NCBI GenBank assembly: GCA_964396335.1
Contig: CAYNEX010000001.1
Coordinates: forward strand, 762-64,761
Length of the DNA: 64,000 bases
Origin: an uncultured Steroidobacteraceae bacterium
GTDB lineage: Bacteria; Pseudomonadota; Gammaproteobacteria; Steroidobacterales; Steroidobacteraceae
Direction: 5' to 3'
The translations under genes were made by a program, and so were the position numbers. Shown piece after piece: positions 1-64,000 of this stretch. Each line of letters begins with the position of its first letter. The stretch's first letter is position 1. The notes under the pieces are model-generated. The model saw nothing but the letters and a program-made list of their open reading frames with translations, did not search any database and was not told where the DNA came from.

Positions 1-2086
1 GATCCGCAATGCGCCGCTGCCGGCCGAGCTGGAGGCCGCGATCCTGCAGGCCTTCCGGCGCATGGATGGTGGCCGCGGCATTTCCGTCGCGGTGCGTTCT
101 TCGGCCACGGCCGAGGACCTGCCTGATGCCTCCTTCGCGGGCCAGCAGGAAACCCTGCTGAATGTCAGCGGCGAGAAGGCGCTGCTCGCGGCGATCCGCG
201 AGGTGTATGCCTCGCTGTACAACGACCGGGCGATTTCCTATCGCGTGCACCATGGCTTTGCCCACGGGCAGGTGGCGTTGTCCATCGGCGTGCAGCACAT
301 GGTGCGCAGTGACGTGGGCGCCAGCGGCGTGATGTTCACGCTGGATACAGAATCCGGCTTCCGCAACGCCGTGCTGCTCACCGGGTCCTGGGGCCTGGGC
401 GAAATGGTGGTGCAGGGCGCGGTGAACCCCGACGAGTTCTGCCTGTACAAGCCCAATCTCGTGGCGGGGCGGCCTGCCATCCTGCGACGCAACCTCGGCA
501 GCAAGCAGCGCAAGATGGTCTATGCGCCGCCCGGCAGTGCCGAGCGTGTGCGCATCGTCGAGGTCGCGCCGGCTGACCGCAACCGCTTCTGCCTCAGCGA
601 TGAGGAAGCCGAGGACCTGGCCCGCCAGGCGCTGCGGATCGAGCAGCATTATGGCTGTCCGATGGATATCGAATGGGCCAAGGATGGGCTCGATGGTCAG
701 CTGTACATCCTGCAGGCGCGGCCGGAAACCGTGCAGAGCCGCGTGAACGGCAGCGTCGAGCGTTACGAGCTGCCACAGCGAAGCCGCGTGCTGGCCGAGG
801 GGCGCAGCGTCGGCCAGCGCATCGGTGCCGGCGTCGCGCGGGTGGTGCGTGATGTGTCGCAGATGGACCAGGTGCAGCCGGGTGATGTGCTGGTGGCCGA
901 CATGACCGACCCCGACTGGGAGCCGGTGATGAAGCGTGCTTCTGCCATCGTCACCAACCGCGGCGGGCGCACCTGCCATGCGGCCATCATTGCGCGCGAG
1001 CTGGGCATTCCGGCGGTGGTGGGCTGCGGTGACGCCACGCGCAGCATCGAGGACGGCGTGCCGGTGACGGTGTGCTGTGCCGAGGGCGACACCGGCTTCG
1101 TGTACGAAGGCATCCTGCCGTTCTCGCACCGCCAGGTCGATGCCGGCGCGCTGCCGGAGATCCCGGTGCGCATCATGATGAACGTGGGCAACCCGGACCG
1201 CGCCTTCGCGTTTGCGTCGATCCCGCATCGGGGCGTGGGCCTCGCGCGACTGGAATTCATCATCAACCGCATGATCGGGATCCACCCGAAGGCCCTGCTG
1301 GAGCCGCAGAGGCAGGAGCCGTCGGTGCGCGAGGAGATCAATGCGCGCATGGCTGGATATCCGGACCCGCGCAGCTTCTTCGTGGGTCGCCTCGCCGAAG
1401 GGGTGGCGCAGATTGCCGCGGCCTTCGCGCCCGAGCCGGTGATCGTGCGGCTGTCGGACTTCAAGTCGAATGAATATGCCAACCTGATCGGCGGCAGCCG
1501 GCACGAGCCGCGCGAGGAAAACCCGATGCTGGGATTCCGCGGCGCCTCGCGCTACATCGACCCGGATTTCAGCGCCTGCTTCGCGCTGGAGTGCGAGGCG
1601 CTGAATTACGTGCGCGAGGTGCAGGGTTTCACCAATGTGCAGATCATGGTGCCGTTCGTGCGCACCGTGGCCGAAGCCAGGGCCGTGACGGAACTGCTGG
1701 CGCAGCATGGCCTGGTGCGCGGCGAGAAGGGGCTGAAGGTGCTGATGATGTGCGAGCTGCCCTCCAACGCGCTGCTGGCGGACCAGTTCCTCGAGCATTT
1801 TGATGGCATGTCGATCGGCTCGAACGACATGACGCAGCTGGCACTGGGCGTGGACCGCGATTCGGCCATCGTCGCGCCGCTGTTCGACGAGCGCGACCCG
1901 GCGGTGCGGCGCCTGCTGCAGATGGCCATCGAGTCCTGCCGCAAGGCCGGCAAGTATGTGGGCATCTGCGGCCAGGGCCCCTCGGACCATCCGGACCTGG
2001 CCCGGTGGCTGATGGAGCAGGGCATCGACAGCCTGTCGCTGAACCCTGATACGGTGGTGGAGACCTGGGCCCGCCTGGCGCGATGA
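1..2086 (+). CDS. ppsA: Phosphoenolpyruvate synthase, 5'-truncated by the window edge
   Basis: The frame is open from position 2 with no start in the window and ends at TGA 2084-2086. Swivel phosphohistidine motif [27 protein letters not shown]-terminal PEP-utilizer barrel motifs [14 protein letters not shown] and [11 protein letters not shown]. Confidence 0.95.
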
Positions 2087-2904
2087 GGACAGTCTGTTTT
2101 GTATCCGATCGCACCGGCGTCACGGCCGAGACGCTGGGGTACAGCCTGCTGGCCCAGTTCAGCGAGCTGGAAGTGCGCACCGTCACCATGCCCTTCGTGG
2201 CCTCGGTGAAGGATGCGCGCGGCGTGGTCGAACGCATCAACGAGATCGGCCGCCGGGAGGGGCAGCGGCCCATCGTGCTCTCCACGCTGGTGAACAGCGA
2301 GGTGCGGGCGGTGGTGCATTCGGCCGAGGCCTTCGTGCACGACTTCTTCGACGCCTTCCTCGCGCCACTGGAGGATGAACTGCAGATGCGCTCGGCGCAT
2401 GTGTCGGGCATCGAGGGGTTCCGGGGCGGGCGCGACCCGGCCAGCTCGATCCGTGTTGCCGCCACCGACTATGCGCTGTCGAATGATGACGGCGCCGGCG
2501 CGCGTGACTATCGCAGCGCGGCGGTGATCCTGATGGGCGTGTCACGCAGTGGCAAGACGCCCACCTGCCTGTACCTGGCGGTCCAGTACGGCATCTTCGC
2601 GGCCAACTATCCGCTCACCGAGGAGGATCTGGGCTCGGCCGAACTGCCGCCGGTGCTGCGGGGTTATCGCGAGAAGCTGTTCGGTCTGACCATCGACCCG
2701 GAGCGCCTGCGGCAGCTGCGCCAGGCGCGCCGGCCCGGCAGCCGATATGCGTCGGTGGCGCAGGTGGAACATGAGGTGCGCACGGCGCTGGAGATCTTCG
2801 ACCGCTACCGCATTCCCTACATCGACGTGACCCATCGAAGCGTGGAGGAGAATGCCAGCCGCATCCTGGACGGACTGCGGCTGGAGCGGCACGTGCGCAG
2901 CTGA
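2083..2904 (+). CDS. ppsR: PEP synthase regulatory protein (DUF299 bifunctional kinase/pyrophosphorylase)
   Basis: 273 aa. P-loop context [30 protein letters not shown] is typical of PpsR/YdiA. The ATG overlaps the ppsA stop (ATGA). Confidence 0.9.
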
Positions 2905-2914
2905 ACGTTGCGCG

Positions 2915-4516
2915 TCAGGCGGCGAGGCGCCGCTGCAGGTATTCCTCGTAACCGCCGCGGAAGTCGACGATGCCGCCACCCGGCTGCATCTCGATGATGC
3001 GCGTGGCCAGGCCCGTGACGAACTCGCGGTCGTGCGACACGAACACCAGCGTGCCCGGGTACTTCTCGAGCGCGATCTGCAGGGCCTCGATGGTCTCCAT
3101 GTCCATGTGGTTGGTGGGCTCGTCCATCAGCATCACGTTCGGATGCGTCAGGATCAGCTTGCCGTAGATCATGCGGCCCTTCTCGCCGCCGGACAGCACC
3201 TTCACCGACTTGCGCGCCTCGTCGCCGGAGAACAGCAGGCGACCGAGCGTGCCGCGCACCAGCTGGTCGTCATCGCCCTTGCCGGTCCACTGCGACATCC
3301 AGGTGAACAGGTCGAAGTCCTCGGCGAATTCGGCCTGCGGGTCCTGCGGCATGTAGCCCGGATCGGCGTTCTCGACCCATTCCAGCTTGCCGGCATCCGG
3401 CTGCAGCCGTCCGGCCAGCACCTGCATCAGCGTGGTCTTGCCGATGCCGTTCGGGCCGATGATGGCGACGCGCTCGCCGGCATCCACCTTGAAGGTGATG
3501 TTGTGCAGCACGTCGGCGTCGGTGCCCGGATAGCGGAACGACAGGTTCTCGATGTTGAACACGCCGCGATGCAGCTTCTTCGCCTGGTCGAAGCGGATGA
3601 ACGGGCTCTGGCGCGAGGAGGGACGCATTTCCTCGATCTTGATCTTCTCCAGCAGCTTCTTGCGCGAGGTGGCCTGGCGGGCCTTCGAGGCGTTGGCCGA
3701 GAAGCGGCGCACGAACTCCTGCAGGTCGGCGATGCGTTCCTTGGCCTTGGCGTTGGCCGCCTCGACGCGCTGGCGGGCCTGCATCGAGGCCAGCATGAAG
3801 TCGTCATAGTTTCCCGGATAGATCTTCAGCTGCTGGTAATCCAGGTCGGCGATGTGGGTGCACACCTGGTTCAGGAAGTGGCGATCGTGGCTGATGATGA
3901 TCATGGTGGCCTGGTAGTCGTTCAGCACGTCCTCCAGCCAGCGGATCGAATCGATGTCGAGGTTGTTGGTGGGCTCGTCCAGCAGCAGCACGTCCGGGCG
4001 CGAGAACAGCGCCTGCGCCAGCAGCACGCGCAGCTTCAGGCCGGGCGGGATCTCGCGCATCGGCAGCTCGTGCAGTTCCTTGGCGATGCCGGCATCGATC
4101 AGCACGTCACCGGCGCGGGCCTCGGCGTCATAACCGCCGTATTCGGCAAAGCGCGTCTCCAGTTCGGCGGCGCGCATGAAGTCGTCGTCGGTCGATTCCG
4201 GGTTGGCGTAGATGCGGTCGCGCTCGGTCATCGCCGCCCACATTTCGCGATGCCCCTGCATGACCACGTCGAGCACACGCTGGTCCTCGTAGCCGAACTG
4301 GTTCTGGCTCAGCTTGCCCATGCGCAGGCCGGGCTGCAGCACCACCTCGCCGGTGGTGGGTTCCAGCTCACCGCCCAGCACCTTCATCAGGGTGGACTTG
4401 CCGCAGCCGTTGGCGCCGATCAGGCCATAACGGTTGCCGTCGGCGAACTTGACGGTGACGTTCTCGAAAAGGGGCTTGGCTCCGAACTGCACGGAGACGT
4501 TCTGGGTGGACAGCAT
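2915..4516 (-). CDS. ybiT: ABC-F family ATPase (YbiT-like), two ABC cassettes and no TM domain
   Basis: 533 aa. Walker A appears twice (GLIGANGCGKSTLMKVLGG and IIGPNGIGKTTLMQVLAG). ABC signature LSGGEKGRM. AGGAAG RBS upstream of the ATG at 4516. Confidence 0.9.
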   Translation of the reverse strand: MLSTQNVSVQFGAKPLFENVTVKFADGNRYGLIGANGCGKSTLMKVLGGELEPTTGEVVLQPGLRMGKLSQNQFGYEDQRVLDVVMQGHREMWAAMTERDRIYANPESTDDDFMRAAELETRFAEYGGYDAEARAGDVLIDAGIAKELHELPMREIPPGLKLRVLLAQALFSRPDVLLLDEPTNNLDIDSIRWLEDVLNDYQATMIIISHDRHFLNQVCTHIADLDYQQLKIYPGNYDDFMLASMQARQRVEAANAKAKERIADLQEFVRRFSANASKARQATSRKKLLEKIKIEEMRPSSRQSPFIRFDQAKKLHRGVFNIENLSFRYPGTDADVLHNITFKVDAGERVAIIGPNGIGKTTLMQVLAGRLQPDAGKLEWVENADPGYMPQDPQAEFAEDFDLFTWMSQWTGKGDDDQLVRGTLGRLLFSGDEARKSVKVLSGGEKGRMIYGKLILTHPNVMLMDEPTNHMDMETIEALQIALEKYPGTLVFVSHDREFVTGLATRIIEMQPGGGIVDFRGGYEEYLQRRLAA

Positions 4517-4618
4517 GGGACTTCCTGCACCCGCTTCAGGGGCGCGGCGAAACGAAAGGGGGAAGCACCCAGTTTACCAGATGCGGCCGGGGGGAGGGTT
4601 TCCCCGGCCGGGCGGGCT

Positions 4619-4645
4619 CCGCGGGCCGCAATTGCCGGCCCGCGG
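4619..4645 (-). terminator. GC-rich hairpin downstream of the 4651-5400 gene (possible terminator, no U-tract)
   Basis: Perfect 10-bp inverted repeat CCGCGGGCCG/CGGCCCGCGG with a 7-nt loop, 5 nt beyond the minus-strand stop codon. A second 8-bp hairpin (GGCCGGGG/CCCCGGCC) lies at about 4586-4609. Confidence 0.3.
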
Positions 4646-4650
4646 CCGGT

Positions 4651-5400
4651 TCAGCGGGTCGCGGTGCGCGCGCCCTGCGGCTTCTGCTTCGCCTCCCGCA
4701 GGCTCTCCAGGTGGTCCAGCCAGTTCGGCTCGACGCAGTTGTAGTCCAGCATCCGGCCGTTCTGGATCTCGGTGTATTCGCGCTCCAGCGTCGGCGGCTC
4801 GGTGTAGAACTTCGGATCATCGATGGTGACCTGCACCTTCAGGCGGCGCAGCCCGTCCCGTTCATAGGGCGTGTAACGCTCGATCACGCGGGCCTCGTCG
4901 CTGTGCGCGGTGGGCACGTCGATGGCTTCGTCGAGGCCGATGGTCTCGATGACCAGCGTGTTACCTTCCCAGCGACCCCACGAGGTGCCGCCGCGGCTCG
5001 GCAGGATGTCGGCCGGATCAATCCTGCGGCCATCGAGGAACACGCGCCGCACCTCGTTGTGCGTTTCGTAGATGATGGTGAGCTGTTCGGGCCGCTGGAT
5101 GAACTCCACCGGATACCCACCGCCGAGGAAGATGGCCAGCGGCACGCCATGCGGCACGCAGAAGCCACCCGGCGTGTCGCCGGTGCCCTCGATCAGCGCG
5201 TTGTATTCAGCCAGCTTGGCGCGCGCTTCCTCGGTGAACGGGGCGGTCTGCGGAAAATCACCCACGCCATTCAGTGCCGCGCCGGCGCGCCCCTGCTCGT
5301 CCAGGGTCCAGATGCCCGTGAGGTCCGGGACCTCCTGCTTCGCCTGGCCACAGGCGGCCAGCAGCAGCGCGGTGAGCGCGGGAAACCAGGATCGACGCAT
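4651..5400 (-). CDS. Hypothetical lipoprotein
   Basis: 249 aa. Lipobox LLLAAC|G after a basic N-terminus. GGAGGGG RBS. High G/C third-position bias. No family recognised by eye. Confidence 0.6.
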   Translation of the reverse strand: MRRSWFPALTALLLAACGQAKQEVPDLTGIWTLDEQGRAGAALNGVGDFPQTAPFTEEARAKLAEYNALIEGTGDTPGGFCVPHGVPLAIFLGGGYPVEFIQRPEQLTIIYETHNEVRRVFLDGRRIDPADILPSRGGTSWGRWEGNTLVIETIGLDEAIDVPTAHSDEARVIERYTPYERDGLRRLKVQVTIDDPKFYTEPPTLEREYTEIQNGRMLDYNCVEPNWLDHLESLREAKQKPQGARTATR

Positions 5401-5495
5401 ATCCCCTCCATTGCCGCGGACCTCTGCCGGGTCCGTGATGGGAATCTACTACGACTCGCGCCGCTCGTGCCCGCCACGACGCCCCGCGGCGCCGC

Positions 5496-5975
5496 TCACT
5501 TCAGGGTCGGAGTTTCCACCGCAGTGACCGCCTGCGACTGCAGCGTGACGCTGCCTGAGAGGAAGGTGGAAGGCCCGAGTTCCAGCGCATAGAAGAGGAC
5601 ATGGCGCGGACCGTCCTGCCGCACTGACGTGGGAGCGCCGAGTTCGCTGATCACCGCCAGTTCGGTCATGCCGCGGGTCACCCGCTTCCAGCGTTCGGCG
5701 TCGACCCAGCGGGGCAGCACGGCGGCACTCGCGGCAGGCGGAGGGGCCGCAGTGCGCGCGCCGCCCAGCGACGGCAACGGCATCGTCGGCACCGGCGAGG
5801 GCGAACGGTCTGCCTGCGTACGCAGCTGGTTCACCAGCTGCGTCAGGATGCTGACCTCGCGCTGCAACTGGCGCACGTCCTGCTCCAGCCGCGCGACCTG
5901 GTGACTGTCCTGGGCCGGGGCCAGCATCGGCAGCGCGAGCCCCATGACGATCATTGGCATGCGTCGCATAGGCAT
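5496..5975 (-). CDS. Secreted coiled-coil protein, possibly with a SmpA/OmlA (BamE)-like C-terminal domain
   Basis: 159 aa. Signal peptide MPMIVMGLALPMLAPAQD, a heptad-like helix (LEQDVRQLQREVSILTQLVNQL), a Pro/Ala linker and a small C-terminal domain (W..V..GMT...V...LG.P). The start may be an internal ATG at 5969 for better SD spacing. Confidence 0.5.
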   Translation of the reverse strand: MPMRRMPMIVMGLALPMLAPAQDSHQVARLEQDVRQLQREVSILTQLVNQLRTQADRSPSPVPTMPLPSLGGARTAAPPPAASAAVLPRWVDAERWKRVTRGMTELAVISELGAPTSVRQDGPRHVLFYALELGPSTFLSGSVTLQSQAVTAVETPTLK

Positions 5976-6102
5976 CCCTCCGGGTCATTGCAGCATACGC
6001 GCATGACGGGCCGGTGTCGGCTGTGGAAAACGCCCGGACCGCTGACTATTCTCGCGCACTTCAAGGACAGCAAGGCCGCCGGCGCGGCCGGACGGGGAAG
6101 AC

Positions 6103-7896
6103 ATGGCAAAACCAATGCAAACGCCGCTGCACCGCTTCAATTTCACGAAGCTGACGAAGGAACAGATCGGGCAGAAGCTGCGCGCGACCGAGGCCGGTCC
6201 GACCAGCGCTTCCGCGTTCTCGAATGTGCTGGCCGGCAGGACGCTGAAGATCATCACGAAGGACGGCCCGGTGCTGGAATACCGCTTCGGCACGAACCGC
6301 CGGCTGACGCTGAGCGAAAACGGCGGGCGTGCCGTGTCGGCGGGTTATGGCGAGCTGGCGTTGAACAAGCTGTTGTTCTTCTCGCACATGATCCCGGCCG
6401 AACAGAAGGGCTACAACGTGGTCATCGACCAGGCTACAAACCTCGCGACCGTGTTCGAGGTGTGGTTCTCCAGCGGCATCAGGCAGAACGCCGGCCGGCC
6501 GAATGAATTCACGCTGGATGACCGCGAGGTGCAGCGGCAGATCTATTTCGGGTACGTGGACAATGGCCAGCCGCCACCTGGGAACCTGCACCACTACACC
6601 AACCGCATCGCCGGCAAGGGCATCTGGTGGAAGCAGGATACCGGCATCGAGACCGTCGAACTGTATGCCTCGGTCGCCAACACCAATTTCGTCGAGCTGA
6701 CACGCCACGCGGACAACCTCAGCTGGGTGGCGCCGTCCGACTATGTGCTGATTGATGACCGCACCTTCGCCTACAACCGCACCGAGTGCGAGTTCTCCGG
6801 CATCCACACCTGCTTTGTGGTCGACCTGTACGACGTGAAGCAGATCGGCGTGCGGCTGGGGTTCAACGAGCGCGACGAGCTCGAGTACTACATGTTCCGC
6901 GGCGACGGCAAGGTGGTCGGACAGCTGGCGTACCTGGAGCCCTTCGACGAGCACGGCAAGAAGCCGCTGTTCGAGGTCAATGCCGGCGACCAGCCGGTGG
7001 CGAAGGGCGCGCGCGTGGCCTACCGGCCGGTGCGCAGCTTCACGCACATGACCGACGAGGCGGTGCATGAGGCTGCCCTGAAGCGCACCTCGGCATTCGG
7101 CAGCGCCGACGCTGCCGACGTGGCGCCGCAGGTGTCGATGGCCAGCAACAACATGCCGTTCTCCGACGTCCTCGTCGGCAAGGTCTTCACGGTGCGCCTG
7201 GACCACGGCGGGCCGGTGCGCGACTACCGCGTCAACGACAAGTTCAAGCTGCAGTTCCGTGACCACCGGGACAATGTCTGGCACGAGGTGGATTACCGCG
7301 CCTATGAGGGTGACACCAACCTTGCCTGGTTCAGCCACATCATCCCCGACAGCAAACCGCGCGCCAGCGTGCAGGTGGCGGTGGATTTCACCAATGGCCT
7401 GGTGACCAGCATCGAGTCCCACATGGGCACGCCGTATTACGGCAACGAGACCACCTATCGGGCGCTGTTCGGCGTGATCGAGATGGAAGGCATCGAGGCG
7501 CCGCTGTACATGCGGCATTCATTCACCGACGAGCTGGTGGGCCATGCCTGGTCCTGGTCCTATTCGGACCAGATGACTTCGATGCACCTGTATACCTCGC
7601 CGCACTCGATGTCGTGGACAATCTTCACCGCCAACCAGACCATGGGTTCGCAGTGGTGCTCGCCCTGCATCTACGTGAAGCTGCGCCCGGGCGTCTATCT
7701 GTTCTGCCAGAACGAGGAAGCCTGCAATGGCGCGCAGATGATCGAGCTGCTGAACACCAACATCTCGCATGACTGCGGCTTCAGCTTCAACGGCGGCGAG
7801 CGCGGCGTGAACCTGGGCGTGGTCGGCGGCATCGGCCGCCACATCGGCAAGTTCGACATCGCGCATTTCTACGGGCCGCGCAAGCGGGAGGTGTGA
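6103..7896 (+). CDS. Tandemly duplicated MoaF-like protein (two MoaF N+C modules), no signal peptide
   Basis: 597 aa. Two copies of the MoaF N-domain pattern (LAGRTLKIITKDGPVLEYRF and LVGKVFTVRLDHGGPVRDYRV). Two C-domain patterns (HYTNRIAGKGIWWK... and SFTDELVGHAWSWSYSD..YLFCQNEE) resemble Klebsiella MoaF (TDELIGK..YTYS..YLFVWREK). Confidence 0.7.
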   Translation: MAKPMQTPLHRFNFTKLTKEQIGQKLRATEAGPTSASAFSNVLAGRTLKIITKDGPVLEYRFGTNRRLTLSENGGRAVSAGYGELALNKLLFFSHMIPAEQKGYNVVIDQATNLATVFEVWFSSGIRQNAGRPNEFTLDDREVQRQIYFGYVDNGQPPPGNLHHYTNRIAGKGIWWKQDTGIETVELYASVANTNFVELTRHADNLSWVAPSDYVLIDDRTFAYNRTECEFSGIHTCFVVDLYDVKQIGVRLGFNERDELEYYMFRGDGKVVGQLAYLEPFDEHGKKPLFEVNAGDQPVAKGARVAYRPVRSFTHMTDEAVHEAALKRTSAFGSADAADVAPQVSMASNNMPFSDVLVGKVFTVRLDHGGPVRDYRVNDKFKLQFRDHRDNVWHEVDYRAYEGDTNLAWFSHIIPDSKPRASVQVAVDFTNGLVTSIESHMGTPYYGNETTYRALFGVIEMEGIEAPLYMRHSFTDELVGHAWSWSYSDQMTSMHLYTSPHSMSWTIFTANQTMGSQWCSPCIYVKLRPGVYLFCQNEEACNGAQMIELLNTNISHDCGFSFNGGERGVNLGVVGGIGRHIGKFDIAHFYGPRKREV

Positions 7897-8627
7897 TGGA
7901 CATCTTCAAGTCGTTCCGCCGACAGGCGGGAGCGGATACGGGGCGCCGCGCCTTCCTCTGGAGATTCGGCGCCGGAACCGCCGGTGCGATGGCCTCGGTG
8001 GCCGTGACTGCGAAGCCGGCAGGCGCCGAAGATCCCGCGCTGCGGGCGGCCTTGCTCGACGAAGAGAAGGCGCTGCGCAAGCTGCACCGGGATTTCCAGC
8101 AGGCCATCGATGAAGGGCGCCATGCGGAGGTCGTCGCGCTGTTCGCCGACGACGCGCAGGTGATCTTCAACGGCGGCGTGTTCGAGCGACGCGACCACGG
8201 CATCAGCCGGCTGTTCCGCGAGCATCTGCCGGCCCGCAAGGCCGGCGGCAGCATGCAGGCCGCGCCCGGATTCGCGTTGTCGCCCGCGCAGCAGCACGAT
8301 CGGGTCGAGGTGGCAAAGGATCTTCGTGCCGCCAGCGCGGTGTTCCCATATTCCATCCAGTGCGGCATGCCGATCGAATCCGGCAACTCGCTGGCCAGCA
8401 TGGCGCGGCTGCACGGCGAAGGGGTTCGCACCTGGTGGGAGGGTGGCCACTACCGCGTGGATTACCGCAAGGATGCGGAGGGCCGCTGGCAGATCAGCCG
8501 GCTCGAGTACGACACGGTGGTGCGCGCCGACTACCGGCCGGGACGCTCATATGCCAGCGCCATTTCGGTGCCCCGGCTGACGACGCGGTTCCCGCAGGAC
8601 CTGCAGGGACCGGACCGGCTGGCGTGA
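7893..8627 (+). CDS. Tat-signal NTF2-like (SnoaL_4-type) protein
   Basis: 244 aa. Twin-arginine motif TGRRAFLW followed by a hydrophobic stretch ending AKPAGA. SnoaL_4-like helix LRKLHRDFQQAIDEGRHAEVVALFADDAQVIF. Terminal strand EGRWQISRLEY. GTG 7893 or ATG 7896 overlaps the MoaF-like stop (TGA 7894-7896). GGGAGG RBS. Confidence 0.7.
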   Translation: MMDIFKSFRRQAGADTGRRAFLWRFGAGTAGAMASVAVTAKPAGAEDPALRAALLDEEKALRKLHRDFQQAIDEGRHAEVVALFADDAQVIFNGGVFERRDHGISRLFREHLPARKAGGSMQAAPGFALSPAQQHDRVEVAKDLRAASAVFPYSIQCGMPIESGNSLASMARLHGEGVRTWWEGGHYRVDYRKDAEGRWQISRLEYDTVVRADYRPGRSYASAISVPRLTTRFPQDLQGPDRLA

Positions 8628-8660
8628 ACGAAAGTCCCTGCGACCGGTAAGCTTGCGCCG

Positions 8661-9410
8661 ATGTTCGATCTCGCACCCGGGCTGGGTGACTGGCCCGCGC
8701 TGGGGCTCGTCGCCCTGAGCTTCTTCACTTCCCTGATCACCGCCACTTTCTCGCTGGGTGGCGGCTCATTGCTGATCGCCGCGATGACGCTGGTGATGCC
8801 GCCGGTGGTGGTGATCCCCGTGCATGGCTGCGTGCAACTGGGCAGCAACGCCGGCCGGGCGCTGGTGATGCGGCAGTTCATCCAGTGGCCCTTCATCCTG
8901 TGGGTGACGCTGGGCGCCATCCTGGGTTCGATCTTCGGCGGTGCGTTCGCGCAGGTGATTCCGGATCGCTGGTTTGTCGCCGCCATCGGCGTGTTCGTGC
9001 TGGTCACCACCTGGCTGCCGCAGCCGAAGCTGATCGCCGGCAGCCGCATGGTGCAATTCGTCGGCGGCTCGATCGTGTCGGCCGTGGGCATGGTGGTGGG
9101 CGCGGCCGGGCCGCTGCTGGCGGCGTTCGTGCGCGGCATTCCCGACCGGCGCCAGCTGGTGGCCACGCACGCGATGCTCAATACCTTCCAGCACCTGTTC
9201 AAGGTGGTGATTTTCACCGTGCTGGGATTCGCCTTCGGCCAGTACCTGCTGCTGATCGCGTTGATGATCGGGGCAGGCTTCGCCGGCACCATGCTGGGCA
9301 GCCGCATGCTCACGCGGGTGCCGGAATCGGTCTTCCGCTTCGGATTCCGCATCCTGCTCAGCCTGGTGGCGCTGGAACTGGTGCGCCGGGCGCTGTTTGC
9401 CGGCGGCTGA
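8661..9410 (+). CDS. TauE/SafE family (DUF81) anion exporter membrane protein
   Basis: 249 aa, polytopic and hydrophobic. N-terminal SLGGGSLLIAAM-type motif and an internal repeat architecture are typical of the TauE/SafE family. Confidence 0.8.
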   Translation: MFDLAPGLGDWPALGLVALSFFTSLITATFSLGGGSLLIAAMTLVMPPVVVIPVHGCVQLGSNAGRALVMRQFIQWPFILWVTLGAILGSIFGGAFAQVIPDRWFVAAIGVFVLVTTWLPQPKLIAGSRMVQFVGGSIVSAVGMVVGAAGPLLAAFVRGIPDRRQLVATHAMLNTFQHLFKVVIFTVLGFAFGQYLLLIALMIGAGFAGTMLGSRMLTRVPESVFRFGFRILLSLVALELVRRALFAGG

Positions 9411-9509
9411 CCGCGGATTCTCGGGGTCGGCCATGGCGGTTGCGCGGGGCGCCGGCGACCGCAGTACCATGGTCCAAAGGCTACCCGTCCGGCCCGGCAG
9501 AGAATCCCC

Positions 9510-10916
9510 ATGATCAAGCGCATCCTTCCCCTGCTGCTGCTGGTCGCCGCACCCTTCGCTGCTGCGGATTCCAACGACGACCTGTTCGAGGCCGCCGGCC
9601 AGGGCGATGTGGGCCGTCTTTCGCAGGCGCTGGAGCACGGCGCCGAGCCGGATGCGCGCGGTGCCGGTGAAATCACGCCGCTGATGCTGTCGGCCGAACG
9701 AGGCCACCTGGATGTGGTGCGCGCGCTGCTGGCCGCGGGCGCGAACGTGCATGCGCAGCGTGCCGGTGGCATCACGCCGCTGATGCATGCCGCCGCCTGT
9801 GGCAACCCGGGCCTGGTCAAATTGCTGCTGGACGCGGGTGCGAAGGTGGATGCGCGCGCCACCGACCAGGGTATCTCCGCGCTGCGTGTCGCCGTGGCCA
9901 CCGGTTCGCTGGATGTCGCCCGCCTGCTGCTTGAGTCCGGCGCCGATCGCAATGAGGTCGATGAAAGCGGTGCGCGCCTGCTGTTCACTGCCGCCGGTGC
10001 AGGCTCGGTGCCGCTGCTCGAGCTGCTGCTGGTGGAAGGCGAGGACGTCAACCACAAGCGCAGGGAGGGGGGCTACACCGCGCTGGATGTCGCCCTTGAA
10101 CGCCATCACTGGGCGGCCGCGCAATACCTGCTGGAACATGGCGCGACGCTGGCCGCCTCGATGACCGGCAAGGACGGCGTGCTGCGCAAGCTGCTGGAAC
10201 TGGAACCGGTGCTGCAGCCGCAGCGACAGAACACGCTGGTGCAGTCGGTGGAGATGCCCAGCGCCGAACTGTTCCGCGCCGTGCTGGCGCAGGGCGCCAC
10301 GACCAGCTATCGCGACGAGAAGGGCAACACGCTGCTGATGCTGGCTGCCAATCGCCATCATGTCACCGGCATCGAGGCGCTGCTGGCGACCGGTGCCGAT
10401 GTGCACGCACGCAATGCCGATGGTGACACGGCGCTTTCGATCGCCGCCGGCAAGAGCGAATACGAGCTGATCGTGGCCGGCATCGGCATGGCGCTGGGGC
10501 AGGACCGTGAATCGCTGATGCGCGTGATCTTCCGTCCGGCTGCCAAGAGCCACGAGTCCCCGTCGACCGCCAGGCGCCTGCACATCGCGCGTCTGCTGCT
10601 GGCGGCGAAGGCCGACCCCAATGTGGCCGATGCCAACGGCAACACGCCGCTCATGGAAGCCACGCGCACCGGCGATGCCGAACTGGTGTCGCTGCTGATC
10701 GAGGCCGGTGCCGGCGTCAATGCGCGCAACAGCCACGGCAGTGCGCCGGTGCTGATGGCGGCGCAGTTCGGCATGCAGGAAATCGCCGGCACGCTGCTGG
10801 CGGCCCGCGCCGATCTGGACGTGCGCGATGCCGACGGCAAGGGTCCGCTGGACCTGGCCCGTGCCGGCGGCCATGACGGCCTGGTGCGCCTGCTGGAGCA
10901 GGCCCGGCTGAACTGA
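9510..10916 (+). CDS. Secreted ankyrin-repeat protein (at least 10 repeats)
   Basis: 468 aa. Sec signal MIKRILPLLLLVAAPFAAADS. Repeated TPLM..A...GH..VV..LL..GA.V.A units, e.g. TPLMLSAERGHLDVVRALLAAGANVHAQ and TPLMHAAACGNPGLVKLLLDAGAKVDAR. Confidence 0.9.
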   Translation: MIKRILPLLLLVAAPFAAADSNDDLFEAAGQGDVGRLSQALEHGAEPDARGAGEITPLMLSAERGHLDVVRALLAAGANVHAQRAGGITPLMHAAACGNPGLVKLLLDAGAKVDARATDQGISALRVAVATGSLDVARLLLESGADRNEVDESGARLLFTAAGAGSVPLLELLLVEGEDVNHKRREGGYTALDVALERHHWAAAQYLLEHGATLAASMTGKDGVLRKLLELEPVLQPQRQNTLVQSVEMPSAELFRAVLAQGATTSYRDEKGNTLLMLAANRHHVTGIEALLATGADVHARNADGDTALSIAAGKSEYELIVAGIGMALGQDRESLMRVIFRPAAKSHESPSTARRLHIARLLLAAKADPNVADANGNTPLMEATRTGDAELVSLLIEAGAGVNARNSHGSAPVLMAAQFGMQEIAGTLLAARADLDVRDADGKGPLDLARAGGHDGLVRLLEQARLN

Positions 10917-10978
10917 CCAACCGGGGTTCTCTCCCCGCCTGCTGACCGGCCCATCGCCCGGCAATGGCTCCAAGGAGG

Positions 10979-11008
10979 CATTCCGGCGTGGCTCCCCGCG
11001 CCGGAATG
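10979..11008 (+). terminator. Hairpin downstream of the ankyrin gene (possible terminator, no U-tract)
   Basis: 10-bp inverted repeat CATTCCGGCG/CGCCGGAATG with a 10-nt loop, about 60 nt after the stop at 10916. Confidence 0.3.
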
Positions 11009-11110
11009 ACTACACCCTCGGAGCGATGATCGCCCGGGGCGCGATCCAGACAATGCACTCCAACGGGCCCGGACATCGGGTCCGATCAAGGACGTACTGG
11101 AGTCGCTTTC

Positions 11111-11674
11111 ATGATGAATCGCATCACCTTCGGGCTGGCCGCATCCGTGGCTGCCCTGACCCTGAACCTCACCTTTGTTTCGCTGGTCCTGCCCCGGCCG
11201 GCGGTCGCAAACGACCTGGCGCCACCCCCCGCCAGGGTCGCGACCGCCGGTCGCGCAGATCCGCTCATCGAGCGTGGCCGCTACGTGGCCATGATGGGTG
11301 GCTGCCATGACTGCCATACCGGTGGTTACGCTGACGCCGCCGGCCAGGTGCCGGCCGAGCGCTGGCTGACCGGCACGGAGGTGGGTTTCAAGGGCCCCTG
11401 GGGGGTCTCCTATCCCACCAACCTGCGCCTGTCGGTGCAGCGCATGAGCGAGGAGCAGTGGCTGACCTATGCGCGCGCGCCGCGCCTGCCGCCGATGCCC
11501 TGGTTCAACCTGCGGGACATGGCCGATGAAGACCTGCGCGCGTTGTACCGCTTCCTGCGCGACATCGGTCCCAGCGGCAAGCCGGCGCCGATGCCGGTGG
11601 GCCCGGACGCCACGGTCACCACGCCCTTCATCAACTTCGTGCCCCAGGAACCCGCGTTGACCGCGACGCGCTGA
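11111..11674 (+). CDS. Monohaem c-type cytochrome, secreted
   Basis: 187 aa. N-terminal signal or anchor, then a single CxxCH haem motif (MMGGCHDCHTGGY) and a distal MPWF (likely Met ligand region). Confidence 0.8.
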   Translation: MMNRITFGLAASVAALTLNLTFVSLVLPRPAVANDLAPPPARVATAGRADPLIERGRYVAMMGGCHDCHTGGYADAAGQVPAERWLTGTEVGFKGPWGVSYPTNLRLSVQRMSEEQWLTYARAPRLPPMPWFNLRDMADEDLRALYRFLRDIGPSGKPAPMPVGPDATVTTPFINFVPQEPALTATR

Positions 11675-11982
11675 ACCACACTCATTTCAGGGAAGAACCA
11701 CCCTGTCGATCAGGAAACTCCTCGTTGCCACGGCGCTGCTGCTGTCCGCCGCCAGCCCGGTGTTCGCCGACTGCGCTGCCGACGCCACTGTGCGCGAAGT
11801 ACGTGATGCTTTCGCGCGCGGCCAGCAGAACGAACAGGAAGGTGATGCGCGTGCCGCGCTGGCGGCCTACGTGGCCGCGCAGCAGTACACCTGCGATCCC
11901 AATCCGGTGGCCGGCCAGGCCGCAGCGCGGGCCGCGACACTGGCCAGGTCGCTGGGTGACGCCGCCCGCGCCAGCGGCGACC

Positions 11983-12159
11983 ATGCGGCGCGAGGTGCTC
12001 GAGCTCGTGGCATCCGGCGCCAGCAACAAACATATCGCCCGCGCGCTGGACCTGAGCCTGCACACGGTCAAGCGCCACGTCTGCAACATCCTCGACAAGC
12101 TCGACTGCGATTCGCGCGGCCAGGCCGCCGACCTGTTCCGCCGCAGCCTGCGCGCCTGA
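11983..12159 (+). CDS. LuxR/GerE-type HTH-only ORF (58 aa), possibly the remnant of a longer regulator
   Basis: MRREVLELVASGASNKHIARALDLSLHTVKRHVCNILDKL matches the LuxR C-terminal HTH. There is no receiver or ligand domain upstream in frame. Third-position G/C bias switches frame at about 11980 (see findings). Confidence 0.4.
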   Translation: MRREVLELVASGASNKHIARALDLSLHTVKRHVCNILDKLDCDSRGQAADLFRRSLRA

Positions 12160-12211
12160 TGGCTCTTTGGGCGCATGACCCGGGGGCCGGCCGGCCCCGA
12201 TACTGGCTCCC

Positions 12212-12631
12212 ATGCAGGAACCGCGTGCCACGCCATCACCCGCCAGCCTGGATTTCCCGCTCGCGCTGATCGAGGAATTCCGCGCCAGCTATGCACCGGA
12301 CATCGTCTGGACGGCGCCCCGTCGCGGGGTGCAATGGTCGGGCCGTGACCAGGTGGTCACCAACCTGCTGCGCGAGGCGGCGGCGATGCAATCGCTGACC
12401 TTCACGCGCGTGCGCCGCAGCCGCAGCGACGAGAAGGTCATCGACGAGTTCGTGGTGCGATTCGTTTATGCCGGCGAGGGCATCGAGAACCTGCAGTTTC
12501 CGCCCGGCGCCGCCGTGGAACTGGAGCGGGTGCGTATCCTGGAATTGGCGGGCCAGCAGGTGGTGCGCGAAGCGGCGATCGAGACCTGGACGCTGCTGGC
12601 GCAGCGCGCCGCGGGTGCCGTCACTCCGTGA
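12212..12631 (+). CDS. Small NTF2-like/SnoaL-like protein (cytoplasmic)
   Basis: 139 aa with strong third-position G/C bias. Pattern of an N-terminal helix and a C-terminal beta-sheet (VELERVRILELAGQQVVREAAIETW) is consistent with the NTF2-like fold. The 3' end overlaps the convergent gene by 11 nt. Confidence 0.55.
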   Translation: MQEPRATPSPASLDFPLALIEEFRASYAPDIVWTAPRRGVQWSGRDQVVTNLLREAAAMQSLTFTRVRRSRSDEKVIDEFVVRFVYAGEGIENLQFPPGAAVELERVRILELAGQQVVREAAIETWTLLAQRAAGAVTP

Positions 12632-13115
12632 ACACCACCAGCTTGCGCGAGCGGATCCGCCAGCGGCCGTCCTGCTTCACCAGACGGTCCTCGGAGCGCC
12701 CGAATCCACCGGCGACATAGCGGTTCTCGTCATTGCGGCGCAGGGTCTGCCAGTACGACTGGTACAGCGCCTCGTTGTCGCCGGTGAATGAAATCCGTTC
12801 ATTGCTGATCACATGGTAGAGGCGGCCGGCCGGTCGGCCCGCCTCGCGGTTGGCCTGCTGGCGCGCGGCCATGTCGGTCACCACCCTGCGGATGGCTTCG
12901 TGCCCCTTGATCAGGGTGCCGTTCGAATCGATCTCGGCGTCTTCGGTGAACACCGCCACGTAACCTTCCGCGTCCAGCGAGTCCACGCTCCACACGTACT
13001 GCTGCATCACTTCGTGGATGGCAGCGCGGTCGTCGAGGCGCGCCTGGAAACCGGCGGACTGGGACAGTGCCGGCAGCGATGCGGCCAGCAGCAGGAGGGG
13101 CAGCAGTCTTCGCAT
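12621..13115 (-). CDS. Secreted SnoaL_4-type NTF2-like protein
   Basis: The supplied ORF was trimmed to the internal ATG (13115), giving signal peptide MRRLLPLLLLAASLPALSQSAG. Hallmark LDDRAAIHEVMQQYVWSVDSLDAEGYVAVFTEDAEID. Terminal strand KQDGRWRIRSRKL. Confidence 0.75.
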   Translation of the reverse strand: MRRLLPLLLLAASLPALSQSAGFQARLDDRAAIHEVMQQYVWSVDSLDAEGYVAVFTEDAEIDSNGTLIKGHEAIRRVVTDMAARQQANREAGRPAGRLYHVISNERISFTGDNEALYQSYWQTLRRNDENRYVAGGFGRSEDRLVKQDGRWRIRSRKLVVFTE

Positions 13116-13341
13116 GGTTGCACCTGGGGCGGTCGGGGTGTCGGGGACTATACCGCCGGGGAGGGCGCCGGAAAGCGAAGCCGGCGGCAGGGCGCCGCGC
13201 TTCTGCCCGTTCCTGCAAGAACCAGCACCTCTCTGGTCATTCCTTTCGAGGACACTTGCGCCACGCTTGCGGACTGAGATCATCCGCCCCGGTGAGGGCA
13301 GCGGACATTCACGGATCGGCCAACGGCCCAGGAAGGACAGC

Positions 13342-15504
13342 ATGAGCACGCTTCGCCATATCCAGCGCGCGGGATTCCTCTGCATGGCACTGCTGGCAGG
13401 CATGCTGGCCACGCCGCTGCAGGCCGCCCAGGCGGACAACACCGCGCTCGACGAGCTGGCCCGCGACACCGAACGCGCCGAGGCCATCCGCGCCGTGAAG
13501 AAGCTGCAGCATGCCTATTCGCAGTATGCGCAATACGGCCTGTGGAGCGACCTGGGCGCGCTGTTCGCCCGTGACGGCGAGTGGATCTGGGGCGATACCA
13601 CCGTGACGGGCCCGGCCGCGATCACCGCACATCACACCGACAAGGTGGGCGGCGGCCGCGCCGGCCTGCCCGAGGGTGTGGTCAACAGCCTGTTCGTCGA
13701 CGTGCCGCTGGTGAACCTGTCGGTGGATGGAAAGACCGCGCAGGCGCGCTGGTATGGCATCCACATGCTGGGCGGCGCGGCGGACGCGCGCTGGGAAAGC
13801 GGCACCTTCCAGAACGACTACGTGCTCGAGGACGGCGTCTGGAAGATTGCGCGCCTGCATTTCCACCCGCAGTTCGGCGGACCGTATGAGCAGGGCTGGA
13901 AGACCTTTGCCAGCCCACTGCCGCGCGTGCCTTATCACTTCAGGACCGAGGCGGAAGCAGGCACCCCGATTCCGCCGCCGTCAGGGCCCGCGCCGCGCAC
14001 GCGGGCAACGCTCGCCAGCCTCGAGAAGCGCATCGACACGCTCAATGCCGAGGATGCCGCGCGCAACCTGCAGAACGCGTATGGCTATTACGTCGACCGC
14101 AAGATGTGGGATGACGTCACCGACCTGTTCACCGCCGACGGCGTGCTCGAACTGGGCGGCATCGGCCTGTATGACGGCCCGGCCAACATCCGCCGCGCGC
14201 TGGAGCGGCATGGACCGGCCGGCCTGAAGGAAGGGCAGCTGCACGATCACCCGCTGTTCGACACCAATATCGAGATCTCGGCCGACGGCATGGAGGCGCA
14301 GCTGCGTGGCCTCGAGCTCGGCATGCTCGGCGACTACAGCAGCGGCACTGCGCACTGGGCCGTCAGTGTGTTCGTGAACCGTTTCGTGAAGCAGGATGGC
14401 GTGTGGAAGATCCGCGAGATGCGGGTGTTCCCGTTGCTGAAGACCGACTTCTACCAGGGCTGGGGCAAGAGCCGCATCGGCGTTGAAACGCCGGAGCAGC
14501 GCTTCGCGCCGAACCGGCCGCTGCCGGCTGCGGATGCGGGCGCGAACCTGATTCCCGCTTTCCTGCCGCATCCGGTCACCGGCCGTGAGGCCAGCTATCC
14601 GCGCGGCGCGCGCGTGGCGGCGAAGTCGCGGCTGCTGCCGGCGCCGGCCGCGCCGAAGGTGCAGGCTGTCGCGGGTTCGACCGATGAACGCATCGCCGAG
14701 GCGCGCCGCCGGCTGGCGCTGTCGATGGCATGGGATGGCGCGGCCAACATCACCGCCGCCTACACGCACTACATCGACGACAGCCAGTGGACCAGCATGG
14801 GCGCGATCTTCGCCCGCAACGGCAACAAGCAGGTGCCGTTCAATGGTTATTACATCGGGCCGGAGCGCATCGCGCATCGCCCCGGCGCTCGACCGGCGCC
14901 CAACGGCACCAATCCCGGCAATGGTGGCTGGCACTGGCTGATGCAGCCGGTGATCCACGTCGCGCCGGACGGACGTTCGGCCAAGATGCGCACGCGCCTG
15001 TTCCATCCGCTGCCCACCGCCACCGGCGGCATGATGGAAGGCGGCATGTATCCGAACAACCAGGCCGTGCTGGAGGACGGTGTCTGGAAATTGTGGACCA
15101 TCACCATCGACGAGCCGTATTTCACCGGCCGCTGGCCGACCGGCTGGGCGCGGCCGGCACCGCCGGCTCCGCCGCGCGGCGCAGCCGCCGGGGCACCGGG
15201 AGCGGCTGCCGGCGCTCCACGCGGTGGCGGCGGGGCCGGAAGTGCGCCGGCCACACCGCCGTTGCCGGGCGCCATCCTCTATCCGCCCAACATCTCCAAT
15301 GCGCTGCTCGGCCGCCGCATGGAAGGTTTCGTCGGCGGCACCGGTGAGCCCGTCCGCTGGCCCGGCCTGCTGCCGATGTGGTTCCACTACAAGAATCCGG
15401 TCAGCGGCCGGGAGCCGGAGCGCTACTGGCCCAACTGCGCCACCTGCGAATACGCACCCGGCACCAGCATGGACCAGTACGGCTACCTGCTGCCGGAGAC
15501 CTGA
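13342..15504 (+). CDS. Secreted protein with three tandem NTF2-like (SnoaL_4-type) modules
   Basis: The supplied ORF was trimmed to ATG 13342 (AGGAAGGA RBS; signal peptide ...ATPLQAAQA). Three modules each begin with an A.R.LQ.AY..Y.D...W helix and end with an EDGVWKI-type strand plus GW. Gly/Ala/Pro linker at about 15140-15270. C-terminal PHPVTG and KNPVSG motifs. Confidence 0.8.
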   Translation: MSTLRHIQRAGFLCMALLAGMLATPLQAAQADNTALDELARDTERAEAIRAVKKLQHAYSQYAQYGLWSDLGALFARDGEWIWGDTTVTGPAAITAHHTDKVGGGRAGLPEGVVNSLFVDVPLVNLSVDGKTAQARWYGIHMLGGAADARWESGTFQNDYVLEDGVWKIARLHFHPQFGGPYEQGWKTFASPLPRVPYHFRTEAEAGTPIPPPSGPAPRTRATLASLEKRIDTLNAEDAARNLQNAYGYYVDRKMWDDVTDLFTADGVLELGGIGLYDGPANIRRALERHGPAGLKEGQLHDHPLFDTNIEISADGMEAQLRGLELGMLGDYSSGTAHWAVSVFVNRFVKQDGVWKIREMRVFPLLKTDFYQGWGKSRIGVETPEQRFAPNRPLPAADAGANLIPAFLPHPVTGREASYPRGARVAAKSRLLPAPAAPKVQAVAGSTDERIAEARRRLALSMAWDGAANITAAYTHYIDDSQWTSMGAIFARNGNKQVPFNGYYIGPERIAHRPGARPAPNGTNPGNGGWHWLMQPVIHVAPDGRSAKMRTRLFHPLPTATGGMMEGGMYPNNQAVLEDGVWKLWTITIDEPYFTGRWPTGWARPAPPAPPRGAAAGAPGAAAGAPRGGGGAGSAPATPPLPGAILYPPNISNALLGRRMEGFVGGTGEPVRWPGLLPMWFHYKNPVSGREPERYWPNCATCEYAPGTSMDQYGYLLPET

Positions 15505-15605
15505 GCGGCGTCGGAAGCGGCTGGCAACCGAAAGGCGCGGTTTCCGGGTTCCCTTCCGGCGATGCAGCGGCGATTCTCGATCGCTCTGTATCGCTGGAAG
15601 CACCC

Positions 15606-16070
15606 ATGATCGAAGACATCGGACCGCGTCCCCAATCCTTCGACCTGGAAAAAGCCACGGTCGACAACCCGCATTACCGCAGCGTGGCCTGGAGCGGTCG
15701 CTACCTGCAGGTCACCCTGATGTCCATCGAACCGGGCAAGGACATCGGCCTCGAGAAACATGGCGAGACCGACCAGTTCCTGCGGCTGGATGCGGGCCGC
15801 GGCCGCGTGCAGATGGGTCCGGAGAAAGACCAGCTGACCTTCGACCGGGAAGTCTCGGATGGCTGGTGTGTGCTGGTGCCGGCCGGCACCTGGCACAACA
15901 TCACCAACATCGGTGATGAACCGATGCGGCTTTACGCCATCTACGCCCCGACGCACCACAAGCCGGGCAAGATCCACCGCTCGGCCGAGGAAGGCGAGGC
16001 GGACCAGGATGACGATCCGCCGGAATGGTCGGTGCAGCCCCGCGGCACCGAACCCGACGAGCACGCCTGA
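15606..16070 (+). CDS. Cupin-domain protein with an acidic C-terminal tail
   Basis: The supplied ORF was trimmed to ATG 15606. Cupin motifs GLEKHGETDQFLRL and GWCVLVPAGTWHNITNIGDEPMRLYAIYAP. Confidence 0.8.
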   Translation: MIEDIGPRPQSFDLEKATVDNPHYRSVAWSGRYLQVTLMSIEPGKDIGLEKHGETDQFLRLDAGRGRVQMGPEKDQLTFDREVSDGWCVLVPAGTWHNITNIGDEPMRLYAIYAPTHHKPGKIHRSAEEGEADQDDDPPEWSVQPRGTEPDEHA

Positions 16071-16128
16071 GCATTTCTGGCCTCGGTGAGGGTTGCGCGC
16101 TAGCCTTGGGACAACACGGGGGTAGCGC

Positions 16129-17976
16129 ATGCCGTCACGACGCGATTTCCACAGGCTCTCGATCGCCGCGGCGGTAGGCGGTCTTGCCGGCGCGCGGTTT
16201 GCGCAGGCGGCGTCACCGACGCCGCTGGCGCTGCCCGAGCTGCCCCCGCCGCCCAGCTTGCGTCCCGAACTGTATGGCACGCATGGCATGGTGGCGGCGG
16301 CCACCTCCTATACGGTGAATGCCGGCACACGCATCCTGGCCGCCGGAGGCAATGCATTTGATGCCGGCGTGGCCGCGGTGTTTGCCGCCGCCGTCAACGA
16401 GATCTCGCACTTCGGCATGGGCGGTGAAGCGCCGGCCATCGTCTACCAGGCTTCCAATGGCAAGGTGACGGTGATCAGCGGCCAGGGCACCGCGCCGGCC
16501 GCGGCGCGGCCCGCGCATTTCATCGCCAATGGCGTGATCCCCGGCAATGGCCCCAATGGCGGCACATTGCCGGCGGTGGTCGACGCGATGGCGCGGACAC
16601 TGCAGAACTTCGGCACCATGTCGCTGGCGCAGGTCCTCGAGCCGGCCATTGAGCTGGCCGATGGTTTCCCGATGTATGGAATCCTGCGCGATTCGCTGCT
16701 GGCGCACCGTCGCAATACCGTGCGCTGGGAATGGTCGCGCCGCACCTACTACCCCGACAACCGCGTACCCGAACCGGGCGAGATGTTCCGCCAGCCCAAC
16801 CTCGCGGCCACATTGCGCGCGCTGGTGTCGGCGGAACGCGCGGCACTGGCACGCGGCGCGGGTCGGGCAAAGGCGATCGAGGCCGGTCGCGATGTGTTCT
16901 ACAAGGGCGATGTCGGCAAGCGCATCGCCGCGGCTGTCCAGGCTGATGGCGGACTGATGCGGCATGAGGACCTGGCGAATTACCAGGGCCGCCTCGAGGA
17001 GCCGCTGACCACGCGCTTTGCGGGCTATGACATCCACAAGGCCGGCTTCTGGAGCCAGGGTCCGGCGCTGCTGATGACGCTGAACATCCTCGATGCCGCC
17101 GGCATCCAGCGCATGCGGCACAACAGCGCGGACTACCTGCACACGCTCACCGAGGCGATCAAGCTGGCCTTCGACGACCGCAATGCGTGGTTCGGTGATC
17201 CGCTGCATGTCGAGGTGCCGGCGGAAGGCCTGCTGTCGAAGTCCTATGCCGCCGAGCGCGCGAAGCTGATCGGGCAGCAGGCGTCGATGGAACATCGTTA
17301 TGGCAACCCCCATGCCCACCAGCGCGGAGGCCGGGCGCCGCGCGTGCGTTTCGAGCCACGGCAGCTGCGTCGACCCGGCGATCCCACTGCCGACACCACC
17401 GCCATCGAGGTGGTGGACGCAAAGGGCAACCTGTTCAGCTGCACGCCCAGCTCCGGCTGGCTGATGGGTGGTGCCTACATTGCCGGTGACACCGGCGTGC
17501 CGATGAGCAACCGCCTCACCGTGTTCGACCTGGATCCGGCCAGTCCCAATGTGCTGGCCGGTGGCAAGCGTCCGCGCACCACGCTGACACCGTCGATCGT
17601 GACGCGCGACGGCAAGCCTTTCATGGCCGTGGGCACGCCGGGTGGCGACAGCCAGGACCAGCACATCCTGCAGACGCTGCTGAATGTCATCCTCGGCGGT
17701 TACAACCTGCAACAGGCGCTGGAGGCGCCGCGGCTGCAGTCGGTGCATTTCCATGCCTCGTTCGCCGAGAAACGCGAGCTGCCGGGCATGCTCGAGATCG
17801 AGTCGCGCTTCGGTGCCGACATCATCACTTCGCTGATGCGCCGCGGCCATCGCGTCAGCGTGGTGGGCAGCTATGACATCGAGACGGCCGGGGTGGCCGT
17901 TGGCCTTGATCCCCGCTACGGCACATTGCGGGGCGGCGCCGACATCCGCGGCGAGCGGCAGGTGTTCGGCTGGTGA
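16129..17976 (+). CDS. ggt: Gamma-glutamyltransferase family protein with a Tat signal
   Basis: 615 aa. Twin-arginine SRRDFHRL with a hydrophobic region ending AQA. Autoprocessing/nucleophile region DTTAIEVVDAKGNLFSCTPSSG. Small-subunit motif GTPGGDSQDQ. Confidence 0.9.
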   Translation: MPSRRDFHRLSIAAAVGGLAGARFAQAASPTPLALPELPPPPSLRPELYGTHGMVAAATSYTVNAGTRILAAGGNAFDAGVAAVFAAAVNEISHFGMGGEAPAIVYQASNGKVTVISGQGTAPAAARPAHFIANGVIPGNGPNGGTLPAVVDAMARTLQNFGTMSLAQVLEPAIELADGFPMYGILRDSLLAHRRNTVRWEWSRRTYYPDNRVPEPGEMFRQPNLAATLRALVSAERAALARGAGRAKAIEAGRDVFYKGDVGKRIAAAVQADGGLMRHEDLANYQGRLEEPLTTRFAGYDIHKAGFWSQGPALLMTLNILDAAGIQRMRHNSADYLHTLTEAIKLAFDDRNAWFGDPLHVEVPAEGLLSKSYAAERAKLIGQQASMEHRYGNPHAHQRGGRAPRVRFEPRQLRRPGDPTADTTAIEVVDAKGNLFSCTPSSGWLMGGAYIAGDTGVPMSNRLTVFDLDPASPNVLAGGKRPRTTLTPSIVTRDGKPFMAVGTPGGDSQDQHILQTLLNVILGGYNLQQALEAPRLQSVHFHASFAEKRELPGMLEIESRFGADIITSLMRRGHRVSVVGSYDIETAGVAVGLDPRYGTLRGGADIRGERQVFGW

Positions 17977-18926
17977 GCACGGTGCCGGAACGCTTCGATG
18001 TGGTCATCGTCGGAGCCGGGCCGGCAGGACTGAGCGCGGCCCTGGTCCTCGGTCGCTGCACCCGCCGGGTGCTGCTGTGTGATCGCGGCACGCCTCGCAA
18101 CCGGGCCTCGAAGGCCATGCATGGATTCCTGTCGCGTGACGGCGTGGCACCGGAGGAGTTCTCGACCATCACGCGGAAGGAGCTGGAACGTTATCCGGAC
18201 GTGAAGCGGATCGCCGCGGAAGTGCGCAAGGCCTGCGTCGATCCCGCGGGCGGCTTCCAGGTCGTTGCCGGCGATCGCACGGTGCATGCCCGCAAGCTGT
18301 TGATCGCCACCGGGCTGGAGGATGAATTGCCACCCATCGGCGTGGAGCCATTCTTCGGCACCAGTGTGTTCCAGTGTCCCTATTGTGATGGCTGGGAGTA
18401 TCGTGGCCGGCCCATCGCCGCCTATGGCCGGCGGCGTCGCGGCCTTGAGATGGCACGCGCGCTGACGGCCTGGAGTGATGACATCGTGCTGTGCACCGAT
18501 GGCCGCGCCGGCTACACGGATGAGGAGCGCCAGTCCCTGGCGCGCAATGGCATCCAGCTGTGCGAACAGCGCATCCAGGGGCTGGAAGGCGAGGGCGGGC
18601 ACCTGCAGCACATCGTGTTCCGCGATGGGTCACGTGTGGCCCGCGAGGCACTGTTCTTCGATACCCCCTCGCATGGCCAGTCGGACCTGACCAGGCAGCT
18701 CGGCTGCACCTTCACCCGCCATGGCGGCGTGGCCTGCGGCAAGTATGAGGCCACTGCGGTGCCGGGTGTCTATGTGGCCGGCAACATCGTGCGCAATGTG
18801 CAGTTGTCGATCGTGGCGGCGGCGGAGGGTGCCAACGCGGCATTCGGCATCAATCGCGCGCTGACACGGGAGGATTTCACCCGTCGCGCCACCGGCGAGA
18901 AGATCGTCGAGCACACCGCGCCCTGA
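17973..18926 (+). CDS. FAD-dependent pyridine nucleotide-disulfide oxidoreductase, thioredoxin-reductase-like with a CPYC redox motif
   Basis: 317 aa. Dinucleotide fold FDVVIVGAGPAGLSAAL. Redox-active FQCPYCDGWE sits at the position of the TrxB CxxC. The GTG start overlaps the ggt stop (GTGA). Confidence 0.85.
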   Translation: MSTVPERFDVVIVGAGPAGLSAALVLGRCTRRVLLCDRGTPRNRASKAMHGFLSRDGVAPEEFSTITRKELERYPDVKRIAAEVRKACVDPAGGFQVVAGDRTVHARKLLIATGLEDELPPIGVEPFFGTSVFQCPYCDGWEYRGRPIAAYGRRRRGLEMARALTAWSDDIVLCTDGRAGYTDEERQSLARNGIQLCEQRIQGLEGEGGHLQHIVFRDGSRVAREALFFDTPSHGQSDLTRQLGCTFTRHGGVACGKYEATAVPGVYVAGNIVRNVQLSIVAAAEGANAAFGINRALTREDFTRRATGEKIVEHTAP

Positions 18927-19002
18927 ACGCGGCGGGAAGGAAAGTGGCCGCGCGGCCCTGCCAGCCGGTATATTTCCGCCCGGAATTTCACGGAGACCAG
19001 AA

Positions 19003-19251
19003 GTGTCCGAGACCGAGACCGATACGCTTCCTGACCGCCTCAGCGTCGATCCTTCGAGCAAGTATTACGACGAGAAGATCCTGGCGCGCAACGTGGGCAT
19101 CCGCCTCAATGGCGTCGAGCGCAACAATGTCGAGGAATACTGCGTATCCGAAGGCTGGATCCGCAGCGCCGTGGGTCGCACGCTGGACCGCCGCGGCAAG
19201 CCGTTGACCATCATGCTGCGCGGCAAGGTCGAGCCCTTCTTCAAGGACTGA
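19003..19251 (+). CDS. DUF3297-family small protein
   Basis: 82 aa. PDRLSVDPSSKYYDE...VEEYCVSEGWIR...GKPLTIMLRGKVEPFF matches my recollection of the DUF3297 consensus. GTG start with a GGAGA RBS. Confidence 0.7.
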   Translation: MSETETDTLPDRLSVDPSSKYYDEKILARNVGIRLNGVERNNVEEYCVSEGWIRSAVGRTLDRRGKPLTIMLRGKVEPFFKD

Positions 19252-19256
19252 CCTCG

Positions 19257-19291
19257 CCTTCAAGGGCCGGCCATCCAGGCCGGCCGGAAGG
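19257..19291. terminator. Hairpin between the convergent DUF3297 gene and tex
   Basis: GGCCGGCC(19265-72)/GGCCGGCC(19278-85) stem, extended by CCTTC/GAAGG with a small bulge and followed by TTT on the plus strand. It lies in the 45-nt gap between the two stop codons. Confidence 0.4.
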
Positions 19292-19296
19292 TTTCC

Positions 19297-21669
<2,373 letters not shown>

Positions 21670-21680
21670 GGGGACCGGGG

Positions 21681-21718
21681 GAAAAAGGAAGGGACGCGAA
21701 CTATGCAGAATGCGTCCC
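21681..21718 (-). terminator. Intrinsic-terminator-like hairpin with U-tract downstream of the TonB-dependent receptor gene
   Basis: Minus-strand GGGACGC-(14 nt)-GCGTCCC followed by TTCCTTTTTC. It ends only about 12 nt upstream of the tex GTG start. Confidence 0.45.
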
Positions 21719-21766
21719 CCTGCAACAAGACTTGCATTCGGGAAGGTCCGAAGCCCCGCCCATCGC

Positions 21767-21795
21767 GGCGGCCGGAGTGGGGGCCTCCGGCCGCC
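21767..21795 (-). terminator. GC hairpin immediately after the TonB-dependent receptor stop
   Basis: 11-bp perfect inverted repeat GGCGGCCGGAG/CTCCGGCCGCC with a 7-nt loop, 9 nt from the stop codon at 21805. No U-tract. Confidence 0.3.
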
Positions 21796-21804
21796 GCCCG
21801 CGCT

Positions 21805-24800
21805 TCAGAAGCGCATGCGGACGCCGGCGCGGAACTGGGCTCCCACGGTGTCGAAATACACCGGATTTGTGGGGTAGTTGGAGCCCGGTCCCGCATTGCC
21901 GCCCGGCGCGATGGGCGGGTCTTCGTTGAGCAGGTTGTTGATGGTGCCGAACACCTCCCAGTTGGCGCCGTTGTTGCCGAACGGCACCTTGTAGGTGGCC
22001 GACAGGCCCAGGTAGGTGCGGCCTTCCACGCGGTTGTTGCTCACCGTGTTGGTGGGTGCCGCCGACACCAGGTCGCTCATGCTGGCTTCGATCAGTGCCG
22101 CATAACGCGGGTCATCCGGCCCGATCCAGTTGGCGTTGAGCTTGCCCGAGGGGATGTGGCGCACGTTCAGCGTGGTGCTGAAGCGGTCCAGCGAGTAGGT
22201 CAGCATGGTGTTCAGCTGCCACTTCGGCCCGGAGTTGAAATTGCCGAAGGCGGTGGTCGGTCCGGTCTGGCCGGCGAAGTCCACCGGCGTGGCGCCCGGT
22301 GCCGAGGTCACGATCAGGTCATAGTTCAGCGTTGCCAGCGCGCGCAGGTTCAGCGTGCCGCGCGCCGCATCGCCGAAGCGCGACAGCGGCAGTGTGTAGT
22401 CCAGCTCGAAGTCGGCACCCCGCACCGCATATCCGCCGAGATTGGTGTCGGTGGCGCGGATGAAGGTGATGTCGGTGCGCGAGTCGTCGGTGAAATCGAT
22501 GCGCTCGCAGAAGGCGCTGTAGCTGTAGCAGAAGTTCACCAGCTGCGATGCATTGGTGGACGTGATCGCGCCCTGGATCTTGATCTGGTACCAGTCGGCC
22601 GACAGCCGCAGGCCATTCGCCACGCCGCCGGGCGAGAACACCGCGCCCACGGTGGTGGTATAGGCCTTCTCCGGCGCGAGGCCGAACTCGCCGCCGCCCA
22701 GCACCGGGGTGTTGTCGGTCGCATTGCCGTTCCACGGGTTCGACACGCTGCCCAGCGTGGTGCCCACTTCCGACGGCACGGTCTTGTAATACAACTCGCG
22801 GAAGCCGGCGGCGCGCACGTCCAGCGAACGCGTGCCACGCAGCCGCAGCCAGCTGACCGGATCCCAGATCGAGCTCAGCTTCCAGCTGGTGATGCTGGTG
22901 GTCTTCGAGTCACCGGTCTGCGCGTCGTGGCTCTTGTTGCGCGTGCGGCGCACGGCGCCGTTGAACTCCAGCTGCCGCGCGAACGGCTGGTCACGCAGCA
23001 GCGGGGCGTTGAGCTCGAAGAAACCTTCCAGCACCTTGATGCTGCCGCCGAAGTCCTGGCCGTAGCTGAAGGCGAACTCGTTGTAATAGGGGATGTCGCG
23101 GTGGCTGACATCGCCCTTCTCGCTGCGGTATTCGGCACCCACGGCACCGCGGAACGGACCGGCGCCGATGCCGCCGAACAGTTCACCGGTGGTCGAGGCC
23201 GCGACCACATGCTGCGTGTATTCGAAGTCCTCCGGGGCGGTGCGGTAGGCGTAGTTCACCGCTTCCTCGGTGAGGTTGTCGAGGCCGAACAGGTTCATCG
23301 GCACGCAGTCCTCGGCCCCCTCGGGGATCGTCGGCTGCAGCGTGGCGCGACAGACGATGTTGCCGTTGGGAGTGCCGGTGAGGTATTCGCCTTCGTCCAC
23401 CGCGTCGAGCGCGTACTGGAAGAAATGGTTCACGCGCGCGCGGCTGAAGGTCTGTTCGCGTTCGTTGCGGCCGTACTGGTAATAGCCATCCCAGTGCCAG
23501 GTATCGGCCAGGCGGCCGGAAAGTCCGGCCACCGCCCGCAGCGTGGTGACTTCCGAGCGGTTCACCGAGCGGTAGGTGCCATCGAGGTCCTTGCCGAGGC
23601 TGGCGGTGTCGTTCGGCGGCGCCGGGAACATCGCGCGGATCTCCGGCGTCAGGTAGGGATTGTCACCACGCACGAACATGGTCGAGCGCGGGCCGGTGAT
23701 GTACTGGTTCACCGCCACCTCGCGGCCGGCCCATGACACCTCGGCGAAACCCTCGATCGAATCGGTGAGGTCGTAGTTCGCGTGCGTGAACAGCGAATAG
23801 CGCTCCACCGGCGCGCGCAGCATCGAATCCTCGAAGGTCGAATCACCATCGCCGCCGGAACGCGGTCCGAAGGCCACGGCCCAGGCATAACGGCCCGGAT
23901 CCATCGGCTTCAATGCCGTGCCGGCATCGTTGAACATCAGGTAACGCAGGGCCGGGTCGGTGTTGGCCTGGTCGCGGAACACGCCCTGCGCCACATTGAA
24001 GGCCTGCTTCGAGCCCGGCGCGATGATGAAGTTCGGCTGGCCCAGATAGCGGCGATTGCGGTCCTGCGGCGCCGCGCCTTCACTGGCGCGCTGCGGCGTG
24101 GCGTCGTCATCAACCAGGCCGTTGTTGGTGAACACGTCCCAGCTCGGCGCGCACCAGGTGCGCACCTCGGCGCATCCGCCGATGCCGCCGCTGTCCTGGT
24201 ATTCGCCGCCGACCACGATGTGGCCCCGGCCGTTGGCGAAGGCGCTGCCGAAACCGATGCTGGCATGCTTGCTGTTGCCATCGCCATGGAAGGTGCGGCC
24301 GACGTCGAACTGCGCCTTCATGCCGGTGAAGTTGCGGTCGAGCAGCACGTTCACCACGCCGGCGACCGCGTCGGAGCCATATGCCGCGGAAGCGCCGCCG
24401 GTGACGGTCTCGATGCGGCCGATCAGCGCCGAGGGAATCACGTTCAGGTCCACCGCGCCACCGTCGGAGGTGGGCACGAAACGCCGGCCATCGACCAGCG
24501 TCAGCGTGCGGGTGCCGAAGAAGGGATTCAGGCCCCTGAGGTTGGCGAAGTTCGAGCCCACATTGGCGGTGACCACCTGGCCTGCGTTGGTCTCGGACAG
24601 GAAGGAGGAGTTCTGCGGGATGCTCGACAGTGCTTCGGCGACGTTGACCTGGCCCAGCTGCTCCATCTGCTCGACGCCGACCACCGTGACCGGCGTGGGT
24701 GCGTCAAAGCCGTTGCGGCGGATGCGCGAACCGGTGACCGTGACTTCATCCAGTTCGGCAGAGAGCCCTTCGTCAGCTGGTGATGCGGCCCAGCCGGTAC

Positions 24801-24870
24801 TCGTCGCGCCGATGGCCGCCGCCACCGCCAACGCCACCCATGCGCGTCCAGACCTCAGGTTCGAATCCAT
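21805..24870 (-). CDS. TonB-dependent outer-membrane receptor (large, 1021 aa)
   Basis: Signal peptide, then plug region EVTVTGSRIRRNGFDAPTPVTVV. Long beta-barrel with alternating aromatic pattern. Terminal RAGVRMRF (C-terminal Phe). Confidence 0.9.
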   Translation of the reverse strand: MDSNLRSGRAWVALAVAAAIGATSTGWAASPADEGLSAELDEVTVTGSRIRRNGFDAPTPVTVVGVEQMEQLGQVNVAEALSSIPQNSSFLSETNAGQVVTANVGSNFANLRGLNPFFGTRTLTLVDGRRFVPTSDGGAVDLNVIPSALIGRIETVTGGASAAYGSDAVAGVVNVLLDRNFTGMKAQFDVGRTFHGDGNSKHASIGFGSAFANGRGHIVVGGEYQDSGGIGGCAEVRTWCAPSWDVFTNNGLVDDDATPQRASEGAAPQDRNRRYLGQPNFIIAPGSKQAFNVAQGVFRDQANTDPALRYLMFNDAGTALKPMDPGRYAWAVAFGPRSGGDGDSTFEDSMLRAPVERYSLFTHANYDLTDSIEGFAEVSWAGREVAVNQYITGPRSTMFVRGDNPYLTPEIRAMFPAPPNDTASLGKDLDGTYRSVNRSEVTTLRAVAGLSGRLADTWHWDGYYQYGRNEREQTFSRARVNHFFQYALDAVDEGEYLTGTPNGNIVCRATLQPTIPEGAEDCVPMNLFGLDNLTEEAVNYAYRTAPEDFEYTQHVVAASTTGELFGGIGAGPFRGAVGAEYRSEKGDVSHRDIPYYNEFAFSYGQDFGGSIKVLEGFFELNAPLLRDQPFARQLEFNGAVRRTRNKSHDAQTGDSKTTSITSWKLSSIWDPVSWLRLRGTRSLDVRAAGFRELYYKTVPSEVGTTLGSVSNPWNGNATDNTPVLGGGEFGLAPEKAYTTTVGAVFSPGGVANGLRLSADWYQIKIQGAITSTNASQLVNFCYSYSAFCERIDFTDDSRTDITFIRATDTNLGGYAVRGADFELDYTLPLSRFGDAARGTLNLRALATLNYDLIVTSAPGATPVDFAGQTGPTTAFGNFNSGPKWQLNTMLTYSLDRFSTTLNVRHIPSGKLNANWIGPDDPRYAALIEASMSDLVSAAPTNTVSNNRVEGRTYLGLSATYKVPFGNNGANWEVFGTINNLLNEDPPIAPGGNAGPGSNYPTNPVYFDTVGAQFRAGVRMRF

Positions 24871-25061
24871 GAAATCCCCCGTGAAAATCCGTGCATTCCA
24901 GACGAGCGCGGATGCTCACACGGGACACTGCGGGGGAATTGAACGGAGCGGCATGTTGTGAGACCTGCTCCGGAATCTTGCGCGGCAGCAAAGCCGCGTG
25001 GATCAATAGTGATTGCCGCTCGATGTACGCCGGCGGAATTGTCGGCGCGAGGCGACTGCGC

Positions 25062-26396
25062 TCAGGCGTTTTCGCGCGCCGCCCACTCGCGGTTGATGGC
25101 CAGTGCCGCCAGCGTGCACAGCACGCCGGAAAGCAGGTACAGGCCCACCGACCACAGGCCGAAGCGGCTGGCGAGGAACAGCGCCACCAGTGGCGCGAAA
25201 CCGGCGCCGATGAACCAGGCGGAATTGCCCACGATGGCCGCGCCGGTGTAGCGGTGCACCGGCGGCAGCTTGCTGTTGACCACACCGGAGGACTGGCCGA
25301 AGGCCAGCCCCAGCAGCACGAAGCCGCCGAGCATGTACACCGCCTCACCGATCTGGCCCGCGCCGAGCAGCTGCGGCGCGAAGCCGCTGTAGGCGCCGAT
25401 CAACGCGGCGGACACGCCCAGCACCGCGCGGCGGCCGACACGGTCGGCGAGGAAGCCGGAAGCCATGATGGCACCGACGCAGATCAGCGCGCCGCCGGCC
25501 TCGAGGATCAGGAAGCGCACCGGCTGGTCGAGGTCGTTCAGCTGCACCCAGGACAGCGGGAACACCGTCACCAGGTGGAACAGCGCGAAGCTGGCCAGCG
25601 GCGCGAAGGCGCCGAGTGCGATGGTGCGCCATTCTCTGCGCAGCGTCCGGAACGGCGGCGAAGGCGTGAGTTCCCGCGTTTCGAATGCGCGCTGGAACTC
25701 GGGCGTGGCCACCAGGCGCAGGCGCGCGAACAGTGCCACGGTGTTGATGGCCAGCACCACGAAGAAGGGATAACGCCAACCCCATTGCAGGAAATCCTCG
25801 GTGCTGAGCAGAGACAGGAAGTAGGCGAACAGCGCGCTCGCCAGGGCCAGGCCCAGCGGCGCGCCGAGCTGCGGCACCATCGCGTACCAGCCGCGACGAC
25901 CCTTCGGCGAATTGAGCGCCAGCAGTGAAGGCAGGCCATCCCATGCACCACCGAGCGCGATGCCCTGGCAGAGGCGGAAGAATGCCAGCAGCCAGACGCT
26001 GATCATGCCGACCCGTTCGTAGGCGGGCAGCAGCGAGATCGCCATGGTCGAGCCGCCGAGCAGGAACAGCGCGACGGTCAGCTTGACGCCGCGACCATGC
26101 CGTCGATCGATGGCCGTGAACAGCAATGTGCCGATCGGGCGGCCGACGAACGCCAGCGCGAACACCGCGAACGAATACAGCGTGCCGGTGAGTGGATCGA
26201 CATAGGAAAACACCAGCGCCGGAAACACCAGCACGGATGCGATCGCATAGACGAAGAAGTCGAAGAACTCGCTGGTGCGGCCGATGATGACACCGATGGC
26301 GATGTCGCCGGGCGAGATGCCGTCATGGCGTGCATTGACCAGCCGCGCGTCGCGCTCGAGGTCTGCGGAGTTTGCCGGTGAGGATGGCAGATTCAT
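25062..26396 (-). CDS. MFS transporter, metabolite:H+ symporter (MHS) type
   Basis: The supplied ORF was trimmed to ATG 26396 (MNLPSSPANS...). GRTSEFFDFFVYAIASVLVFPALVF is typical of the ProP/KgtP/ShiA-like N-terminus. About 12 TM segments. Confidence 0.85.
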   Translation of the reverse strand: MNLPSSPANSADLERDARLVNARHDGISPGDIAIGVIIGRTSEFFDFFVYAIASVLVFPALVFSYVDPLTGTLYSFAVFALAFVGRPIGTLLFTAIDRRHGRGVKLTVALFLLGGSTMAISLLPAYERVGMISVWLLAFFRLCQGIALGGAWDGLPSLLALNSPKGRRGWYAMVPQLGAPLGLALASALFAYFLSLLSTEDFLQWGWRYPFFVVLAINTVALFARLRLVATPEFQRAFETRELTPSPPFRTLRREWRTIALGAFAPLASFALFHLVTVFPLSWVQLNDLDQPVRFLILEAGGALICVGAIMASGFLADRVGRRAVLGVSAALIGAYSGFAPQLLGAGQIGEAVYMLGGFVLLGLAFGQSSGVVNSKLPPVHRYTGAAIVGNSAWFIGAGFAPLVALFLASRFGLWSVGLYLLSGVLCTLAALAINREWAARENA

Positions 26397-26540
26397 CGCG
26401 TGTCCTTCAGCCGTGGAGCTGATCCCACGGCGTCCCTTCATCCTGCAAGAGAGCAACCCACTTGCGCAAGCCGGGGTGTTGGGAGCATTGTGCGCCTGTA
26501 CGCGACTCGTCGCCATCGGCTCGATCGCAGCACCAAAGAA

Positions 26541-27464
26541 ATGTTCAACAAGCGTCGCATCGCATTTGCCTGGTTGCCGCTGCTTGGCCTGCTTGCAGCC
26601 TGCGGCCCGGTACTCGATCCCGTCGGGGACGTTGCGCGGCAGCAACGAGACCTGATCTACATCTCAACGGGCCTGATGTTGTTGATCATCATTCCCGTCA
26701 TGATTCTCATCGTCGTTTTCGCGTGGCGCTACCGCAAGGGCGGCGGCGGCACCTACGACCCCGAATTCGACCATTCCACCGGCCTGGAGCTGGCGATCTG
26801 GTCCGCGCCGCTGCTGATCATCATCGCGCTGGGTGCGCTGACCTGGTCCAGCACCCACCTGCTCGATCCCTTCCGGCCGCTGCCGGTCAAGGGCGGCGAA
26901 CGGCCGCTGGTGGTGCAGGTGGTTTCCCTCGACTGGAAGTGGCTGTTCATCTATCCGGAGCAGGGCGTCGCCACGGTCAATGAACTGGTGGTGCCGGTCG
27001 ATCGGGCGGTGCGTTTCGACATCACCTCGTCGAACATGATGAACACGTTCTATGTCCCCACCCTGGCGGGCATGATCTATTCAATGCCCGGCATGCGCAG
27101 CCAGCTGCATGCCATTGCCAACAAGCCGGTGGAATCCGAAGGTTATTCGGCCAATTACAGCGGCGCCGGCTTCTCCCACATGCGTTTCCGCTTCGTGGCG
27201 ATGGACGAGTCCGGGTTCGGGCAGTGGGTCAACCAGGCCCGCGGCAGCACCCGGGCGCTCGACCTGGCCGCCTATCGCGAGCTGCTGCAGCCTTCCGAAC
27301 GTGTGCCGGTGACGCACTTCTCCGGCGTCGATGCCGACCTGTTCCGCCGCACGGTGGAGCGCTGCGTCGAGCCCGGCACGACCTGCATGAGCGAGTGGAT
27401 GGATCACCAGCACGACAGCGCCGACCTGATGTCCGCCGGTGAGCCTGGAGTAACTGCACCGTGA
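26541..27464 (+). CDS. cyoA: Cytochrome bo3-type ubiquinol oxidase subunit II
   Basis: The supplied ORF was trimmed to ATG 26541. Lipobox LLAAC|G. Cupredoxin domain without CuA cysteines ([15 protein letters not shown], compare E. coli CyoA SASYSGPGFSGMKF). Confidence 0.9.
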
Positions 27465-29443
27465 GCGAGTCATCCGTCAGCCCGATCCTGGGCCGCCTGA
27501 GCTGGCATTCCTTCCCGTTCCACGAGCCCATCCTGCTGTGGACCTTCATCGTGGTGATGGTGCTGGGGGTGGCGCTGGTGGCCACGGTGAGCAAATACAG
27601 GCTTTGGGGCTGGTTGTGGCGTGAATGGCTGACCACGGTCGACCACAAGAAGATCGGCATCATGTACATCATCCTCGGCATCGTGATGCTGCTGAGGGGT
27701 TTTGCCGACGCGATCATGATGCGGCTGCAGCAGGCCTGGGCCTTCGGTGGCAGCGAGGGTTACCTCGACGCGCACCACTACGACCAGATCTTCAGTGCCC
27801 ACGGCACCATCATGATCTTCTTCGTGGCGATCCCGCTGATCGTCGGCATCGTCAATTACGTGATGCCGCTGCAGATCGGCGCGCGCGACGTGGCCTTCCC
27901 GTTCCTGAACAGCCTCAGCCTGTGGCTGACCGTGGCCGGCGCGTTGCTGGTCATGGTGTCGCTGTTCGTCGGTGAATTCACCCGCGGCGGCTGGCTGAAC
28001 TACGTGCCGGTGGCCAACATCGAGAACAGTCCGGATACAGGACCGGACTACTACTTGTGGGCATTGCAGCTGGCCGGCGTCGGCACCACCCTGTCGGCCA
28101 TCAACATGGTGACGACCATCATCCGCATGCGCGCGCCCGGCATGACGATGATGAAGATGCCGGTGTTCACCTGGACGGCCCTGTGCAGCAATGTGCTGGC
28201 GATCGCCATCTTCCCGACGCTGACCGCCGCCTTCGCGTTGCTGATGCTCGACCGCTACATCGGCACCAACTTCTTCACCAACGATCTCGGCGGCAACCCG
28301 ATGATGTACTGGAACCTCGTATGGGTGTGGGGGCACCCCGAGGTCTATGTGCTGGTGCTGCCGGTGTTCGGCATCTTCTCGGAGGTGACCTCCACCTTCT
28401 GCGGCAAGCGGCTGTTCGGCTACTCGTCGATGGTCTACGCCACGGTGGTGATCACCATCCTGTCGTACCTGGTCTGGCTGCACCATTTCTTCACCATGGG
28501 AGCCGGCGCCAGTGTCAACAGCTTCTTCGGCATCGCCACCATGGTCATATCGATCCCGACCGGGGCGAAGATATTCAACTGGCTCTTCACCATGTACCGG
28601 GGCCAGATCCGCTTCGAGCTGCCGATGATGTGGACGGTGGCCTTCATGCTCACCTTCGTGGTGGGCGGCATGACCGGCGTGCTGCTGGCGGTGCCGCCGG
28701 CGGATTTCGTGCTGCACAACACGCTGTTCCTGGTGGCCCACTTCCACAACGTGATCATCGGCGGCGTGGTGTTCGGCCTGTTCGCCGGCATGTACTACTG
28801 GTTCCCGAAGGCCTTCGGGTTCCGCATGGACCCCTTCTGGGGCAAGGTGACCTTCTGGGGCTGGGTGATCGGCTACTGGGTGGCCTGGACGCCCATCTAT
28901 GTGGTGGGCCTGATGGGCACCACCCGCCGCGTGCGCCTGTTCGACGATCCCGACCTGCGCATCTGGTTCGTGATCGCGGCGATCGGCGTGGTCATCATCC
29001 TGGTCGGCATCCTCGGTTTCGTGATGCAGATCTACGTCAGCATCCGCGACCGCGAGAAGCTGCGCGACACCACCGGCGATCCGTGGAACGGCCGCACGCT
29101 GGAGTGGTCCACCACTTCGCCGCCGCCGTTCTACAACTTCGCCTTCACGCCGGTGGTGCATGACATCGACGCCTGGTATGACATGAAGCGTCGCGGCGCG
29201 AAGAAGCCCGCCACCGGTTACCGCCCCATCCACATGCCGCACAACACCGGCGCGGGGGTGATCCTGTCGGCGATCGCGATGGTGTTTGCCTTCGCGATGA
29301 TCTGGTACATCTGGTGGCTGGCCGCGCTGTCGTTCGTGGCACTGCTGGCCGGCTCGATCCTGCACACCTTCAATTACCACCGTGACTACCACCTGCCGGC
29401 AGAGGAGGTCGCGCGCATCGAAGCCGCGACGGGCGCCCGATGA
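27461..29443 (+). CDS. cyoB: Ubiquinol oxidase subunit I (haem-copper oxidase)
   Basis: 660 aa. [20 protein letters not shown] and the HHFFTMG / HFHNVIIGG His-ligand motifs. The start overlaps the cyoA stop. Confidence 0.95.
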
Positions 29444-30063
29444 GTACGGTGACTTCTCAGGCCGGGGCGCCGCTGCAGTACTACCAGGTCGAAGAGGAGG
29501 GCGTGGTCCACGACAGTGGCACGCTGCTCGGCTTCTGGATCTACCTGATGAGCGATGCGCTGCTGTTCGCGGCCATCTTCGCCACCTTCGGCGTGCTCAG
29601 TTCCAGCTTTGCCGGCGGGCCCACGCCGAAGGAACTGTTCGACCTGGGCCTGGTGGCGGTCAACACCGGCATCCTGCTGGTGTCGGCGCTGACCTGCGGC
29701 CTGGCAATGATCTCGATGCAGCAGGGCAACCTCGGCGCCACACGCGCCTGGCTGCTGGTCACGGGCCTGCTGGGCGCGGCCTTCGTGGGCATCGAGCTGT
29801 TCGAATTCGCCGAATTGATCGCGGAGGGGGCCACGCCCCAGCGCAGCGGCTATCTCTCGGCGTTCTTCACGCTGGTCGGCACGCATGGCCTGCACGTCAC
29901 CTTCGGCGTGATCTGGGTGGCCGTGATGCTGGTGCAATTGCAGCAGCGCGGGCTGCATGACGACAACCGCCGCCGCCTGATGTGCCTCAGCTTGTTCTGG
30001 CATTTCCTCGACGTGATCTGGATCGGCGTGTTCACCTTCGTCTACCTGCTGGGGGTGCTGTGA
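29440..30063 (+). CDS. cyoC: Ubiquinol oxidase subunit III
   Basis: 207 aa. [22 protein letters not shown]-terminus. ATGA overlap with cyoB. Confidence 0.9.
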
Positions 30064-30458
30064 TGTCCTCCGCCAGGCATGAACCGCAGCGGATCGCGCA
30101 CGACGAGTTCCACGAACCGGAGCCGTACACGCTGCGCGGCTACCTGGTGGGCTTCGGCGTTTCGGCGCTGCTGACCATCCTTGCCTTCTGGATCGTGATG
30201 AGCGGTGTCATTCCGCGCGCCGGCCTGGCCAGCGCGGCGGTGGTAACGCTGGCGGTGATCCAGATCCTGGTGCAGACCGGCGCCTTCCTGCACGTCAACT
30301 CGCGCGCGCAGGGCGGCTGGACGCTGATCGCCTATGTGTTCACGGCGGTCCTGCTGCTGATCACCATCGCCGGCTCGGTGTGGATCATGTATCACCTGAA
30401 CGTGAACATGATGCCGGGCATGATGCAGGCCGATCCGCCGGTCAACCAGCCGCCGTGA
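30063..30458 (+). CDS. cyoD: Ubiquinol oxidase subunit IV
   Basis: The supplied ORF was trimmed to ATG 30063 (TGATG overlap with cyoC). 131 aa with three TM helices, in the expected operon position. Confidence 0.85.
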   Translation: MSSARHEPQRIAHDEFHEPEPYTLRGYLVGFGVSALLTILAFWIVMSGVIPRAGLASAAVVTLAVIQILVQTGAFLHVNSRAQGGWTLIAYVFTAVLLLITIAGSVWIMYHLNVNMMPGMMQADPPVNQPP

Positions 30459-31162
30459 CCGCCAGCCGCGGCAAGCGGCTGGGACTGCTTGCGCTGTGTG
30501 CCATCGGCATCCTGCTGTTCGGCTCGCTGGGCGCGTGGCAGGTGCAGCGCCTGGGCTGGAAGCGCGACCTGATCGCGCGCGTTGATTCGCGCATCCACGC
30601 TGAGCCGGTTTCCCTTCCACCGCGGGCGGAATGGTCCAGGCTCGAGCCGCATGATGTCGAATACCGGCGCGTGCAGCTGCACGGCCACTTCCTCTACCAG
30701 CACGACACCCTGGTGGACGCGGTCACTGAACTGGGCGATGGCTGGTGGGTACTCACGCCGCTGGAGAGCGATGAGGGACTTGTGTGGGTGAATCGTGGCT
30801 TCGTCCCGCGGGAGCAGGGCGGTTCGATTCCGGGCACGCAGGGCAAGGGTGAGGTGCAGGTTACCGGCCTGCTTCGCCGCACCGAACCGGAGGGCCGCAT
30901 CCTGCGCCCCAATCGCCCGGAGGAAGCCCGCTGGTTCTCCCGCGACGTGCAGGCCATGGCCGCGGCGCGCGGGCTGGGCGAGGTGGCGCCGTTCTTCATC
31001 GATGCCGAAGCGCAGCCCGGCAGCAATGAATGGCCACGTGGCGGCATGACGGTGGTGACCTTCCGCAATGCCCACCTGAGTTACGCCCTGACCTGGTTCG
31101 GGCTGGCGGGCCTGTGCGCGGCGGGAGGCGTGCTGGTGCTGCGCGATTCGCCCAGCGCTTAG
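30455..31162 (+). CDS. SURF1-family assembly protein
   Basis: The GTG start at 30455 overlaps the cyoD stop (GTGA). N-terminal TM plus WQVQRLGWKRDLIARV, and a C-terminal TM (LSYALTWFGLAG), are typical of SURF1/Shy1. Confidence 0.8.
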   Translation: MTASRGKRLGLLALCAIGILLFGSLGAWQVQRLGWKRDLIARVDSRIHAEPVSLPPRAEWSRLEPHDVEYRRVQLHGHFLYQHDTLVDAVTELGDGWWVLTPLESDEGLVWVNRGFVPREQGGSIPGTQGKGEVQVTGLLRRTEPEGRILRPNRPEEARWFSRDVQAMAAARGLGEVAPFFIDAEAQPGSNEWPRGGMTVVTFRNAHLSYALTWFGLAGLCAAGGVLVLRDSPSA

Positions 31163-33219
31163 CGCGGAGCGCCAGCTGGCGCAGCTTCCACCGCAGCCGC
31201 GGCCACCGAGATCAGGTACGCCCGCAGCGCCACCGTATCCCCCTCCTTCAGGTATTCACGGAACGAAGCCATGCCCCGTTCCGCCAGCACGCCGTCGAGC
31301 ACGATGGTATCCATCAGCTGCTGGTTCTCCAGCGCCGGTGAACGCCGCAGGTCCGGGAAGGTGGAGCGCGCTGCGCCATTGCGGCCATGGCAGGTCTGGC
31401 ATTGTTCCTCGAAAACCGCGGCCCCGCGCTGGATGGTGGCCGCGTCCGCGAACTGCGGCGGCGGCGCGATCGGCCGCTGCGTGAACGGCGGCAGTTCCGG
31501 CAGCACAGTCGTGCCGCCGAGGCCGAATACCAGCAGGCGCGCGCCATTGGGCGCGTAGTAGCCGCCGGGCACCGGGCCGCCCACGGCGATCGCCACATAC
31601 TGCCTGCCATCAAGCTCGTAGCTGATCGGGCTCGCCAGCACGGCGGTCTTCGTGTCGAAGCTCCACAGCCTTTCGCCATCGGTGGCCCGATAGGCGGCGA
31701 ACTCGCGTTTCGGCAGGTTGCCGTGGAAGACCAGGTTGCCGCCGGTGGCCAGCGCGCCGGCCGTGACCTGCACGCCGCCGCTGGGATTGATGAACTCCTC
31801 GCTGCGCCACACCTCGCGCTGCTGCACCGGGTCCCAGGCCATCAGCCGGCCGGTAAAGCCGGTCGGCGTGTTCGGATTGTCGGCGAGGTATTTCTGGCGC
31901 GCTTCCAGCGGACCGGTGAGCTGCCAGTGCGTGGTGGCCGGGATGTACACCAGGCCCGTCTTCGGGCTGTATGACATCGACTGCCAGGCGTGGCCGCCCG
32001 CGGGTCCCGGGGCGAGGTTGAACACCTTGCCGGTGACATTCGGTCGCGCCTCGGGCACTTCGACGGGGCGTCCGGTCTCCAGGTCGACGCCCTTCGCCCA
32101 GTTCACGTCGGTGTAGGGCTTCGCGGCCAGCAGCTTTCCATTGGCCGGATCGAGCAGGTAGAAGAAGCCGTTCTTCGAGGCCTGCGCCACCACGCGGCGC
32201 TTCCCACCGTTGATGGGCAGTTCCATCAGGGTCAGCTGCTGGCCGGTGTCGTAGTCCCAGGTCTCCCAGGGCGTGGGCTGGTAATGCCAGCCATAGCTGC
32301 CGTCCCGGGCATGCAGCGCCACGATCGAGGTCATGAACAGGTTGTCGCCGCCGCCCGCGTCGCGGCGCATCGCATCACCCGGTGTGCCATTGCCGGTGCC
32401 GAACATGACCAGGTCGTTGACCGGGTCATAGGTGATGGCATCCCACACCGTGCCGCCACCGCCGCCGATCCACCAGCCCGGTGTCTTCCAGGTGGTCGCG
32501 GCCATTTCCATGGTGTCGTTCTCGAAGCCCTGCGCCGGATCACCGGGCACGGTCCAGAAGCGCCACAGGCGTTTGCCGGTTTCGGCGTCATAGGCATCGA
32601 TGTGGCCGCGCACGTCGAATTCGCCGCCGGCGGAGCCGATGAACACCATGCCATTGGCGACGCGCGGTGCGCCGGTGATCGAATAGCGTCGTTCATCCGG
32701 CGTGACCTTGGTGCTCCACACCTCATCGCCGGTCTTCGCATCCAGCGCAATCAGTCGGCCGTCGAGCGTGCCGAAGAGGATGCGGCCCTTCCAGGCTGCG
32801 GCACCGCGGTTGTCCACGCCGCAGCACAGGTTGATGTTCCAGGCGCCGGCCACCTTCGGGTCGTGCAGCCAGAGCTGTTCGCCGGTGCGCGCATCCACCG
32901 CCATCACCTTGCTCCATGGCAGGGTGACGTACAGCACGCCATCGATCATCAGTGGCGTGGTTTCGATGTTCTGGTTGGTGGGCAGGTCGATGTACCAGGC
33001 CAGGCCCAGTTCGCCGACATTGTTCTCGTTGATGCGGTCGAGCGGGCTGTAGTGCTGCGCATCGAAGGTGCGGTCATAGCTCAGCCATTGGCCGGGTTCC
33101 TGGTCGGCATTGAGCAGGCGCTGCATGTCCACCTGTGCCGGCGCCTTCGCCTTTTGCTGGCAGCCGCCCAGCGCGGCGGCTCCGATCACGGCAAGCAATA
33201 TCCATTTCGGCGATGCCAT
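31159..33219 (-). CDS. Quinohemoprotein PQQ-dependent alcohol dehydrogenase (type II: propeller plus C-terminal cytochrome c), lipoprotein signal
   Basis: 686 aa. Lipobox AALGGC|Q. Vicinal disulfide NLCCGVDNRGAA. Catalytic region ETWDYDTGQ. Propeller W-motifs. C-terminal haem motif CQTCHGRNGA. GGGAGA RBS. Confidence 0.9.
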   Translation of the reverse strand: MASPKWILLAVIGAAALGGCQQKAKAPAQVDMQRLLNADQEPGQWLSYDRTFDAQHYSPLDRINENNVGELGLAWYIDLPTNQNIETTPLMIDGVLYVTLPWSKVMAVDARTGEQLWLHDPKVAGAWNINLCCGVDNRGAAAWKGRILFGTLDGRLIALDAKTGDEVWSTKVTPDERRYSITGAPRVANGMVFIGSAGGEFDVRGHIDAYDAETGKRLWRFWTVPGDPAQGFENDTMEMAATTWKTPGWWIGGGGGTVWDAITYDPVNDLVMFGTGNGTPGDAMRRDAGGGDNLFMTSIVALHARDGSYGWHYQPTPWETWDYDTGQQLTLMELPINGGKRRVVAQASKNGFFYLLDPANGKLLAAKPYTDVNWAKGVDLETGRPVEVPEARPNVTGKVFNLAPGPAGGHAWQSMSYSPKTGLVYIPATTHWQLTGPLEARQKYLADNPNTPTGFTGRLMAWDPVQQREVWRSEEFINPSGGVQVTAGALATGGNLVFHGNLPKREFAAYRATDGERLWSFDTKTAVLASPISYELDGRQYVAIAVGGPVPGGYYAPNGARLLVFGLGGTTVLPELPPFTQRPIAPPPQFADAATIQRGAAVFEEQCQTCHGRNGAARSTFPDLRRSPALENQQLMDTIVLDGVLAERGMASFREYLKEGDTVALRAYLISVAAAAVEAAPAGAPR

Positions 33220-33247
33220 TCCCTGGTCTCCCGTTGGCTCATGCGAA

Positions 33248-33274
33248 GAAGCCGGAGTGTTCAGCTCCGGCTTC
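33248..33274 (-). other. Intercistronic stem-loop between the NTF2-like trio and the PQQ dehydrogenase gene
   Basis: Perfect 10-bp inverted repeat GAAGCCGGAG/CTCCGGCTTC with a 7-nt loop, inside the 64-nt gap (33220-33283). Only a weak T-run follows on the minus strand. Confidence 0.35.
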
Positions 33275-33283
33275 GTGTGTCGA

Positions 33284-34069
33284 TCAGCGGCGTGGTGGCT
33301 CCGCCAGTGGCTGCGAGCCGTCCACCATGCGGCCCACCTTCAGGGCCTCCATCTGTTCCTTCGTCCCGGGAGGCGCGGCATAGGCACCGACCTCGTCGCG
33401 ATCCGGCTTGAACACATTGCCCGTGACCGGGTTCGGGTAGTGGAATGGAATGATGTAGTAGGCCGGGTAGGTCAGGTAGATGGTGGAAGGCGGCAGGTCC
33501 GGCGGTGGATCGAACTTGTCCGGCCAGGTGTTGTTCAACGCATTGCGCCCCCAGCCTTCCCAGTTGGTGTACATCGTGAACGGACCGGTGAGCCGGCTGA
33601 TCTTCCAGACGCCGTTCTCCTTGCGGTATTCGTTCTCGTACATCGGCAGGCCCCAGCCGCCCGAGCTCATCACATAGGCGCGCGCGCGGATCCAGCCGCG
33701 GGTGCCATCGGCGGAGATGTCGGGGATCGACTGGAACTGCATGTGGTTGGCCAGCGAGTTCTCCTTCGCGCCATCCGGGCCGAAGGCGGTCTGCATGTAC
33801 TCCAGCACGCGGTGCTTGCCGAGGAACAGGCCCTTGCCGCCGATCTCCAGCGTGGCGTCGTCGCTGAACAGGTCGGCCAGCGGCGTCCACTGGCTCTTGT
33901 CGACGAAGTAGCCATAGGTGCGCTGCAGGCGCTCGATGTCGTTCATGTCCTCCAGCGTGGTGATGCGCTTGTCGAGGGCATCGAGCCGCTCGGCAGCGGA
34001 CTGCGCCAGCGCGCCGGTGGAGGTGAGGGCGGCCAGCACGGCCGCTGCGATCAGGGTTGTGCGCTTCAT
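33284..34069 (-). CDS. Secreted NTF2-like (SnoaL_4-type) protein, paralogue 3 of the trio
   Basis: 261 aa. Sec signal ...STGALAQS. LEDMNDIERLQRTYGYFVDKSQWTPLADLFSDDATLEI. YENEYRKENGVWKISRL. GWGRN. PPPDLPPST. YPNPVTG. ATGA overlap with the upstream paralogue. Confidence 0.8.
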   Translation of the reverse strand: MKRTTLIAAAVLAALTSTGALAQSAAERLDALDKRITTLEDMNDIERLQRTYGYFVDKSQWTPLADLFSDDATLEIGGKGLFLGKHRVLEYMQTAFGPDGAKENSLANHMQFQSIPDISADGTRGWIRARAYVMSSGGWGLPMYENEYRKENGVWKISRLTGPFTMYTNWEGWGRNALNNTWPDKFDPPPDLPPSTIYLTYPAYYIIPFHYPNPVTGNVFKPDRDEVGAYAAPPGTKEQMEALKVGRMVDGSQPLAEPPRR

Positions 34070-34815
34070 CGTACGGCTCCCGTGACGCTGTCCGCGGCCT
34101 GTGGCAGGCGGTCGAGCGGCTGCCCGGTGACCGGATGCGGATAGCTGAAGGGTGGAATGTAGTTGCCCGGCATGGTGCGGTAGACCACGGTGGGCGGCCG
34201 GTCCGGCGGGAAGATCGCGCTGGGGCCCTTCATCGGCAGCAGCGATCGGGCCCAGCCGCGGTCATAGTCGGTGAACGCAGTGGGATAGAAATGCAGCCGC
34301 TGGATCTTCCAGGTGTTGCCTTCCTTCACGTATTCGTTCTCGTAGATGCCCACGCCCCAGATGCCGTTCTGGCCCGGCTCGGCCAGCTGTACCGGGCCCT
34401 GGAAACGTCCCTTTGCGGTGCGGCCGTCGCTGGCAACCGTGATCACCGGCTGCAGCATCATGTGGTTGTTCAGGTAACCACGGCCGAGGTTCTCCGGTCC
34501 GAACAGCAGCATTGCGCGGCGGATGCGATCGGGACCGACATACACGCCGCTCTGGCCATATTCGAACTCGCCGTTGCGGGCGAAGAGGCTGGCGGCCTCG
34601 TTCCACAGGCCCTTGTCGAAGTAGTAGCCGAACATCGCCTGCAGGTTCTCGATGGCGTCGTGGTCCTCCAGGCGCGCAACGCGTTCACGATAGGCGGCAA
34701 GGCGCTGTGCCGGCGTGGCATTGGCGCCCGGCGACTGCGCGGCAAGGGCCGGCGCGGTGGCCAGCAGCAGGCCGGCGACGGCGGCGGCGGAAATGAACTG
34801 GAACGGGCGGGCCAT
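34066..34815 (-). CDS. Secreted NTF2-like (SnoaL_4-type) protein, paralogue 2 of the trio
   Basis: 249 aa. Signal ...ATAPALAAQS. LEDHDAIENLQAMFGYYFDKGLWNEAASLFARNGEFEY. YENEYVKEGNTWKIQRL. GWARS. PPDRPPT. YPHPVTG. Its ATG shares one base with the upstream stop (TGATG). Confidence 0.8.
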   Translation of the reverse strand: MARPFQFISAAAVAGLLLATAPALAAQSPGANATPAQRLAAYRERVARLEDHDAIENLQAMFGYYFDKGLWNEAASLFARNGEFEYGQSGVYVGPDRIRRAMLLFGPENLGRGYLNNHMMLQPVITVASDGRTAKGRFQGPVQLAEPGQNGIWGVGIYENEYVKEGNTWKIQRLHFYPTAFTDYDRGWARSLLPMKGPSAIFPPDRPPTVVYRTMPGNYIPPFSYPHPVTGQPLDRLPQAADSVTGAVR

Positions 34816-35516
34816 CAGCGGACTCCTTTCACCGGCTTGCCGGTGACCGGGTTGGGCGCCTGGAAGGGCGGCACCTGCGGATCGGGGAAGGCGGCATAGG
34901 TTTCGGTCGGCGGCCGATCCGGCGGGAAGTCCCGCGAGGTCTGGCTGGCCTTCAGGCCTTCGCCGGGCTTCAGGCGCGCCCAGCCTTTCTCATAGGGCAC
35001 CTCGAAGTTCACGTACAGGTGCAGGGACTTGATCTTCCACACCCCGTCTTCTTTCACGTAGGTGTTCTCGTAGATGCCATCGCGCCATTCGGCGTGCTTC
35101 TTGTACTGGCCCAGCATGCCGTGGTCGCGCCAGCGCGCGGTGGCGCTGCGGCCGTCGGCGGAGATGAACACCGCCGGCTGCAGCGTCACCCATTCGTTGA
35201 GCTGGCCGTAGATCAGGCCCTCCTGGTTGCCATGCAGGCGCTTCAGGTATTCGCGGATGCGCGCCTTGCCCACGTACACGCCATCAAGGCCGATCTCGAT
35301 GGTGCCGTTGTCGGCGAACAGGTCGGCCGCCTCGCCCCACAGGCCGCGGTCGACGTAATAACCGAAGGCGCGCTGCAGTTTCTTCACCGCGCGCGTGCCT
35401 TCGAGTTTCTCGACGCGCGCGGTCAGCGCGTCGATCTCCGCGTCGATGTTCTGCGCCTGCGCGTTGGCGCAGGCCAGCATCGACATGACGAGGCAGGTAC
35501 TCAGCAATCGTTTCAT
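34815..35516 (-). CDS. Secreted NTF2-like (SnoaL_4-type) protein, paralogue 1 of the trio
   Basis: The supplied ORF was trimmed to ATG 35516 (GGAGA RBS). Signal or lipobox MSMLAC|ANAQA. LEGTRAVKKLQRAFGYYVDRGLWGEAADLFADNGTIEI. YENTYVKEDGVWKIKSL. GWARL. PPDRPPT. APNPVTG (34839-34856). Confidence 0.8.
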   Translation of the reverse strand: MKRLLSTCLVMSMLACANAQAQNIDAEIDALTARVEKLEGTRAVKKLQRAFGYYVDRGLWGEAADLFADNGTIEIGLDGVYVGKARIREYLKRLHGNQEGLIYGQLNEWVTLQPAVFISADGRSATARWRDHGMLGQYKKHAEWRDGIYENTYVKEDGVWKIKSLHLYVNFEVPYEKGWARLKPGEGLKASQTSRDFPPDRPPTETYAAFPDPQVPPFQAPNPVTGKPVKGVR

Positions 35517-35548
35517 GGTTTCTCCATGCTTGCGGCCCCTGAAGGAGT

Positions 35549-36106
35549 TCATCGGCCGGTTGCTCTTCTTTCGCGGATGAACTTCATCCATTCCTCCGCG
35601 GTGGGCATCACAGGATAGTCGACGCGCCGCAGGATCTTCCATTCGCCGTGTTCGCGGACCAGCTCATCCTCATAGCGGCCGGCCAGCGCCGGAACGGGTT
35701 CGCCGCCGGGTCCGCGCATCACCAGCAGGTGCCGCGAGCGCGCCGTGGCGCGATCACCCTGCACATCGATCTGCGGATTCGAGGTGATGTGGTAACTCTC
35801 GTTGTTCACATAGTCGGCCGGCGTGGGGCCGTACAGGTCGAGCAGCATGCTGTGGATGGCCTCGCGGCCCTTGTGCACGGTGCGGCCGTTGACCCATTCA
35901 CCGTCGCGCGCGAACAGCGCGACGTAGGCTTCGTAGTCACGCGCATCCTGCGTGGCGGAGTAATCGACCAGGATGCGGCGGATGGCCAGTTCGTCCTCGA
36001 CGCGCTGCAGGCGTTCGGCCAGTCCGGCCTGCGCGGCACGGTCGGTGCACGCGGCGGTCAGGGCAGATGCCATCAGCACCAGCGCGAGCTGCACGGTCCG
36101 CTTCAT
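35549..36106 (-). CDS. NTF2-like (SnoaL_4-type) lipoprotein
   Basis: 185 aa. Lipobox ALTAAC|T. VEDELAIRRILVDYSATQDARDYEAYVALFARDGEWVNG. Terminal strand EHGEWKILRRV. Confidence 0.75.
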   Translation of the reverse strand: MKRTVQLALVLMASALTAACTDRAAQAGLAERLQRVEDELAIRRILVDYSATQDARDYEAYVALFARDGEWVNGRTVHKGREAIHSMLLDLYGPTPADYVNNESYHITSNPQIDVQGDRATARSRHLLVMRGPGGEPVPALAGRYEDELVREHGEWKILRRVDYPVMPTAEEWMKFIRERRATGR

Positions 36107-36137
36107 TCGCCCCCCTCCGTTTCCGCCAAGCCTAACG

Positions 36138-36911
36138 CTAGAAGGACTCGCCGGGGCCCAGGTAGCGCCACTTTCCCACCGGCAGGCCGCCGAGCAGCAC
36201 CCTGCCGCTGCGCACGCGCTTCAGCGCGGTGACCTTCAGGCCCACCATCTCGCACATGCGGCGGATCTGCCGCTTGCGGCCCTCGCGCAGCAGGAAGCGC
36301 AGCTGGTGCGCGTTCTGCCATTCCACCTTTGCGGGCCGCAGCTTCACGCCATCGAGAGACAACCCGTGGCGCAGGCGGCGCAGGCCGTCTTCAGCCAGCC
36401 GGCCCTCGACACGCACCAGGTATTCCTTCTCGACGCTGGAATCCTGGCCGATCAGCTGTCTGGCGACGCGGCCATCCTGGGTCAGCACGAGCAGGCCCGT
36501 GGAGTCGATGTCGAGGCGGCCGGCCGGTGCCAGGCCGTGCAGGTGACGGGATTCGAAGCGGCGCGGCGAGGAGTCGCCGTTCCAGTGGTTTTCCGGCTTG
36601 ATCAGCACGATCGCCGGTTCGTAACCATCCTCGGCCTGGCCGGAGACGTAACCGACCGGCTTGTGCAGCAGGATGGTGACCAGGTCCTGCTGCGCGTCGC
36701 GCGCGGCCTGCTCCACGGTGATCTTCGCCTGCGGCGGGACCCGCACGCCCAGTTGGTCGACCACCTGGCCGTCGACCTTCACCCAGCCTTTCACGATCCA
36801 CGCCTCGGCCTCGCGCCGCGAGCACAGGCCGAGTTCGCTCATGCGCTTGGACAGCCGCGGATTCGCCGCGCCTTCCGGGGCCGGTGCCGGCGGGGCGCGG
36901 CCGGCCATCAC
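36138..36911 (-). CDS. RsuA/RluF-family rRNA pseudouridine synthase with an S4 domain
   Basis: 257 aa. S4 motif [11 protein letters not shown]. Catalytic [28 protein letters not shown]. The start (GTG 36911 or ATG 36908) overlaps the gloA stop. Confidence 0.8.
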
Positions 36912-37327
36912 CAGGTCCCGACGTTGGGCATTTCGTTCCAGGGTGCCTTCGGCGGCAGGGCGTCGCCCTGCTGCAGCAGCTCGATCGAGATCTGGTCCGG
37001 CGAACGCACGAAGGCCATCCTGCCGTCGCGCGGCGGACGCAGGATCTGCACGCCATGCTGCTGCAGGCGTTCGCAGGCGGCGTAGATGTCCGGCACTTCA
37101 TAGGCCAGGTGGCCGAAGTTGCGGCCGCCGGTGTATTTCTCCGGATCCCAGTTGAAGGTCAGCTCCACCTGGGCATCGTGCTGGCCGGGCGCTGCCAGGA
37201 ACACCAGCGTGTAACGGCCCTGCGGGACCTCATGCTTCTTCACCACTTCCAGTCCCAGCGCATCGCGGTAGAAGCGCAGCGATTCCTCGAGGTCAGTGAC
37301 GCGGACCATGGTGTGCAGGTATTTCAT
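36908..37327 (-). CDS. gloA: Lactoylglutathione lyase (glyoxalase I)
   Basis: 139 aa. [27 protein letters not shown] and [12 protein letters not shown] are typical of small Ni-type GloA. Confidence 0.9.
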
Positions 37328-37372
37328 GGAGGATCTTCGGCCGTTGGAGGGAAGGGGATTGTAAGCCGCGGC

Positions 37373-38011
37373 TCAGCGTTCTTCGGCCAGCGCGCGCTGC
37401 AGGCCGGCGCGGAAGGCGGTGGCGCCGCCCATCGAGGGGTGGCGCAGCGGCGTGGCGGCGATGCCCACATCCGCCAGCGAGGCCTCGGCATTGCGGCCGA
37501 CGGCAAAGCAGCGTACCCCGGGCAGCGCGGCCAGCAGGGCCTCGAGCACCGGCAGGCCGGCGCGGCGTTCCTGCGGAGTGGGGGTGCGGTTCGACTGTGG
37601 CACCCCGGGGCGGTGCGGGTGCCAGGGATAGGCGTTCCACAACAGCGTGTCCTCGGCCCGGTGCAGCGCATGCAGCGTGCTCCAGACCGTGGTGGCCGAG
37701 GGCTCGCTCCAGGGACGCGTGCGGGTGGAAAGCCGCTGGCCGCCGATGTCGACGCGCGGCACGGCGCCGGCCAGCAGCAGGCGTTCACTGGTGAAGGGAA
37801 TGCCACTGACATGCGCGCCCTGGTAGCCGGCGGCCTCACCCAGCAGCAGCCAGCGGGGCCTGGTGTCGAAAAAGGCGCGCAAGCGTGCCAGTCGTGCCTT
37901 CGCGGCATGGGGGATGGCGTCGGTGCCGTGGTCCTGGTCCCGCCATGGATTGAACACGGCCATGGGGGCGGGGGCGACCAGCAGGTCGAAGAATCGGTCG
38001 AGTCGGGACAC
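37373..38011 (-). CDS. Uracil-DNA glycosylase superfamily protein (family not assigned)
   Basis: 212 aa. Motif-A-like LLLGEAAGYQGAHVSGIPFTSE and motif-B-like LRHPSMGG. Confidence 0.65.
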   Translation of the reverse strand: MSRLDRFFDLLVAPAPMAVFNPWRDQDHGTDAIPHAAKARLARLRAFFDTRPRWLLLGEAAGYQGAHVSGIPFTSERLLLAGAVPRVDIGGQRLSTRTRPWSEPSATTVWSTLHALHRAEDTLLWNAYPWHPHRPGVPQSNRTPTPQERRAGLPVLEALLAALPGVRCFAVGRNAEASLADVGIAATPLRHPSMGGATAFRAGLQRALAEER

Positions 38012-38076
38012 GCGCCGCAGGATAGCGGCGCGGCCGACCGGTTGCAGCGGACTTCCGGTCTAACGGCCGCGATGCG

Positions 38077-39522
38077 CTATTCGAACAGCGTCATCGTGTT
38101 CAGGTACTTCTCGATGTACCAGCGGTTCTCATTGTTATAGCGGGGAATGGCCACCGGACGGACGCCGTCCGCGGTTTCCTTCCACAGGCAGGGGCAACGC
38201 ACCGGTTTGGCTGGCTGCTCGCCAGGGCGGGCCAGGTCCTGCAGCTTGATGCCGGCCTTCTTCACCACGTTATGGAGGCGGGTGACATTGCGCGGACCGC
38301 CGTTGTAGGCCGCCACGGCGAAGATGCCCAGCAGGTTGGGATCATCCAGGTACACATCGCGGATGTCGGCGCGCATCTGCGAGATCTCGATGTCGAGCAG
38401 GCAGATGGCCGCCTTCATCGAGTTGTACAGGTCGGTGGCGCCGCGTTCGAAGACCGGGTCGATGCGCGCCGCCGGGCAGCGGCGCACCACCATCGAATAG
38501 GTGCCATTGCCCTTGCGGTTGGTGAACTGCATGGCGCCCAGTGCCGAGGCGGTGGACACGCTGTAGCGATAGGCCTCGCCGCGCTTCAGGCCGTACTGGT
38601 TCAGCACCTCGTGGAAGGCTTCCAGCCCCTTGTTGGTGAAGTCGGTATCGTCGGTCTGCTCGATCACCGCCAGCATGGCCACCAGTTCGGCCGGGATTAC
38701 ATCCGCCAGCAGCCGGCCGGGATAGGCGATGCTCGGCGCATTGGCCTCGCGCAGTTCATCCAGCGCCCGGCGCGCCGTCTCCAGCAGGAAATCCCTGCCG
38801 CCGCTGACGAACTGCGGGTCGAAGGTGTCGTGCGTGAAGGGCAGGTAGATGATCGGCTGGGCGGTTTCGGCCACCGCGCGCCAGCGCTTCTTCGACAGCA
38901 GCGCGCTGTCGAACACCGGGAACTTGCGGCCGAACACCCGCAGCGGCTCGCCGTCTTCGGTGGTGAAGGAGAACATCAGCCGTTCGGCGCCCGTGCCCTT
39001 CACGTGCCGGCCGCGGATGCCGGGGGTACGCATGGTGAACTTGATCGGCTTGCCGCCGGGCTTCCACTTCACCGGCGGCCGGGGGATCTCGAGGTGCGCG
39101 ATGATCCAGTCGCTGTCCCGGTCGCTCCACAGCGCGAACAGCACCGGGCGGCCGCGCAGGATCTCGTTGCGTCCCTTGCCGGTGAACACGTATTCCAGTT
39201 CGGCCTTCTCCAGCAGCGCCTGGGCCTCTTCGACCTGGCTGCGGATCAGGTCATGCCGCAGCGGCACGAGGCCGGCGATGACGATCTCTTCCAGTTCCTC
39301 GCCGGGCGTCGGGGGTTCGGGTTCGGTTTCCGCCACGATCAGCGGGACTTCGCCTTCCACCTGCAGCGATTCGGCGGGCTGGGCTTCGGCCTCCTCGGCG
39401 ATGGCTTCGAACAGCAGGTGCTCGGGATCCTCTGCCGGCGGCGGGGAGGTGGTGCAGGCGCTGGCACAGGCCAGCAGCGCAAGGGTGGCTGCGGCAAGCA
39501 GGTTTCGATGCAGTGCGATCAT
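38077..39522 (-). CDS. Lipoprotein with a C-terminal lytic-transglycosylase (SLT)-like domain
   Basis: 481 aa. Lipobox LLACASAC|T. Acidic Pro/Glu linker. C-terminal LGAMQFT ... AAYNGGPRNV resembles SLT family motifs. Confidence 0.65.
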   Translation of the reverse strand: MIALHRNLLAAATLALLACASACTTSPPPAEDPEHLLFEAIAEEAEAQPAESLQVEGEVPLIVAETEPEPPTPGEELEEIVIAGLVPLRHDLIRSQVEEAQALLEKAELEYVFTGKGRNEILRGRPVLFALWSDRDSDWIIAHLEIPRPPVKWKPGGKPIKFTMRTPGIRGRHVKGTGAERLMFSFTTEDGEPLRVFGRKFPVFDSALLSKKRWRAVAETAQPIIYLPFTHDTFDPQFVSGGRDFLLETARRALDELREANAPSIAYPGRLLADVIPAELVAMLAVIEQTDDTDFTNKGLEAFHEVLNQYGLKRGEAYRYSVSTASALGAMQFTNRKGNGTYSMVVRRCPAARIDPVFERGATDLYNSMKAAICLLDIEISQMRADIRDVYLDDPNLLGIFAVAAYNGGPRNVTRLHNVVKKAGIKLQDLARPGEQPAKPVRCPCLWKETADGVRPVAIPRYNNENRWYIEKYLNTMTLFE

Positions 39523-39686
39523 TCCCGTCAGCTTAGCCGGTGAATCGCATCGCCGCTGCTATCGTGCGCACACCTCGGGCTTGACCTGTGATTCACCGCA
39601 AAGGCCCCTCCACCTGCGCGCGGCGCGTAAGGGGCGATGCAACATCAGGGAGTTCCGGAGCCGCCGACTGGTATGCTCCGCACCTC

Positions 39687-41459
39687 ATGAAGTCCACCCC
39701 TGCCGCGCCGCCTGACGCCGTGCGGTTTTCCGATCTGGGCCTCGCGGACGCCATCGTGCGCGCAGTCCAGTCCGTCGGCTATGAAGCCGCATCCCCGATC
39801 CAGGCCGCGACCATCCCTGCGCTGCTCGAAGGCGCCGATGTGCTCGGCCAGGCGCAGACCGGTACCGGCAAGACAGCCGCGTTCGCGCTGCCCATCCTGT
39901 CGCGCCTCGACCTGAAGCAGCGCCAGCCGCAGGCGCTGGTGCTGGTGCCCACGCGCGAGCTGGCCATCCAGGTGTCCGAGGCCTTCCAGAAGTACGCGGC
40001 GGGACTGAATGGCTTCCACGTGCTGCCCATCTATGGTGGCCAGAGTTACGTGCCGCAGCTCAATGCATTGAAGCGCGGCCCGCAGGTGATCGTCGGCACG
40101 CCCGGCCGTGTCATCGACCACCTGGAGCGTGGCACGCTGAAGCTCGATGCCGTGCGCTGCGTGGTGCTGGACGAGGCCGACGAGATGCTGGCGATGGGCT
40201 TTGCCGACGCGATGGAAGCCATCCTGTCGCAGACGCCGGCCGAGAAGCAGGTGGCGCTGTTCTCCGCCACGATGGCGCCGAACATCCGCCGCATCGCGCA
40301 GACGCACCTGCGGCAGCCGCGCGAGATCGTCATCAAGGGGAAGAGCGGGACTGCCGCCAACATCCGCCAGACCTACTGGATGGTCAGCGGGCTGCACAAG
40401 CTCGATGCGCTGACGCGCATCGTCGAGGTGGCCGATTTCGACGCCATGCTGGTGTTCGTGCGCACCAAGCAGGCCACCGTCGACCTCGCCGAGCGGCTGC
40501 AGGCGCGCGGTTTTGCCGCGGTCGCGCTGAATGGCGACGTGCCGCAAGCCGTGCGCGAGAAGACCGTGCAGCAGCTGAAGGCCGGACGCATCGACATCCT
40601 GGTGGCCACCGACGTGGCGGCGCGCGGCCTCGACGTGGACCGCGTGACGCATGTGGTCAACTACGACGTGCCCTATGACACCGAATCTTACGTGCACCGC
40701 ATCGGGCGCACCGGCCGCGCCGGGCGCAGTGGCGAGGCCATCCTGTTCATCGCGCCGCGCGAACGCAACCTGCTGCGGCTGATCGAGCGCGCGACGCGCC
40801 AGACCATCGAGCCGCTGTCGCTGCCGACGGTGGAGGATGTGAACACCCGCCGGCTGGCCAAGTTCAAGGCGCGCATCGGCGAGGCGCTGGCCAACGCGCC
40901 GTCGGACTTCTACCGCAAGGCGGTGCAGGAAGTGGCGCTGGAAACCGGCGCGGACCTGCTCAGCATCGCCGCCGCGGCGGCATCGCTGGCGGAAGGCGGC
41001 GCGCCGGTCGAGGCGCGCGGCCGGGGAGAAGTGTCCCGTGCCGAGCAACCCCGCGAAGAACCAGGCGAGGGCAAGCCGAAGCGCCGTCGCGAGATGCGTT
41101 TCGAGGAGCATGCACCGGAAGAATCGTCGCTGCCGCCGATGGACCCGAAGGCCTATGCCTTCGAGGACGATGGCGAGCAGAAGACCTGGCGCCTGGCCGT
41201 GGGCCGCCGCCATCGCGTTGAACCCGGCCACATCGTCGGAGCCATCGCCAACGAGGCCAAACTGCATGGCTCGCAGATCAATGGCGTGGACATCCGTGCC
41301 GACTACACCACCGTGCGGCTGCCGGCGCAGCTGCCCGAGGCGGTGATCGAGCGGCTGTCGCGGGTGCGGGTGCGCGGGCAGGCGCTGGACCTGCGGGAAG
41401 GCGTGGCGGCGAGGAAGCCGAAGGCGACGCACCGGAAGGGGAAACGGCCGGGGTATTGA
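39687..41459 (+). CDS. deaD: DEAD-box RNA helicase with a DbpA-type C-terminal RNA-binding domain
   Basis: The supplied ORF was trimmed to ATG 39687. Q-motif ASPIQ. AQTGTGKTAAFALP, VLDEADEML, LFSATM and HRIGRTGRAG. C-terminal WRLAVGRRHRVEPGHIVGAIANEA. Confidence 0.9.
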   Translation: MKSTPAAPPDAVRFSDLGLADAIVRAVQSVGYEAASPIQAATIPALLEGADVLGQAQTGTGKTAAFALPILSRLDLKQRQPQALVLVPTRELAIQVSEAFQKYAAGLNGFHVLPIYGGQSYVPQLNALKRGPQVIVGTPGRVIDHLERGTLKLDAVRCVVLDEADEMLAMGFADAMEAILSQTPAEKQVALFSATMAPNIRRIAQTHLRQPREIVIKGKSGTAANIRQTYWMVSGLHKLDALTRIVEVADFDAMLVFVRTKQATVDLAERLQARGFAAVALNGDVPQAVREKTVQQLKAGRIDILVATDVAARGLDVDRVTHVVNYDVPYDTESYVHRIGRTGRAGRSGEAILFIAPRERNLLRLIERATRQTIEPLSLPTVEDVNTRRLAKFKARIGEALANAPSDFYRKAVQEVALETGADLLSIAAAAASLAEGGAPVEARGRGEVSRAEQPREEPGEGKPKRRREMRFEEHAPEESSLPPMDPKAYAFEDDGEQKTWRLAVGRRHRVEPGHIVGAIANEAKLHGSQINGVDIRADYTTVRLPAQLPEAVIERLSRVRVRGQALDLREGVAARKPKATHRKGKRPGY

Positions 41460-41487
41460 GCCTCGTTCGCAGCCGCAAGAGAAGGAA

Positions 41488-42468
41488 TCAGTCGCCTGCG
41501 CCCGCGGCGGAAGCGCCACGGATCGCCCCAGCACGCACCTGCGCTTCTTCCAGGTGCCTGCGATAACCGTCCAGCGCCGCTTCCTGCATCGCCCTGAACC
41601 GCTCCAGGGCGGGGCCGGACAGGATCTGTGATGCCTCCTGGAGGATGCGCGCGTTATAGGCGGTGGCTGCAGCGAGCTTCCGGCGGTCATCGGAGGAGGG
41701 GGGCGAGTCGATGCGCAGCGGAAGGTACGTGGGCCCGTCCGAGAACGCTTCCGGTTCCACGCCGTTGCGGGCAGCTTCCTTTTCCATCCGTTGATGTTCA
41801 TCCGCATAGGCGAGCAGCAGTTGCCGTGCTTCGGTCACGGTCACGGGTGCACCCGGCGGCGTGATCATGAAGAGCATCAGTTCACGACGTTCATCCTCGG
41901 CTGCGAGCACGGCCCGTATCTGCTGTCGCCGTTCAGTACCGACCACCTGATCCAGTTGCGCATCGGAGAGGTGCAGCGACCCTGGATCAATGCCGTCCGA
42001 CTTGCAGGATGGATCGGCTTCGCAGGCCAGCTGAGCGCGCAGATCCTGCAGCCACGCCGCGGCCTGCATGTCCGCGAGTTGCTCGATCTCGCCGGTCTCA
42101 AGTTCGATGAACAGCCGATGCCAGAACCAGTCGCCGAGGTATCCGCGCCGCCTGGTTTGCATCTGTCGCGCCTGGTGACCGGCGTCTTCCAGACGGGCAA
42201 GCTGCATTTCCGCATTGATGTTCGCTTCTGCCCGGATCGGGGCTGGATCTCGTTGCGGAGTCTCGAGGAGAGAACCCGCCCCGTCCGTTTCCAGGCGGGA
42301 GGTGGCCGAGTGCGGGGGGCGTGTGGAATCCGCCGGCAGGACAGGGGTGTTTGCCACGGGCTGTCCGGCACGGTCTGCGGGATGATTCAGGTGGAAGAAT
42401 GTTGTGAGACCGGCCAGCAGCAACGAAGCGGCGGCCAGGGCGACATTCGCCAGTCGTTGGCCGGTCAC
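41488..42468 (-). CDS. Membrane-anchored helical protein, paralogue B (unknown function)
   Basis: 326 aa. N-terminal TM (ALAAASLLLAGLTTFF), Pro-rich linker and a long helical region with CEADPSC, LSDAQ and a C-terminal ...ERFRAMQEAALDGYRRHLEEAQ. The GTG start overlaps the paralogue A stop (GTGA). Confidence 0.6.
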   Translation of the reverse strand: MTGQRLANVALAAASLLLAGLTTFFHLNHPADRAGQPVANTPVLPADSTRPPHSATSRLETDGAGSLLETPQRDPAPIRAEANINAEMQLARLEDAGHQARQMQTRRRGYLGDWFWHRLFIELETGEIEQLADMQAAAWLQDLRAQLACEADPSCKSDGIDPGSLHLSDAQLDQVVGTERRQQIRAVLAAEDERRELMLFMITPPGAPVTVTEARQLLLAYADEHQRMEKEAARNGVEPEAFSDGPTYLPLRIDSPPSSDDRRKLAAATAYNARILQEASQILSGPALERFRAMQEAALDGYRRHLEEAQVRAGAIRGASAAGAGD

Positions 42469-43415
42469 GGCCTGTCACGGGCCTCCAGCGCCCGCCTGCG
42501 TGCTTGCATCTCCCTGGCATCCAGATGCATGGCCACCAGTTCATCGACTTCCGGGGTGAAGGTCCTGCTGAATGCAGCAAATTGGGCGCTCGTCAGGATG
42601 CGCTCCGCACGGTCCAGCAGTCGCTGCCCATGCTCCCTCGTCGAGTCGGCAAGCCGTTGGTGGTCGTCCGGCGAGCCGGCGGTGGCAAGAAGAACCAGCT
42701 CGCCGGTGGTGGCCGAGCGCAGGTACAGCCCCTGCTGCTTTGCCTGCTGCTCGATGCGCTGCTGTTCCTGGTGGAATGCGCGTGCCAGGCGCTCCATGGT
42801 GGCCGGATCCATCCGGTGTGCTTCGCCCAGTCTTGAATCGAAGAATCGCGCGAGGGCCAGATGCGGCACCAGATTCCGGTTGTCCAGCATCCGCTCGTGC
42901 AGGTCCGGGCCCAGCAGCAGAAAATCGTCCTGCCTGGCTTCTTCCCTCTGGGTGGCGCTCAAGGCTTGTTGATCGCACCGCGGATCAAGCTGGCAGGTCA
43001 GCAGCCGTTCCTGTCGCTGTGCGATCAGCCCGGCGCGGGCGTTGAGGTATTCCTCGACCTCGGTCGCGGACATTCCGATCTGCGGGCCCTCGATCTCCCA
43101 ACCACCGAAGCGGAGCCTGGCGATGTATTCGCGAATGCGCTGTGCCCTGGTGGCAGGATCCCGCAGCAATGCCAGGCGGTATCGGAGCAAGGCCTGCCAG
43201 CCGGGGTCTGCGTTTGTGGTCGAAGGCGCCGCAGGCGCCAGTGAACCCGGCCCTGGCATCTCCACCCCCGGGATCAGGTCTGCGTGTTCCGCAACAGCGT
43301 GAACGGTTTCCTCCGCGGCGCCCCTGGCCTGCGACTGCCATGGCCGGTACGCGTGAATCGCCGTCGCGCCGAAGAAGGCGGTGGTGGCAGCCAGCACCAG
43401 CGTAAGTCGGTTCAT
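42465..43415 (-). CDS. Membrane-anchored helical protein, paralogue A (unknown function)
   Basis: 316 aa. N-terminal TM (LTLVLAATTAFFGATAI), a linker and a helical region with CQLDPRC, LSATQ and LTSAQFAAF. AGGGA RBS. Confidence 0.6.
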   Translation of the reverse strand: MNRLTLVLAATTAFFGATAIHAYRPWQSQARGAAEETVHAVAEHADLIPGVEMPGPGSLAPAAPSTTNADPGWQALLRYRLALLRDPATRAQRIREYIARLRFGGWEIEGPQIGMSATEVEEYLNARAGLIAQRQERLLTCQLDPRCDQQALSATQREEARQDDFLLLGPDLHERMLDNRNLVPHLALARFFDSRLGEAHRMDPATMERLARAFHQEQQRIEQQAKQQGLYLRSATTGELVLLATAGSPDDHQRLADSTREHGQRLLDRAERILTSAQFAAFSRTFTPEVDELVAMHLDAREMQARRRALEARDRP

Positions 43416-43575
43416 TCCCTGCCCCGGACGTGCTACCCCGGCAAGCCTGCCACAAATCCCGCCTCAGGCGCGTGGAGACCCATCCGGCCCCTCCCGGGGC
43501 CGCGGGTCAACACATGATGTTGAACCGACGCCATTCCCGCGCCAGCATGATCTTTCAACCAGCACGGAGCGCGCC

Positions 43576-43962
43576 ATGTCCCACCACAGTCGCTTGTCCG
43601 GATTCATCATCGACAGCCAGCAGGGCAGCCTGCGTGAAGCCGCGGATTTCTGGGCGCAGGCGCTGGGCCTGGGCGTCAGGAACTACGACGAAAGCGATCT
43701 TGGACTGTACGCGCTGCTGGGAGAGGGGCCTGGCGGCCTGAACATCGAGGTGCAGAAGGTCGCGCATCCGTCACGCGTGCACCTCGACATCGAAGCCGAT
43801 GACATCGAGGCGGAAGTCGCGCGCCTGGAGAAGCTCGGCGCCAGGCGCGTCGAGTGGGTGCGTGACAGCTGGTGGGTGATGGAAGCCCCGACCGGGCATC
43901 GCTTCTGCGTGGTGCGGATGAGGAAACCGGAGCAGGGCGCGAAGCCCAATGAATGGACGTGA
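43576..43962 (+). CDS. VOC/glyoxalase-like domain protein
   Basis: The supplied ORF was trimmed to ATG 43576 (ACGGAG RBS). 128 aa. FWAQALGL...VHLDIEADDIEAEVARLEKLGA...VMEAPTGHRFCVV is typical of the VOC fold. Confidence 0.7.
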   Translation: MSHHSRLSGFIIDSQQGSLREAADFWAQALGLGVRNYDESDLGLYALLGEGPGGLNIEVQKVAHPSRVHLDIEADDIEAEVARLEKLGARRVEWVRDSWWVMEAPTGHRFCVVRMRKPEQGAKPNEWT

Positions 43963-44501
43963 AGGTCGCGCGCATCCTGGTGGTGATGGGCGTGTCGTCC
44001 AGCGGCAAGTCCACCATCGGTGAAGCGCTGGCCTCACGGCTGGGACTGCCATTCCTGGATGCCGATGCCTGGCATCCGCAGGCCAACGTGGAGAAGATGC
44101 GCGCCGGTGTTCCGCTCACCGATGAGGACCGCTGGCCGTGGCTGCAGCGCTATGCGCAGGCGCTGACGCAGGCCGCGAAACCCCGGCGGGGCGTGGTGGG
44201 AGCCTGCTCGGCGCTGCGGCGCGCTTATCGCGACTACCTGTTGGAATGTGCCGCTGAACCCATCCGGTTCATCTATCTGCAAGGGGACCGGGCGCTGATC
44301 GGTGAGCGCATCGCCCGCCGCCAGCACCATTACATGCCTGCGAGCCTGCTCGACAGCCAGTTCGAGACGCTGGAAATCCCGCAGGCAGACGAGAATGCCC
44401 TGGTGGTATCCATCGACGCGCCGGTGGAGCAGATCGTCGACGACATCCAGCGCCGCCTCATTTCAGGCGGAGCGCCTCCTCCACCACGCTGCGATCGATG
44501 A
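43953..44501 (+). CDS. gntK: Gluconokinase
   Basis: 182 aa. P-loop VVMGVSSSGKSTIGEAL, then FLDADAWHPQANVEKMRAGVPLTDEDRWPWL, typical of GntK/IdnK. The start overlaps the upstream stop by 10 nt. Confidence 0.85.
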   Translation: MDVKVARILVVMGVSSSGKSTIGEALASRLGLPFLDADAWHPQANVEKMRAGVPLTDEDRWPWLQRYAQALTQAAKPRRGVVGACSALRRAYRDYLLECAAEPIRFIYLQGDRALIGERIARRQHHYMPASLLDSQFETLEIPQADENALVVSIDAPVEQIVDDIQRRLISGGAPPPPRCDR

Positions 44502-45507
44502 ATTTCTCCAGCTCCGCGCGGCTGCGTGCCGGGCGGTTGCTGACGCTCGCCAGCCATTGCTCCTCGGTCTCGAGCACGTCGAGCATGTCCGGGATGACAT
44601 GCACCGGGAACTCGGTTTCCGGCCAGCCCCAGCCGATCTGTTCCTCGGTGAAACCGAGCACGCTGGAGATATGCGCCACGTAGGGTGAACGGTCCTTCTT
44701 CAGCGCCGCGGAGGCATCGGCCACCGCGCGCACGAAACGCACGATGGCGCGGCGCTTTTCCGGATCGGCCAGGTCCGAGGCGCGCGCATTCAGGTTGAAG
44801 GCCTCGCGGTACACCTTGCGATCCTGCAGCACGATGGCGTCATCGCCGAGCAGGTGCACGGCCACTTCCGGTTCCGGCTCGAAGGTGGCGATCACATCCG
44901 CTTCGCCACGCGCCAGGGCCTCGGCGAGGCCGAAGCGGCTGCGCGGTGCGGCCGGTTGTGCCGGCGGCTGTCCCTGCGAGCCACCTTGGCCCTGTCCCCG
45001 CTGCGGCGGTGCCTGGCTCACCAGGATCACATCACTTTCGTCGAGGCCTGCGCTGCGCAGCATCGCCACCAGGTAGTAATGCGCCGAGGTCAGACGCGGC
45101 ACCAGCACACGCTTGCCCTTCAGGTCCGACAGCTGGCTGATGCCTGAGGACCTGCGTGCCACCAGCCGGTAGAAACTCTCGGACACGGTCATGATGATGC
45201 GCAGGTCCGGGTTGTTGATGGATTCGCGCAGCAGCTGCGTTTCCGCATTGGTGGCGAGGTCCGCCGCGCCGGAGGTGATGCTCACCACGCCGCCGGAGGG
45301 TACGTCCAGCTTCTGCGGGTAGAAATTGTTCGCTGCCACCAGTACCGGCGACAGTTCGATCCAGCGTGCACCGGCCACCTTGATCGGCACCAGCGGCTGG
45401 CTGTCATCCAGGGGTTTCGTGCTGGTGGCGCAGCTCTGCAGCATCAAGGCCGCGCTTGCGGCCAGCAAGGTTGCGCTGATCATCCTGATGCCGCGAACGA
45501 CCTTCAT
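44458..45507 (-). CDS. Periplasmic substrate-binding lipoprotein, NMT1/SsuA-like, with no adjacent permease or ATPase
   Basis: The supplied ORF was trimmed to ATG 45507. Lipobox MLQSC|A. Two-lobed SBP-like sequence (GKRVLVPRLTSAHYYLVAMLRSAGL). Gln/Gly/Pro-rich insertion at 44935-45015. Confidence 0.7.
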   Translation of the reverse strand: MKVVRGIRMISATLLAASAALMLQSCATSTKPLDDSQPLVPIKVAGARWIELSPVLVAANNFYPQKLDVPSGGVVSITSGAADLATNAETQLLRESINNPDLRIIMTVSESFYRLVARRSSGISQLSDLKGKRVLVPRLTSAHYYLVAMLRSAGLDESDVILVSQAPPQRGQGQGGSQGQPPAQPAAPRSRFGLAEALARGEADVIATFEPEPEVAVHLLGDDAIVLQDRKVYREAFNLNARASDLADPEKRRAIVRFVRAVADASAALKKDRSPYVAHISSVLGFTEEQIGWGWPETEFPVHVIPDMLDVLETEEQWLASVSNRPARSRAELEKFIDRSVVEEALRLK

Positions 45508-45607
45508 GGTGCTTCCCCGGATGTATGGATGCGTCGAGACTAGCCGCGCATCGCACCGGGACCAACACTCGCAAGGATTGCTTCCTCCCTGATCAAGGGG
45601 CGCCAAT

Positions 45608-45640
45608 GAAAAAGACCCCGGTCGGGAACCGCCGGGGTCT
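45608..45640 (-). terminator. Rho-independent terminator for the 45673-45981 gene
   Basis: Minus-strand AGACCCCGG-(10 nt)-CCGGGGTCT followed by TTTTTCATT, about 33 nt downstream of the stop codon. It is one of very few A/T runs in the window. Confidence 0.65.
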
Positions 45641-45672
45641 TCGGAAGAATGCGGGAGGAAGCGGGCCGCGGA

Positions 45673-45981
45673 TCAGGCCTTGCTGTCGACCTTCGCGCAC
45701 TTGCCCTTGAACTTCTCGCCGGCAGTGGTCTCGCGCGTGTGGTACTCCATGGTCTCCTTGTCGACCATCACCTTGATACCCTTCAGGTAATAGGCGCTGA
45801 CGCCGTCGCGCATCTTGATCGAACCGTTGTCGTCGACCCAGCCTTCCTGCTCATCGTAGGAAATCTTCAGGGTCTGCTGCGCGCCGGTCGGGCTGCTGCC
45901 CTTGCACTCGAGCTTGACCACCTCGGCCAGGCCCAGGGTCGGAGCGGAAAGGAGGAAGAGGGGCAGGATCAGGCGCTTCAT
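45673..45981 (-). CDS. Small secreted protein (unknown function)
   Basis: The supplied ORF was trimmed to ATG 45981. 102 aa. Signal MKRLILPLFLLSAPTLGLA. Two Cys (ECKG...GKCAK). A clear terminator follows. Confidence 0.6.
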   Translation of the reverse strand: MKRLILPLFLLSAPTLGLAEVVKLECKGSSPTGAQQTLKISYDEQEGWVDDNGSIKMRDGVSAYYLKGIKVMVDKETMEYHTRETTAGEKFKGKCAKVDSKA

Positions 45982-46184
45982 CTTGGTCTCCGGCAGGGTT
46001 CGGACTGGGCGCAGATTACGGCGGGTCGGCGGCTGGCTGTGTGAGCATTTCCACATTTCCCGCCCGGGTCCGCGGGAGGCCCTCCAGGGGCCCCGCAGGG
46101 CCCCGCCGACAGAGGGTGGAGGTGGCGGCAACCGGGCGGGAGGGTCGGGGCTATACTGCGCGGCCCCCGAACTGCCCCCTGCCC

Positions 46185-47108
46185 ATGTTCTTCAAGAATC
46201 TCTGCCTGTTTCGCCTGCCCCCGGACTGGGATGTTTCCGCCACCGAGCTGGAGAACCGGCTGGAAGGCCGCCCGCTGCCTCCCTGTGGCCATTTCGACAT
46301 GATGACCCGCGGTTGGCTGCCGGTCGGTCCCACCGGGCGCCTGCTGCACACCGTCGGCTCGCACCACCTGATTGCGCTGGGCGTGGAGCAGAAGCTGCTG
46401 CCGGCCTCGGTGATCCGCCAGGAGGCCGCCGACCGGGCCGTGGAGATCGCCAGGGAGCAGGGTTTCCCGGTGGGCCGCAAGCAGATGCGCGACCTGAAGC
46501 TGCGGGTGACCGAGGAGCTGCGCGCCCGCGCGCTGGTGAAGCGCCGCACCACCCACGCCTGGATCGATCGCGACAGCGGCTGGCTGGTGGTGGACACCGC
46601 CGGCCTGGCCCGCGCCGAGGAAGTGGTGGAAACCCTGCGCGACACGCTGGGCAGCTTCGCCTGCACGCCGGTGGACACCGCCAGGTCACCGCGCGTGGCA
46701 ATGGGCAGCTGGATCTCGACCGGCGAGGTGGGCCATCACTTCGGCATCGACGACGAGCTGGAACTGCAGGTCGCCGACGGGTCGCGTGCCACCATCCGCC
46801 ATACCCGCCATGCCTTCGACCAGGCGCAGGTGCGCCAGCACCTGTCGAAGGGCTTCACGCCGACGCGCCTGGGCCTGACCTGGAACGGCCGCATCTCCTT
46901 CGTGCTCACCGACAAGCTGCAGGTGAAGCGGGTCGAGTTCCTGGAGATGGAGGATGTCGATGACACCGACCAGGACATCGATCCGCAGGAGCAGTTCGAC
47001 ATTGATTTCACCGTGATGAGCGGCGAGCTGTCGAAGCTGCTGGCGGACCTGATCGAGGCGCTGGGCGGCCCGAACACCGCCGCTGCGGACGTTTCGGCCG
47101 CGGCCTGA
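46185..47108 (+). CDS. rdgC: Recombination-associated protein RdgC
   Basis: The supplied ORF was trimmed to ATG 46185. MFFKNLCLFRLPPDW... is the characteristic RdgC N-terminus. 307 aa. Confidence 0.9.
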   Translation: MFFKNLCLFRLPPDWDVSATELENRLEGRPLPPCGHFDMMTRGWLPVGPTGRLLHTVGSHHLIALGVEQKLLPASVIRQEAADRAVEIAREQGFPVGRKQMRDLKLRVTEELRARALVKRRTTHAWIDRDSGWLVVDTAGLARAEEVVETLRDTLGSFACTPVDTARSPRVAMGSWISTGEVGHHFGIDDELELQVADGSRATIRHTRHAFDQAQVRQHLSKGFTPTRLGLTWNGRISFVLTDKLQVKRVEFLEMEDVDDTDQDIDPQEQFDIDFTVMSGELSKLLADLIEALGGPNTAAADVSAAA

Positions 47109-47119
47109 GGGAGGCGGTC

Positions 47120-47674
47120 ATGCGCATCGTGATGACCGGGTTCGCGCGGCCGCGGCTGTTCCCGCGTGAACCGCGGCCGAACACCATCCAGGACATCACC
47201 GCCGCGCAGTTCGAGCGCTACCTGAACGAGCATGAGCCGCTGCGCGTGCTGCCGGGTTATGCCCCGTTCTGCCAGCTGCACGTGCACCGCAACTGGACCA
47301 GCACGCGCTGCCTGACCGTGCCGATCACCGATGCCAACCGGCACCTGCTGCGCTCCGATTATGAGGCGCGCAACCGCAACGAGCTGCCGGTGCTGGTGCG
47401 CTGGTTCGAGGGTGTGGAGCCACCGGTGGCGAACTACCTGATCCCGATCCTCTACAGCCGCGAGCAGCTGCAGAAGGAAGGTTCGCCCATCGATGCGGAA
47501 TGGGGCATCGTCGGCTGCCTGTACACCAGCGAGCCGGAGGAGATCCCGATGGCGCCGATCACGATGATGCGCAATGCCCTCGGCGTGGCCGAGGGTGGAT
47601 CCGGCGTTGCGCTCGACGCCGCGGCCTACCGCCGCAGCGTCGAGTTCTGGAGCCGCAACGCCAACTGGCGCTGA
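47120..47674 (+). CDS. Conserved hypothetical protein (possibly DUF3228-like)
   Basis: 184 aa with strong coding bias, 11 nt downstream of rdgC. The family name is tentative and from memory. Confidence 0.6.
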   Translation: MRIVMTGFARPRLFPREPRPNTIQDITAAQFERYLNEHEPLRVLPGYAPFCQLHVHRNWTSTRCLTVPITDANRHLLRSDYEARNRNELPVLVRWFEGVEPPVANYLIPILYSREQLQKEGSPIDAEWGIVGCLYTSEPEEIPMAPITMMRNALGVAEGGSGVALDAAAYRRSVEFWSRNANWR

Positions 47675-47677
47675 GGC

Positions 47678-48742
47678 TTATTCCCAGCCGGTCGGCGAGT
47701 TGTAGGGCGCCTGGAAGCCCATCGCCTCGATCTCGTGCATCAGGCCATCGGGCCCGATCTTGTAGATGTGCGCGGCGGGCAGGTCGAACGGCGCGAAATT
47801 CAGGTCCTTCTGCGTGCGCTCGATCAGCGTGCCGTCCATGGCCTTGACCATGTAGGGCAGGTTGTCCATCGGATGACGGAAGTGCGACAGGCCCATCACC
47901 AGCCCCGTCACCGGGTCGGCCGCGAACACGCGCCGGTTGTCGATGCGGTCGATGTACTGGAAGGTGTTGCTGCTGAGCTGCTCGGCGCAGTCGCGTGACA
48001 CCTGCGGCGTGGGCGTCGTGCCCGGCACGGCCGGCGCGGTGCTCGGCGGTCCGCCGGCCGTGACCATGCCGTTTTCATGGCGGCGGCAGTCCTTCGCGAA
48101 CGGCGTCAGGCTGCCGTCGTTGTCATCCAGCGCGTCGTAATAAGACAGGCCGATGCGGACCAGCTCGTCATGCGGCAGGCGCTTGTCCGCGGGGATCTCG
48201 GTGAAGATGCCCGGGCGCGGCGTCTGCAGGTTCGCCAGCACGTTCTCGCGCACGCCGCTGTGCAGGTGCTCGGCCTCGGTGATCCTGCCATCGGCATCGA
48301 ACTTCAGCCGCAGCGCGACGATCACCGGCTGTTCGGTCGGCGGCGTGCTCGCGGCCCACGCGGCGCGCTCCTCGGCGGTGGCACCCTGCGGTGCGGGCGG
48401 CGGTGCCAGATGGGTCATCATGCCGAGGAAGCCGGCTGACTGGTTGATCTCGTCGGGCACATGGATGGCGAAGGTGGACGGCCCTTTCACCAGCGACTTC
48501 CACAGTCCGCCTTCGCCGGGCTGCATGCGGGTGATGTTGTCGACGAGGGCGACGTTGTCGGCCAGCGGTGCCTGCGATGGATCGTGTGCCACCAGTGCCG
48601 CGATGTAGGCGTCCGTGGCATCCACCAGGCACTGGCGGTCGCAGGCTGCCCCGGTGGTCGACTTGCCGCAGGCCGACAGGGCCAGCACGGCGGCGGTTGC
48701 GGCCGCCACGGCGGCCGGCTTCAGGATTGCTTTGTTCGACAT
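47678..48742 (-). CDS. Lipoprotein, apparently two NTF2-like halves
   Basis: 354 aa. Lipobox VLALSAC|G. Each half starts with an ...AYIAALVAHD... or ...LSYYDALDDND... helix and ends with a DGRITEAEHL- or DGLMHEIEAM-type strand. Confidence 0.6.
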   Translation of the reverse strand: MSNKAILKPAAVAAATAAVLALSACGKSTTGAACDRQCLVDATDAYIAALVAHDPSQAPLADNVALVDNITRMQPGEGGLWKSLVKGPSTFAIHVPDEINQSAGFLGMMTHLAPPPAPQGATAEERAAWAASTPPTEQPVIVALRLKFDADGRITEAEHLHSGVRENVLANLQTPRPGIFTEIPADKRLPHDELVRIGLSYYDALDDNDGSLTPFAKDCRRHENGMVTAGGPPSTAPAVPGTTPTPQVSRDCAEQLSSNTFQYIDRIDNRRVFAADPVTGLVMGLSHFRHPMDNLPYMVKAMDGTLIERTQKDLNFAPFDLPAAHIYKIGPDGLMHEIEAMGFQAPYNSPTGWE

Positions 48743-48770
48743 ATCCCCCTCGTTTCGGCGCGATGCCGGT

Positions 48771-49034
48771 TCAGTTCCCCGTGCCGGATTCTACGCCGGC
48801 CGGCGGTGCACCCCGGTGGTAGATGATCTTCTTCGTGCCGCCGCCACAGGTGCCGACGACCTTGCCGTCATTCTCGGGCGCATCCTTGTCGACGATGGCG
48901 AGCGTGAATGCACTCGCCCCGTTGGCGCGGATCTTCGCGTCGATCTCGGCCTTCAGTTCTTCGCAGTCCTTCGCCTGACCCCATGAGACAGAGGCCATGC
49001 CGAGCAGAGCCAAGGTGCCGATTGTCCTTCTCAT
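48771..49034 (-). CDS. DUF1161-family small periplasmic protein
   Basis: 87 aa. Signal peptide, then CEELKAEIDAKIRANG...GKVVGTCGGGTKKIIY, matching my recollection of DUF1161. Confidence 0.7.
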   Translation of the reverse strand: MRRTIGTLALLGMASVSWGQAKDCEELKAEIDAKIRANGASAFTLAIVDKDAPENDGKVVGTCGGGTKKIIYHRGAPPAGVESGTGN

Positions 49035-49159
49035 GATTCCTCCCTGGTCGGTTCTGGTTGTTGTTGCAGGGAATGCCGCCCGCCGGCATCGATCCTCTCC
49101 TTCCGGCCGAGCTTACCCCAACTTCCCGCGGACCCTGGTTGCCGCGCGTCGCCAGGCTA

Positions 49160-49525
49160 TCAGTCGCAAGAATGGGGATCCGGCACGGACGAGTGCGGTG
49201 TGAGCCCGGCGCGCATGTCGTCGAACAATCCTGCTTCGGGCGGAGGTAGCGCACCCAGCACGCAGGAGAACATGCCGATGGCGGTGACGATGCAGCGGTC
49301 GGCGATGATGATGTAGGGCAGCGGCACCAGGCCGTATTTTTCCTCCTGCGGGCTCCACTTGAAGCTGGATTCGCGTGGTCTGCAGGGCTGGCGCAGCTTC
49401 GGCAGCGGTGGGCCGATGCGCTCCGGCGGCCCGGGCGCATCCGCGAGGCGTGCCGCCAGTCGTGCCGTGGTAGCCACGCCTGCTGTCATCCTGACCTGCA
49501 GTGCTGCGCTCCGGTGCTGGTGCAT
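49160..49525 (-). CDS. Hypothetical protein (weak call)
   Basis: 121-aa ORF. Good third-position G/C bias in the C-terminal two-thirds (KYGLVPLPYIIIADRCIVTAIGMFSCVLG). No motif recognised, and the start is ambiguous (49525 or 49489). Confidence 0.35.
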   Translation of the reverse strand: MHQHRSAALQVRMTAGVATTARLAARLADAPGPPERIGPPLPKLRQPCRPRESSFKWSPQEEKYGLVPLPYIIIADRCIVTAIGMFSCVLGALPPPEAGLFDDMRAGLTPHSSVPDPHSCD

Positions 49526-49642
49526 GCCGGAAGCGTAGCGTCAGGTGGTCGCGCACCCCGTTACGGATTCGTCGGTGAATGACGCTTCTGTCATGACACT
49601 TCCCGGCGCGACACCAGGCGCGGTGCTGCAGGGTGTCGGCGA

Positions 49643-50245
49643 TCAGCGTGCGTCGCGCAGCCTGGTGTGTCGGGCCGCAAACCAGTGGCCCGCGACCAGC
49701 GTCTTCAGGTCGTTGAAGCGGCCGTCCAGCACGCTGGCGACGAATTGCAGCGCCGGAATCGCGACGGTAAGCACATCCTCGTCGGCATCGCTGCCATGGA
49801 TGGTGTCGTCCGACTCGTCGGCGTCGACCAGGCCGAACACCAGCGCGATCTTCTCGCTGGTTCCGCCGGAGCTCACGTAGGCGCCGGGATGGATGAGCTG
49901 CGGTTCGCGCAACGTCAGGCCCGATTCTTCGCGCAGCTCGCGGATGGCTGCATCGATCGGTGATTCGCCGGGCTCCATCGCACCGGCAAACAGCTGCTCA
50001 CGGAATGGGTTGTCGCCCGAGACCAGTGCACCGGGGCGAAATTCATTGCCCAGCAGCACCGCGTCGCGGCGCGGGTCATACGGCAGCACCGCCACCGCAT
50101 TGCCACGCTCCATCAGTTCCCGCTCGATGCGCTGCCTGCCACCGCGGTGCGTGCGCACCTCGATGGTGTAGCGGTAGAGCTTGAGGAAACCCTCGCTGAG
50201 CGCGATGCGTGAAAGGATGCGGGCGGCGGCCGGGTCCTGGTCCAT
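49643..50245 (-). CDS. Nudix hydrolase (ADP-sugar/NudF-NudK-like)
   Basis: 200 aa. Nudix box GAMEPGESPIDAAIRELREESGL. Confidence 0.85.
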   Translation of the reverse strand: MDQDPAAARILSRIALSEGFLKLYRYTIEVRTHRGGRQRIERELMERGNAVAVLPYDPRRDAVLLGNEFRPGALVSGDNPFREQLFAGAMEPGESPIDAAIRELREESGLTLREPQLIHPGAYVSSGGTSEKIALVFGLVDADESDDTIHGSDADEDVLTVAIPALQFVASVLDGRFNDLKTLVAGHWFAARHTRLRDAR

Positions 50246-50297
50246 GCCGCAAGGCTAACCCGGTGCGCGGCGAAAACCCACGCACCGGGACGGGCAG

Positions 50298-51344
50298 CTA
50301 GAGGATGGTCTTGCTGCCGACGGCCGAGAAGCCACTCTCGGCATCGGTGACGGTCAGCGCGGTGACAGCGAAGTAGTGCGTGCCGGTTTCCAGCTTCGTG
50401 ACATCGAGGCTGGTGGTGTTGGCGTCCACCTCGGCAATCTCGGCCAGCGTTGCAGCGCTGCGCCCGTGATAGATCCGGTAGCCACGCAACTGCGCGGTCG
50501 GCAACGGGCTGCCGTCGGTGTACTGCGTCGGCGGCATCCAGCTCAGTGCCGCGGTGCCCGACGGCTCCGGCGCGGTGACGCGGATCGAAAAGGCAGGCAG
50601 GGATGCCGAGGCGCCCTTGCTGTCGGTCACCGTGATGACGATGTTCGACCAGGTGCCCGCCGTGGTCGGCGTCCACGTCAGGACGCCGGTGCCGAGGTTG
50701 AAGCTCGATCCGGCGGGTTTGTTGCGGATCGACCACGTCAGCGCATCGCCGTCGGCATCGGTGGCTGACGGGGCGAAGCGGTAGTTGCTGCCGATGGTCG
50801 CGCTGGTGCCCGCCGTGCCACTGATGCGCGGCGCGTTGTTCGGCGGCGGCTGTGGCGCGGGGGTCGGCTCCGGCGTGGGGGTCGGAGTCGGAGTTGGCGC
50901 TGGCGTCGGCTCCGGAGTGGGCGTGGGCGTCGGCGCCGGAGTCGGACTCGGCGCGGGCGATGGCGACGGAGTCGGCGTCGGAGCCGGAGTCGGAGTCGGA
51001 GTCGGCGCCGGTGCCGGAGCCGGTGCGGGAACAGGAGTGGGCTCCGGCGCAGGCGTCGGCTTGGGCGAAGGGTGGGGCGTCGGCACGGGCACCGGCACTG
51101 GCACCGGCACGGGCACAGGCTGCGCTTCCGGAACGGGTGCCGGCTCCGGCGACGCGGGAGCAGGGTCGGGCGACGGTGCGGGTTCCCCAGGGGGATTGGT
51201 CCCGGGCGCATTCTCGACCGGAGGAGAGTCCTGCGCCGGCGCGGACTGTCGGGGCGCGCCGGCCTGCTCGTCCGGTCCGCAGGCCGCAAGCACCAGGCCT
51301 GCCGCCATCACCAGCCAGATCCCGCGCACAGAGAATCGTGTCAT
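50298..51344 (-). CDS. Lipoprotein with a long Pro/Thr/Ala/Ser/Glu linker, an Ig-like (putative He_PIG/cadherin-like) domain and an FN3-like domain
   Basis: 348 aa. Lipobox LVLAAC|G. About 140 aa of PxPx low complexity. [36 protein letters not shown]-terminal L.GYRIYHG...[12 protein letters not shown] (FN3-like). Confidence 0.75.
50813..51227 (-). repeat. In-frame low-complexity repeat encoding the (P-[TAESV])n linker
   Basis: The DNA is degenerate GGNGTCGG/GGNGCCGG periodic repeats (e.g. ggagtcggagtcggagtcgg) and translates on the minus strand to ...[87 protein letters not shown]... Confidence 0.85.
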
Positions 51345-51610
51345 GCCTCGCTCCTTGGTTCACACGCGAGGCCACCGGCGGAAACACGAACACAGCAACG
51401 GGCTGACGACGCCGGGAGAATCCGGCTGCCGGCAACCCCGCTATCTGTGAATCACTCGTGGATTCCAGACCGGAGGCTTTGCGTCCCCGTCTCGCGACGG
51501 GTTTGCCTTTGTCTTCCGTGAATTAAAGGCGGCAGCAACTGCCTGCTCAATCGGGGAAAGTCTGATGGAGACCGCCCGCAACGGGCGTTCCGTGATGCGT
51601 CGCGCATTCT

Positions 51611-52459
51611 TCATGTTGGTTTCGGGGATTCCCTGAGGTCTGCGTTCACCAGGCGGCGATAGGCATTCCAGTGCCTGAGCGCGCGTCGCGCATCACCGGA
51701 TTCCTGGTACAGGCGCGCGATGTTGTGATGCGCGTCGGCGAAGCTTTCGTCCTGTTTCAGCGCCGCGGCATACGCGGCAATTGCCTCTGTGGCCTCGCCG
51801 GCATCCTCCAGCGCCACGCCGAGGTTGTAGAGGATGTCGGCATCGGGCTCCTCGACGCTCCTGTAAAGCTGCACCGCCTCGCTGATGTGACCGCGCAGGT
51901 GCAGCAACCGGCCGAGGTTGGCCACTGCGCCGCGATGGGCGTGCCTGGTGACGCAGGCGCGGTAGGTCTCCACCGCCGCGTCGATGTCGGTTTCTTCCAG
52001 TGCCAGGGCTGATTCGAACTGGCGCGCGCATTCGTCCGGCGGGTCGGTGCCCGCGACGTTGCCTGCGGGGCGCGACGCATCGATCAGCTGGATGTTGCCG
52101 TCCTCGACGCGCACCTCCAGCGCCAGCAACAGCTGGCCGGACAGCACGTCGCGCTTCTCGCCCGCTTCATGCACCACGATGCGATCACCCGCGGCGGTGA
52201 CCGACAGTCCGCGCGCCGGCACATCGCGCGGTACCTGCGTGCGCAGCGCGCGCAATGCCGCGCCGATGCGCCGTTTCGGCACCTGCGCGGCCATGAGGTC
52301 ACGCGCGGTCCGCAACAGCACCAGGTCCTGGAAGGAGAAACGCAGCGCCGATCGCGGGCCCCGGCTGGGCGCGACATAGCGTGCCCGCACCATCGCGCGC
52401 ACGGCGTTCACCGGCATGCCGGCGAGGCGCGCCACCTCGGCTGTCCCGAACTGCTGCAA
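51611..52459 (-). CDS. MerR-like HTH / TPR-repeat protein
   Basis: 282 aa. TTG start 1 nt after the ku stop. N-terminal FGTAEVARLAGMPVNAVRAMVRARYV (HTH). C-terminal TPR-like repeats (AVANLGRLLHLRGHISEAVQLY, ILYNLGVALEDAGEATEAIAAY, AHHNIARLYQESGDARRALRHW). Confidence 0.7.
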   Translation of the reverse strand: MQQFGTAEVARLAGMPVNAVRAMVRARYVAPSRGPRSALRFSFQDLVLLRTARDLMAAQVPKRRIGAALRALRTQVPRDVPARGLSVTAAGDRIVVHEAGEKRDVLSGQLLLALEVRVEDGNIQLIDASRPAGNVAGTDPPDECARQFESALALEETDIDAAVETYRACVTRHAHRGAVANLGRLLHLRGHISEAVQLYRSVEEPDADILYNLGVALEDAGEATEAIAAYAAALKQDESFADAHHNIARLYQESGDARRALRHWNAYRRLVNADLRESPKPT

Positions 52460-52460
52460 A

Positions 52461-53351
52461 TCAGGCTCTCCGCGACGCGGTCTTCGACTTGCGGGCGGCC
52501 GGCGTCGTGACCTTCTTTGGTGGTTTGCGCGCCGCCGGTTTCGCGGCGGCGCCGGCGCCGCCGCGATTGAGGCTGCGCTGCAGGATCTCCATCAGGTCCA
52601 CGACATTGCCGCCGCCGGCCTGCGGTTCTGCATCCGGCGCCTCGAAGTGCGAGATCTCCTTGCCGCTGCGGATCTTCTTCTCGATGGCCGCCTCGACCCG
52701 CTGGCGGAATTCATCGTGGAACTCGTTCGGGTCGAAACGTTTTTCGGTGGTCTGTTCGATCAGCGCCTTGGCCAGTTTCAGTTCGCCGGCGGCCAGTTCC
52801 GGCATGTCGCCCATCGGGATGTCGCGGATGGTGCGGATTTCATCCTTGAAATAGAGCTGGTGCATGGCCATGCCGCCCTCGACCGGGCGTACGACTACCA
52901 CATATTCGCGCCCCCGTGCCGCCCAGCGCCCGATCGCGCAGAGTCCCGTCTCGCGCATCGCTTCGTTCAGCAGCGCATACGGCTTGGCGCCATGTTTCGA
53001 TGGCGCCAGCAGGTAGGTGCGGTCGAAGAACACCGGATCCACCGTTTCGAGCGGCACAAACTCGATGATGTTGATCGGTCTGGTGCCGGCTTCCTCCAGC
53101 GCCTTGATCTCCTCGGGCTTGAACAGCACGTAGCGGTCCTTCTCGTACTCATAGCCCTTGACCATTTCCGAGCGCTGCACGACTTCACCATCCAGCGCAC
53201 AGATGTACTGCTGCTTCACGCGCGCGCCATCCTTGGCGTGCAGCAGGTTGAAGGACAGGCGGCTGGAGGAGACCTCGGCCGAATACACATCCACGGGGAT
53301 GTTGACCAGGCCGAAGGAAATGCTGACGGAAGCGAACGATCGGGCAGCCAT
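52461..53351 (-). CDS. ku: Ku protein (bacterial NHEJ DNA-end-binding protein)
   Basis: The supplied ORF was trimmed to ATG 53351. SISFGLVNIPVDVYSA, VKGYEYEKDRYVLF and YLLAPSKHGAKPYALL are characteristic. Lys/Arg/Ala-rich C-terminal tail. Confidence 0.9.
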   Translation of the reverse strand: MAARSFASVSISFGLVNIPVDVYSAEVSSSRLSFNLLHAKDGARVKQQYICALDGEVVQRSEMVKGYEYEKDRYVLFKPEEIKALEEAGTRPINIIEFVPLETVDPVFFDRTYLLAPSKHGAKPYALLNEAMRETGLCAIGRWAARGREYVVVVRPVEGGMAMHQLYFKDEIRTIRDIPMGDMPELAAGELKLAKALIEQTTEKRFDPNEFHDEFRQRVEAAIEKKIRSGKEISHFEAPDAEPQAGGGNVVDLMEILQRSLNRGGAGAAAKPAARKPPKKVTTPAARKSKTASRRA

Positions 53352-53480
53352 GGCGAGACCTCGGCGGAAAGGTCCCATCAAGGGTCCGGGCCGTACTGGT
53401 GATGCACAACGCATCAGGTTCGCGGCCTGCTGTAGGACTTCGACGCATGTGCTAAAAAGTGTCGAACGGGGAGGAAGACG

Positions 53481-55817
53481 ATGTCGCGTTGGCGTCGCCG
53501 GTTGATTGAGTGCATGCAGCCGGATCCGGCAGGTCCCCGTCCGGTCGACGGCGCGATCGCGCAGGCCCGCGGAAAAGCGCCGCTCAGCCCGGTCCTTTCC
53601 TTTCTGTTGCTGGTCCTTGCCGCCTGTGGCGGAGGCAGTGGAGGCGACAGTCATCCACCGCCACCAACACCCCCGCCACCGCAGAACGCCGCGCCGGTGG
53701 CGCACGCCGGCAACGCACAGACCGTGCATGCGCATGTTCCAGTCACGCTGAATGGCGCCGGCAGCCGCGACCCTGATGGCAGCATCGCCAGCTGGGCATG
53801 GACGCAGACGGCGGGTCCTTCCGTCACTCTGACCAACGCGACCTCCGCCACCCCTGGCTTCATCGCGCCGCAGGTTGATTCGAGCGACGCGCTGACATTC
53901 AGTCTGGTGGTCACGGACAACCGTGGCGCCGCCAGTTCGCCGGCCACCGTGCAGGTCTCGGTCGAACCCAATGCCCGGCCGGTGGCGCTGGCCACGGCAC
54001 CGGCCGCCGTGCGCCCCGGCAATGTGGTGACGCTGGATGCGTCCGGCAGCAGTGACGCCGACGACGGCATTGCCTCCTACGCGTGGACCCAGACCGCGGG
54101 ACCGCAGGTCAGCCTCAGCAGTGCCGGTGCGGTGAATCCCGGCTTCGTCACGCCCCAGGGTGCATTGGGCAGCACACTGACCTTTTCACTGGTGGTGCGT
54201 GACCGACGGGGTGCCGCCAGCGCCCCGGCCAGCGTCACCATCAATGTGGAGCCGGCGGCCGACGGGGTGGTGACGGGCATCGTCAGCTTTGCACGCGTGC
54301 CGTTCTCGCAGGTGGCGCCGCGCGGTCTCGATTACGCCAACCCGCTGTGGCAGCCGGCGCGCGGTGTGATGGTCCGCGCCGTGCGTGCCAACGACCAGCT
54401 GGTGCTGGCCACCGGCACCACCGATTCCAGCGGTGCCTACAGCCTGCCGGTACCGCCGGACACCGGCGTTGTCATCGAAGTGATCGCGCGCATGCAGCGG
54501 ACGTTCCCCCAGCCCCTGCCGCACTGGGACGTGCGGGTGCAGGATGGTGCCGCAGGCTCGCCATACCGTTTCACCAGTGCGGTCTTCAACAGCAGCCTCG
54601 GCGCGATGGACATCGAGATGCACACTGGCATTTCGCCCGCCGGGACCGCCGTCGGACCCCGTCACTCGGGCCCGTTCGCCATCCTCGACACGCTGCATAC
54701 CGGACTCACCGCGATCGCCGACACCGGCATCGCGGTGGAGGCTGTGAATCCCAACCTGGTGGTCGACTGGGGCAGCCAGAACCAGGGCACCTACTTCACT
54801 GCGCCGGTCGGCCAGCCGCCGCAGATCAAGCTGCTGTCCGACCTGACCGAGGACACCGACGAGTTCGACCAGCACGTGATCGCGCATGAACTGGGCCACC
54901 ACCTTGAATATGCGTACTCCCGGGCCGACAGCATCGGCGGCAGCCATGGGCTGGGCGACCGGCTGGATGCGCGCGTCGCCTTCGGCGAAGGCTTTGGTTA
55001 TGCCTTCGCGGCTATCGTGCTGGACGACCCGGATGCGCGGGACAGCTTCGTGTTCAACGGCACCTCTGTTTCATCGGGTTTCAATGTGGAGGTGAACCCT
55101 CCGGCGCAGGCGCAGGCTGGTGCCGGCTGCTGGTGCAGCGAGACCTCGGTGTGGTCCATCCTGTGGGATCTCTACGATGCCGACAATGACGGTGCGGACC
55201 AGGTGACGCTGGGCTTCAAGCCGATCTGGCAGGTGATCACCGGCGCGCAGAAGCGAACCCGCTCGCTGACCACGATCTACAGCTTCATTGCCGCGCTGAA
55301 GAGTGCGCAGCCGGCGGAAGCTGCGGCCATTGATGCGCTGGTCGCGGCGCAGAACATCACCACCGCCGGACTCGACGCCTTTGCCTCCACCGAAGTGCAG
55401 GCGCCATTCCCCGGCATCCTGCCGTTGTTTGCGCCCATTGTGGTGGACGGGCCGCCGGTCGTGGTGCGCAACACCGATGATGGCGGGCGCCACAACAAGG
55501 CCGGCAATCGCCGCTTCCTGCGTTTCACCGCCCCGGCTGATGGCGCCGTGCGCATCTCCGTCAGTACTTCCAATCCCGATCCGCAATCCGATCCGGATTT
55601 CTACGTCTACCGCGGCTCACCGGACGGAAGCGCGGCGGGCGGCCTGTGGGCGGTCTCGTTCGATCCGCCGCCGCAGGCGGCCGAAGTCCGCACCATTCCG
55701 GTCAGCGCCGGAGTGGTCTACATCATCGATGCCTACGACTGCGCCAATGGCTGCGACACGCCGCAGGGCACGCCGGGCGACTACGACCTCACCGTGACGG
55801 TGACCACGGCACCGTAG
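53481..55817 (+). CDS. Lipoprotein zinc metalloprotease with two PKD-like repeats and a C-terminal pre-peptidase (PPC)-like domain
   Basis: 778 aa. GGAGGAAGACG-ATG RBS. Lipobox LLVLAAC|G, with an unusually long N-region so the start is uncertain (alternative ATG 53514). Two repeats of about 95 aa (53688-54255). HExxH motif HVIAHELGHHLEY. C-terminal beta-rich domain. Confidence 0.8.
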   Translation: MSRWRRRLIECMQPDPAGPRPVDGAIAQARGKAPLSPVLSFLLLVLAACGGGSGGDSHPPPPTPPPPQNAAPVAHAGNAQTVHAHVPVTLNGAGSRDPDGSIASWAWTQTAGPSVTLTNATSATPGFIAPQVDSSDALTFSLVVTDNRGAASSPATVQVSVEPNARPVALATAPAAVRPGNVVTLDASGSSDADDGIASYAWTQTAGPQVSLSSAGAVNPGFVTPQGALGSTLTFSLVVRDRRGAASAPASVTINVEPAADGVVTGIVSFARVPFSQVAPRGLDYANPLWQPARGVMVRAVRANDQLVLATGTTDSSGAYSLPVPPDTGVVIEVIARMQRTFPQPLPHWDVRVQDGAAGSPYRFTSAVFNSSLGAMDIEMHTGISPAGTAVGPRHSGPFAILDTLHTGLTAIADTGIAVEAVNPNLVVDWGSQNQGTYFTAPVGQPPQIKLLSDLTEDTDEFDQHVIAHELGHHLEYAYSRADSIGGSHGLGDRLDARVAFGEGFGYAFAAIVLDDPDARDSFVFNGTSVSSGFNVEVNPPAQAQAGAGCWCSETSVWSILWDLYDADNDGADQVTLGFKPIWQVITGAQKRTRSLTTIYSFIAALKSAQPAEAAAIDALVAAQNITTAGLDAFASTEVQAPFPGILPLFAPIVVDGPPVVVRNTDDGGRHNKAGNRRFLRFTAPADGAVRISVSTSNPDPQSDPDFYVYRGSPDGSAAGGLWAVSFDPPPQAAEVRTIPVSAGVVYIIDAYDCANGCDTPQGTPGDYDLTVTVTTAP

Positions 55818-56002
55818 CGACAGCGGTTCCAGACGCGCTGTAATCGCTATTGCCCGCGACCGGAAAGGCTTGTTGTGTGCGCAAGTGGACGGCATGGCGT
55901 CGCGATCCGGTGACGCCTGAGTGCTCCGCATGTCCGCTGTATACTTGCGCTCCTCCCCCACACCAGGCGACTACCGGGACCACGTGTTCCGGCGCGACTC
56001 CT

Positions 56003-57193
56003 ATGCTTTCGAATTCCGTCTCTCATCGCATCCCGACGATCCTGTTCCTGACGCTGCTCGCTGCCTGCTCCGGCCAGTCCAGCCAGGAAGCGTCCCCGCC
56101 GCCACCCATGGAAGTCCCCGTGGCCACCGTGCTCGAGCGCGAGATCAGCGAGTGGGATGAATACACCGGTCGCCTCGAGGCGGTCGAGACGGTCGAGATC
56201 CGCCCGCAGGTGTCCGGTTACCTGCAGCAGGTGAACTTCGAGGAAGGCCGTGACGTCCGCAAGGGCGACGTGCTGTTCGTGATCGATCCGCGGCCGTACC
56301 AGGCCGAGTTCGACCGCGCGCAGGCCGAAGTGGAGCGGGCCCGCACGGCCGCGACGCTGGCGCAGACCGACCTGCAGCGCGCCGAGCGCCTGGTGGCGAC
56401 GCGCGCCATCTCGCAGGAGGAATTCGACGCCCGCGTGGCGGCACGCACCAGCGCCGAGGCTGCCGTGAAGGCTGCCGAAGCGGCGGTGGCCGTCGCGCGC
56501 CTGAACCTTGCCTATACGCGCGTGACCTCGCCGATCGACGGTCGCGTCGGCCGCGCCGAAGTGACGGTGGGCAACCTTGTCACCGGCGGCCTGAATGGCC
56601 AGGCCACGCGCCTGACCACGGTGGTGTCGCTGTCGCCGATGTATGCGTATTTCGAAGCCTCGGAGAAGGACTACCTGAAGTACATGGACCTGGCGCGCAG
56701 CGGCCAGCGGCCGCTGTCCCGCGAGCACGCCAATCCGGTGCGCATGGCGGTGGGCAACGAGACCGAATTCCGCCACGAGGGATACATGGACTTCGTCGAC
56801 AACCGCGTCGACGCCGGCACCGGCACACTGATGGCCCGCGCCGTGTTCCCGAACCCGGATCGCTTCCTGGTGCCCGGCATGTTCGTGCGCGTGCGGCTGC
56901 TCGGCACCAGCAAGTACACCGGCGCGCTGATCAATGACCGCGCCATCCTCACCGACCAGGACCGACGCTTCGTGCTGGTGGTGGGCGAGGGCAATACGCT
57001 GGAGTATCGCGCCATCACCACCGGCCCGATGGTCGACGGCCTGCGGGCCGTGCGCAGCGGCCTGGAGGGCGGCGAACGCATCGTGATCAATGGCCTGCAG
57101 CGGGTGCGGCCGGGCATGGTCGTGACCCCGCGCATGGTGTCCATGGATGGAGAGCCGCTGGCCGGCCCGGCCGCGGCCCCTTCGGAAGAATGA
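56003..57193 (+). CDS. RND efflux periplasmic adaptor (MexE-like membrane fusion lipoprotein)
   Basis: The supplied ORF was trimmed to ATG 56003. Lipobox LLAAC|S. VEIRPQVSGYLQQVNFEEGRDVRKGDVLFVIDPRPYQA and a coiled-coil hairpin. Confidence 0.9.
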   Translation: MLSNSVSHRIPTILFLTLLAACSGQSSQEASPPPPMEVPVATVLEREISEWDEYTGRLEAVETVEIRPQVSGYLQQVNFEEGRDVRKGDVLFVIDPRPYQAEFDRAQAEVERARTAATLAQTDLQRAERLVATRAISQEEFDARVAARTSAEAAVKAAEAAVAVARLNLAYTRVTSPIDGRVGRAEVTVGNLVTGGLNGQATRLTTVVSLSPMYAYFEASEKDYLKYMDLARSGQRPLSREHANPVRMAVGNETEFRHEGYMDFVDNRVDAGTGTLMARAVFPNPDRFLVPGMFVRVRLLGTSKYTGALINDRAILTDQDRRFVLVVGEGNTLEYRAITTGPMVDGLRAVRSGLEGGERIVINGLQRVRPGMVVTPRMVSMDGEPLAGPAAAPSEE

Positions 57194-57203
57194 ACGGCCG
57201 CAC

Positions 57204-60200
57204 ATGAAGTTCTCGCACTTCTTCATCGACCGCCCGATCTTCGCGGGCGTCCTCTCCATCATCATCTTCCTGGCGGGCCTGCTGTCGCTGCAGGTGCTGC
57301 CGGTCAGCGAGTACCCGGAAGTCGCGCCCCCCTCGGTGGTGGTGAACACCTCCTATCCGGGCGCCAGCCCGGCCGTGATCGCCGAAACCGTGGCCGCACC
57401 GCTGGAGCAGGCCATCAATGGCGTCGAGAACATGCTCTACATGTCCTCGCAGGCCTCCTCCTCCGGCGCGCTGATGCTGACGGTGACCTTCGACGTGGGC
57501 ACCGACATCAACCTGGCGCAGGTGCAGGTGCAGAACCGCGTCGCGCAGGCGCTGTCGCGACTGCCCGAGGAAGTGCGGCAGATCGGCGTTACCACGGTGA
57601 AGAGCAACCCGAACATCACCATGTTCGTGCAGCTGGTGTCGCCGAACGGCCGGTATGACCTGAAGTACCTGCGCAACTATGCCGAGCTGCAGGTGCGCGA
57701 CTCGCTGGCGCGCATCCCCGGCATGGGCCAGGTGGAGGTGTTCGGTGGTGGTCCGTACGCGATGCGCATCTGGCTGGATCCGCAGCGCGTGGCCGCGCGC
57801 GGCATGACCGCCGGCGACGTGGTGGCCGCCATCCGCGAACAGAACGTGCAGGTGCCGGCCGGCATCGTCGGCGCGCAGCCGATGACACCGGGCGTCAACC
57901 AGCAGCTGATGATCAATGCCTACGGACGGCTGGCCTCCGAGGAGGAGTTCGGCAACATCATCATCAAGACCGGTGATGATGGCGAGCTGACCCGCCTGCG
58001 CGATGTGGCGCGGGTGGAGCTGGGCACCTCCGAGTACGGCATCCTGGGATACCTCGACGGCATGCCGGCGGTGGCCATCGCCATCTTCCAGGCGCCGGGT
58101 TCGAACGCCCTGCAGCTGGCCGACAACGTGCGCGCCACCATGGAAGACCTGGCCCGCAATTTCCCCGAGGGGCTGGAGTACCGCGTGGTCTACGACCCCA
58201 CGCAGTTCGTGCGGCACTCCATCGATGCGGTGGTCGAGACCCTGCTGGAGGCCATCCTGCTGGTGGTGCTGGTGGTGGTGCTGTTCCTGCAGACCTGGCG
58301 GGCCTCGATCATCCCGCTGCTGGCCGTGCCGGTGTCCATCGTCGGCACCTTCGCGGTGCTGCACCTGCTGGGCTTCTCGATCAACACCCTGTCTCTGTTC
58401 GGCCTGGTGCTGGCCATCGGCATCGTGGTGGACGACGCCATCGTGGTGGTGGAGAACGTCGAGCGCAACATCGCCGACGGGCTCTCGCCGCGCGCCGCCA
58501 CCTTCAAGGCCATGGACGAGGTCAGCGGTCCGATCATTGCCATCGCACTGGTGCTGACCTCGGTGTTCATCCCGATCGCCTTCATCGGCGGCCTCACCGG
58601 CAGCTTCTACCGGCAGTTCGCCATCACCATCGCCATCTCGACGCTGATCTCGGCATTCAACTCGCTGACGCTGTCCCCGGCGCTGGCGGCGGTGCTGCTG
58701 AAGCCGCATGACGCGCCGAAGGATGTGGTCACGCGATTCCTCGACCGCACGCTGGGCGGCGTGTTCCGGCCCTTCAACCGCTTCTTCACCCGCGCCTCGC
58801 AGCGCTACAGTCGCGGCGTGGCGCAGGTGCTGCGCAAGAGCGCGGTGGCGATGCTGGTGTATGGCGGCCTGCTGCTGCTGGGCGCGTTCGCGCTGATGCG
58901 CGTGCCGCAGGGCTTCGTGCCGGTGCAGGACAAGGATTACATCATCGCCTTTGCGCAGCTGCCCGACGCCGCCTCGCTGGAGCGCACCGAGGAGGTGATC
59001 TCCCGCATGAAGGACCTCATCTTCGAGGAAGAGGGCGTCGAGTCGGTGATCGCCTTCTCCGGCCTGTCGGTGACCGCCGGCTTCGGCGTGGCCTCGAACA
59101 GCGGCGTGGTGTTCGCGACGCTCGAGCCGAAGGCGAAGCGCAGCGGCGGCCGCACGGCCAATGAGATCCTGGAATCCGTGCAGGGCCGCCTGTTCGCCAT
59201 CGAGGATGCGTTCGTCGGCGTGGCGCCTCCGCCTCCGGTTGAGGGCATGGGCACGCTGGGCGGCTTCAAGATGCAGATCGAGGACCGCGGTTCGCTCGGA
59301 TACCAGGAACTGGACCGCGTGCTGCAGGATTTCCTCGCGGCCGCCAACCAGACGCCCGGCGTCACCGGCGTGTTCTCCAACTACCTGGTGAACGTGCCGC
59401 AGGTTTATGCGGACATCGACCGCGAGAAGGCCAAGCGCGACAACGTGCCGCTGGCCAATGTGTTCGAGGCGCTGCAGGTGTACCTGGGTTCACTGTATGT
59501 CAACGACCTGAACCTGTTCGGCCGCAGCTACCAGGTGGTGGCGCAGGCCGACGCGCCCTTCCGCGCGCACAAGGAGCAGATCCTCGACCTGAAGACCCGC
59601 AACCTGAAGGGCGACATGGTGCCGCTGTCGTCGGTGGTCACGGTGAAGGACAGCTACGGTCCGGACAGCGTGATCCACTACAACGGCTTCCTGGCCGCGG
59701 ACGTGAACGGCCAGGCGGCGCCCGGCGTCAGTTCCACCACCGCGCTGGATGCCATGGAGAAGCTGGCGCGCGAGATCCTGCCGGCCGGCGTGGCGTTCGA
59801 GTGGACCGACCTCTCCTACCAGGAGGTGATGTCGCGCGGCAGTGCCACGCTGGTGTTCCCGCTGTGCGTGCTGCTGGCCTTCCTGGTGCTGGCCGCGCAG
59901 TACGAGAGCTGGACGCTGCCGCTGGCGGTGATCCTGATCGTGCCGATGTGCATTGTCTCGGCACTCACCGGCGTCTGGCTGATGGGCGGAGACAACAACA
60001 TCTTCACCAAGATCGGTTTCCTGGTGCTGGTGGGGCTGGCGTGCAAGAACGCCATCCTGATCGTCGAATTCGCCGTGCACCTGGAGGAGCAGGGCCGCAA
60101 GGTGATGGATGCGGCCATCGAGGCCTGCCGCCTGCGCCTGCGTCCCATCATCATGACCTCGCTCGCGTTCATCATGGGCGTGGTGCCGCTGATGCTGTCC

Positions 60201-60359
60201 ACCGGTGCCGGTTCGGAAATGCGGCGCGCGATGGGCGTGGCGGTGTTCTCCGGCATGCTGGGAGTGACCTTCTTCGGCCTGTTCCTGACGCCGGTGTTCT
60301 ATGTGCTGATCCGCGGCTTCCTGAAGAGCCGCCGAGAGGATGTGGATGTTGCGGTCTGA
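57204..60359 (+). CDS. RND multidrug efflux permease (MexF/AcrB family)
   Basis: The supplied ORF was trimmed to ATG 57204. MKFSHFFIDRPIFAGVLSIIIFLAG...YPEVAPPSVVV...VENMLYMSSQ closely parallels the MexF N-terminus. 1051 aa, 12-TM architecture. Confidence 0.95.
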   Translation: MKFSHFFIDRPIFAGVLSIIIFLAGLLSLQVLPVSEYPEVAPPSVVVNTSYPGASPAVIAETVAAPLEQAINGVENMLYMSSQASSSGALMLTVTFDVGTDINLAQVQVQNRVAQALSRLPEEVRQIGVTTVKSNPNITMFVQLVSPNGRYDLKYLRNYAELQVRDSLARIPGMGQVEVFGGGPYAMRIWLDPQRVAARGMTAGDVVAAIREQNVQVPAGIVGAQPMTPGVNQQLMINAYGRLASEEEFGNIIIKTGDDGELTRLRDVARVELGTSEYGILGYLDGMPAVAIAIFQAPGSNALQLADNVRATMEDLARNFPEGLEYRVVYDPTQFVRHSIDAVVETLLEAILLVVLVVVLFLQTWRASIIPLLAVPVSIVGTFAVLHLLGFSINTLSLFGLVLAIGIVVDDAIVVVENVERNIADGLSPRAATFKAMDEVSGPIIAIALVLTSVFIPIAFIGGLTGSFYRQFAITIAISTLISAFNSLTLSPALAAVLLKPHDAPKDVVTRFLDRTLGGVFRPFNRFFTRASQRYSRGVAQVLRKSAVAMLVYGGLLLLGAFALMRVPQGFVPVQDKDYIIAFAQLPDAASLERTEEVISRMKDLIFEEEGVESVIAFSGLSVTAGFGVASNSGVVFATLEPKAKRSGGRTANEILESVQGRLFAIEDAFVGVAPPPPVEGMGTLGGFKMQIEDRGSLGYQELDRVLQDFLAAANQTPGVTGVFSNYLVNVPQVYADIDREKAKRDNVPLANVFEALQVYLGSLYVNDLNLFGRSYQVVAQADAPFRAHKEQILDLKTRNLKGDMVPLSSVVTVKDSYGPDSVIHYNGFLAADVNGQAAPGVSSTTALDAMEKLAREILPAGVAFEWTDLSYQEVMSRGSATLVFPLCVLLAFLVLAAQYESWTLPLAVILIVPMCIVSALTGVWLMGGDNNIFTKIGFLVLVGLACKNAILIVEFAVHLEEQGRKVMDAAIEACRLRLRPIIMTSLAFIMGVVPLMLSTGAGSEMRRAMGVAVFSGMLGVTFFGLFLTPVFYVLIRGFLKSRREDVDVAV

Positions 60360-61785
60360 TCATCTGTTCCGCGCCGCCTGGGGATTGGCCGGCGTCCTGG
60401 CGCTGGCCGGTTGCGCAGTCGGCCCGAATTATCGCGAGCCCGAAATCGATGTCGCCGATGAGTTCGCCGCGGCTTCGCTGCTGGCCGGCGAGCAGGGAGC
60501 CATCGAACTGCAGTGGTGGCGCCAGTTCAACGATCCGCTGCTCGACGAACTGGTCGAGGAAGCGGTGCGCAACAACCGCGACCTGGCCGCAGCCACGGCG
60601 CGCCTGCGCGCAGCACGTGCGCAGCGCCGCGAGCGCCTGTTCGACTTCCTGCCCAGCATCACCGGCAGCGCCAGCTATGACAGCGTGCGGCAGAGCCGCT
60701 CCGGCACACCGGGGCTGCCCCCTGGCACCGCGGTGGACCGCGATTACGAGCTGTACGACGCGGGCTTCGATGCGGCCTGGGAGATCGACCTGTTCGGGCG
60801 TGTGCGACGTGCCAATGAATCGGCCCGGGCGCTGGCGCAGGCCTCGGCCGCGGCGCGCAACCAGGTGGTGCTGTCGGTGATCGCCGAGGTGGCGCGCAAT
60901 TATTTCGAGCTGCGCGGTGCGCAGAGCCAGCTGGCCGTGGCGCGCAACAATGCCGAGAACCAGCAGCGCGCGCTGGAGCTGGTGAACCAGCTGTTCGACG
61001 CCGGTCGAGGCACCGCGCTGGATACCGCGCGTGCCACCGCCCAGGTGGAAACCACGCTGGCCACCGTGCCGCCGCTGGAAGCCGCGGTGGATCGCGCGAT
61101 GCGACGCATCGCCGTGCTCACCGGGCAGCAGCCGGGTGCGCTGGCGACACGCCTGACGCAGGTGCAGGACCTGCCGGCATTGCCGGAGACGATTGCGCTG
61201 GGCAATCCGGAAGACCTGCTGCGGCGCCGGCCGGACATCCGCGCCGCCGAGCGCCAGCTTGCGGCGGCCACCGCGGCCATCGGCGTGCAGGTGGCCGACC
61301 TGTTTCCGCGCATCACCATCAATGCCGGCATCGGCCTGACTGCACCGAGCTTCTCCGCACTGGATGATTCCGGCAACGACCGGCGCAGCTTCGGTCCGGC
61401 GTTGAGCTGGGGGCTGTTCGACTTCGGCCATGTGTACCAGCGCATCCGCGCCGCCGATGCGCGCAGTGCCGAGGCCCTGGCCAACTATGAGCAGGCCGTG
61501 CTGATGGCGCTGGAGGAAACCGAGAACGCCCTGTCGGATTTCGCGCGTGAGCGCCGTCGCACCGAGCACCTGACACGCGCCGCGGAAGCGAGCCGCACCG
61601 CGGCTGACCTCGCCACGCAGCGTTTCGAGGGTGGCGTGTCGGATTTCCTCACCGCGCTGGATGCCTATCGCACCTCCCTGGAAGCCGAGGACCAGCTGGC
61701 CGTGAGCCGCACCCGCGCCGCCACCTCATTGGTGACCATCTACAAGGCGCTGGGCGGCGGCTGGGAAATCGCGCCGGCGCCGTAG
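60340..61785 (+). CDS. Outer-membrane efflux lipoprotein, NodT/OprN family
   Basis: 481 aa. Lipobox LALAGC|AVGPNYREPE. Two OEP repeats. The start (ATG 60340 or 60346) overlaps the end of the RND gene. Confidence 0.9.
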   Translation: MWMLRSDHLFRAAWGLAGVLALAGCAVGPNYREPEIDVADEFAAASLLAGEQGAIELQWWRQFNDPLLDELVEEAVRNNRDLAAATARLRAARAQRRERLFDFLPSITGSASYDSVRQSRSGTPGLPPGTAVDRDYELYDAGFDAAWEIDLFGRVRRANESARALAQASAAARNQVVLSVIAEVARNYFELRGAQSQLAVARNNAENQQRALELVNQLFDAGRGTALDTARATAQVETTLATVPPLEAAVDRAMRRIAVLTGQQPGALATRLTQVQDLPALPETIALGNPEDLLRRRPDIRAAERQLAAATAAIGVQVADLFPRITINAGIGLTAPSFSALDDSGNDRRSFGPALSWGLFDFGHVYQRIRAADARSAEALANYEQAVLMALEETENALSDFARERRRTEHLTRAAEASRTAADLATQRFEGGVSDFLTALDAYRTSLEAEDQLAVSRTRAATSLVTIYKALGGGWEIAPAP

Positions 61786-61890
61786 GTGCTGTAGGAACGC
61801 TCCGACGCAGCATTGCAGCCATTGCATGCAGCGGCGCATGCTGTGAGCCGGTCGATCAGCGCGGGTCCCATGTTCCGCGAGGAGCCTTCC

Positions 61891-62265
61891 ATGCAATTCC
61901 TCCGCAAAGTCCTGGTTTTCGCAGCGGCTGCTTCGATGCCGGCGCTGCCGGTGGCGGCCCATCACGGCTGGGCCGGCCAGGGAAACGACCTCACCGAGCT
62001 GCAGGGAACGGTCCACCAGGCGGTGAATCTGGTGAATCCGCACGCCGGCTTCCAGGTGATGGCCGATGGAAAGGTGTGGGACATCACGCTCGCGCCGCCG
62101 TCGCGCACCCAGGGCGCAGGCCTGGAGGCTTCGACGTTGAAGGTGGGCGACCAGGTCACGGTCACGGGCAATCGCAACAAGGATGCGGACCGTCACGAGA
62201 TCAAGGCCGTGCGTGTCAGCGCCGGCGGGCGTCACTACGACCTCTATCCCGAACGCCTGCGATGA
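61891..62265 (+). CDS. DUF6152-like small secreted protein
   Basis: The supplied ORF was trimmed to ATG 61891 (GAGGAG RBS). Signal peptide ending PVAAHH. L.GTV..V.LVNPH and LKVGDQVTVTGNRNKD match my recollection of DUF6152. Confidence 0.65.
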   Translation: MQFLRKVLVFAAAASMPALPVAAHHGWAGQGNDLTELQGTVHQAVNLVNPHAGFQVMADGKVWDITLAPPSRTQGAGLEASTLKVGDQVTVTGNRNKDADRHEIKAVRVSAGGRHYDLYPERLR

Positions 62266-63209
62266 GATCACTCCGGCCTGCCGCGCGCGGACCAGGTGAT
62301 TCCGGATCGGGCAGCGCAGGCGGGGAGGATGGATTCGCCGACATCGCCGGGGCGCTGGCGCATGCGCTGGAGACCTGGGTTGCGCCGCGGCCGGCGGCCA
62401 CGGTACGCGGCGGCTGCATCAATGACGCTTTTCGCTGGGAAAGTGGCGCCGGCACGCTGTTCGTGAAGCTGGCCCATGTCGATTCGCTGGAGATGTTCGA
62501 AGCGGAGGCCGCCGGGCTGATTGCACTGGATGCCGCCGACGCGGTGCGCGTGCCGCAGGTGCTGGCGCACGGAGCGGCCGGTGAGCAGAGCTACCTGGCG
62601 CTCGAATTCATGGCACTGCGGCCGCTGGACGCGCCAGCCGAGCGCCTGCTCGGCCAGCAGCTGGCCGCACAGCATCGCCGGGTCCACACGCGCTTCGGAT
62701 GGCAACGTGACAACACCATCGGACGCACGCCGCAGCCCAATGCCTGGGCCGATGACTGGTGCAGCTTCTTCATCCGCCATCGGCTCGCCTTCCAGCTGGG
62801 GCTGGCGCAGCGCAACGGCCATGGTGGACGGCTGCAGCAGCGGGGCGATGAACTGCTCGCCCGGGTGCCGGATCTGCTGGCTGGTCACGCACCGCCGCCT
62901 TCGTTGTTGCATGGTGACCTGTGGGCCGGCAATGCCGCTGCCGATGCCGGCGGCAATCCGGTGATCTTCGACCCGGCGGTGTACTACGGCGATCGCGAGT
63001 CAGACCTGGCGATGATGCGGCTGTTCGGCGGCTTCGGTCCCGCCTTCTTCGAGGCCTATGAATCGGCCTGGCCGTTGCCACCCGGGGCGCACCGACGGGT
63101 GGACCTTTACAACCTCTATCATGTGCTCAACCACCTGAACCTGTTCGGCGCCGGTTACCTGGGCCAGGCCATGAGCCTGATCGATTCGCTGCTGGCATCC
63201 GACCGCTGA
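62262..63209 (+). CDS. Fructosamine/ketosamine-3-kinase family protein
   Basis: The supplied ORF was trimmed to ATG 62262 (ATGA overlap with the upstream stop). LFVKL, LLHGDLWAGNAA and FDPAVYYGDRESDLAM are family motifs. Confidence 0.85.
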   Translation: MRSLRPAARGPGDSGSGSAGGEDGFADIAGALAHALETWVAPRPAATVRGGCINDAFRWESGAGTLFVKLAHVDSLEMFEAEAAGLIALDAADAVRVPQVLAHGAAGEQSYLALEFMALRPLDAPAERLLGQQLAAQHRRVHTRFGWQRDNTIGRTPQPNAWADDWCSFFIRHRLAFQLGLAQRNGHGGRLQQRGDELLARVPDLLAGHAPPPSLLHGDLWAGNAAADAGGNPVIFDPAVYYGDRESDLAMMRLFGGFGPAFFEAYESAWPLPPGAHRRVDLYNLYHVLNHLNLFGAGYLGQAMSLIDSLLASDR

Positions 63210-63270
63210 GGTTTGCCCGCCGGCGCGGCTTGTTCCAGACTCGTCGCAACCAGGACAGCGACAGGGGGGA

Positions 63271-64000
63271 ATGATGGATCGTTCTCGGCATGCAGGCGTG
63301 GACGCCGGCCGCATTGTCCGCGCCAGCTGGACCGCGTCCCGACCGCTGCGCCTCATTGCCAATGCCTGCCTGGCGATGGCAGCGCTGCTGCTGGCCACCG
63401 GCGCGGAGCAGCGGCCGGCGTGGCGCGACACCTCGCTGTCGTTCGAAGTGCGCGCGGCCGACCTGGTCCGACGAATGACGCTGGAAGAGAAGATCGGCCA
63501 GATGCAGAACGCCGCGCCCGCCATCGAGCGGCTGGGCATTCCCGCCTATGAGTGGTGGAACGAGGCGCTGCATGGCGTGGCTCGGGCCGGCGAGGCCACG
63601 GTGTTTCCGCAGGCGATCGGCCTGGCCGCCACCTTCGACGAGCAGCTGATGCAGCAGGTCGCCACCGTGATCAGCGACGAGGCGCGCGCGAAACACCACG
63701 AGTTCCAGCGCCAGGGCATGCATGGCCGTTACCAGGGGCTGACCTTCTGGTCGCCGAACATCAACATCTTCCGGGATCCGCGCTGGGGACGCGGACAGGA
63801 AACCTATGGCGAGGATCCGTACCTCACCGCGCGCATGGGCGTGGCCTTCGTGCGTGGCCTGCAGGGTGACCACTCGCGCTATGCCAAGCTTGATGCCACC
63901 GCCAAGCACTTTGCCGTGCACAGCGGGCCGGAAGCCTCGCGGCATGAATTCGACGCGCGGCCCACCGGGCGCGACCTGCATGACACCTACCTGCCGGCCT
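63271..64000 (+). CDS. Glycoside hydrolase family 3 (beta-glucosidase/xylosidase-like), 3'-truncated by the window edge
   Basis: Not in the supplied track because it is open-ended. ATG 63271 is preceded by GGGGGGA. The translation contains MTLEEKIGQM, YEWWNEALHGVA and GLTFWSPNINIFRDPRWGRGQETYGEDP. The frame is still open at 64000. Confidence 0.85.
   Translation, partial: MMDRSRHAGVDAGRIVRASWTASRPLRLIANACLAMAALLLATGAEQRPAWRDTSLSFEVRAADLVRRMTLEEKIGQMQNAAPAIERLGIPAYEWWNEALHGVARAGEATVFPQAIGLAATFDEQLMQQVATVISDEARAKHHEFQRQGMHGRYQGLTFWSPNINIFRDPRWGRGQETYGEDPYLTARMGVAFVRGLQGDHSRYAKLDATAKHFAVHSGPEASRHEFDARPTGRDLHDTYLPA

What the first reader, a model, noticed from the sequence alone, without database searches (positions are those of the whole stretch)
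13342..15504. A 720-aa secreted protein fuses three copies of the same NTF2-like module (Rosetta-stone evidence for the trio)
The protein has three modules. Each starts with an A.R.LQ.AY..Y.D..W helix and ends with an EDGVWK(I/L) strand followed by GW. That is the layout of the three separate coupled paralogues at 33284-35516. It also carries the tail motifs PHPVTG and KNPVSG. A three-domain fusion alongside a three-gene coupled set in one genome segment suggests the three separate proteins work as a heterotrimer-like unit. It also suggests the module functions in threes.
Basis: partly seen in the sequence, partly recalled or inferred. Interest (0 to 1): 0.65.

Follow-up and report, generated by a model that had tools for sequence, protein, structure and literature searches.

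The report
Exported three-domain NTF2-like pseudo-trimer protein
This gene joins three copies of a small enzyme fold, whose solved relatives work as trimers, into one exported protein in which only the third copy keeps a complete, invariant catalytic centre; the family is widespread and uncharacterised, but it is not the fused form of the neighbouring three-gene set.

Summary
Window 13342-15504 (+) encodes a 720-aa protein with one Sec-type signal peptide and three SnoaL_4/NTF2-like modules, each followed by a C-terminal arm.

The closest solved relative is the lignin-dimer lyase LdpA. LdpA is a homotrimer held together by the same kind of C-terminal arm, so "the module works in threes" is well grounded. 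AlphaFold2 gives a confident compact model (pLDDT 89.8, pTM 0.89).

The Rosetta-stone logic holds only in part:
- D1, D2 and D3 belong to three old, position-specific clades and are not orthologues of trio genes A, B and C.
- The fusion and the trio co-occur in at least three genomes, so they are paralogous systems.
- True A-B-C fusions, collinear with the gene order, do exist elsewhere (94 of the 120 best hits; pTM 0.91). Those fusions support a trio heterotrimer.

The fusion is asymmetric. The Tyr/Asp/His/Tyr catalytic set is invariant in D3, partly eroded in D2 and lost in D1. LdpA's second motif is absent from all three.

Most likely this is a periplasmic, cofactor-free lyase or dehydratase pseudo-trimer with an unknown substrate. 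Relatives occur in 274 species genomes, and none has been characterised.

The parts
13330..13337 (+). Shine-Dalgarno-like AGGAAGGA, 4 nt upstream of the ATG
   Evidence: Read directly from the sequence.
13342..15504 (+). Complete gene for the 720-aa triple SnoaL_4 (NTF2-like) protein, stop codon included
   Evidence: GC3 is 0.84. Full-length homologues are 45-82% identical.
13342..13434 (+). Sec-type signal peptide (aa 1 to about 28-31; LQA|AQA|D)
   Evidence: The hydrophobic region scores 2.47 on Kyte-Doolittle. 74 of 80 homologues have one, and there is none internally. The cleavage site is inferred.
13438..13995 (+). Module D1 (aa 33-218): long N-terminal helix, NTF2 cone and a short arm (VPYHF). 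The catalytic dyad is lost: Gln64 stands in place of Asp and there is no His.
   Evidence: pLDDT is 90-99. It sits in the position-1 clade, 85% bootstrap.
13996..14667 (+). Module D2 (aa 219-442): NTF2 cone plus an arm ending in PHPVTG. Asp252 and His303 are present here but vary in the family (D60/N20; H46/R32).
   Evidence: It sits in the position-2 clade, 100% bootstrap.
14668..15501 (+). Module D3 (aa 443-720): NTF2 cone with invariant Tyr474, Asp479, His531 and Tyr570, followed by a long arm ending in YKNPVSGR and an invariant CxxC.
   Evidence: D3 holds 44 of the 86 invariant columns. It sits in the position-3 clade, 100% bootstrap.
15187..15270 (+). Pro/Ala/Gly-rich low-complexity linker inside the D3 arm (aa 616-643)
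   Evidence: This is the only internal segment with pLDDT below 50. Short 9-12 nt tandem repeats lie at 15153-15195.
15436..15447 (+). Invariant Cys699-x-x-Cys702 in the C-terminal tail
   Evidence: Both columns are invariant in the 80-sequence alignment. The disulfide or metal role is inferred.
34815..35516 (-). Trio gene A (233 aa, own signal peptide). Asp is present, but the His position is Trp.
34066..34815 (-). Trio gene B (249 aa, own signal peptide). The Asp/His dyad is kept. It overlaps A by 1 nt.
33284..34069 (-). Trio gene C (261 aa, own signal peptide). The Asp/His dyad is kept. It overlaps B by 4 nt.

Best explanation
The gene encodes an exported, most likely periplasmic, single-chain pseudo-trimer of SnoaL_4/NTF2-like cones.

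In the solved relative LdpA, three identical subunits form a ring, and each C-terminal arm clasps the neighbouring subunit. Here the three subunits are one polypeptide. Each arm appears to run over the next cone and into that cone's long N-terminal helix. The conserved last arm (YKNPVSGR...CxxC) would then close the ring back onto D1.

The three cones have specialised. D3 keeps the full Tyr/Asp/His/Tyr apparatus used by SnoaL_4 dehydratases and lyases, namely a His-Asp acid-base dyad plus two Tyr that hold an oxyanion or phenolate. It is the catalytic cone. D2 is partly eroded, and D1 is a catalytically dead structural cone.

The likely chemistry is a cofactor-free elimination (dehydration or lyase type) on an unknown carbonyl- or phenol-bearing compound, possibly derived from plant cell walls. 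It is not LdpA's deformylation.

Shown: the architecture, the signal peptide, conservation, the residue pattern, the confident compact model, and the family's spread.
Inferred: the ring geometry, the arm paths, catalysis, and the substrate class.
For: - Three SnoaL_4 stretches.
- LdpA is the best match by sequence (E 4e-20 for the fusion, 1e-32 for trio B, with the alignment running through the arm to the HPV motif) and by fold (Foldseek E 4e-12, TM 0.63-0.68 normalised to the target).
- LdpA is a homotrimer stabilised by its C-terminal arm, confirmed by SEC-SAXS (PMC9942872).
- AlphaFold2 gives pLDDT 89.8 and pTM 0.89 for 720 residues. Most of the largely coil arms have block-mean pLDDT of 85-98, and only the 616-643 linker is disordered.
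- In 80 homologues Y474, D479, H531 and Y570 are 100% invariant. D252 is D60/N20 and H303 is H46/R32. Position 64 is Q75/H5, and D1 has no conserved His. The same position-specific pattern holds across the wider set of 50%-identity representatives.
- There is a single signal peptide.
- 274 species genomes encode full-length relatives.
- Neighbouring genes are catabolic: Amidohydro_2, SDR, AraC, MFS, TonB-dependent receptor and aldehyde dehydrogenase.
- Some relatives are fused to a BD-FAE/Abhydrolase_3 esterase or to an NMT1-like solute-binding domain.
- The source is compost and manure metagenomes, and contigs from compost RNA libraries match the gene.
Against: - No coordinates were available, so C3-like ring geometry and arm exchange were not checked. 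pTM shows confident packing, not its symmetry.
- LdpA's motif II (Glu143-Tyr165-Gln170) is absent from every module, so the reaction cannot be carried over from LdpA.
- There is no conserved operon partner: the commonest neighbour occurs in only 24 of 80 loci. The substrate is therefore unknown.
- No member of this clade has been tested, and no paper was found.
- The RNA evidence comes from assembled contigs that may include DNA.
Confidence: 0.6

Rival explanations
1. This is a classical Rosetta-stone fusion: D1, D2 and D3 are the fused orthologues of trio genes A, B and C, so the fusion directly reports the trio's complex and subunit order.
For: D1 is closest to A: 41% identity and 140-151 bits for the D1 profile against 107-126 for B and 66-69 for C. 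D1 and the window's A have both lost the catalytic His.
Against: The D2 profile scores A and B equally. The D3 profile prefers B or A, and C is worst for every domain. D1, D2 and D3 sit in position-specific clades with 85, 100 and 100% bootstrap that exclude A, B and C. A, B and C are closer to LdpA (36-39%) than to D2 or D3. Both systems co-occur in three genomes. Real A-B-C fusions form a separate family.
Confidence: 0.07
2. It is a non-catalytic periplasmic protein. The three cones would act as binding pockets or a scaffold, for example a carrier for hydrophobic or aromatic compounds handed to a transporter or to partner enzymes.
For: NTF2-like cones often bind ligands without catalysis (established knowledge). 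D1, and in many homologues D2, lack the dyad. Some relatives are fused to an NMT1-like solute-binding domain. TonB-dependent receptor and MFS genes recur nearby.
Against: All four catalytic-type residues in D3 are 100% invariant across 80 sequences of 45-82% identity and across the other position-3 clades. That is hard to explain by binding alone. The nearest characterised relatives, LdpA and PcfL, are enzymes.
Confidence: 0.2
3. It is three independent enzyme domains on flexible linkers (beads on a string). In that case the fusion reflects co-expression of three activities rather than a trimer-like assembly.
For: Tandem NTF2 proteins with separate active sites are known. The two-domain Lsd19 appeared among the Foldseek hits.
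Against: pTM 0.89 with high-confidence inter-module segments argues for fixed packing. The linkers are the conserved arm segments that mediate trimer contacts in LdpA. D1 has no catalytic residues.
Confidence: 0.08
4. It is an annotation or assembly artefact: three adjacent genes read as one.
For: None beyond the fact that split trios exist.
Against: The frame is uninterrupted. There is one signal peptide and no internal hydrophobic stretch. Collinear full-length homologues occur in 274 species genomes, including complete isolate genomes. The sequence is held in full (share of sampled words 1.00) in 19 listed public runs.
Confidence: 0.01

Closest known systems
[quoted passage not shown] SYK-6 (PDB 8ABT-8ABW), and its homologue PcfL
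   Same: It has the same SnoaL_4/NTF2 cone with a long N-terminal helix and an extended C-terminal arm ending in an HPV-type motif. It is the best match by sequence and by fold. It assembles in threes. The Tyr35/Asp40/His97/Tyr147 equivalents are kept in D3.
   Different: LdpA is a 251-aa protein whose alignment to trio B starts at its residue 4, after trio B's signal peptide. It forms a homotrimer with three identical sites. The window protein is exported, is a single chain of three diverged modules, has one invariant site, and lacks the LdpA-specific Glu-Tyr-Gln motif II in all modules. Identity is only about 30%.
Other trimeric SnoaL_4 enzymes: LinA dehydrochlorinase, BaiE bile-acid 7-alpha-dehydratase and scytalone dehydratase
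   Same: They share the fold and the His-Asp dyad with Tyr chemistry (Foldseek hits; weak sequence hits). That they are homotrimers is established knowledge and was not tested here.
   Different: They are about 150-190 aa, lack the long arm, are cytoplasmic, are about 18-20% identical, and act on unrelated substrates.
The A-B-C single-chain fusions (for example P0243, P0393, P0405) and the split A/B/C trio of this window
   Same: They share the module type, the arms and the signal peptide, and they form a confident compact model (pTM 0.91). They occur in the same bacterial groups (Steroidobacteraceae, Sphingomonadaceae).
   Different: They are a separate lineage. A, B and C are about 40% identical to each other and 24-36% identical to D1-D3. 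A/B/C-type modules keep the Asp in 86-96% and the His in about 48-77% of cluster representatives, whereas the D-type family shows strong position-specific decay.
Lsd19 (lasalocid epoxide hydrolase), a two-domain NTF2 fusion
   Same: It is a tandem fusion of NTF2-like cones in one chain (Foldseek hit).
   Different: It has two domains that are both catalytic and act in sequence, it is not a trimer mimic, and the match is poor (TM 0.33 normalised to the target).

Membership tests
Pfam SnoaL_4 (PF13577), NTF2-like superfamily | Profile match above the gathering score | tested here: met
   214 bits against a 24-bit cutoff, in three stretches.
Pfam SnoaL_4 (PF13577), NTF2-like superfamily | Alpha+beta cone fold | tested here: met
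   The AlphaFold2 secondary structure shows helices followed by 4-5 long strands in each module. Foldseek hits to LdpA, LinA, BaiE and a scytalone-dehydratase-like protein have probability 1.00.
LdpA/PcfL-type stilbene-forming deformylase | Close sequence and structure similarity, including the C-terminal arm | tested here: met
   E 4e-20 for the fusion and 1e-32 for trio B, aligned through the arm. Foldseek E 4e-12.
LdpA/PcfL-type stilbene-forming deformylase | Motif I: the His-Asp dyad (NaLdpA Asp40 and His97) with Tyr35 and Tyr147 | tested here: inconclusive
   It is met and invariant in D3, present but not conserved in D2, and absent in D1.
LdpA/PcfL-type stilbene-forming deformylase | Motif II: the Glu143-Tyr165-Gln170 triad, essential for dehydroxylation (Glu143 variants are inactive) | tested here: not met
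   No module and no trio member keeps the triad. The Glu position is E/A/E in D1-D3 but is not conserved, and the Tyr165 and Gln170 positions are F/V/I and G/K/T.
LdpA/PcfL-type stilbene-forming deformylase | Homotrimer of identical, non-exported subunits | tested here: not met
   This is a single chain of three diverged modules with a signal peptide. Trio B's alignment to LdpA starts at LdpA residue 4 and trio B residue 30, after the signal peptide.
LdpA/PcfL-type stilbene-forming deformylase | Activity on erythro-DGPD or DCA-C with release of formaldehyde | not testable with these tools
   This needs an enzyme assay.
Rosetta-stone fusion of the window's A-B-C trio | Each fused domain is the orthologue of one separate gene, in a consistent order | tested here: not met
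   Profile scores, the identity matrix and the bootstrapped NJ tree all fail this test. The feature is met instead by the separate P0243-type family.
Covalent pseudo-trimer (single-chain mimic of a homotrimer) | Three homologous modules packed around a pseudo-threefold axis as in the parent trimer | tested here: inconclusive
   Three modules are present, pTM is 0.89 and the arms are modelled with high confidence, and the parent LdpA is a trimer.

The most novel reading that the evidence does not exclude
The D1-D2-D3 proteins, together with the related families built around an E-type middle module, may be a widespread and so far unrecognised class of periplasmic, cofactor-free lyases or dehydratases. 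They would be built as asymmetric single-chain trimers in which one conserved catalytic cone (D3) is served by two retired cones that bind, position or gate a bulky substrate. They would act on plant-cell-wall or lignin-derived oligomers before uptake into the cell. That would extend LdpA-type chemistry from the cytoplasm to the periplasm.
Probability: 0.2. Interest if true: 0.65.

Novelty: new variant of a known kind. Interest (0 to 1): 0.45.

Why it matters
This is a clean natural example of a homo-oligomeric enzyme fold converted into a single chain and then sub-functionalised. One cone stays catalytic, one decays and one is dead.

The family is large and untouched. At least 274 species genomes carry it, and more than 1,400 protein clusters (90% identity) match at E<=1e-5. 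It occurs in soil, compost and sediment bacteria: Steroidobacteraceae, Sphingomonadales, Acidobacteriota and some actinomycetes.

Its nearest characterised relatives cleave lignin dimers without cofactors. The family is therefore a reasonable place to look for new periplasmic enzymes acting on plant-derived aromatics.

For the neighbouring trio, the work gives a concrete and testable prediction: an A-B-C heterotrimer.

Tried and rejected
- NCBIfam gave no family for the fusion or for any trio member.
- Conserved neighbours were sought across 80 loci. No operon partner emerged. The commonest neighbour occurs in at most 24 of 80 loci, and the immediate upstream and downstream genes differ from clade to clade.
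- The PQQ alcohol dehydrogenase next to the trio looked like a functional link, but it is absent from the five other trio contexts examined.
- The secreted ankyrin gene recurs near both systems but is not general: it appears in a handful of the 93 loci held.
- One-to-one domain-to-gene orthology was tested by BLAST, profiles, clustering and a bootstrapped NJ tree, and was rejected.
- Literature searches for triple or tandem SnoaL/NTF2 proteins and for periplasmic SnoaL_4 proteins found nothing relevant.
- The promoter and terminator scan around the gene found nothing above shuffle expectation.
- Model coordinates could not be read, so the ring geometry was not measured.
- No maximum-likelihood program was available, so the deep branching of A, B, C and LdpA remains unresolved.
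Full report
**1. The observation**

Window 13342-15504 (+) is an uninterrupted ORF of 720 codons. An AGGAAGGA ribosome-binding site sits 4 nt upstream of the ATG. GC3 in this frame is 0.84 in a window of 67% G+C. The long ORFs on the other strand failed the same composition filter (GC3 above 0.80, GC2 below 0.58).

Pfam SnoaL_4 matches three separate stretches with a whole-protein E-value of 5.9e-64. I cut the protein at residues 33-218 (D1), 219-442 (D2) and 443-720 (D3). The modules are 27-34% identical to each other and 25-41% identical to the three proteins encoded at 33284-35516 (-).

The two tail motifs are among the most conserved parts of the family: Y683, N685, V687, G689 and R690 are invariant, and P411, T413 and G414 are nearly invariant in 80 homologues.

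The N-terminus is a Sec-type signal peptide. 74 of 80 homologues have an equivalent hydrophobic N-terminal region. There is no second hydrophobic stretch inside the protein.

**2. What the module is**

The only close solved structures are 8ABT, 8ABU, 8ABV and 8ABW. The E-value is 4e-20 for the fusion and 1e-32 for trio protein B, and the alignment runs through the tail to "HPV". These entries are LdpA, the cofactor-free erythro-DGPD gamma-formaldehyde lyase of sphingomonads (PMC9942872).

[quoted passage not shown] SEC-SAXS confirmed the trimer in solution.

The paper also defines the catalytic residues:
- Motif I is the His97-Asp40 dyad (NaLdpA numbering).
- Tyr35 and Tyr147 form the proposed oxyanion hole.
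- Motif II, specific to LdpA, is the Glu143-Tyr165-Gln170 triad.

So "the module works in threes" is an experimentally established property of the nearest relative.

**3. Structure of the fusion**

AlphaFold2 with an 80-sequence alignment gives mean pLDDT 89.8 and pTM 0.89 over 720 residues. Only the signal peptide and a Pro/Ala/Gly-rich insert (residues 616-643) are poorly modelled.

Each module shows a helix of about 30-40 residues, short helices and four or five long strands. The largely coil arm segments between modules have block-mean pLDDT of about 85-98. That is expected if they are packed on a neighbouring cone.

Foldseek against the PDB puts the LdpA chains first (E 4e-12, TM 0.63-0.68 normalised to the target, about 30% identity). 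Behind them come the two-domain Lsd19, a scytalone-dehydratase-like protein, LinA and BaiE.

I could not read coordinates. The compactness is therefore shown, but the ring geometry is inferred from LdpA.

**4. Asymmetry**

I mapped the LdpA residues onto the modules and onto the 80-sequence family alignment.

| Module | Tyr35 equivalent | Asp40 equivalent | His97 equivalent | Tyr147 equivalent |
|---|---|---|---|---|
| D3 | Tyr474, 80/80 | Asp479, 80/80 | His531, 80/80 | Tyr570, 80/80 |
| D2 | Tyr247, 78/80 (W2) | Asp252, D60/N20 | His303, H46/R32 | mostly Phe (F62/Y10) |
| D1 | Tyr59, 78/80 (W2) | Gln64, Q75/H5 | no conserved His | Phe156, F60/Y18 |

D3 and its arm carry 44 of the 86 invariant columns. 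These include a CxxC pair, C699 and C702.

LdpA's motif II is not kept in any module or trio member. The protein therefore has one fully conserved active site, and its chemistry cannot simply be copied from LdpA.

**5. Distribution**

The fused architecture is a large family without functional annotation.
- 1,490 protein clusters at 90% identity match at E<=1e-5. More than 100 of them are full length at 45-82% identity. All are labelled hypothetical or "nuclear transport factor 2 family protein".
- A scan of one genome per species found relatives in 274 genomes. These include Steroidobacteraceae and other Gammaproteobacteria, Acidobacteriota (Vicinamibacterales), many Sphingomonadales, Hyphococcus, Parvularcula and Marinicaulis, and a few actinomycetes such as Nonomuraea and Thermopolyspora.

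The closest relative is 82% identical and lies in a Steroidobacteraceae MAG. It shares the local gene order MoaF-like, SnoaL_4, TauE, ankyrin, fusion, cupin, gamma-glutamyltransferase.

Beyond that, no neighbour is conserved. The most frequent neighbouring families reach at most 24 of 80 loci. They are Amidohydro_2, SDR, AraC, MFS, TonB-dependent receptor, aldehyde dehydrogenase, BNR and DUF6282, the usual content of catabolic islands.

The sequence occurs in compost and manure metagenomes. Exact-match contigs from compost RNA libraries lie inside the gene.

**6. Is the fusion the Rosetta stone for the trio?**

Profiles built from D1, D2 and D3 of 80 homologues were scored against A, B and C from three genomes.

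| Profile | A (bits) | B (bits) | C (bits) |
|---|---|---|---|
| D1 | 140-151 | 107-126 | 66-69 |
| D2 | 157-172 | 156-171 | 102-109 |
| D3 | 63-77 | 72-83 | 58-60 |

An exhaustive phmmer search with B against 1.84 billion cluster representatives gave 2,065 hits. Among the best 150, plus 11 D-family reference sequences, 68 have three modules, 53 have two, 38 have one, one has four and one has five. Some of the shorter ones are gene fragments.

I clustered 322 modules and built an NJ tree with 100 bootstraps. The modules of the D-type fusions form three position-specific clades:
- first position: D1 with clusters 51, 52, 54, 56 and 58, 85% support;
- second position: D2, cluster 28 and cluster E, 100%;
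- third position: D3 with clusters 1, 3, 4, 5, 11, 13 and 16, 100%.

A, B, C and LdpA sit in an unresolved central group. A, B and C are about 40% identical to each other, 36-39% identical to LdpA, and only 24-36% identical to D1-D3.

The D-type fusion is therefore an old triplication with its own history. It is not the fused version of this trio. Two MAGs besides the window's organism carry both systems: CAZKNH01 (L016 and L091) and CAYMAF01 (L018 and L093).

**7. The real Rosetta stone**

The same survey turned up single-chain proteins whose modules classify as A, B and C in that order (P0241, P0243, P0244, P0248, P0251). It also found A-B and B-C two-module forms and one A-C-B.

A search with P0243 gave 1,699 hits at E<=1e-30. 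The 120 best classify as follows:

| Architecture | Count |
|---|---|
| A-B-C | 94 |
| A-C-B | 15 |
| B-C | 7 |
| other | 4 |

Many of these come from Steroidobacteraceae. 58 of 66 aligned A-B-C fusions have an N-terminal signal-like hydrophobic region, and the inter-module linkers read in P0243 carry no signal-like stretch. They are therefore true fusions and not read-through. AlphaFold2 of P0243 gives pLDDT 90.9 and pTM 0.91.

The split trio is itself conserved as A (233-243 aa), B (245-261 aa) and C (260-266 aa), with overlapping stop and start codons, in six different genomic surroundings.

Together with LdpA's trimer, this supports an A-B-C heterotrimer.

**8. Function**

What is shown:
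- an exported single chain;
- three LdpA-like cones with arms;
- one invariant Tyr/Asp/His/Tyr site;
- a catabolic genomic neighbourhood;
- a compost habitat, with RNA-library contigs matching the gene.

What is inferred:
- a ring-shaped pseudo-trimer closed by the last arm;
- cofactor-free elimination chemistry (dehydratase or lyase) in D3;
- structural or substrate-handling roles for D1 and D2.

Weak hints to substrate class come from relatives that carry extra domains. Some have a C-terminal BD-FAE/Abhydrolase_3 esterase (P0252, P0486). Others have an N-terminal NMT1-like solute-binding domain (P0264, P0287). Genes for such proteins also occur as neighbours.

The main rival is a non-catalytic binding or scaffold role. 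It is disfavoured by the absolute conservation of all four catalytic-type residues in the third module across deep clades.

**9. Novelty**

No paper in the searchable library describes a three-module SnoaL_4 protein or a periplasmic member of this clade. The fold, the trimer principle and the dyad are known. The single-chain, exported, asymmetrically decayed form is a new variant of a known kind.

Interest is moderate. The finding is a tidy evolutionary case and a defined target family, but it has no substrate and nothing about it is mechanistically surprising.

Noticed in passing
window 6103-8627 (+); 12212-12631 (+); 12621-13118 (-); 35549-36106 (-): The window is unusually rich in NTF2-like genes, with ten modules in 64 kb. 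Besides the fusion and the trio there are four more. One is a 244-aa SnoaL_4-like protein with a twin-arginine-type signal (RRAFLW), translationally coupled to a 597-aa MoaF-like protein. One is a 139-aa SnoaL_2 protein. Two are small SnoaL_4 proteins with signal peptides, one divergent from the fusion and one directly upstream of the trio (that arrangement is also seen in L010 and L092).
   Followed up: partly
window 9510-10916 (+); L001 8401-9846; L048 about 2804-4072; L007 3726-5270; L091 5624-7237: A secreted ankyrin-repeat protein (signal peptide MIKRILPLLLLVAAPFAAA) lies upstream of the fusion. Ankyrin genes also flank the fusion in two other loci and the A-B-C trio in two of six contexts. 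The link is recurrent but not general, and it is unexplained.
   Followed up: partly
window 31159-33219 (-): A quinohaemoprotein PQQ alcohol dehydrogenase (TIGR03075, 546 bits, with a C-terminal cytochrome c domain) starts 64 bp downstream of trio gene C. It is not next to the trio in the five other contexts examined, so the link is probably local.
   Followed up: yes
P0252, P0486, P0264, P0287, P0055 (relatives from other sources): Some three-module relatives carry extra domains: a C-terminal BD-FAE/Abhydrolase_3 esterase, or an N-terminal NMT1/THI5-like solute-binding domain. One protein has five modules (D1-D2-x-D1-D2). P0422, P0424 and P0432 have an N-terminal extension of about 300 aa with no Pfam match.
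   Followed up: partly
L017 and L080 (tandem, same strand); L012 (adjacent, opposite strand): Three genomes carry two copies of the D-type fusion gene side by side.
   Followed up: no
window 15187-15270 (+): A Pro/Ala/Gly-rich insert in the D3 arm coincides with short 9-12 nt DNA tandem repeats at 15153-15195. It is longer here than in the family consensus, which suggests a slippage-prone, length-variable linker.
   Followed up: no
window 13342-15504 in public runs X1-X20 and X27-X33: The gene is held in full (share of sampled words 1.00) in 19 compost and manure metagenome runs from several studies. Fragments appear in compost metatranscriptome assemblies. The organism therefore seems to be a common compost Steroidobacteraceae-like gammaproteobacterium.
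   Followed up: partly

Follow-up and report, generated by a model that had tools for sequence, protein, structure and literature searches.

Organization of the locus

The window (the whole 64,000-nt stretch of DNA analyzed here) contains a head-to-tail array of five genes on the minus strand and, elsewhere, a longer gene on the plus strand. The features are:

35549..36106, minus strand: N1, 185-aa SnoaL_4 protein (ORF; Pfam SnoaL_4, E 7e-28; lipobox-like N-terminus ALTAAC)
34815..35516, minus strand: A, 233-aa putatively secreted LdpA-like NTF2 subunit (ORF; Pfam SnoaL_4, E 1.4e-24)
34066..34815, minus strand: B, 249-aa putatively secreted LdpA-like NTF2 subunit (Pfam SnoaL_4, E 4.8e-29; LdpA 8abt, E 1.3e-32)
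33284..34069, minus strand: C, 261-aa putatively secreted LdpA-like NTF2 subunit (Pfam SnoaL_4, E 5.8e-19; invariant catalytic residues)
33248..33274, minus strand: stem-loop in the C/ADH spacer (perfect 10-bp stem; RNA fold)
31159..33219, minus strand: ADH, 686-aa quinohaemoprotein PQQ alcohol dehydrogenase (Pfam and TIGR03075; best PDB match 1kv9)
13342..15504, plus strand: T3, 720-aa putatively secreted three-domain LdpA-like protein (three SnoaL_4 stretches, E 1e-63)

The five reading frames of the array had been described in a sequence-only reading of this DNA and were all recovered at the same positions; the junctions it had reported also read exactly as claimed. N1 and A are separated by 32 nt. 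The stop codon of A (TGA) and the start codon of B (ATG) have one base in common (TGATG at 34815), the stop codon of B overlaps the start codon of C by 4 nt (ATGA, 34066-34069), and 64 nt lie between the stop codon of C and the start of the ADH gene. The longest ORF for A reaches 35642; its 233 aa are counted from MKRLL, and its orthologues usually have 233-234 aa.

Four of the products had been proposed to be secreted NTF2-like proteins. A search with Pfam SnoaL_4 (PF13577) matched N1, A, B and C far above the gathering cut-off of 24 (97.6, 86.9, 101.4 and 68.8 bits, respectively). Read by eye, the N-termini of the proteins are basic and then hydrophobic, and they close in AQA/ALA or in a Cys lipobox. 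This N-terminal extension is absent in cytoplasmic LdpA, whose alignment begins at residue 31 of B, and natural A-B fusions lack it in their B half as well.

Conservation of the A-B-C trio

The order A-B-C recurs in 74 of 74 independent genome loci, found in Steroidobacteraceae, other Gammaproteobacteria and Sphingomonadales. The set is made of 56 ABC loci, seven ABCC' loci, eight truncated or fragmented trios (most of them interrupted by a contig end) and three loci below the 55% identity cut-off, in which gene order is still identical. Because the same order is present in every independent locus, the arrangement is not due to chance. Stop/start overlaps are conserved too: A and B lie -4 or -1 nt apart in 59/65 loci, and B and C do so in 53/66 (65/66 when +2 nt is included). 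The tight coupling claimed from the window thus holds across loci, and translational coupling of the trio as an operon is predicted. N1 is found immediately 5' of A in 9/67 loci, including the three closest relatives of the window (L009-L011). No paper describing the trio was found in the literature searched.

Relationship to LdpA and other NTF2-fold enzymes

When B was searched against PDB sequences, residues 31-231 aligned with residues 4-227 of LdpA (8abt, E 1.3e-32), an interval that includes the C-terminal arm in addition to the core. An AF2 model of B (pLDDT 77, pTM 0.72, with a confident core at residues 35-183) was used in Foldseek searches, and LdpA chains were the top matches (TM 0.70-0.73, 37-38% identity). 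The anticipated NTF2 fold was seen in this model, and the top 50 Foldseek matches listed were all NTF2-fold proteins; among N1, A, B and C, the alpha+beta cone was judged on the B model alone. By homology, A, B and C are putatively secreted relatives of LdpA.

LdpA is a cofactor-less lyase that converts erythro-1,2-diguaiacylpropane-1,3-diol (DGPD), a lignin beta-1 dimer, into lignostilbene and formaldehyde. Its motif II (Glu143/Tyr165/Gln170) is essential for deformylation and creates a quinone-methide electron sink; mutation of Glu143 abolishes activity. Other LdpA homologues of N. aromaticivorans and SYK-6, with identities of 40% or less, are inactive on DGPD (PMC9942872). The trio shares with LdpA the NTF2/SnoaL_4 cone, the long C-terminal arm and an occurrence in sphingomonads, at an identity of about 37%. 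LdpA lacks a signal peptide and is the product of a single gene, whose chains form a homotrimer bound through the C-terminal arm (PMC9942872). In the trio, by contrast, three predicted secreted paralogues follow one another in fixed order, and one of them is degenerate. A similar trimer architecture is predicted for A, B and C.

A census of catalytic residues, given here in LdpA numbering, revealed differences between the three subunits that are conserved inside each orthologue group:

(i). Motif I, the His97-Asp40 dyad, is present in C and B, as in LdpA, and missing from A. In C, Tyr35, Asp40, His97 and Tyr147 are invariant in 78/78 sequences. B has His97 in 71/74 sequences and Asp40 in 74/74, while His97 is replaced by Trp in 65/75 sequences of A.

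(ii). For the oxyanion hole, the picture is mixed. C invariably has Tyr35 and Tyr147; most sequences of A (70/75) and of B carry Phe in place of Tyr35, and Tyr147 is retained in B, as in nearly all sequences.

(iii). Motif II was sought in A, B and C, and is absent from all three. The position of Glu143 is occupied by Arg in A and by Gly in B and C, that of Tyr165 by Leu, Phe or Gly, and that of Gln170 is variable. Because motif II is replaced in the whole trio, the reaction of LdpA itself is not expected.

N1 keeps the Tyr, Asp and His positions and lacks the C-terminal arm. Altogether, C is predicted to be the main catalytic subunit and A to be catalytically degenerate. Subunit A is, however, never lost from the loci despite its missing His.

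The next Foldseek matches after LdpA were BaiE (bile-acid 7-alpha-dehydratase), scytalone-dehydratase-like proteins and LinA. BaiE, scytalone dehydratase and LinA, which belong to the SnoaL_4 family, are next-best by sequence as well. They use His-Asp (+Tyr) acid-base chemistry, as predicted for B and C; in contrast to the trio, they are single-gene products without the long C-terminal arm, and identity is around 20-26%. To our knowledge, none of the three is encoded next to a PQQ dehydrogenase. Their substrates have either a good leaving group or an electron sink; in NTF-2-like dehydratases, the sink on the substrate is typically a beta-keto group or its equivalent (PMC9942872). Another member of the NTF2 family, PcfL, is a deformylase for DCA-C, a beta-5 lignin dimer intermediate, in N. 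aromaticivorans (PMC12997858). By its description, PcfL is a cofactor-less NTF2-superfamily lyase that acts on lignin-derived dimers, akin to what is proposed below; unlike the trio, it is a single enzyme for which no hetero-oligomer, secretion or PQQ-ADH partner is reported (PMC12997858).

Fusions and single-chain relatives

Natural A-B fusions were detected in two cases (P0008 and P0086). In both, the signal peptide of B is missing and a C gene comes next. P0263 also aligns as a fusion of this kind, though a partial one. In the fusion lineage, it is the A half that has the His, which the B half lacks. An AF2 model of a natural fusion had low confidence (pLDDT 42).

T3 is, on the evidence of its domains, a single-chain counterpart of the trio: the domains were matched one by one to A, B, C and LdpA by blastp, and the first is the degenerate one, as is the case with A. 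An identical gene call is present on at least 23 public contigs, and the kin of T3 constitute a large, diverse family of full-length homologues of 600-750 aa.

LdpA as the closest characterized relative, the likely heterotrimer and the presence of T3 in the same window had all been overlooked in the sequence-only reading.

The quinohaemoprotein alcohol dehydrogenase

The ADH combines an eight-bladed PQQ propeller with a Cytochrome_CBB3 domain at residues 595-669 (Pfam). It scores 546 bits with TIGR03075, a profile for PQQ propellers of the methanol/ethanol family (cut-off 480), and its best PDB match is the type II quinohaemoprotein ADH 1kv9 (E 2.8e-169), with which it aligns along nearly the entire chain. 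Its sequence includes a single CxxCH motif, as well as a vicinal Cys-Cys. The propeller, the Cys-Cys and the C-terminal single-haem cytochrome c are common to ADH IIB (1KV9), ADH IIG (1YIQ) and qhEDH (1KB0), whose descriptions mention no NTF2 partners. Unlike the solved type II ADHs, the window enzyme has a lipobox (LGGC) and an Asp of lanthanide type, in the motif WDYDT; 1yiq, 8gy2, 1kv9 and 1kb0 have WDYTA, WDYTS or WDFTA at that place. A Ca2+-type site, marked by Thr, Ser or Ala at the second residue past the catalytic Asp, was not found in the window ADH, which has Asp instead. The lanthanide-dependent enzyme PedH (6zcv) has WDFDG.

Association of the trio with quinohaemoprotein ADHs

Co-occurrence of the trio with PQQ dehydrogenases across genomes, suggested by their adjacency in the window, was supported in part. 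In 26/57 loci, the gene that directly follows the trio encodes a quinohaemoprotein ADH, and an ADH of this type is located within 10 kb of the trio in 24 of the 40 well-flanked loci (at least 8 kb on each side); none is found at that distance in the other 16 (about 40%). The ADHs adjacent to the trio belong to at least three clades, and arrangements are diverse: ABC-ADH, ADH-N1-ABC, divergent upstream ADHs and the one found in the window. In locus L085, an additional SnoaL_4 gene is flanked by two quinohaemoprotein ADHs. Hence, the trio is statistically associated with quinohaemoprotein ADHs, but not obligately. Other recurring neighbors are a propeller protein (20 loci) and DUF8021-type proteins (23/74 loci), and TonB-dependent receptors are often near the trio. 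The claim that a link between NTF2-fold proteins and quinohaemoprotein ADHs is unreported was upheld, as the literature searched yielded no paper joining the two.

In L009-L011, N1-A-B-C is likewise found between rluF/gloA and SURF1-cyo, and the slot contains no ADH. The trio was not detected near either of the two ADH orthologues checked (78-79% identical to the window ADH). Furthermore, C and ADH are separated by a hairpin (GAAGCCGGAG, a 7-nt loop and CUCCGGCUUC); the RNA fold of this spacer region (81 nt) has -29.4 kcal/mol (z = -2.45). The terminator scan did not call the hairpin because its T-tract is poor, and it may be either a weak terminator or a stabilizer. Judging from the ADH-less slot, the trio-less ADH orthologues and the hairpin, the adjacency in this genome is a lineage-specific juxtaposition.

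Discussion

The reading that we prefer, to which we give about even chances, is that N1-A-B-C would form a periplasmic module in which A, B and C constitute a 1:1:1 heterotrimeric acid-base lyase or dehydratase, with the ADH possibly supplying a carbonyl. In this model, we infer that the subunits assemble into a heterotrimer, what each contributes to catalysis, the sequence of reactions and the class of substrate. The C-terminal arm of each subunit would clasp the next one, as in the LdpA homotrimer, and the stop/start overlaps would promote equimolar synthesis. C, and probably B, would have a functional acid-base dyad of His and Asp, with tyrosines in the oxyanion hole, while A, devoid of His, might have a structural or substrate-positioning role.

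An alternative that we consider unlikely is that each of A, B and C forms a homotrimer of its own, and that these isoenzymes differ in their specificities for substrates or stereoisomers and are grouped by a common pathway. In favor of it, a predicted signal peptide and a C-terminal arm are found in each one, the dyads of B and C suggest that both are competent, and the characterized relative LdpA is a homotrimer; besides, several stereospecific paralogues are often at work in pathways for lignin dimers (PMC12997858). This view is, however, difficult to reconcile with the constant retention of an A subunit that lacks the catalytic His in 65/75 sequences, and with the invariant gene order and conserved overlaps. 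The existence of A-B fusions and of single chains with three domains also argues against it, as does the fusion lineage in which His is swapped to the A half, as if what counts were the whole set. A heterotrimer of A, B and C, rather than separate assemblies, is the most likely arrangement under our analysis. Many NTF2-fold proteins are binders, and the trio might alternatively be a non-enzymatic periplasmic binder or carrier of small molecules, such as a shuttle that exchanges a hydrophobic compound, either substrate or product, with the dehydrogenase or a transporter. The loss of catalytic residues in A and the frequent vicinity of TonB-dependent receptors fit such a role. Nevertheless, we deem it quite improbable given the invariance of the four catalytic residues in C, the near-constant His97 in B and the fact that the nearest relatives by sequence and structure are all enzymes.

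A different matter is whether the ADH has anything to do with the trio in this genome. Its gene may have been inserted by chance between C and SURF1, and the trio would then act alone or with DUF8021 proteins, strictosidine-synthase-like propellers or other partners. The ADH-less slot of the closest relatives, the solitary ADH orthologues, the intervening hairpin, the 16 well-flanked loci without an ADH and the existence of other recurring neighbors are all in line with this explanation, which we regard as possible but well short of even chances. On the other hand, although quinohaemoprotein ADHs represent a small share of genes, nearly half of the loci (26/57) have one immediately after the trio. 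ADHs from non-orthologous clades lie beside the trio in at least three arrangements, and the SnoaL_4 gene between two such ADHs in L085 points in the same direction.

Returning to the module that we favor, its chemistry would be closer to that of BaiE or scytalone dehydratase, as the quinone-methide electron sink of motif II is absent: cofactor-less beta-elimination, dehydration, retro-aldol cleavage or isomerization of a substrate that already bears a carbonyl. In the routes of BaiE and scytalone dehydratase, a dehydrogenase installs the electron sink before the dehydratase step. Based on this precedent of SnoaL_4 dehydratases, the adjoining PQQ dehydrogenase might install the carbonyl, with oxidation first and elimination second, and would hand electrons to the respiratory chain; alternatively, it might oxidize the product of A, B and C. 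The ADH would have come to adjoin the module only recently in this genome. Candidate substrates are alcohols derived from lignin or phenylpropanoids, or else other hydroxylated compounds, whose uptake might take place via TonB-dependent receptors. Whatever its substrate, the A-B-C trio is an uncharacterized gene set that at least 74 genomes of bacteria have conserved.

Gene content of the locus

The five minus-strand open reading frames described by the sequence-only reading were found at exactly the coordinates that it gave:

N1: 35549-36106 (-), 185 aa, SnoaL_4
A: 34815-35516 (-), 233 aa, SnoaL_4
B: 34066-34815 (-), 249 aa, SnoaL_4
C: 33284-34069 (-), 261 aa, SnoaL_4
ADH: 31159-33219 (-), 686 aa, alcohol dehydrogenase with PQQ propeller and cytochrome c domain

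N1 and A are separated by 32 nt. The junctions of the A-B-C trio read as had been claimed: A and B have 1 nt in common (TGATG), B and C have 4 nt in common (ATGA), and 64 nt lie between C and the dehydrogenase gene. The proposed NTF2 assignment was borne out by a profile search, in which all four small proteins matched Pfam SnoaL_4 (E 7e-28 to 5.8e-19). B shares 43% of its residues with A and 38% with C, while N1 shows 27-32% identity to the three and is devoid of their C-terminal extension. The description of the fifth gene as a PQQ/haem-c alcohol dehydrogenase agrees with its two Pfam domains, with a score above the TIGR03075 cut-off, and with its best solved relative, the type II quinohaemoprotein ADH 1KV9 (E 2.8e-169); one CxxCH motif and a vicinal Cys-Cys are present.

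All five proteins had been predicted to carry signal peptides or lipoboxes. Indeed, the N-termini of A, B and C look like Sec signals, and those of N1 (ALTAAC) and ADH (ALGGC) look like lipoprotein signals. Secretion is also suggested by the fact that the N-terminal extension is missing both in LdpA, a trimeric NTF2-fold lignin-dimer lyase whose alignment begins at residue 31 of B, and in the B half of natural A-B fusions.

Scans for sigma-70 promoters and intrinsic terminators between 30900 and 37400 yielded nothing above shuffle expectation, and an Rfam scan of the locus detected no RNA element. The C-ADH spacer contains a perfect 10-bp hairpin (33248-33274, minus strand), stable but without a T-tract. 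NCBIfam holds no model for A, B, C, for T3 (a three-domain SnoaL_4 protein encoded elsewhere in the window), or for the DUF8021-type and propeller proteins found near the trio in other genomes. Database names for the trio are limited to 'nuclear transport factor 2 family protein', 'SnoaL-like domain' and 'hypothetical protein'.

Conservation of the trio

The window proteins were mapped onto loci encoding a relative of B, using one genome per species and an identity cut-off of 55%. Such relatives were encoded at 74 loci, distributed among Steroidobacteraceae, other gammaproteobacterial MAGs and Sphingomonadales, the latter including Altererythrobacter, Croceibacterium, Aurantiacibacter, Erythrobacter, Sphingobium and Novosphingobium. 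The arrangement was A-B-C in 56 loci and A-B-C-C' in 7; the trio was truncated or fragmented in 8, most of them ended by a contig edge, and 3 fell below the cut-off with gene order unchanged. No complete locus among the 74 was found to be without any one of A, B or C. Junctions are also conserved: the nearest in-frame start of B lies at -4 or -1 nt from the stop of A in 59 of 65 loci, and B and C are spaced by -4, -1 or +2 nt in 65 of 66. The window proteins closely resemble their counterparts from the other proteobacterial class, with identities that are mostly 60-85%.

Duplications were detected as well. In several Erythrobacteraceae, C is duplicated in tandem (A-B-C-C'). Four loci of Alphaproteobacteria/Sphingomonadales, L043, L045, L051 (about 2000-6000) and L054 (1727-4129), harbor an additional N1-A'-B'-C' set, which is divergent (46-54% identity with the window trio) and lies upstream of the main A-B-C(-C') set, at a distance of 3-5 kb.

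Relationship to LdpA and catalytic residues

Among proteins of solved structure, B is closest to LdpA (PDB 8ABT, 8ABU, 8ABV and 8ABW; E 1.3e-32), and the alignment spans from the first helix to the C-terminal segment FPPDRPPT...PPFSYPHPVTG. In an AF2 model of B (pLDDT 77), confidence is good for the NTF2 core and low for the C-terminal tail. The structures that match this model best are LdpA chains (TM 0.67-0.73, 36-38% identity), and BaiE, scytalone-dehydratase-like proteins and LinA come next. LdpA acts without a cofactor, as a lyase that converts the lignin beta-1 dimer erythro-DGPD into lignostilbene, formaldehyde and water (PMC9942872). Residues that it cannot do without are the His97-Asp40 dyad (motif I), the Glu143-Tyr165-Gln170 triad (motif II), Tyr35 and Tyr147, and motif II enables the enzyme to form its own quinone-methide electron sink (PMC9942872). 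LdpA is the closest known enzyme to the trio, PcfL being a second NTF2-family lignin-dimer deformylase. However, LdpA is a homotrimer encoded by one gene and has no signal peptide, whereas the trio is made of three secreted, differentiated paralogues.

All orthologues were aligned to LdpA residues 4-227 and the residue at each catalytic position was counted.

Residues of the trio orthologues at catalytic positions of LdpA
Tyr35: A, Phe 70/75; B, Phe 63/74; C, Tyr 78/78
Asp40: A, Asp 75/75; B, Asp 74/74; C, Asp 78/78
His97: A, Trp 65/75; B, His 71/74; C, His 78/78
Glu143: A, Arg 67/75; B, Gly 62/74; C, Gly 78/78
Tyr147: A, Tyr 70/75; B, Tyr 73/74; C, Tyr 78/78

Motif II is missing in A, B and C alike, which led us to reject the hypothesis that the trio might be an LdpA-type DGPD deformylase. 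Judged by its residues, C keeps the acid-base machinery common to NTF2 eliminases, B probably does so too, and A looks catalytically dead, though it is never lost. We regard an enzymatic role for the trio as likely.

Gene fusions and a three-domain homologue

Two natural A-B fusions were found, P0008 (424 aa; locus L087, 8001-9275) and P0086 (430 aa; locus L088, 655-1947). A short linker takes the place of the B signal peptide, and the C gene is next in both loci. P0263 is a third, partial fusion by alignment. In an alignment of the fusions with A and B orthologues, the fusions have His in the A half and Tyr instead of His in the B half, opposite to the pattern in genes that are not fused. This mixed alignment put B sequences out of register onto the A half, and was not used for modelling. 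The swapped position of the His suggests that selection acts on the whole set rather than on any single subunit. An AF2 model of P0008, intended to reveal the inter-subunit interface, was unusable (pLDDT 42, pTM 0.28).

A third format is found at a separate locus of the window:

T3: 13342-15504 (+), 720 aa, one signal peptide and three tandem LdpA-like SnoaL_4 domains

Domain 1 has no equivalents of the Asp and the His, and domains 2 and 3 retain both. At least 23 public contigs carry an identical gene call, and the family of full-length homologues (600-750 aa) is large and diverse, numbering 224 cluster representatives at E 1e-30 or better. Three coupled genes, two plus one, and a single three-domain chain are the arrangements expected for a heterotrimer or pseudo-trimer built on the plan of the LdpA trimer. 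A hetero-oligomeric architecture seems well supported by comparative evidence, and its specific form, a heterotrimer of A, B and C, is in our opinion fairly likely, if somewhat less so than the enzymatic role. We tentatively class the trio as an NTF2 trimeric lyase type in hetero-oligomeric, periplasmic form.

The neighbours of T3 are a SnoaL_2 gene (12212-12631), a 164-aa SnoaL_4 gene on the minus strand, a cupin, a gamma-glutamyltranspeptidase and an FAD oxidoreductase. The window also harbors another coupled pair with an NTF2 member:

6103-7896 (+), 597-aa protein with MoaF N- and C-terminal domains, overlapping by 4 nt the start of the next gene
7893-8627 (+), 244-aa SnoaL_4 protein with a twin-arginine-like signal (RRAFLWRFGAG)

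Association with PQQ dehydrogenases

The association of the trio with PQQ dehydrogenases had been proposed from the window only, and comparison across genomes upheld it in part. Of the 57 loci with 2.5 kb or more of sequence downstream, 26 have a homologue of the window ADH (40-47% identical) as the next gene downstream on that strand, and such a homologue lies within 10 kb in 24 of the 40 loci that have at least 8 kb on both sides. Representatives of two trio-neighbouring ADH clades are quinohaemoproteins. Arrangements vary: Steroidobacteraceae and other MAGs (L005-L008, L012, L022) show the order ADH-N1-A-B-C, and several Erythrobacteraceae have upstream ADHs in divergent orientation. At 55% identity, the trio-neighbouring ADHs form at least three groups, and among these ADHs the window enzyme stands as a singleton. 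That the trio recurs beside ADHs that are not orthologous speaks for a functional relationship between the families, and we lean slightly towards accepting such a link.

The part of the proposal that concerns the ADH of the window fared worse. In the closest relatives (L009, L010 and L011, with B 80-92% identical), N1-A-B-C occupies the same chromosomal slot, with homologues of the rluF, gloA and lytic-transglycosylase region upstream and SURF1-cyoDCBA downstream, but no gene is found between C and SURF1. In L009 and L010 the C gene abuts SURF1, an arrangement that fits insertion of the ADH gene in the window lineage. The two window-ADH orthologues that were looked up (78-79% identical) both sit in another conserved gene context, one that lacks the trio. 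The stop codon of the window ADH overlaps that of a convergent SURF1-like gene (30380-31162, +) at 31159-31162. Together with the hairpin in the C-ADH spacer, these observations indicate that the ADH is, as judged from gene order, a recent arrival next to the module. We consider a link between the trio and this particular enzyme somewhat less likely than not.

In locus L085 (6001-10945), a window-ADH orthologue is followed by a 217-aa SnoaL_4 gene and a second quinohaemoprotein ADH; a bufferin-like cluster (BufA1/MbnB/HvfC/DoxX) precedes this run.

The window ADH carries the motif PWETWDYDT, with an Asp two residues past the catalytic Asp. PedH (WDFDG) shares this feature; in solved quinohaemoprotein ADHs of types II and III the position is occupied by Thr. 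WDYDT is kept in 112 of 120 window-ADH homologues among those listed (61-100% identical), and most trio-adjacent ADHs elsewhere have WD[YWF]TC. ADHs with WDYDT may constitute a clade of lanthanide-dependent quinohaemoprotein ADHs.

Other neighbours

A strictosidine-synthase/SMP-30-like propeller of about 370 aa is encoded directly upstream of A in 20 loci, and 23 of the 74 loci have DUF8021-type proteins beside the trio. Other neighbours that recur are AraC regulators, TonB-dependent receptors and a molybdenum hydroxylase. Polyvinyl-alcohol, PEG, lupanine and steroid pathways were considered as context and discarded, as the neighbourhoods lent them no specific support. Two additional features of the window are:

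47678-48742 (-), 354-aa lipoprotein (ACDRQC motif), a distant DUF8021-type homologue (23-28% identity) with no Pfam or NCBIfam match
51427-51516 (-), c-di-GMP-I (GGC variant) riboswitch aptamer, Rfam RF03167 (67 bits, gathering score 59), unrelated to the trio

A tentative model and its implications

A model can be put forward in which A, B and C would be exported and assembled 1:1:1, with the help of translational coupling. C, and probably also B, would catalyse a His-Asp-dependent elimination, dehydration, retro-aldol cleavage or isomerisation, and A would be a non-catalytic subunit. Because motif II is missing, the substrate probably carries a carbonyl or an equivalent sink beforehand, like the substrates of BaiE and scytalone dehydratase. 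Periplasmic oxidation of an alcohol by a quinohaemoprotein ADH could supply this carbonyl, with the electrons passed to the respiratory chain. Both the order of reactions and the substrate class are inferences. The full proposal is that a hitherto overlooked class of secreted LdpA-like hetero-trimers, in any of the three formats, works with quinohaemoprotein PQQ dehydrogenases (possibly lanthanide-dependent in this genome) as an 'oxidise then eliminate' system that cleaves or dehydrates lignin-derived or other hydroxylated compounds outside the cytoplasm. Taken as a whole, we consider this proposal rather unlikely.

The suspicion that NTF2 partners of quinohaemoprotein ADHs are undescribed held in the literature searched: searches on SnoaL/NTF2 with PQQ or quinohaemoprotein enzymes, or on periplasmic heterotrimers, returned nothing relevant, and no account turned up of LdpA-like proteins that are secreted, multi-subunit or multi-domain. 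Culturable carriers of the trio exist, including Altererythrobacter lauratis, A. palmitatis, Croceibacterium xixiisoli, Sphingobium xanthum and Aurantiacibacter species, so that the trio hypothesis is open to direct testing. A. lauratis KCTC 52606, C. xixiisoli S36 and S. xanthum NL9 are examples in which the ADH follows A-B-C.

Cofactor-less NTF2-fold lyases such as LdpA are pursued for cleavage of carbon-carbon-linked lignin dimers. A widely conserved, secreted three-subunit version with one dead subunit would, if true, be a new architecture for this class of lyases, and could explain the apparent inactivity of single LdpA homologues expressed alone. Sphingomonadales and Steroidobacteraceae are known degraders of aromatics and steroids. 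If the pairing with ADHs is functional, both groups would possess an uncharacterised two-step periplasmic pathway, and quinohaemoprotein dehydrogenases, to our knowledge supposed to be self-contained enzymes, would gain a partner.
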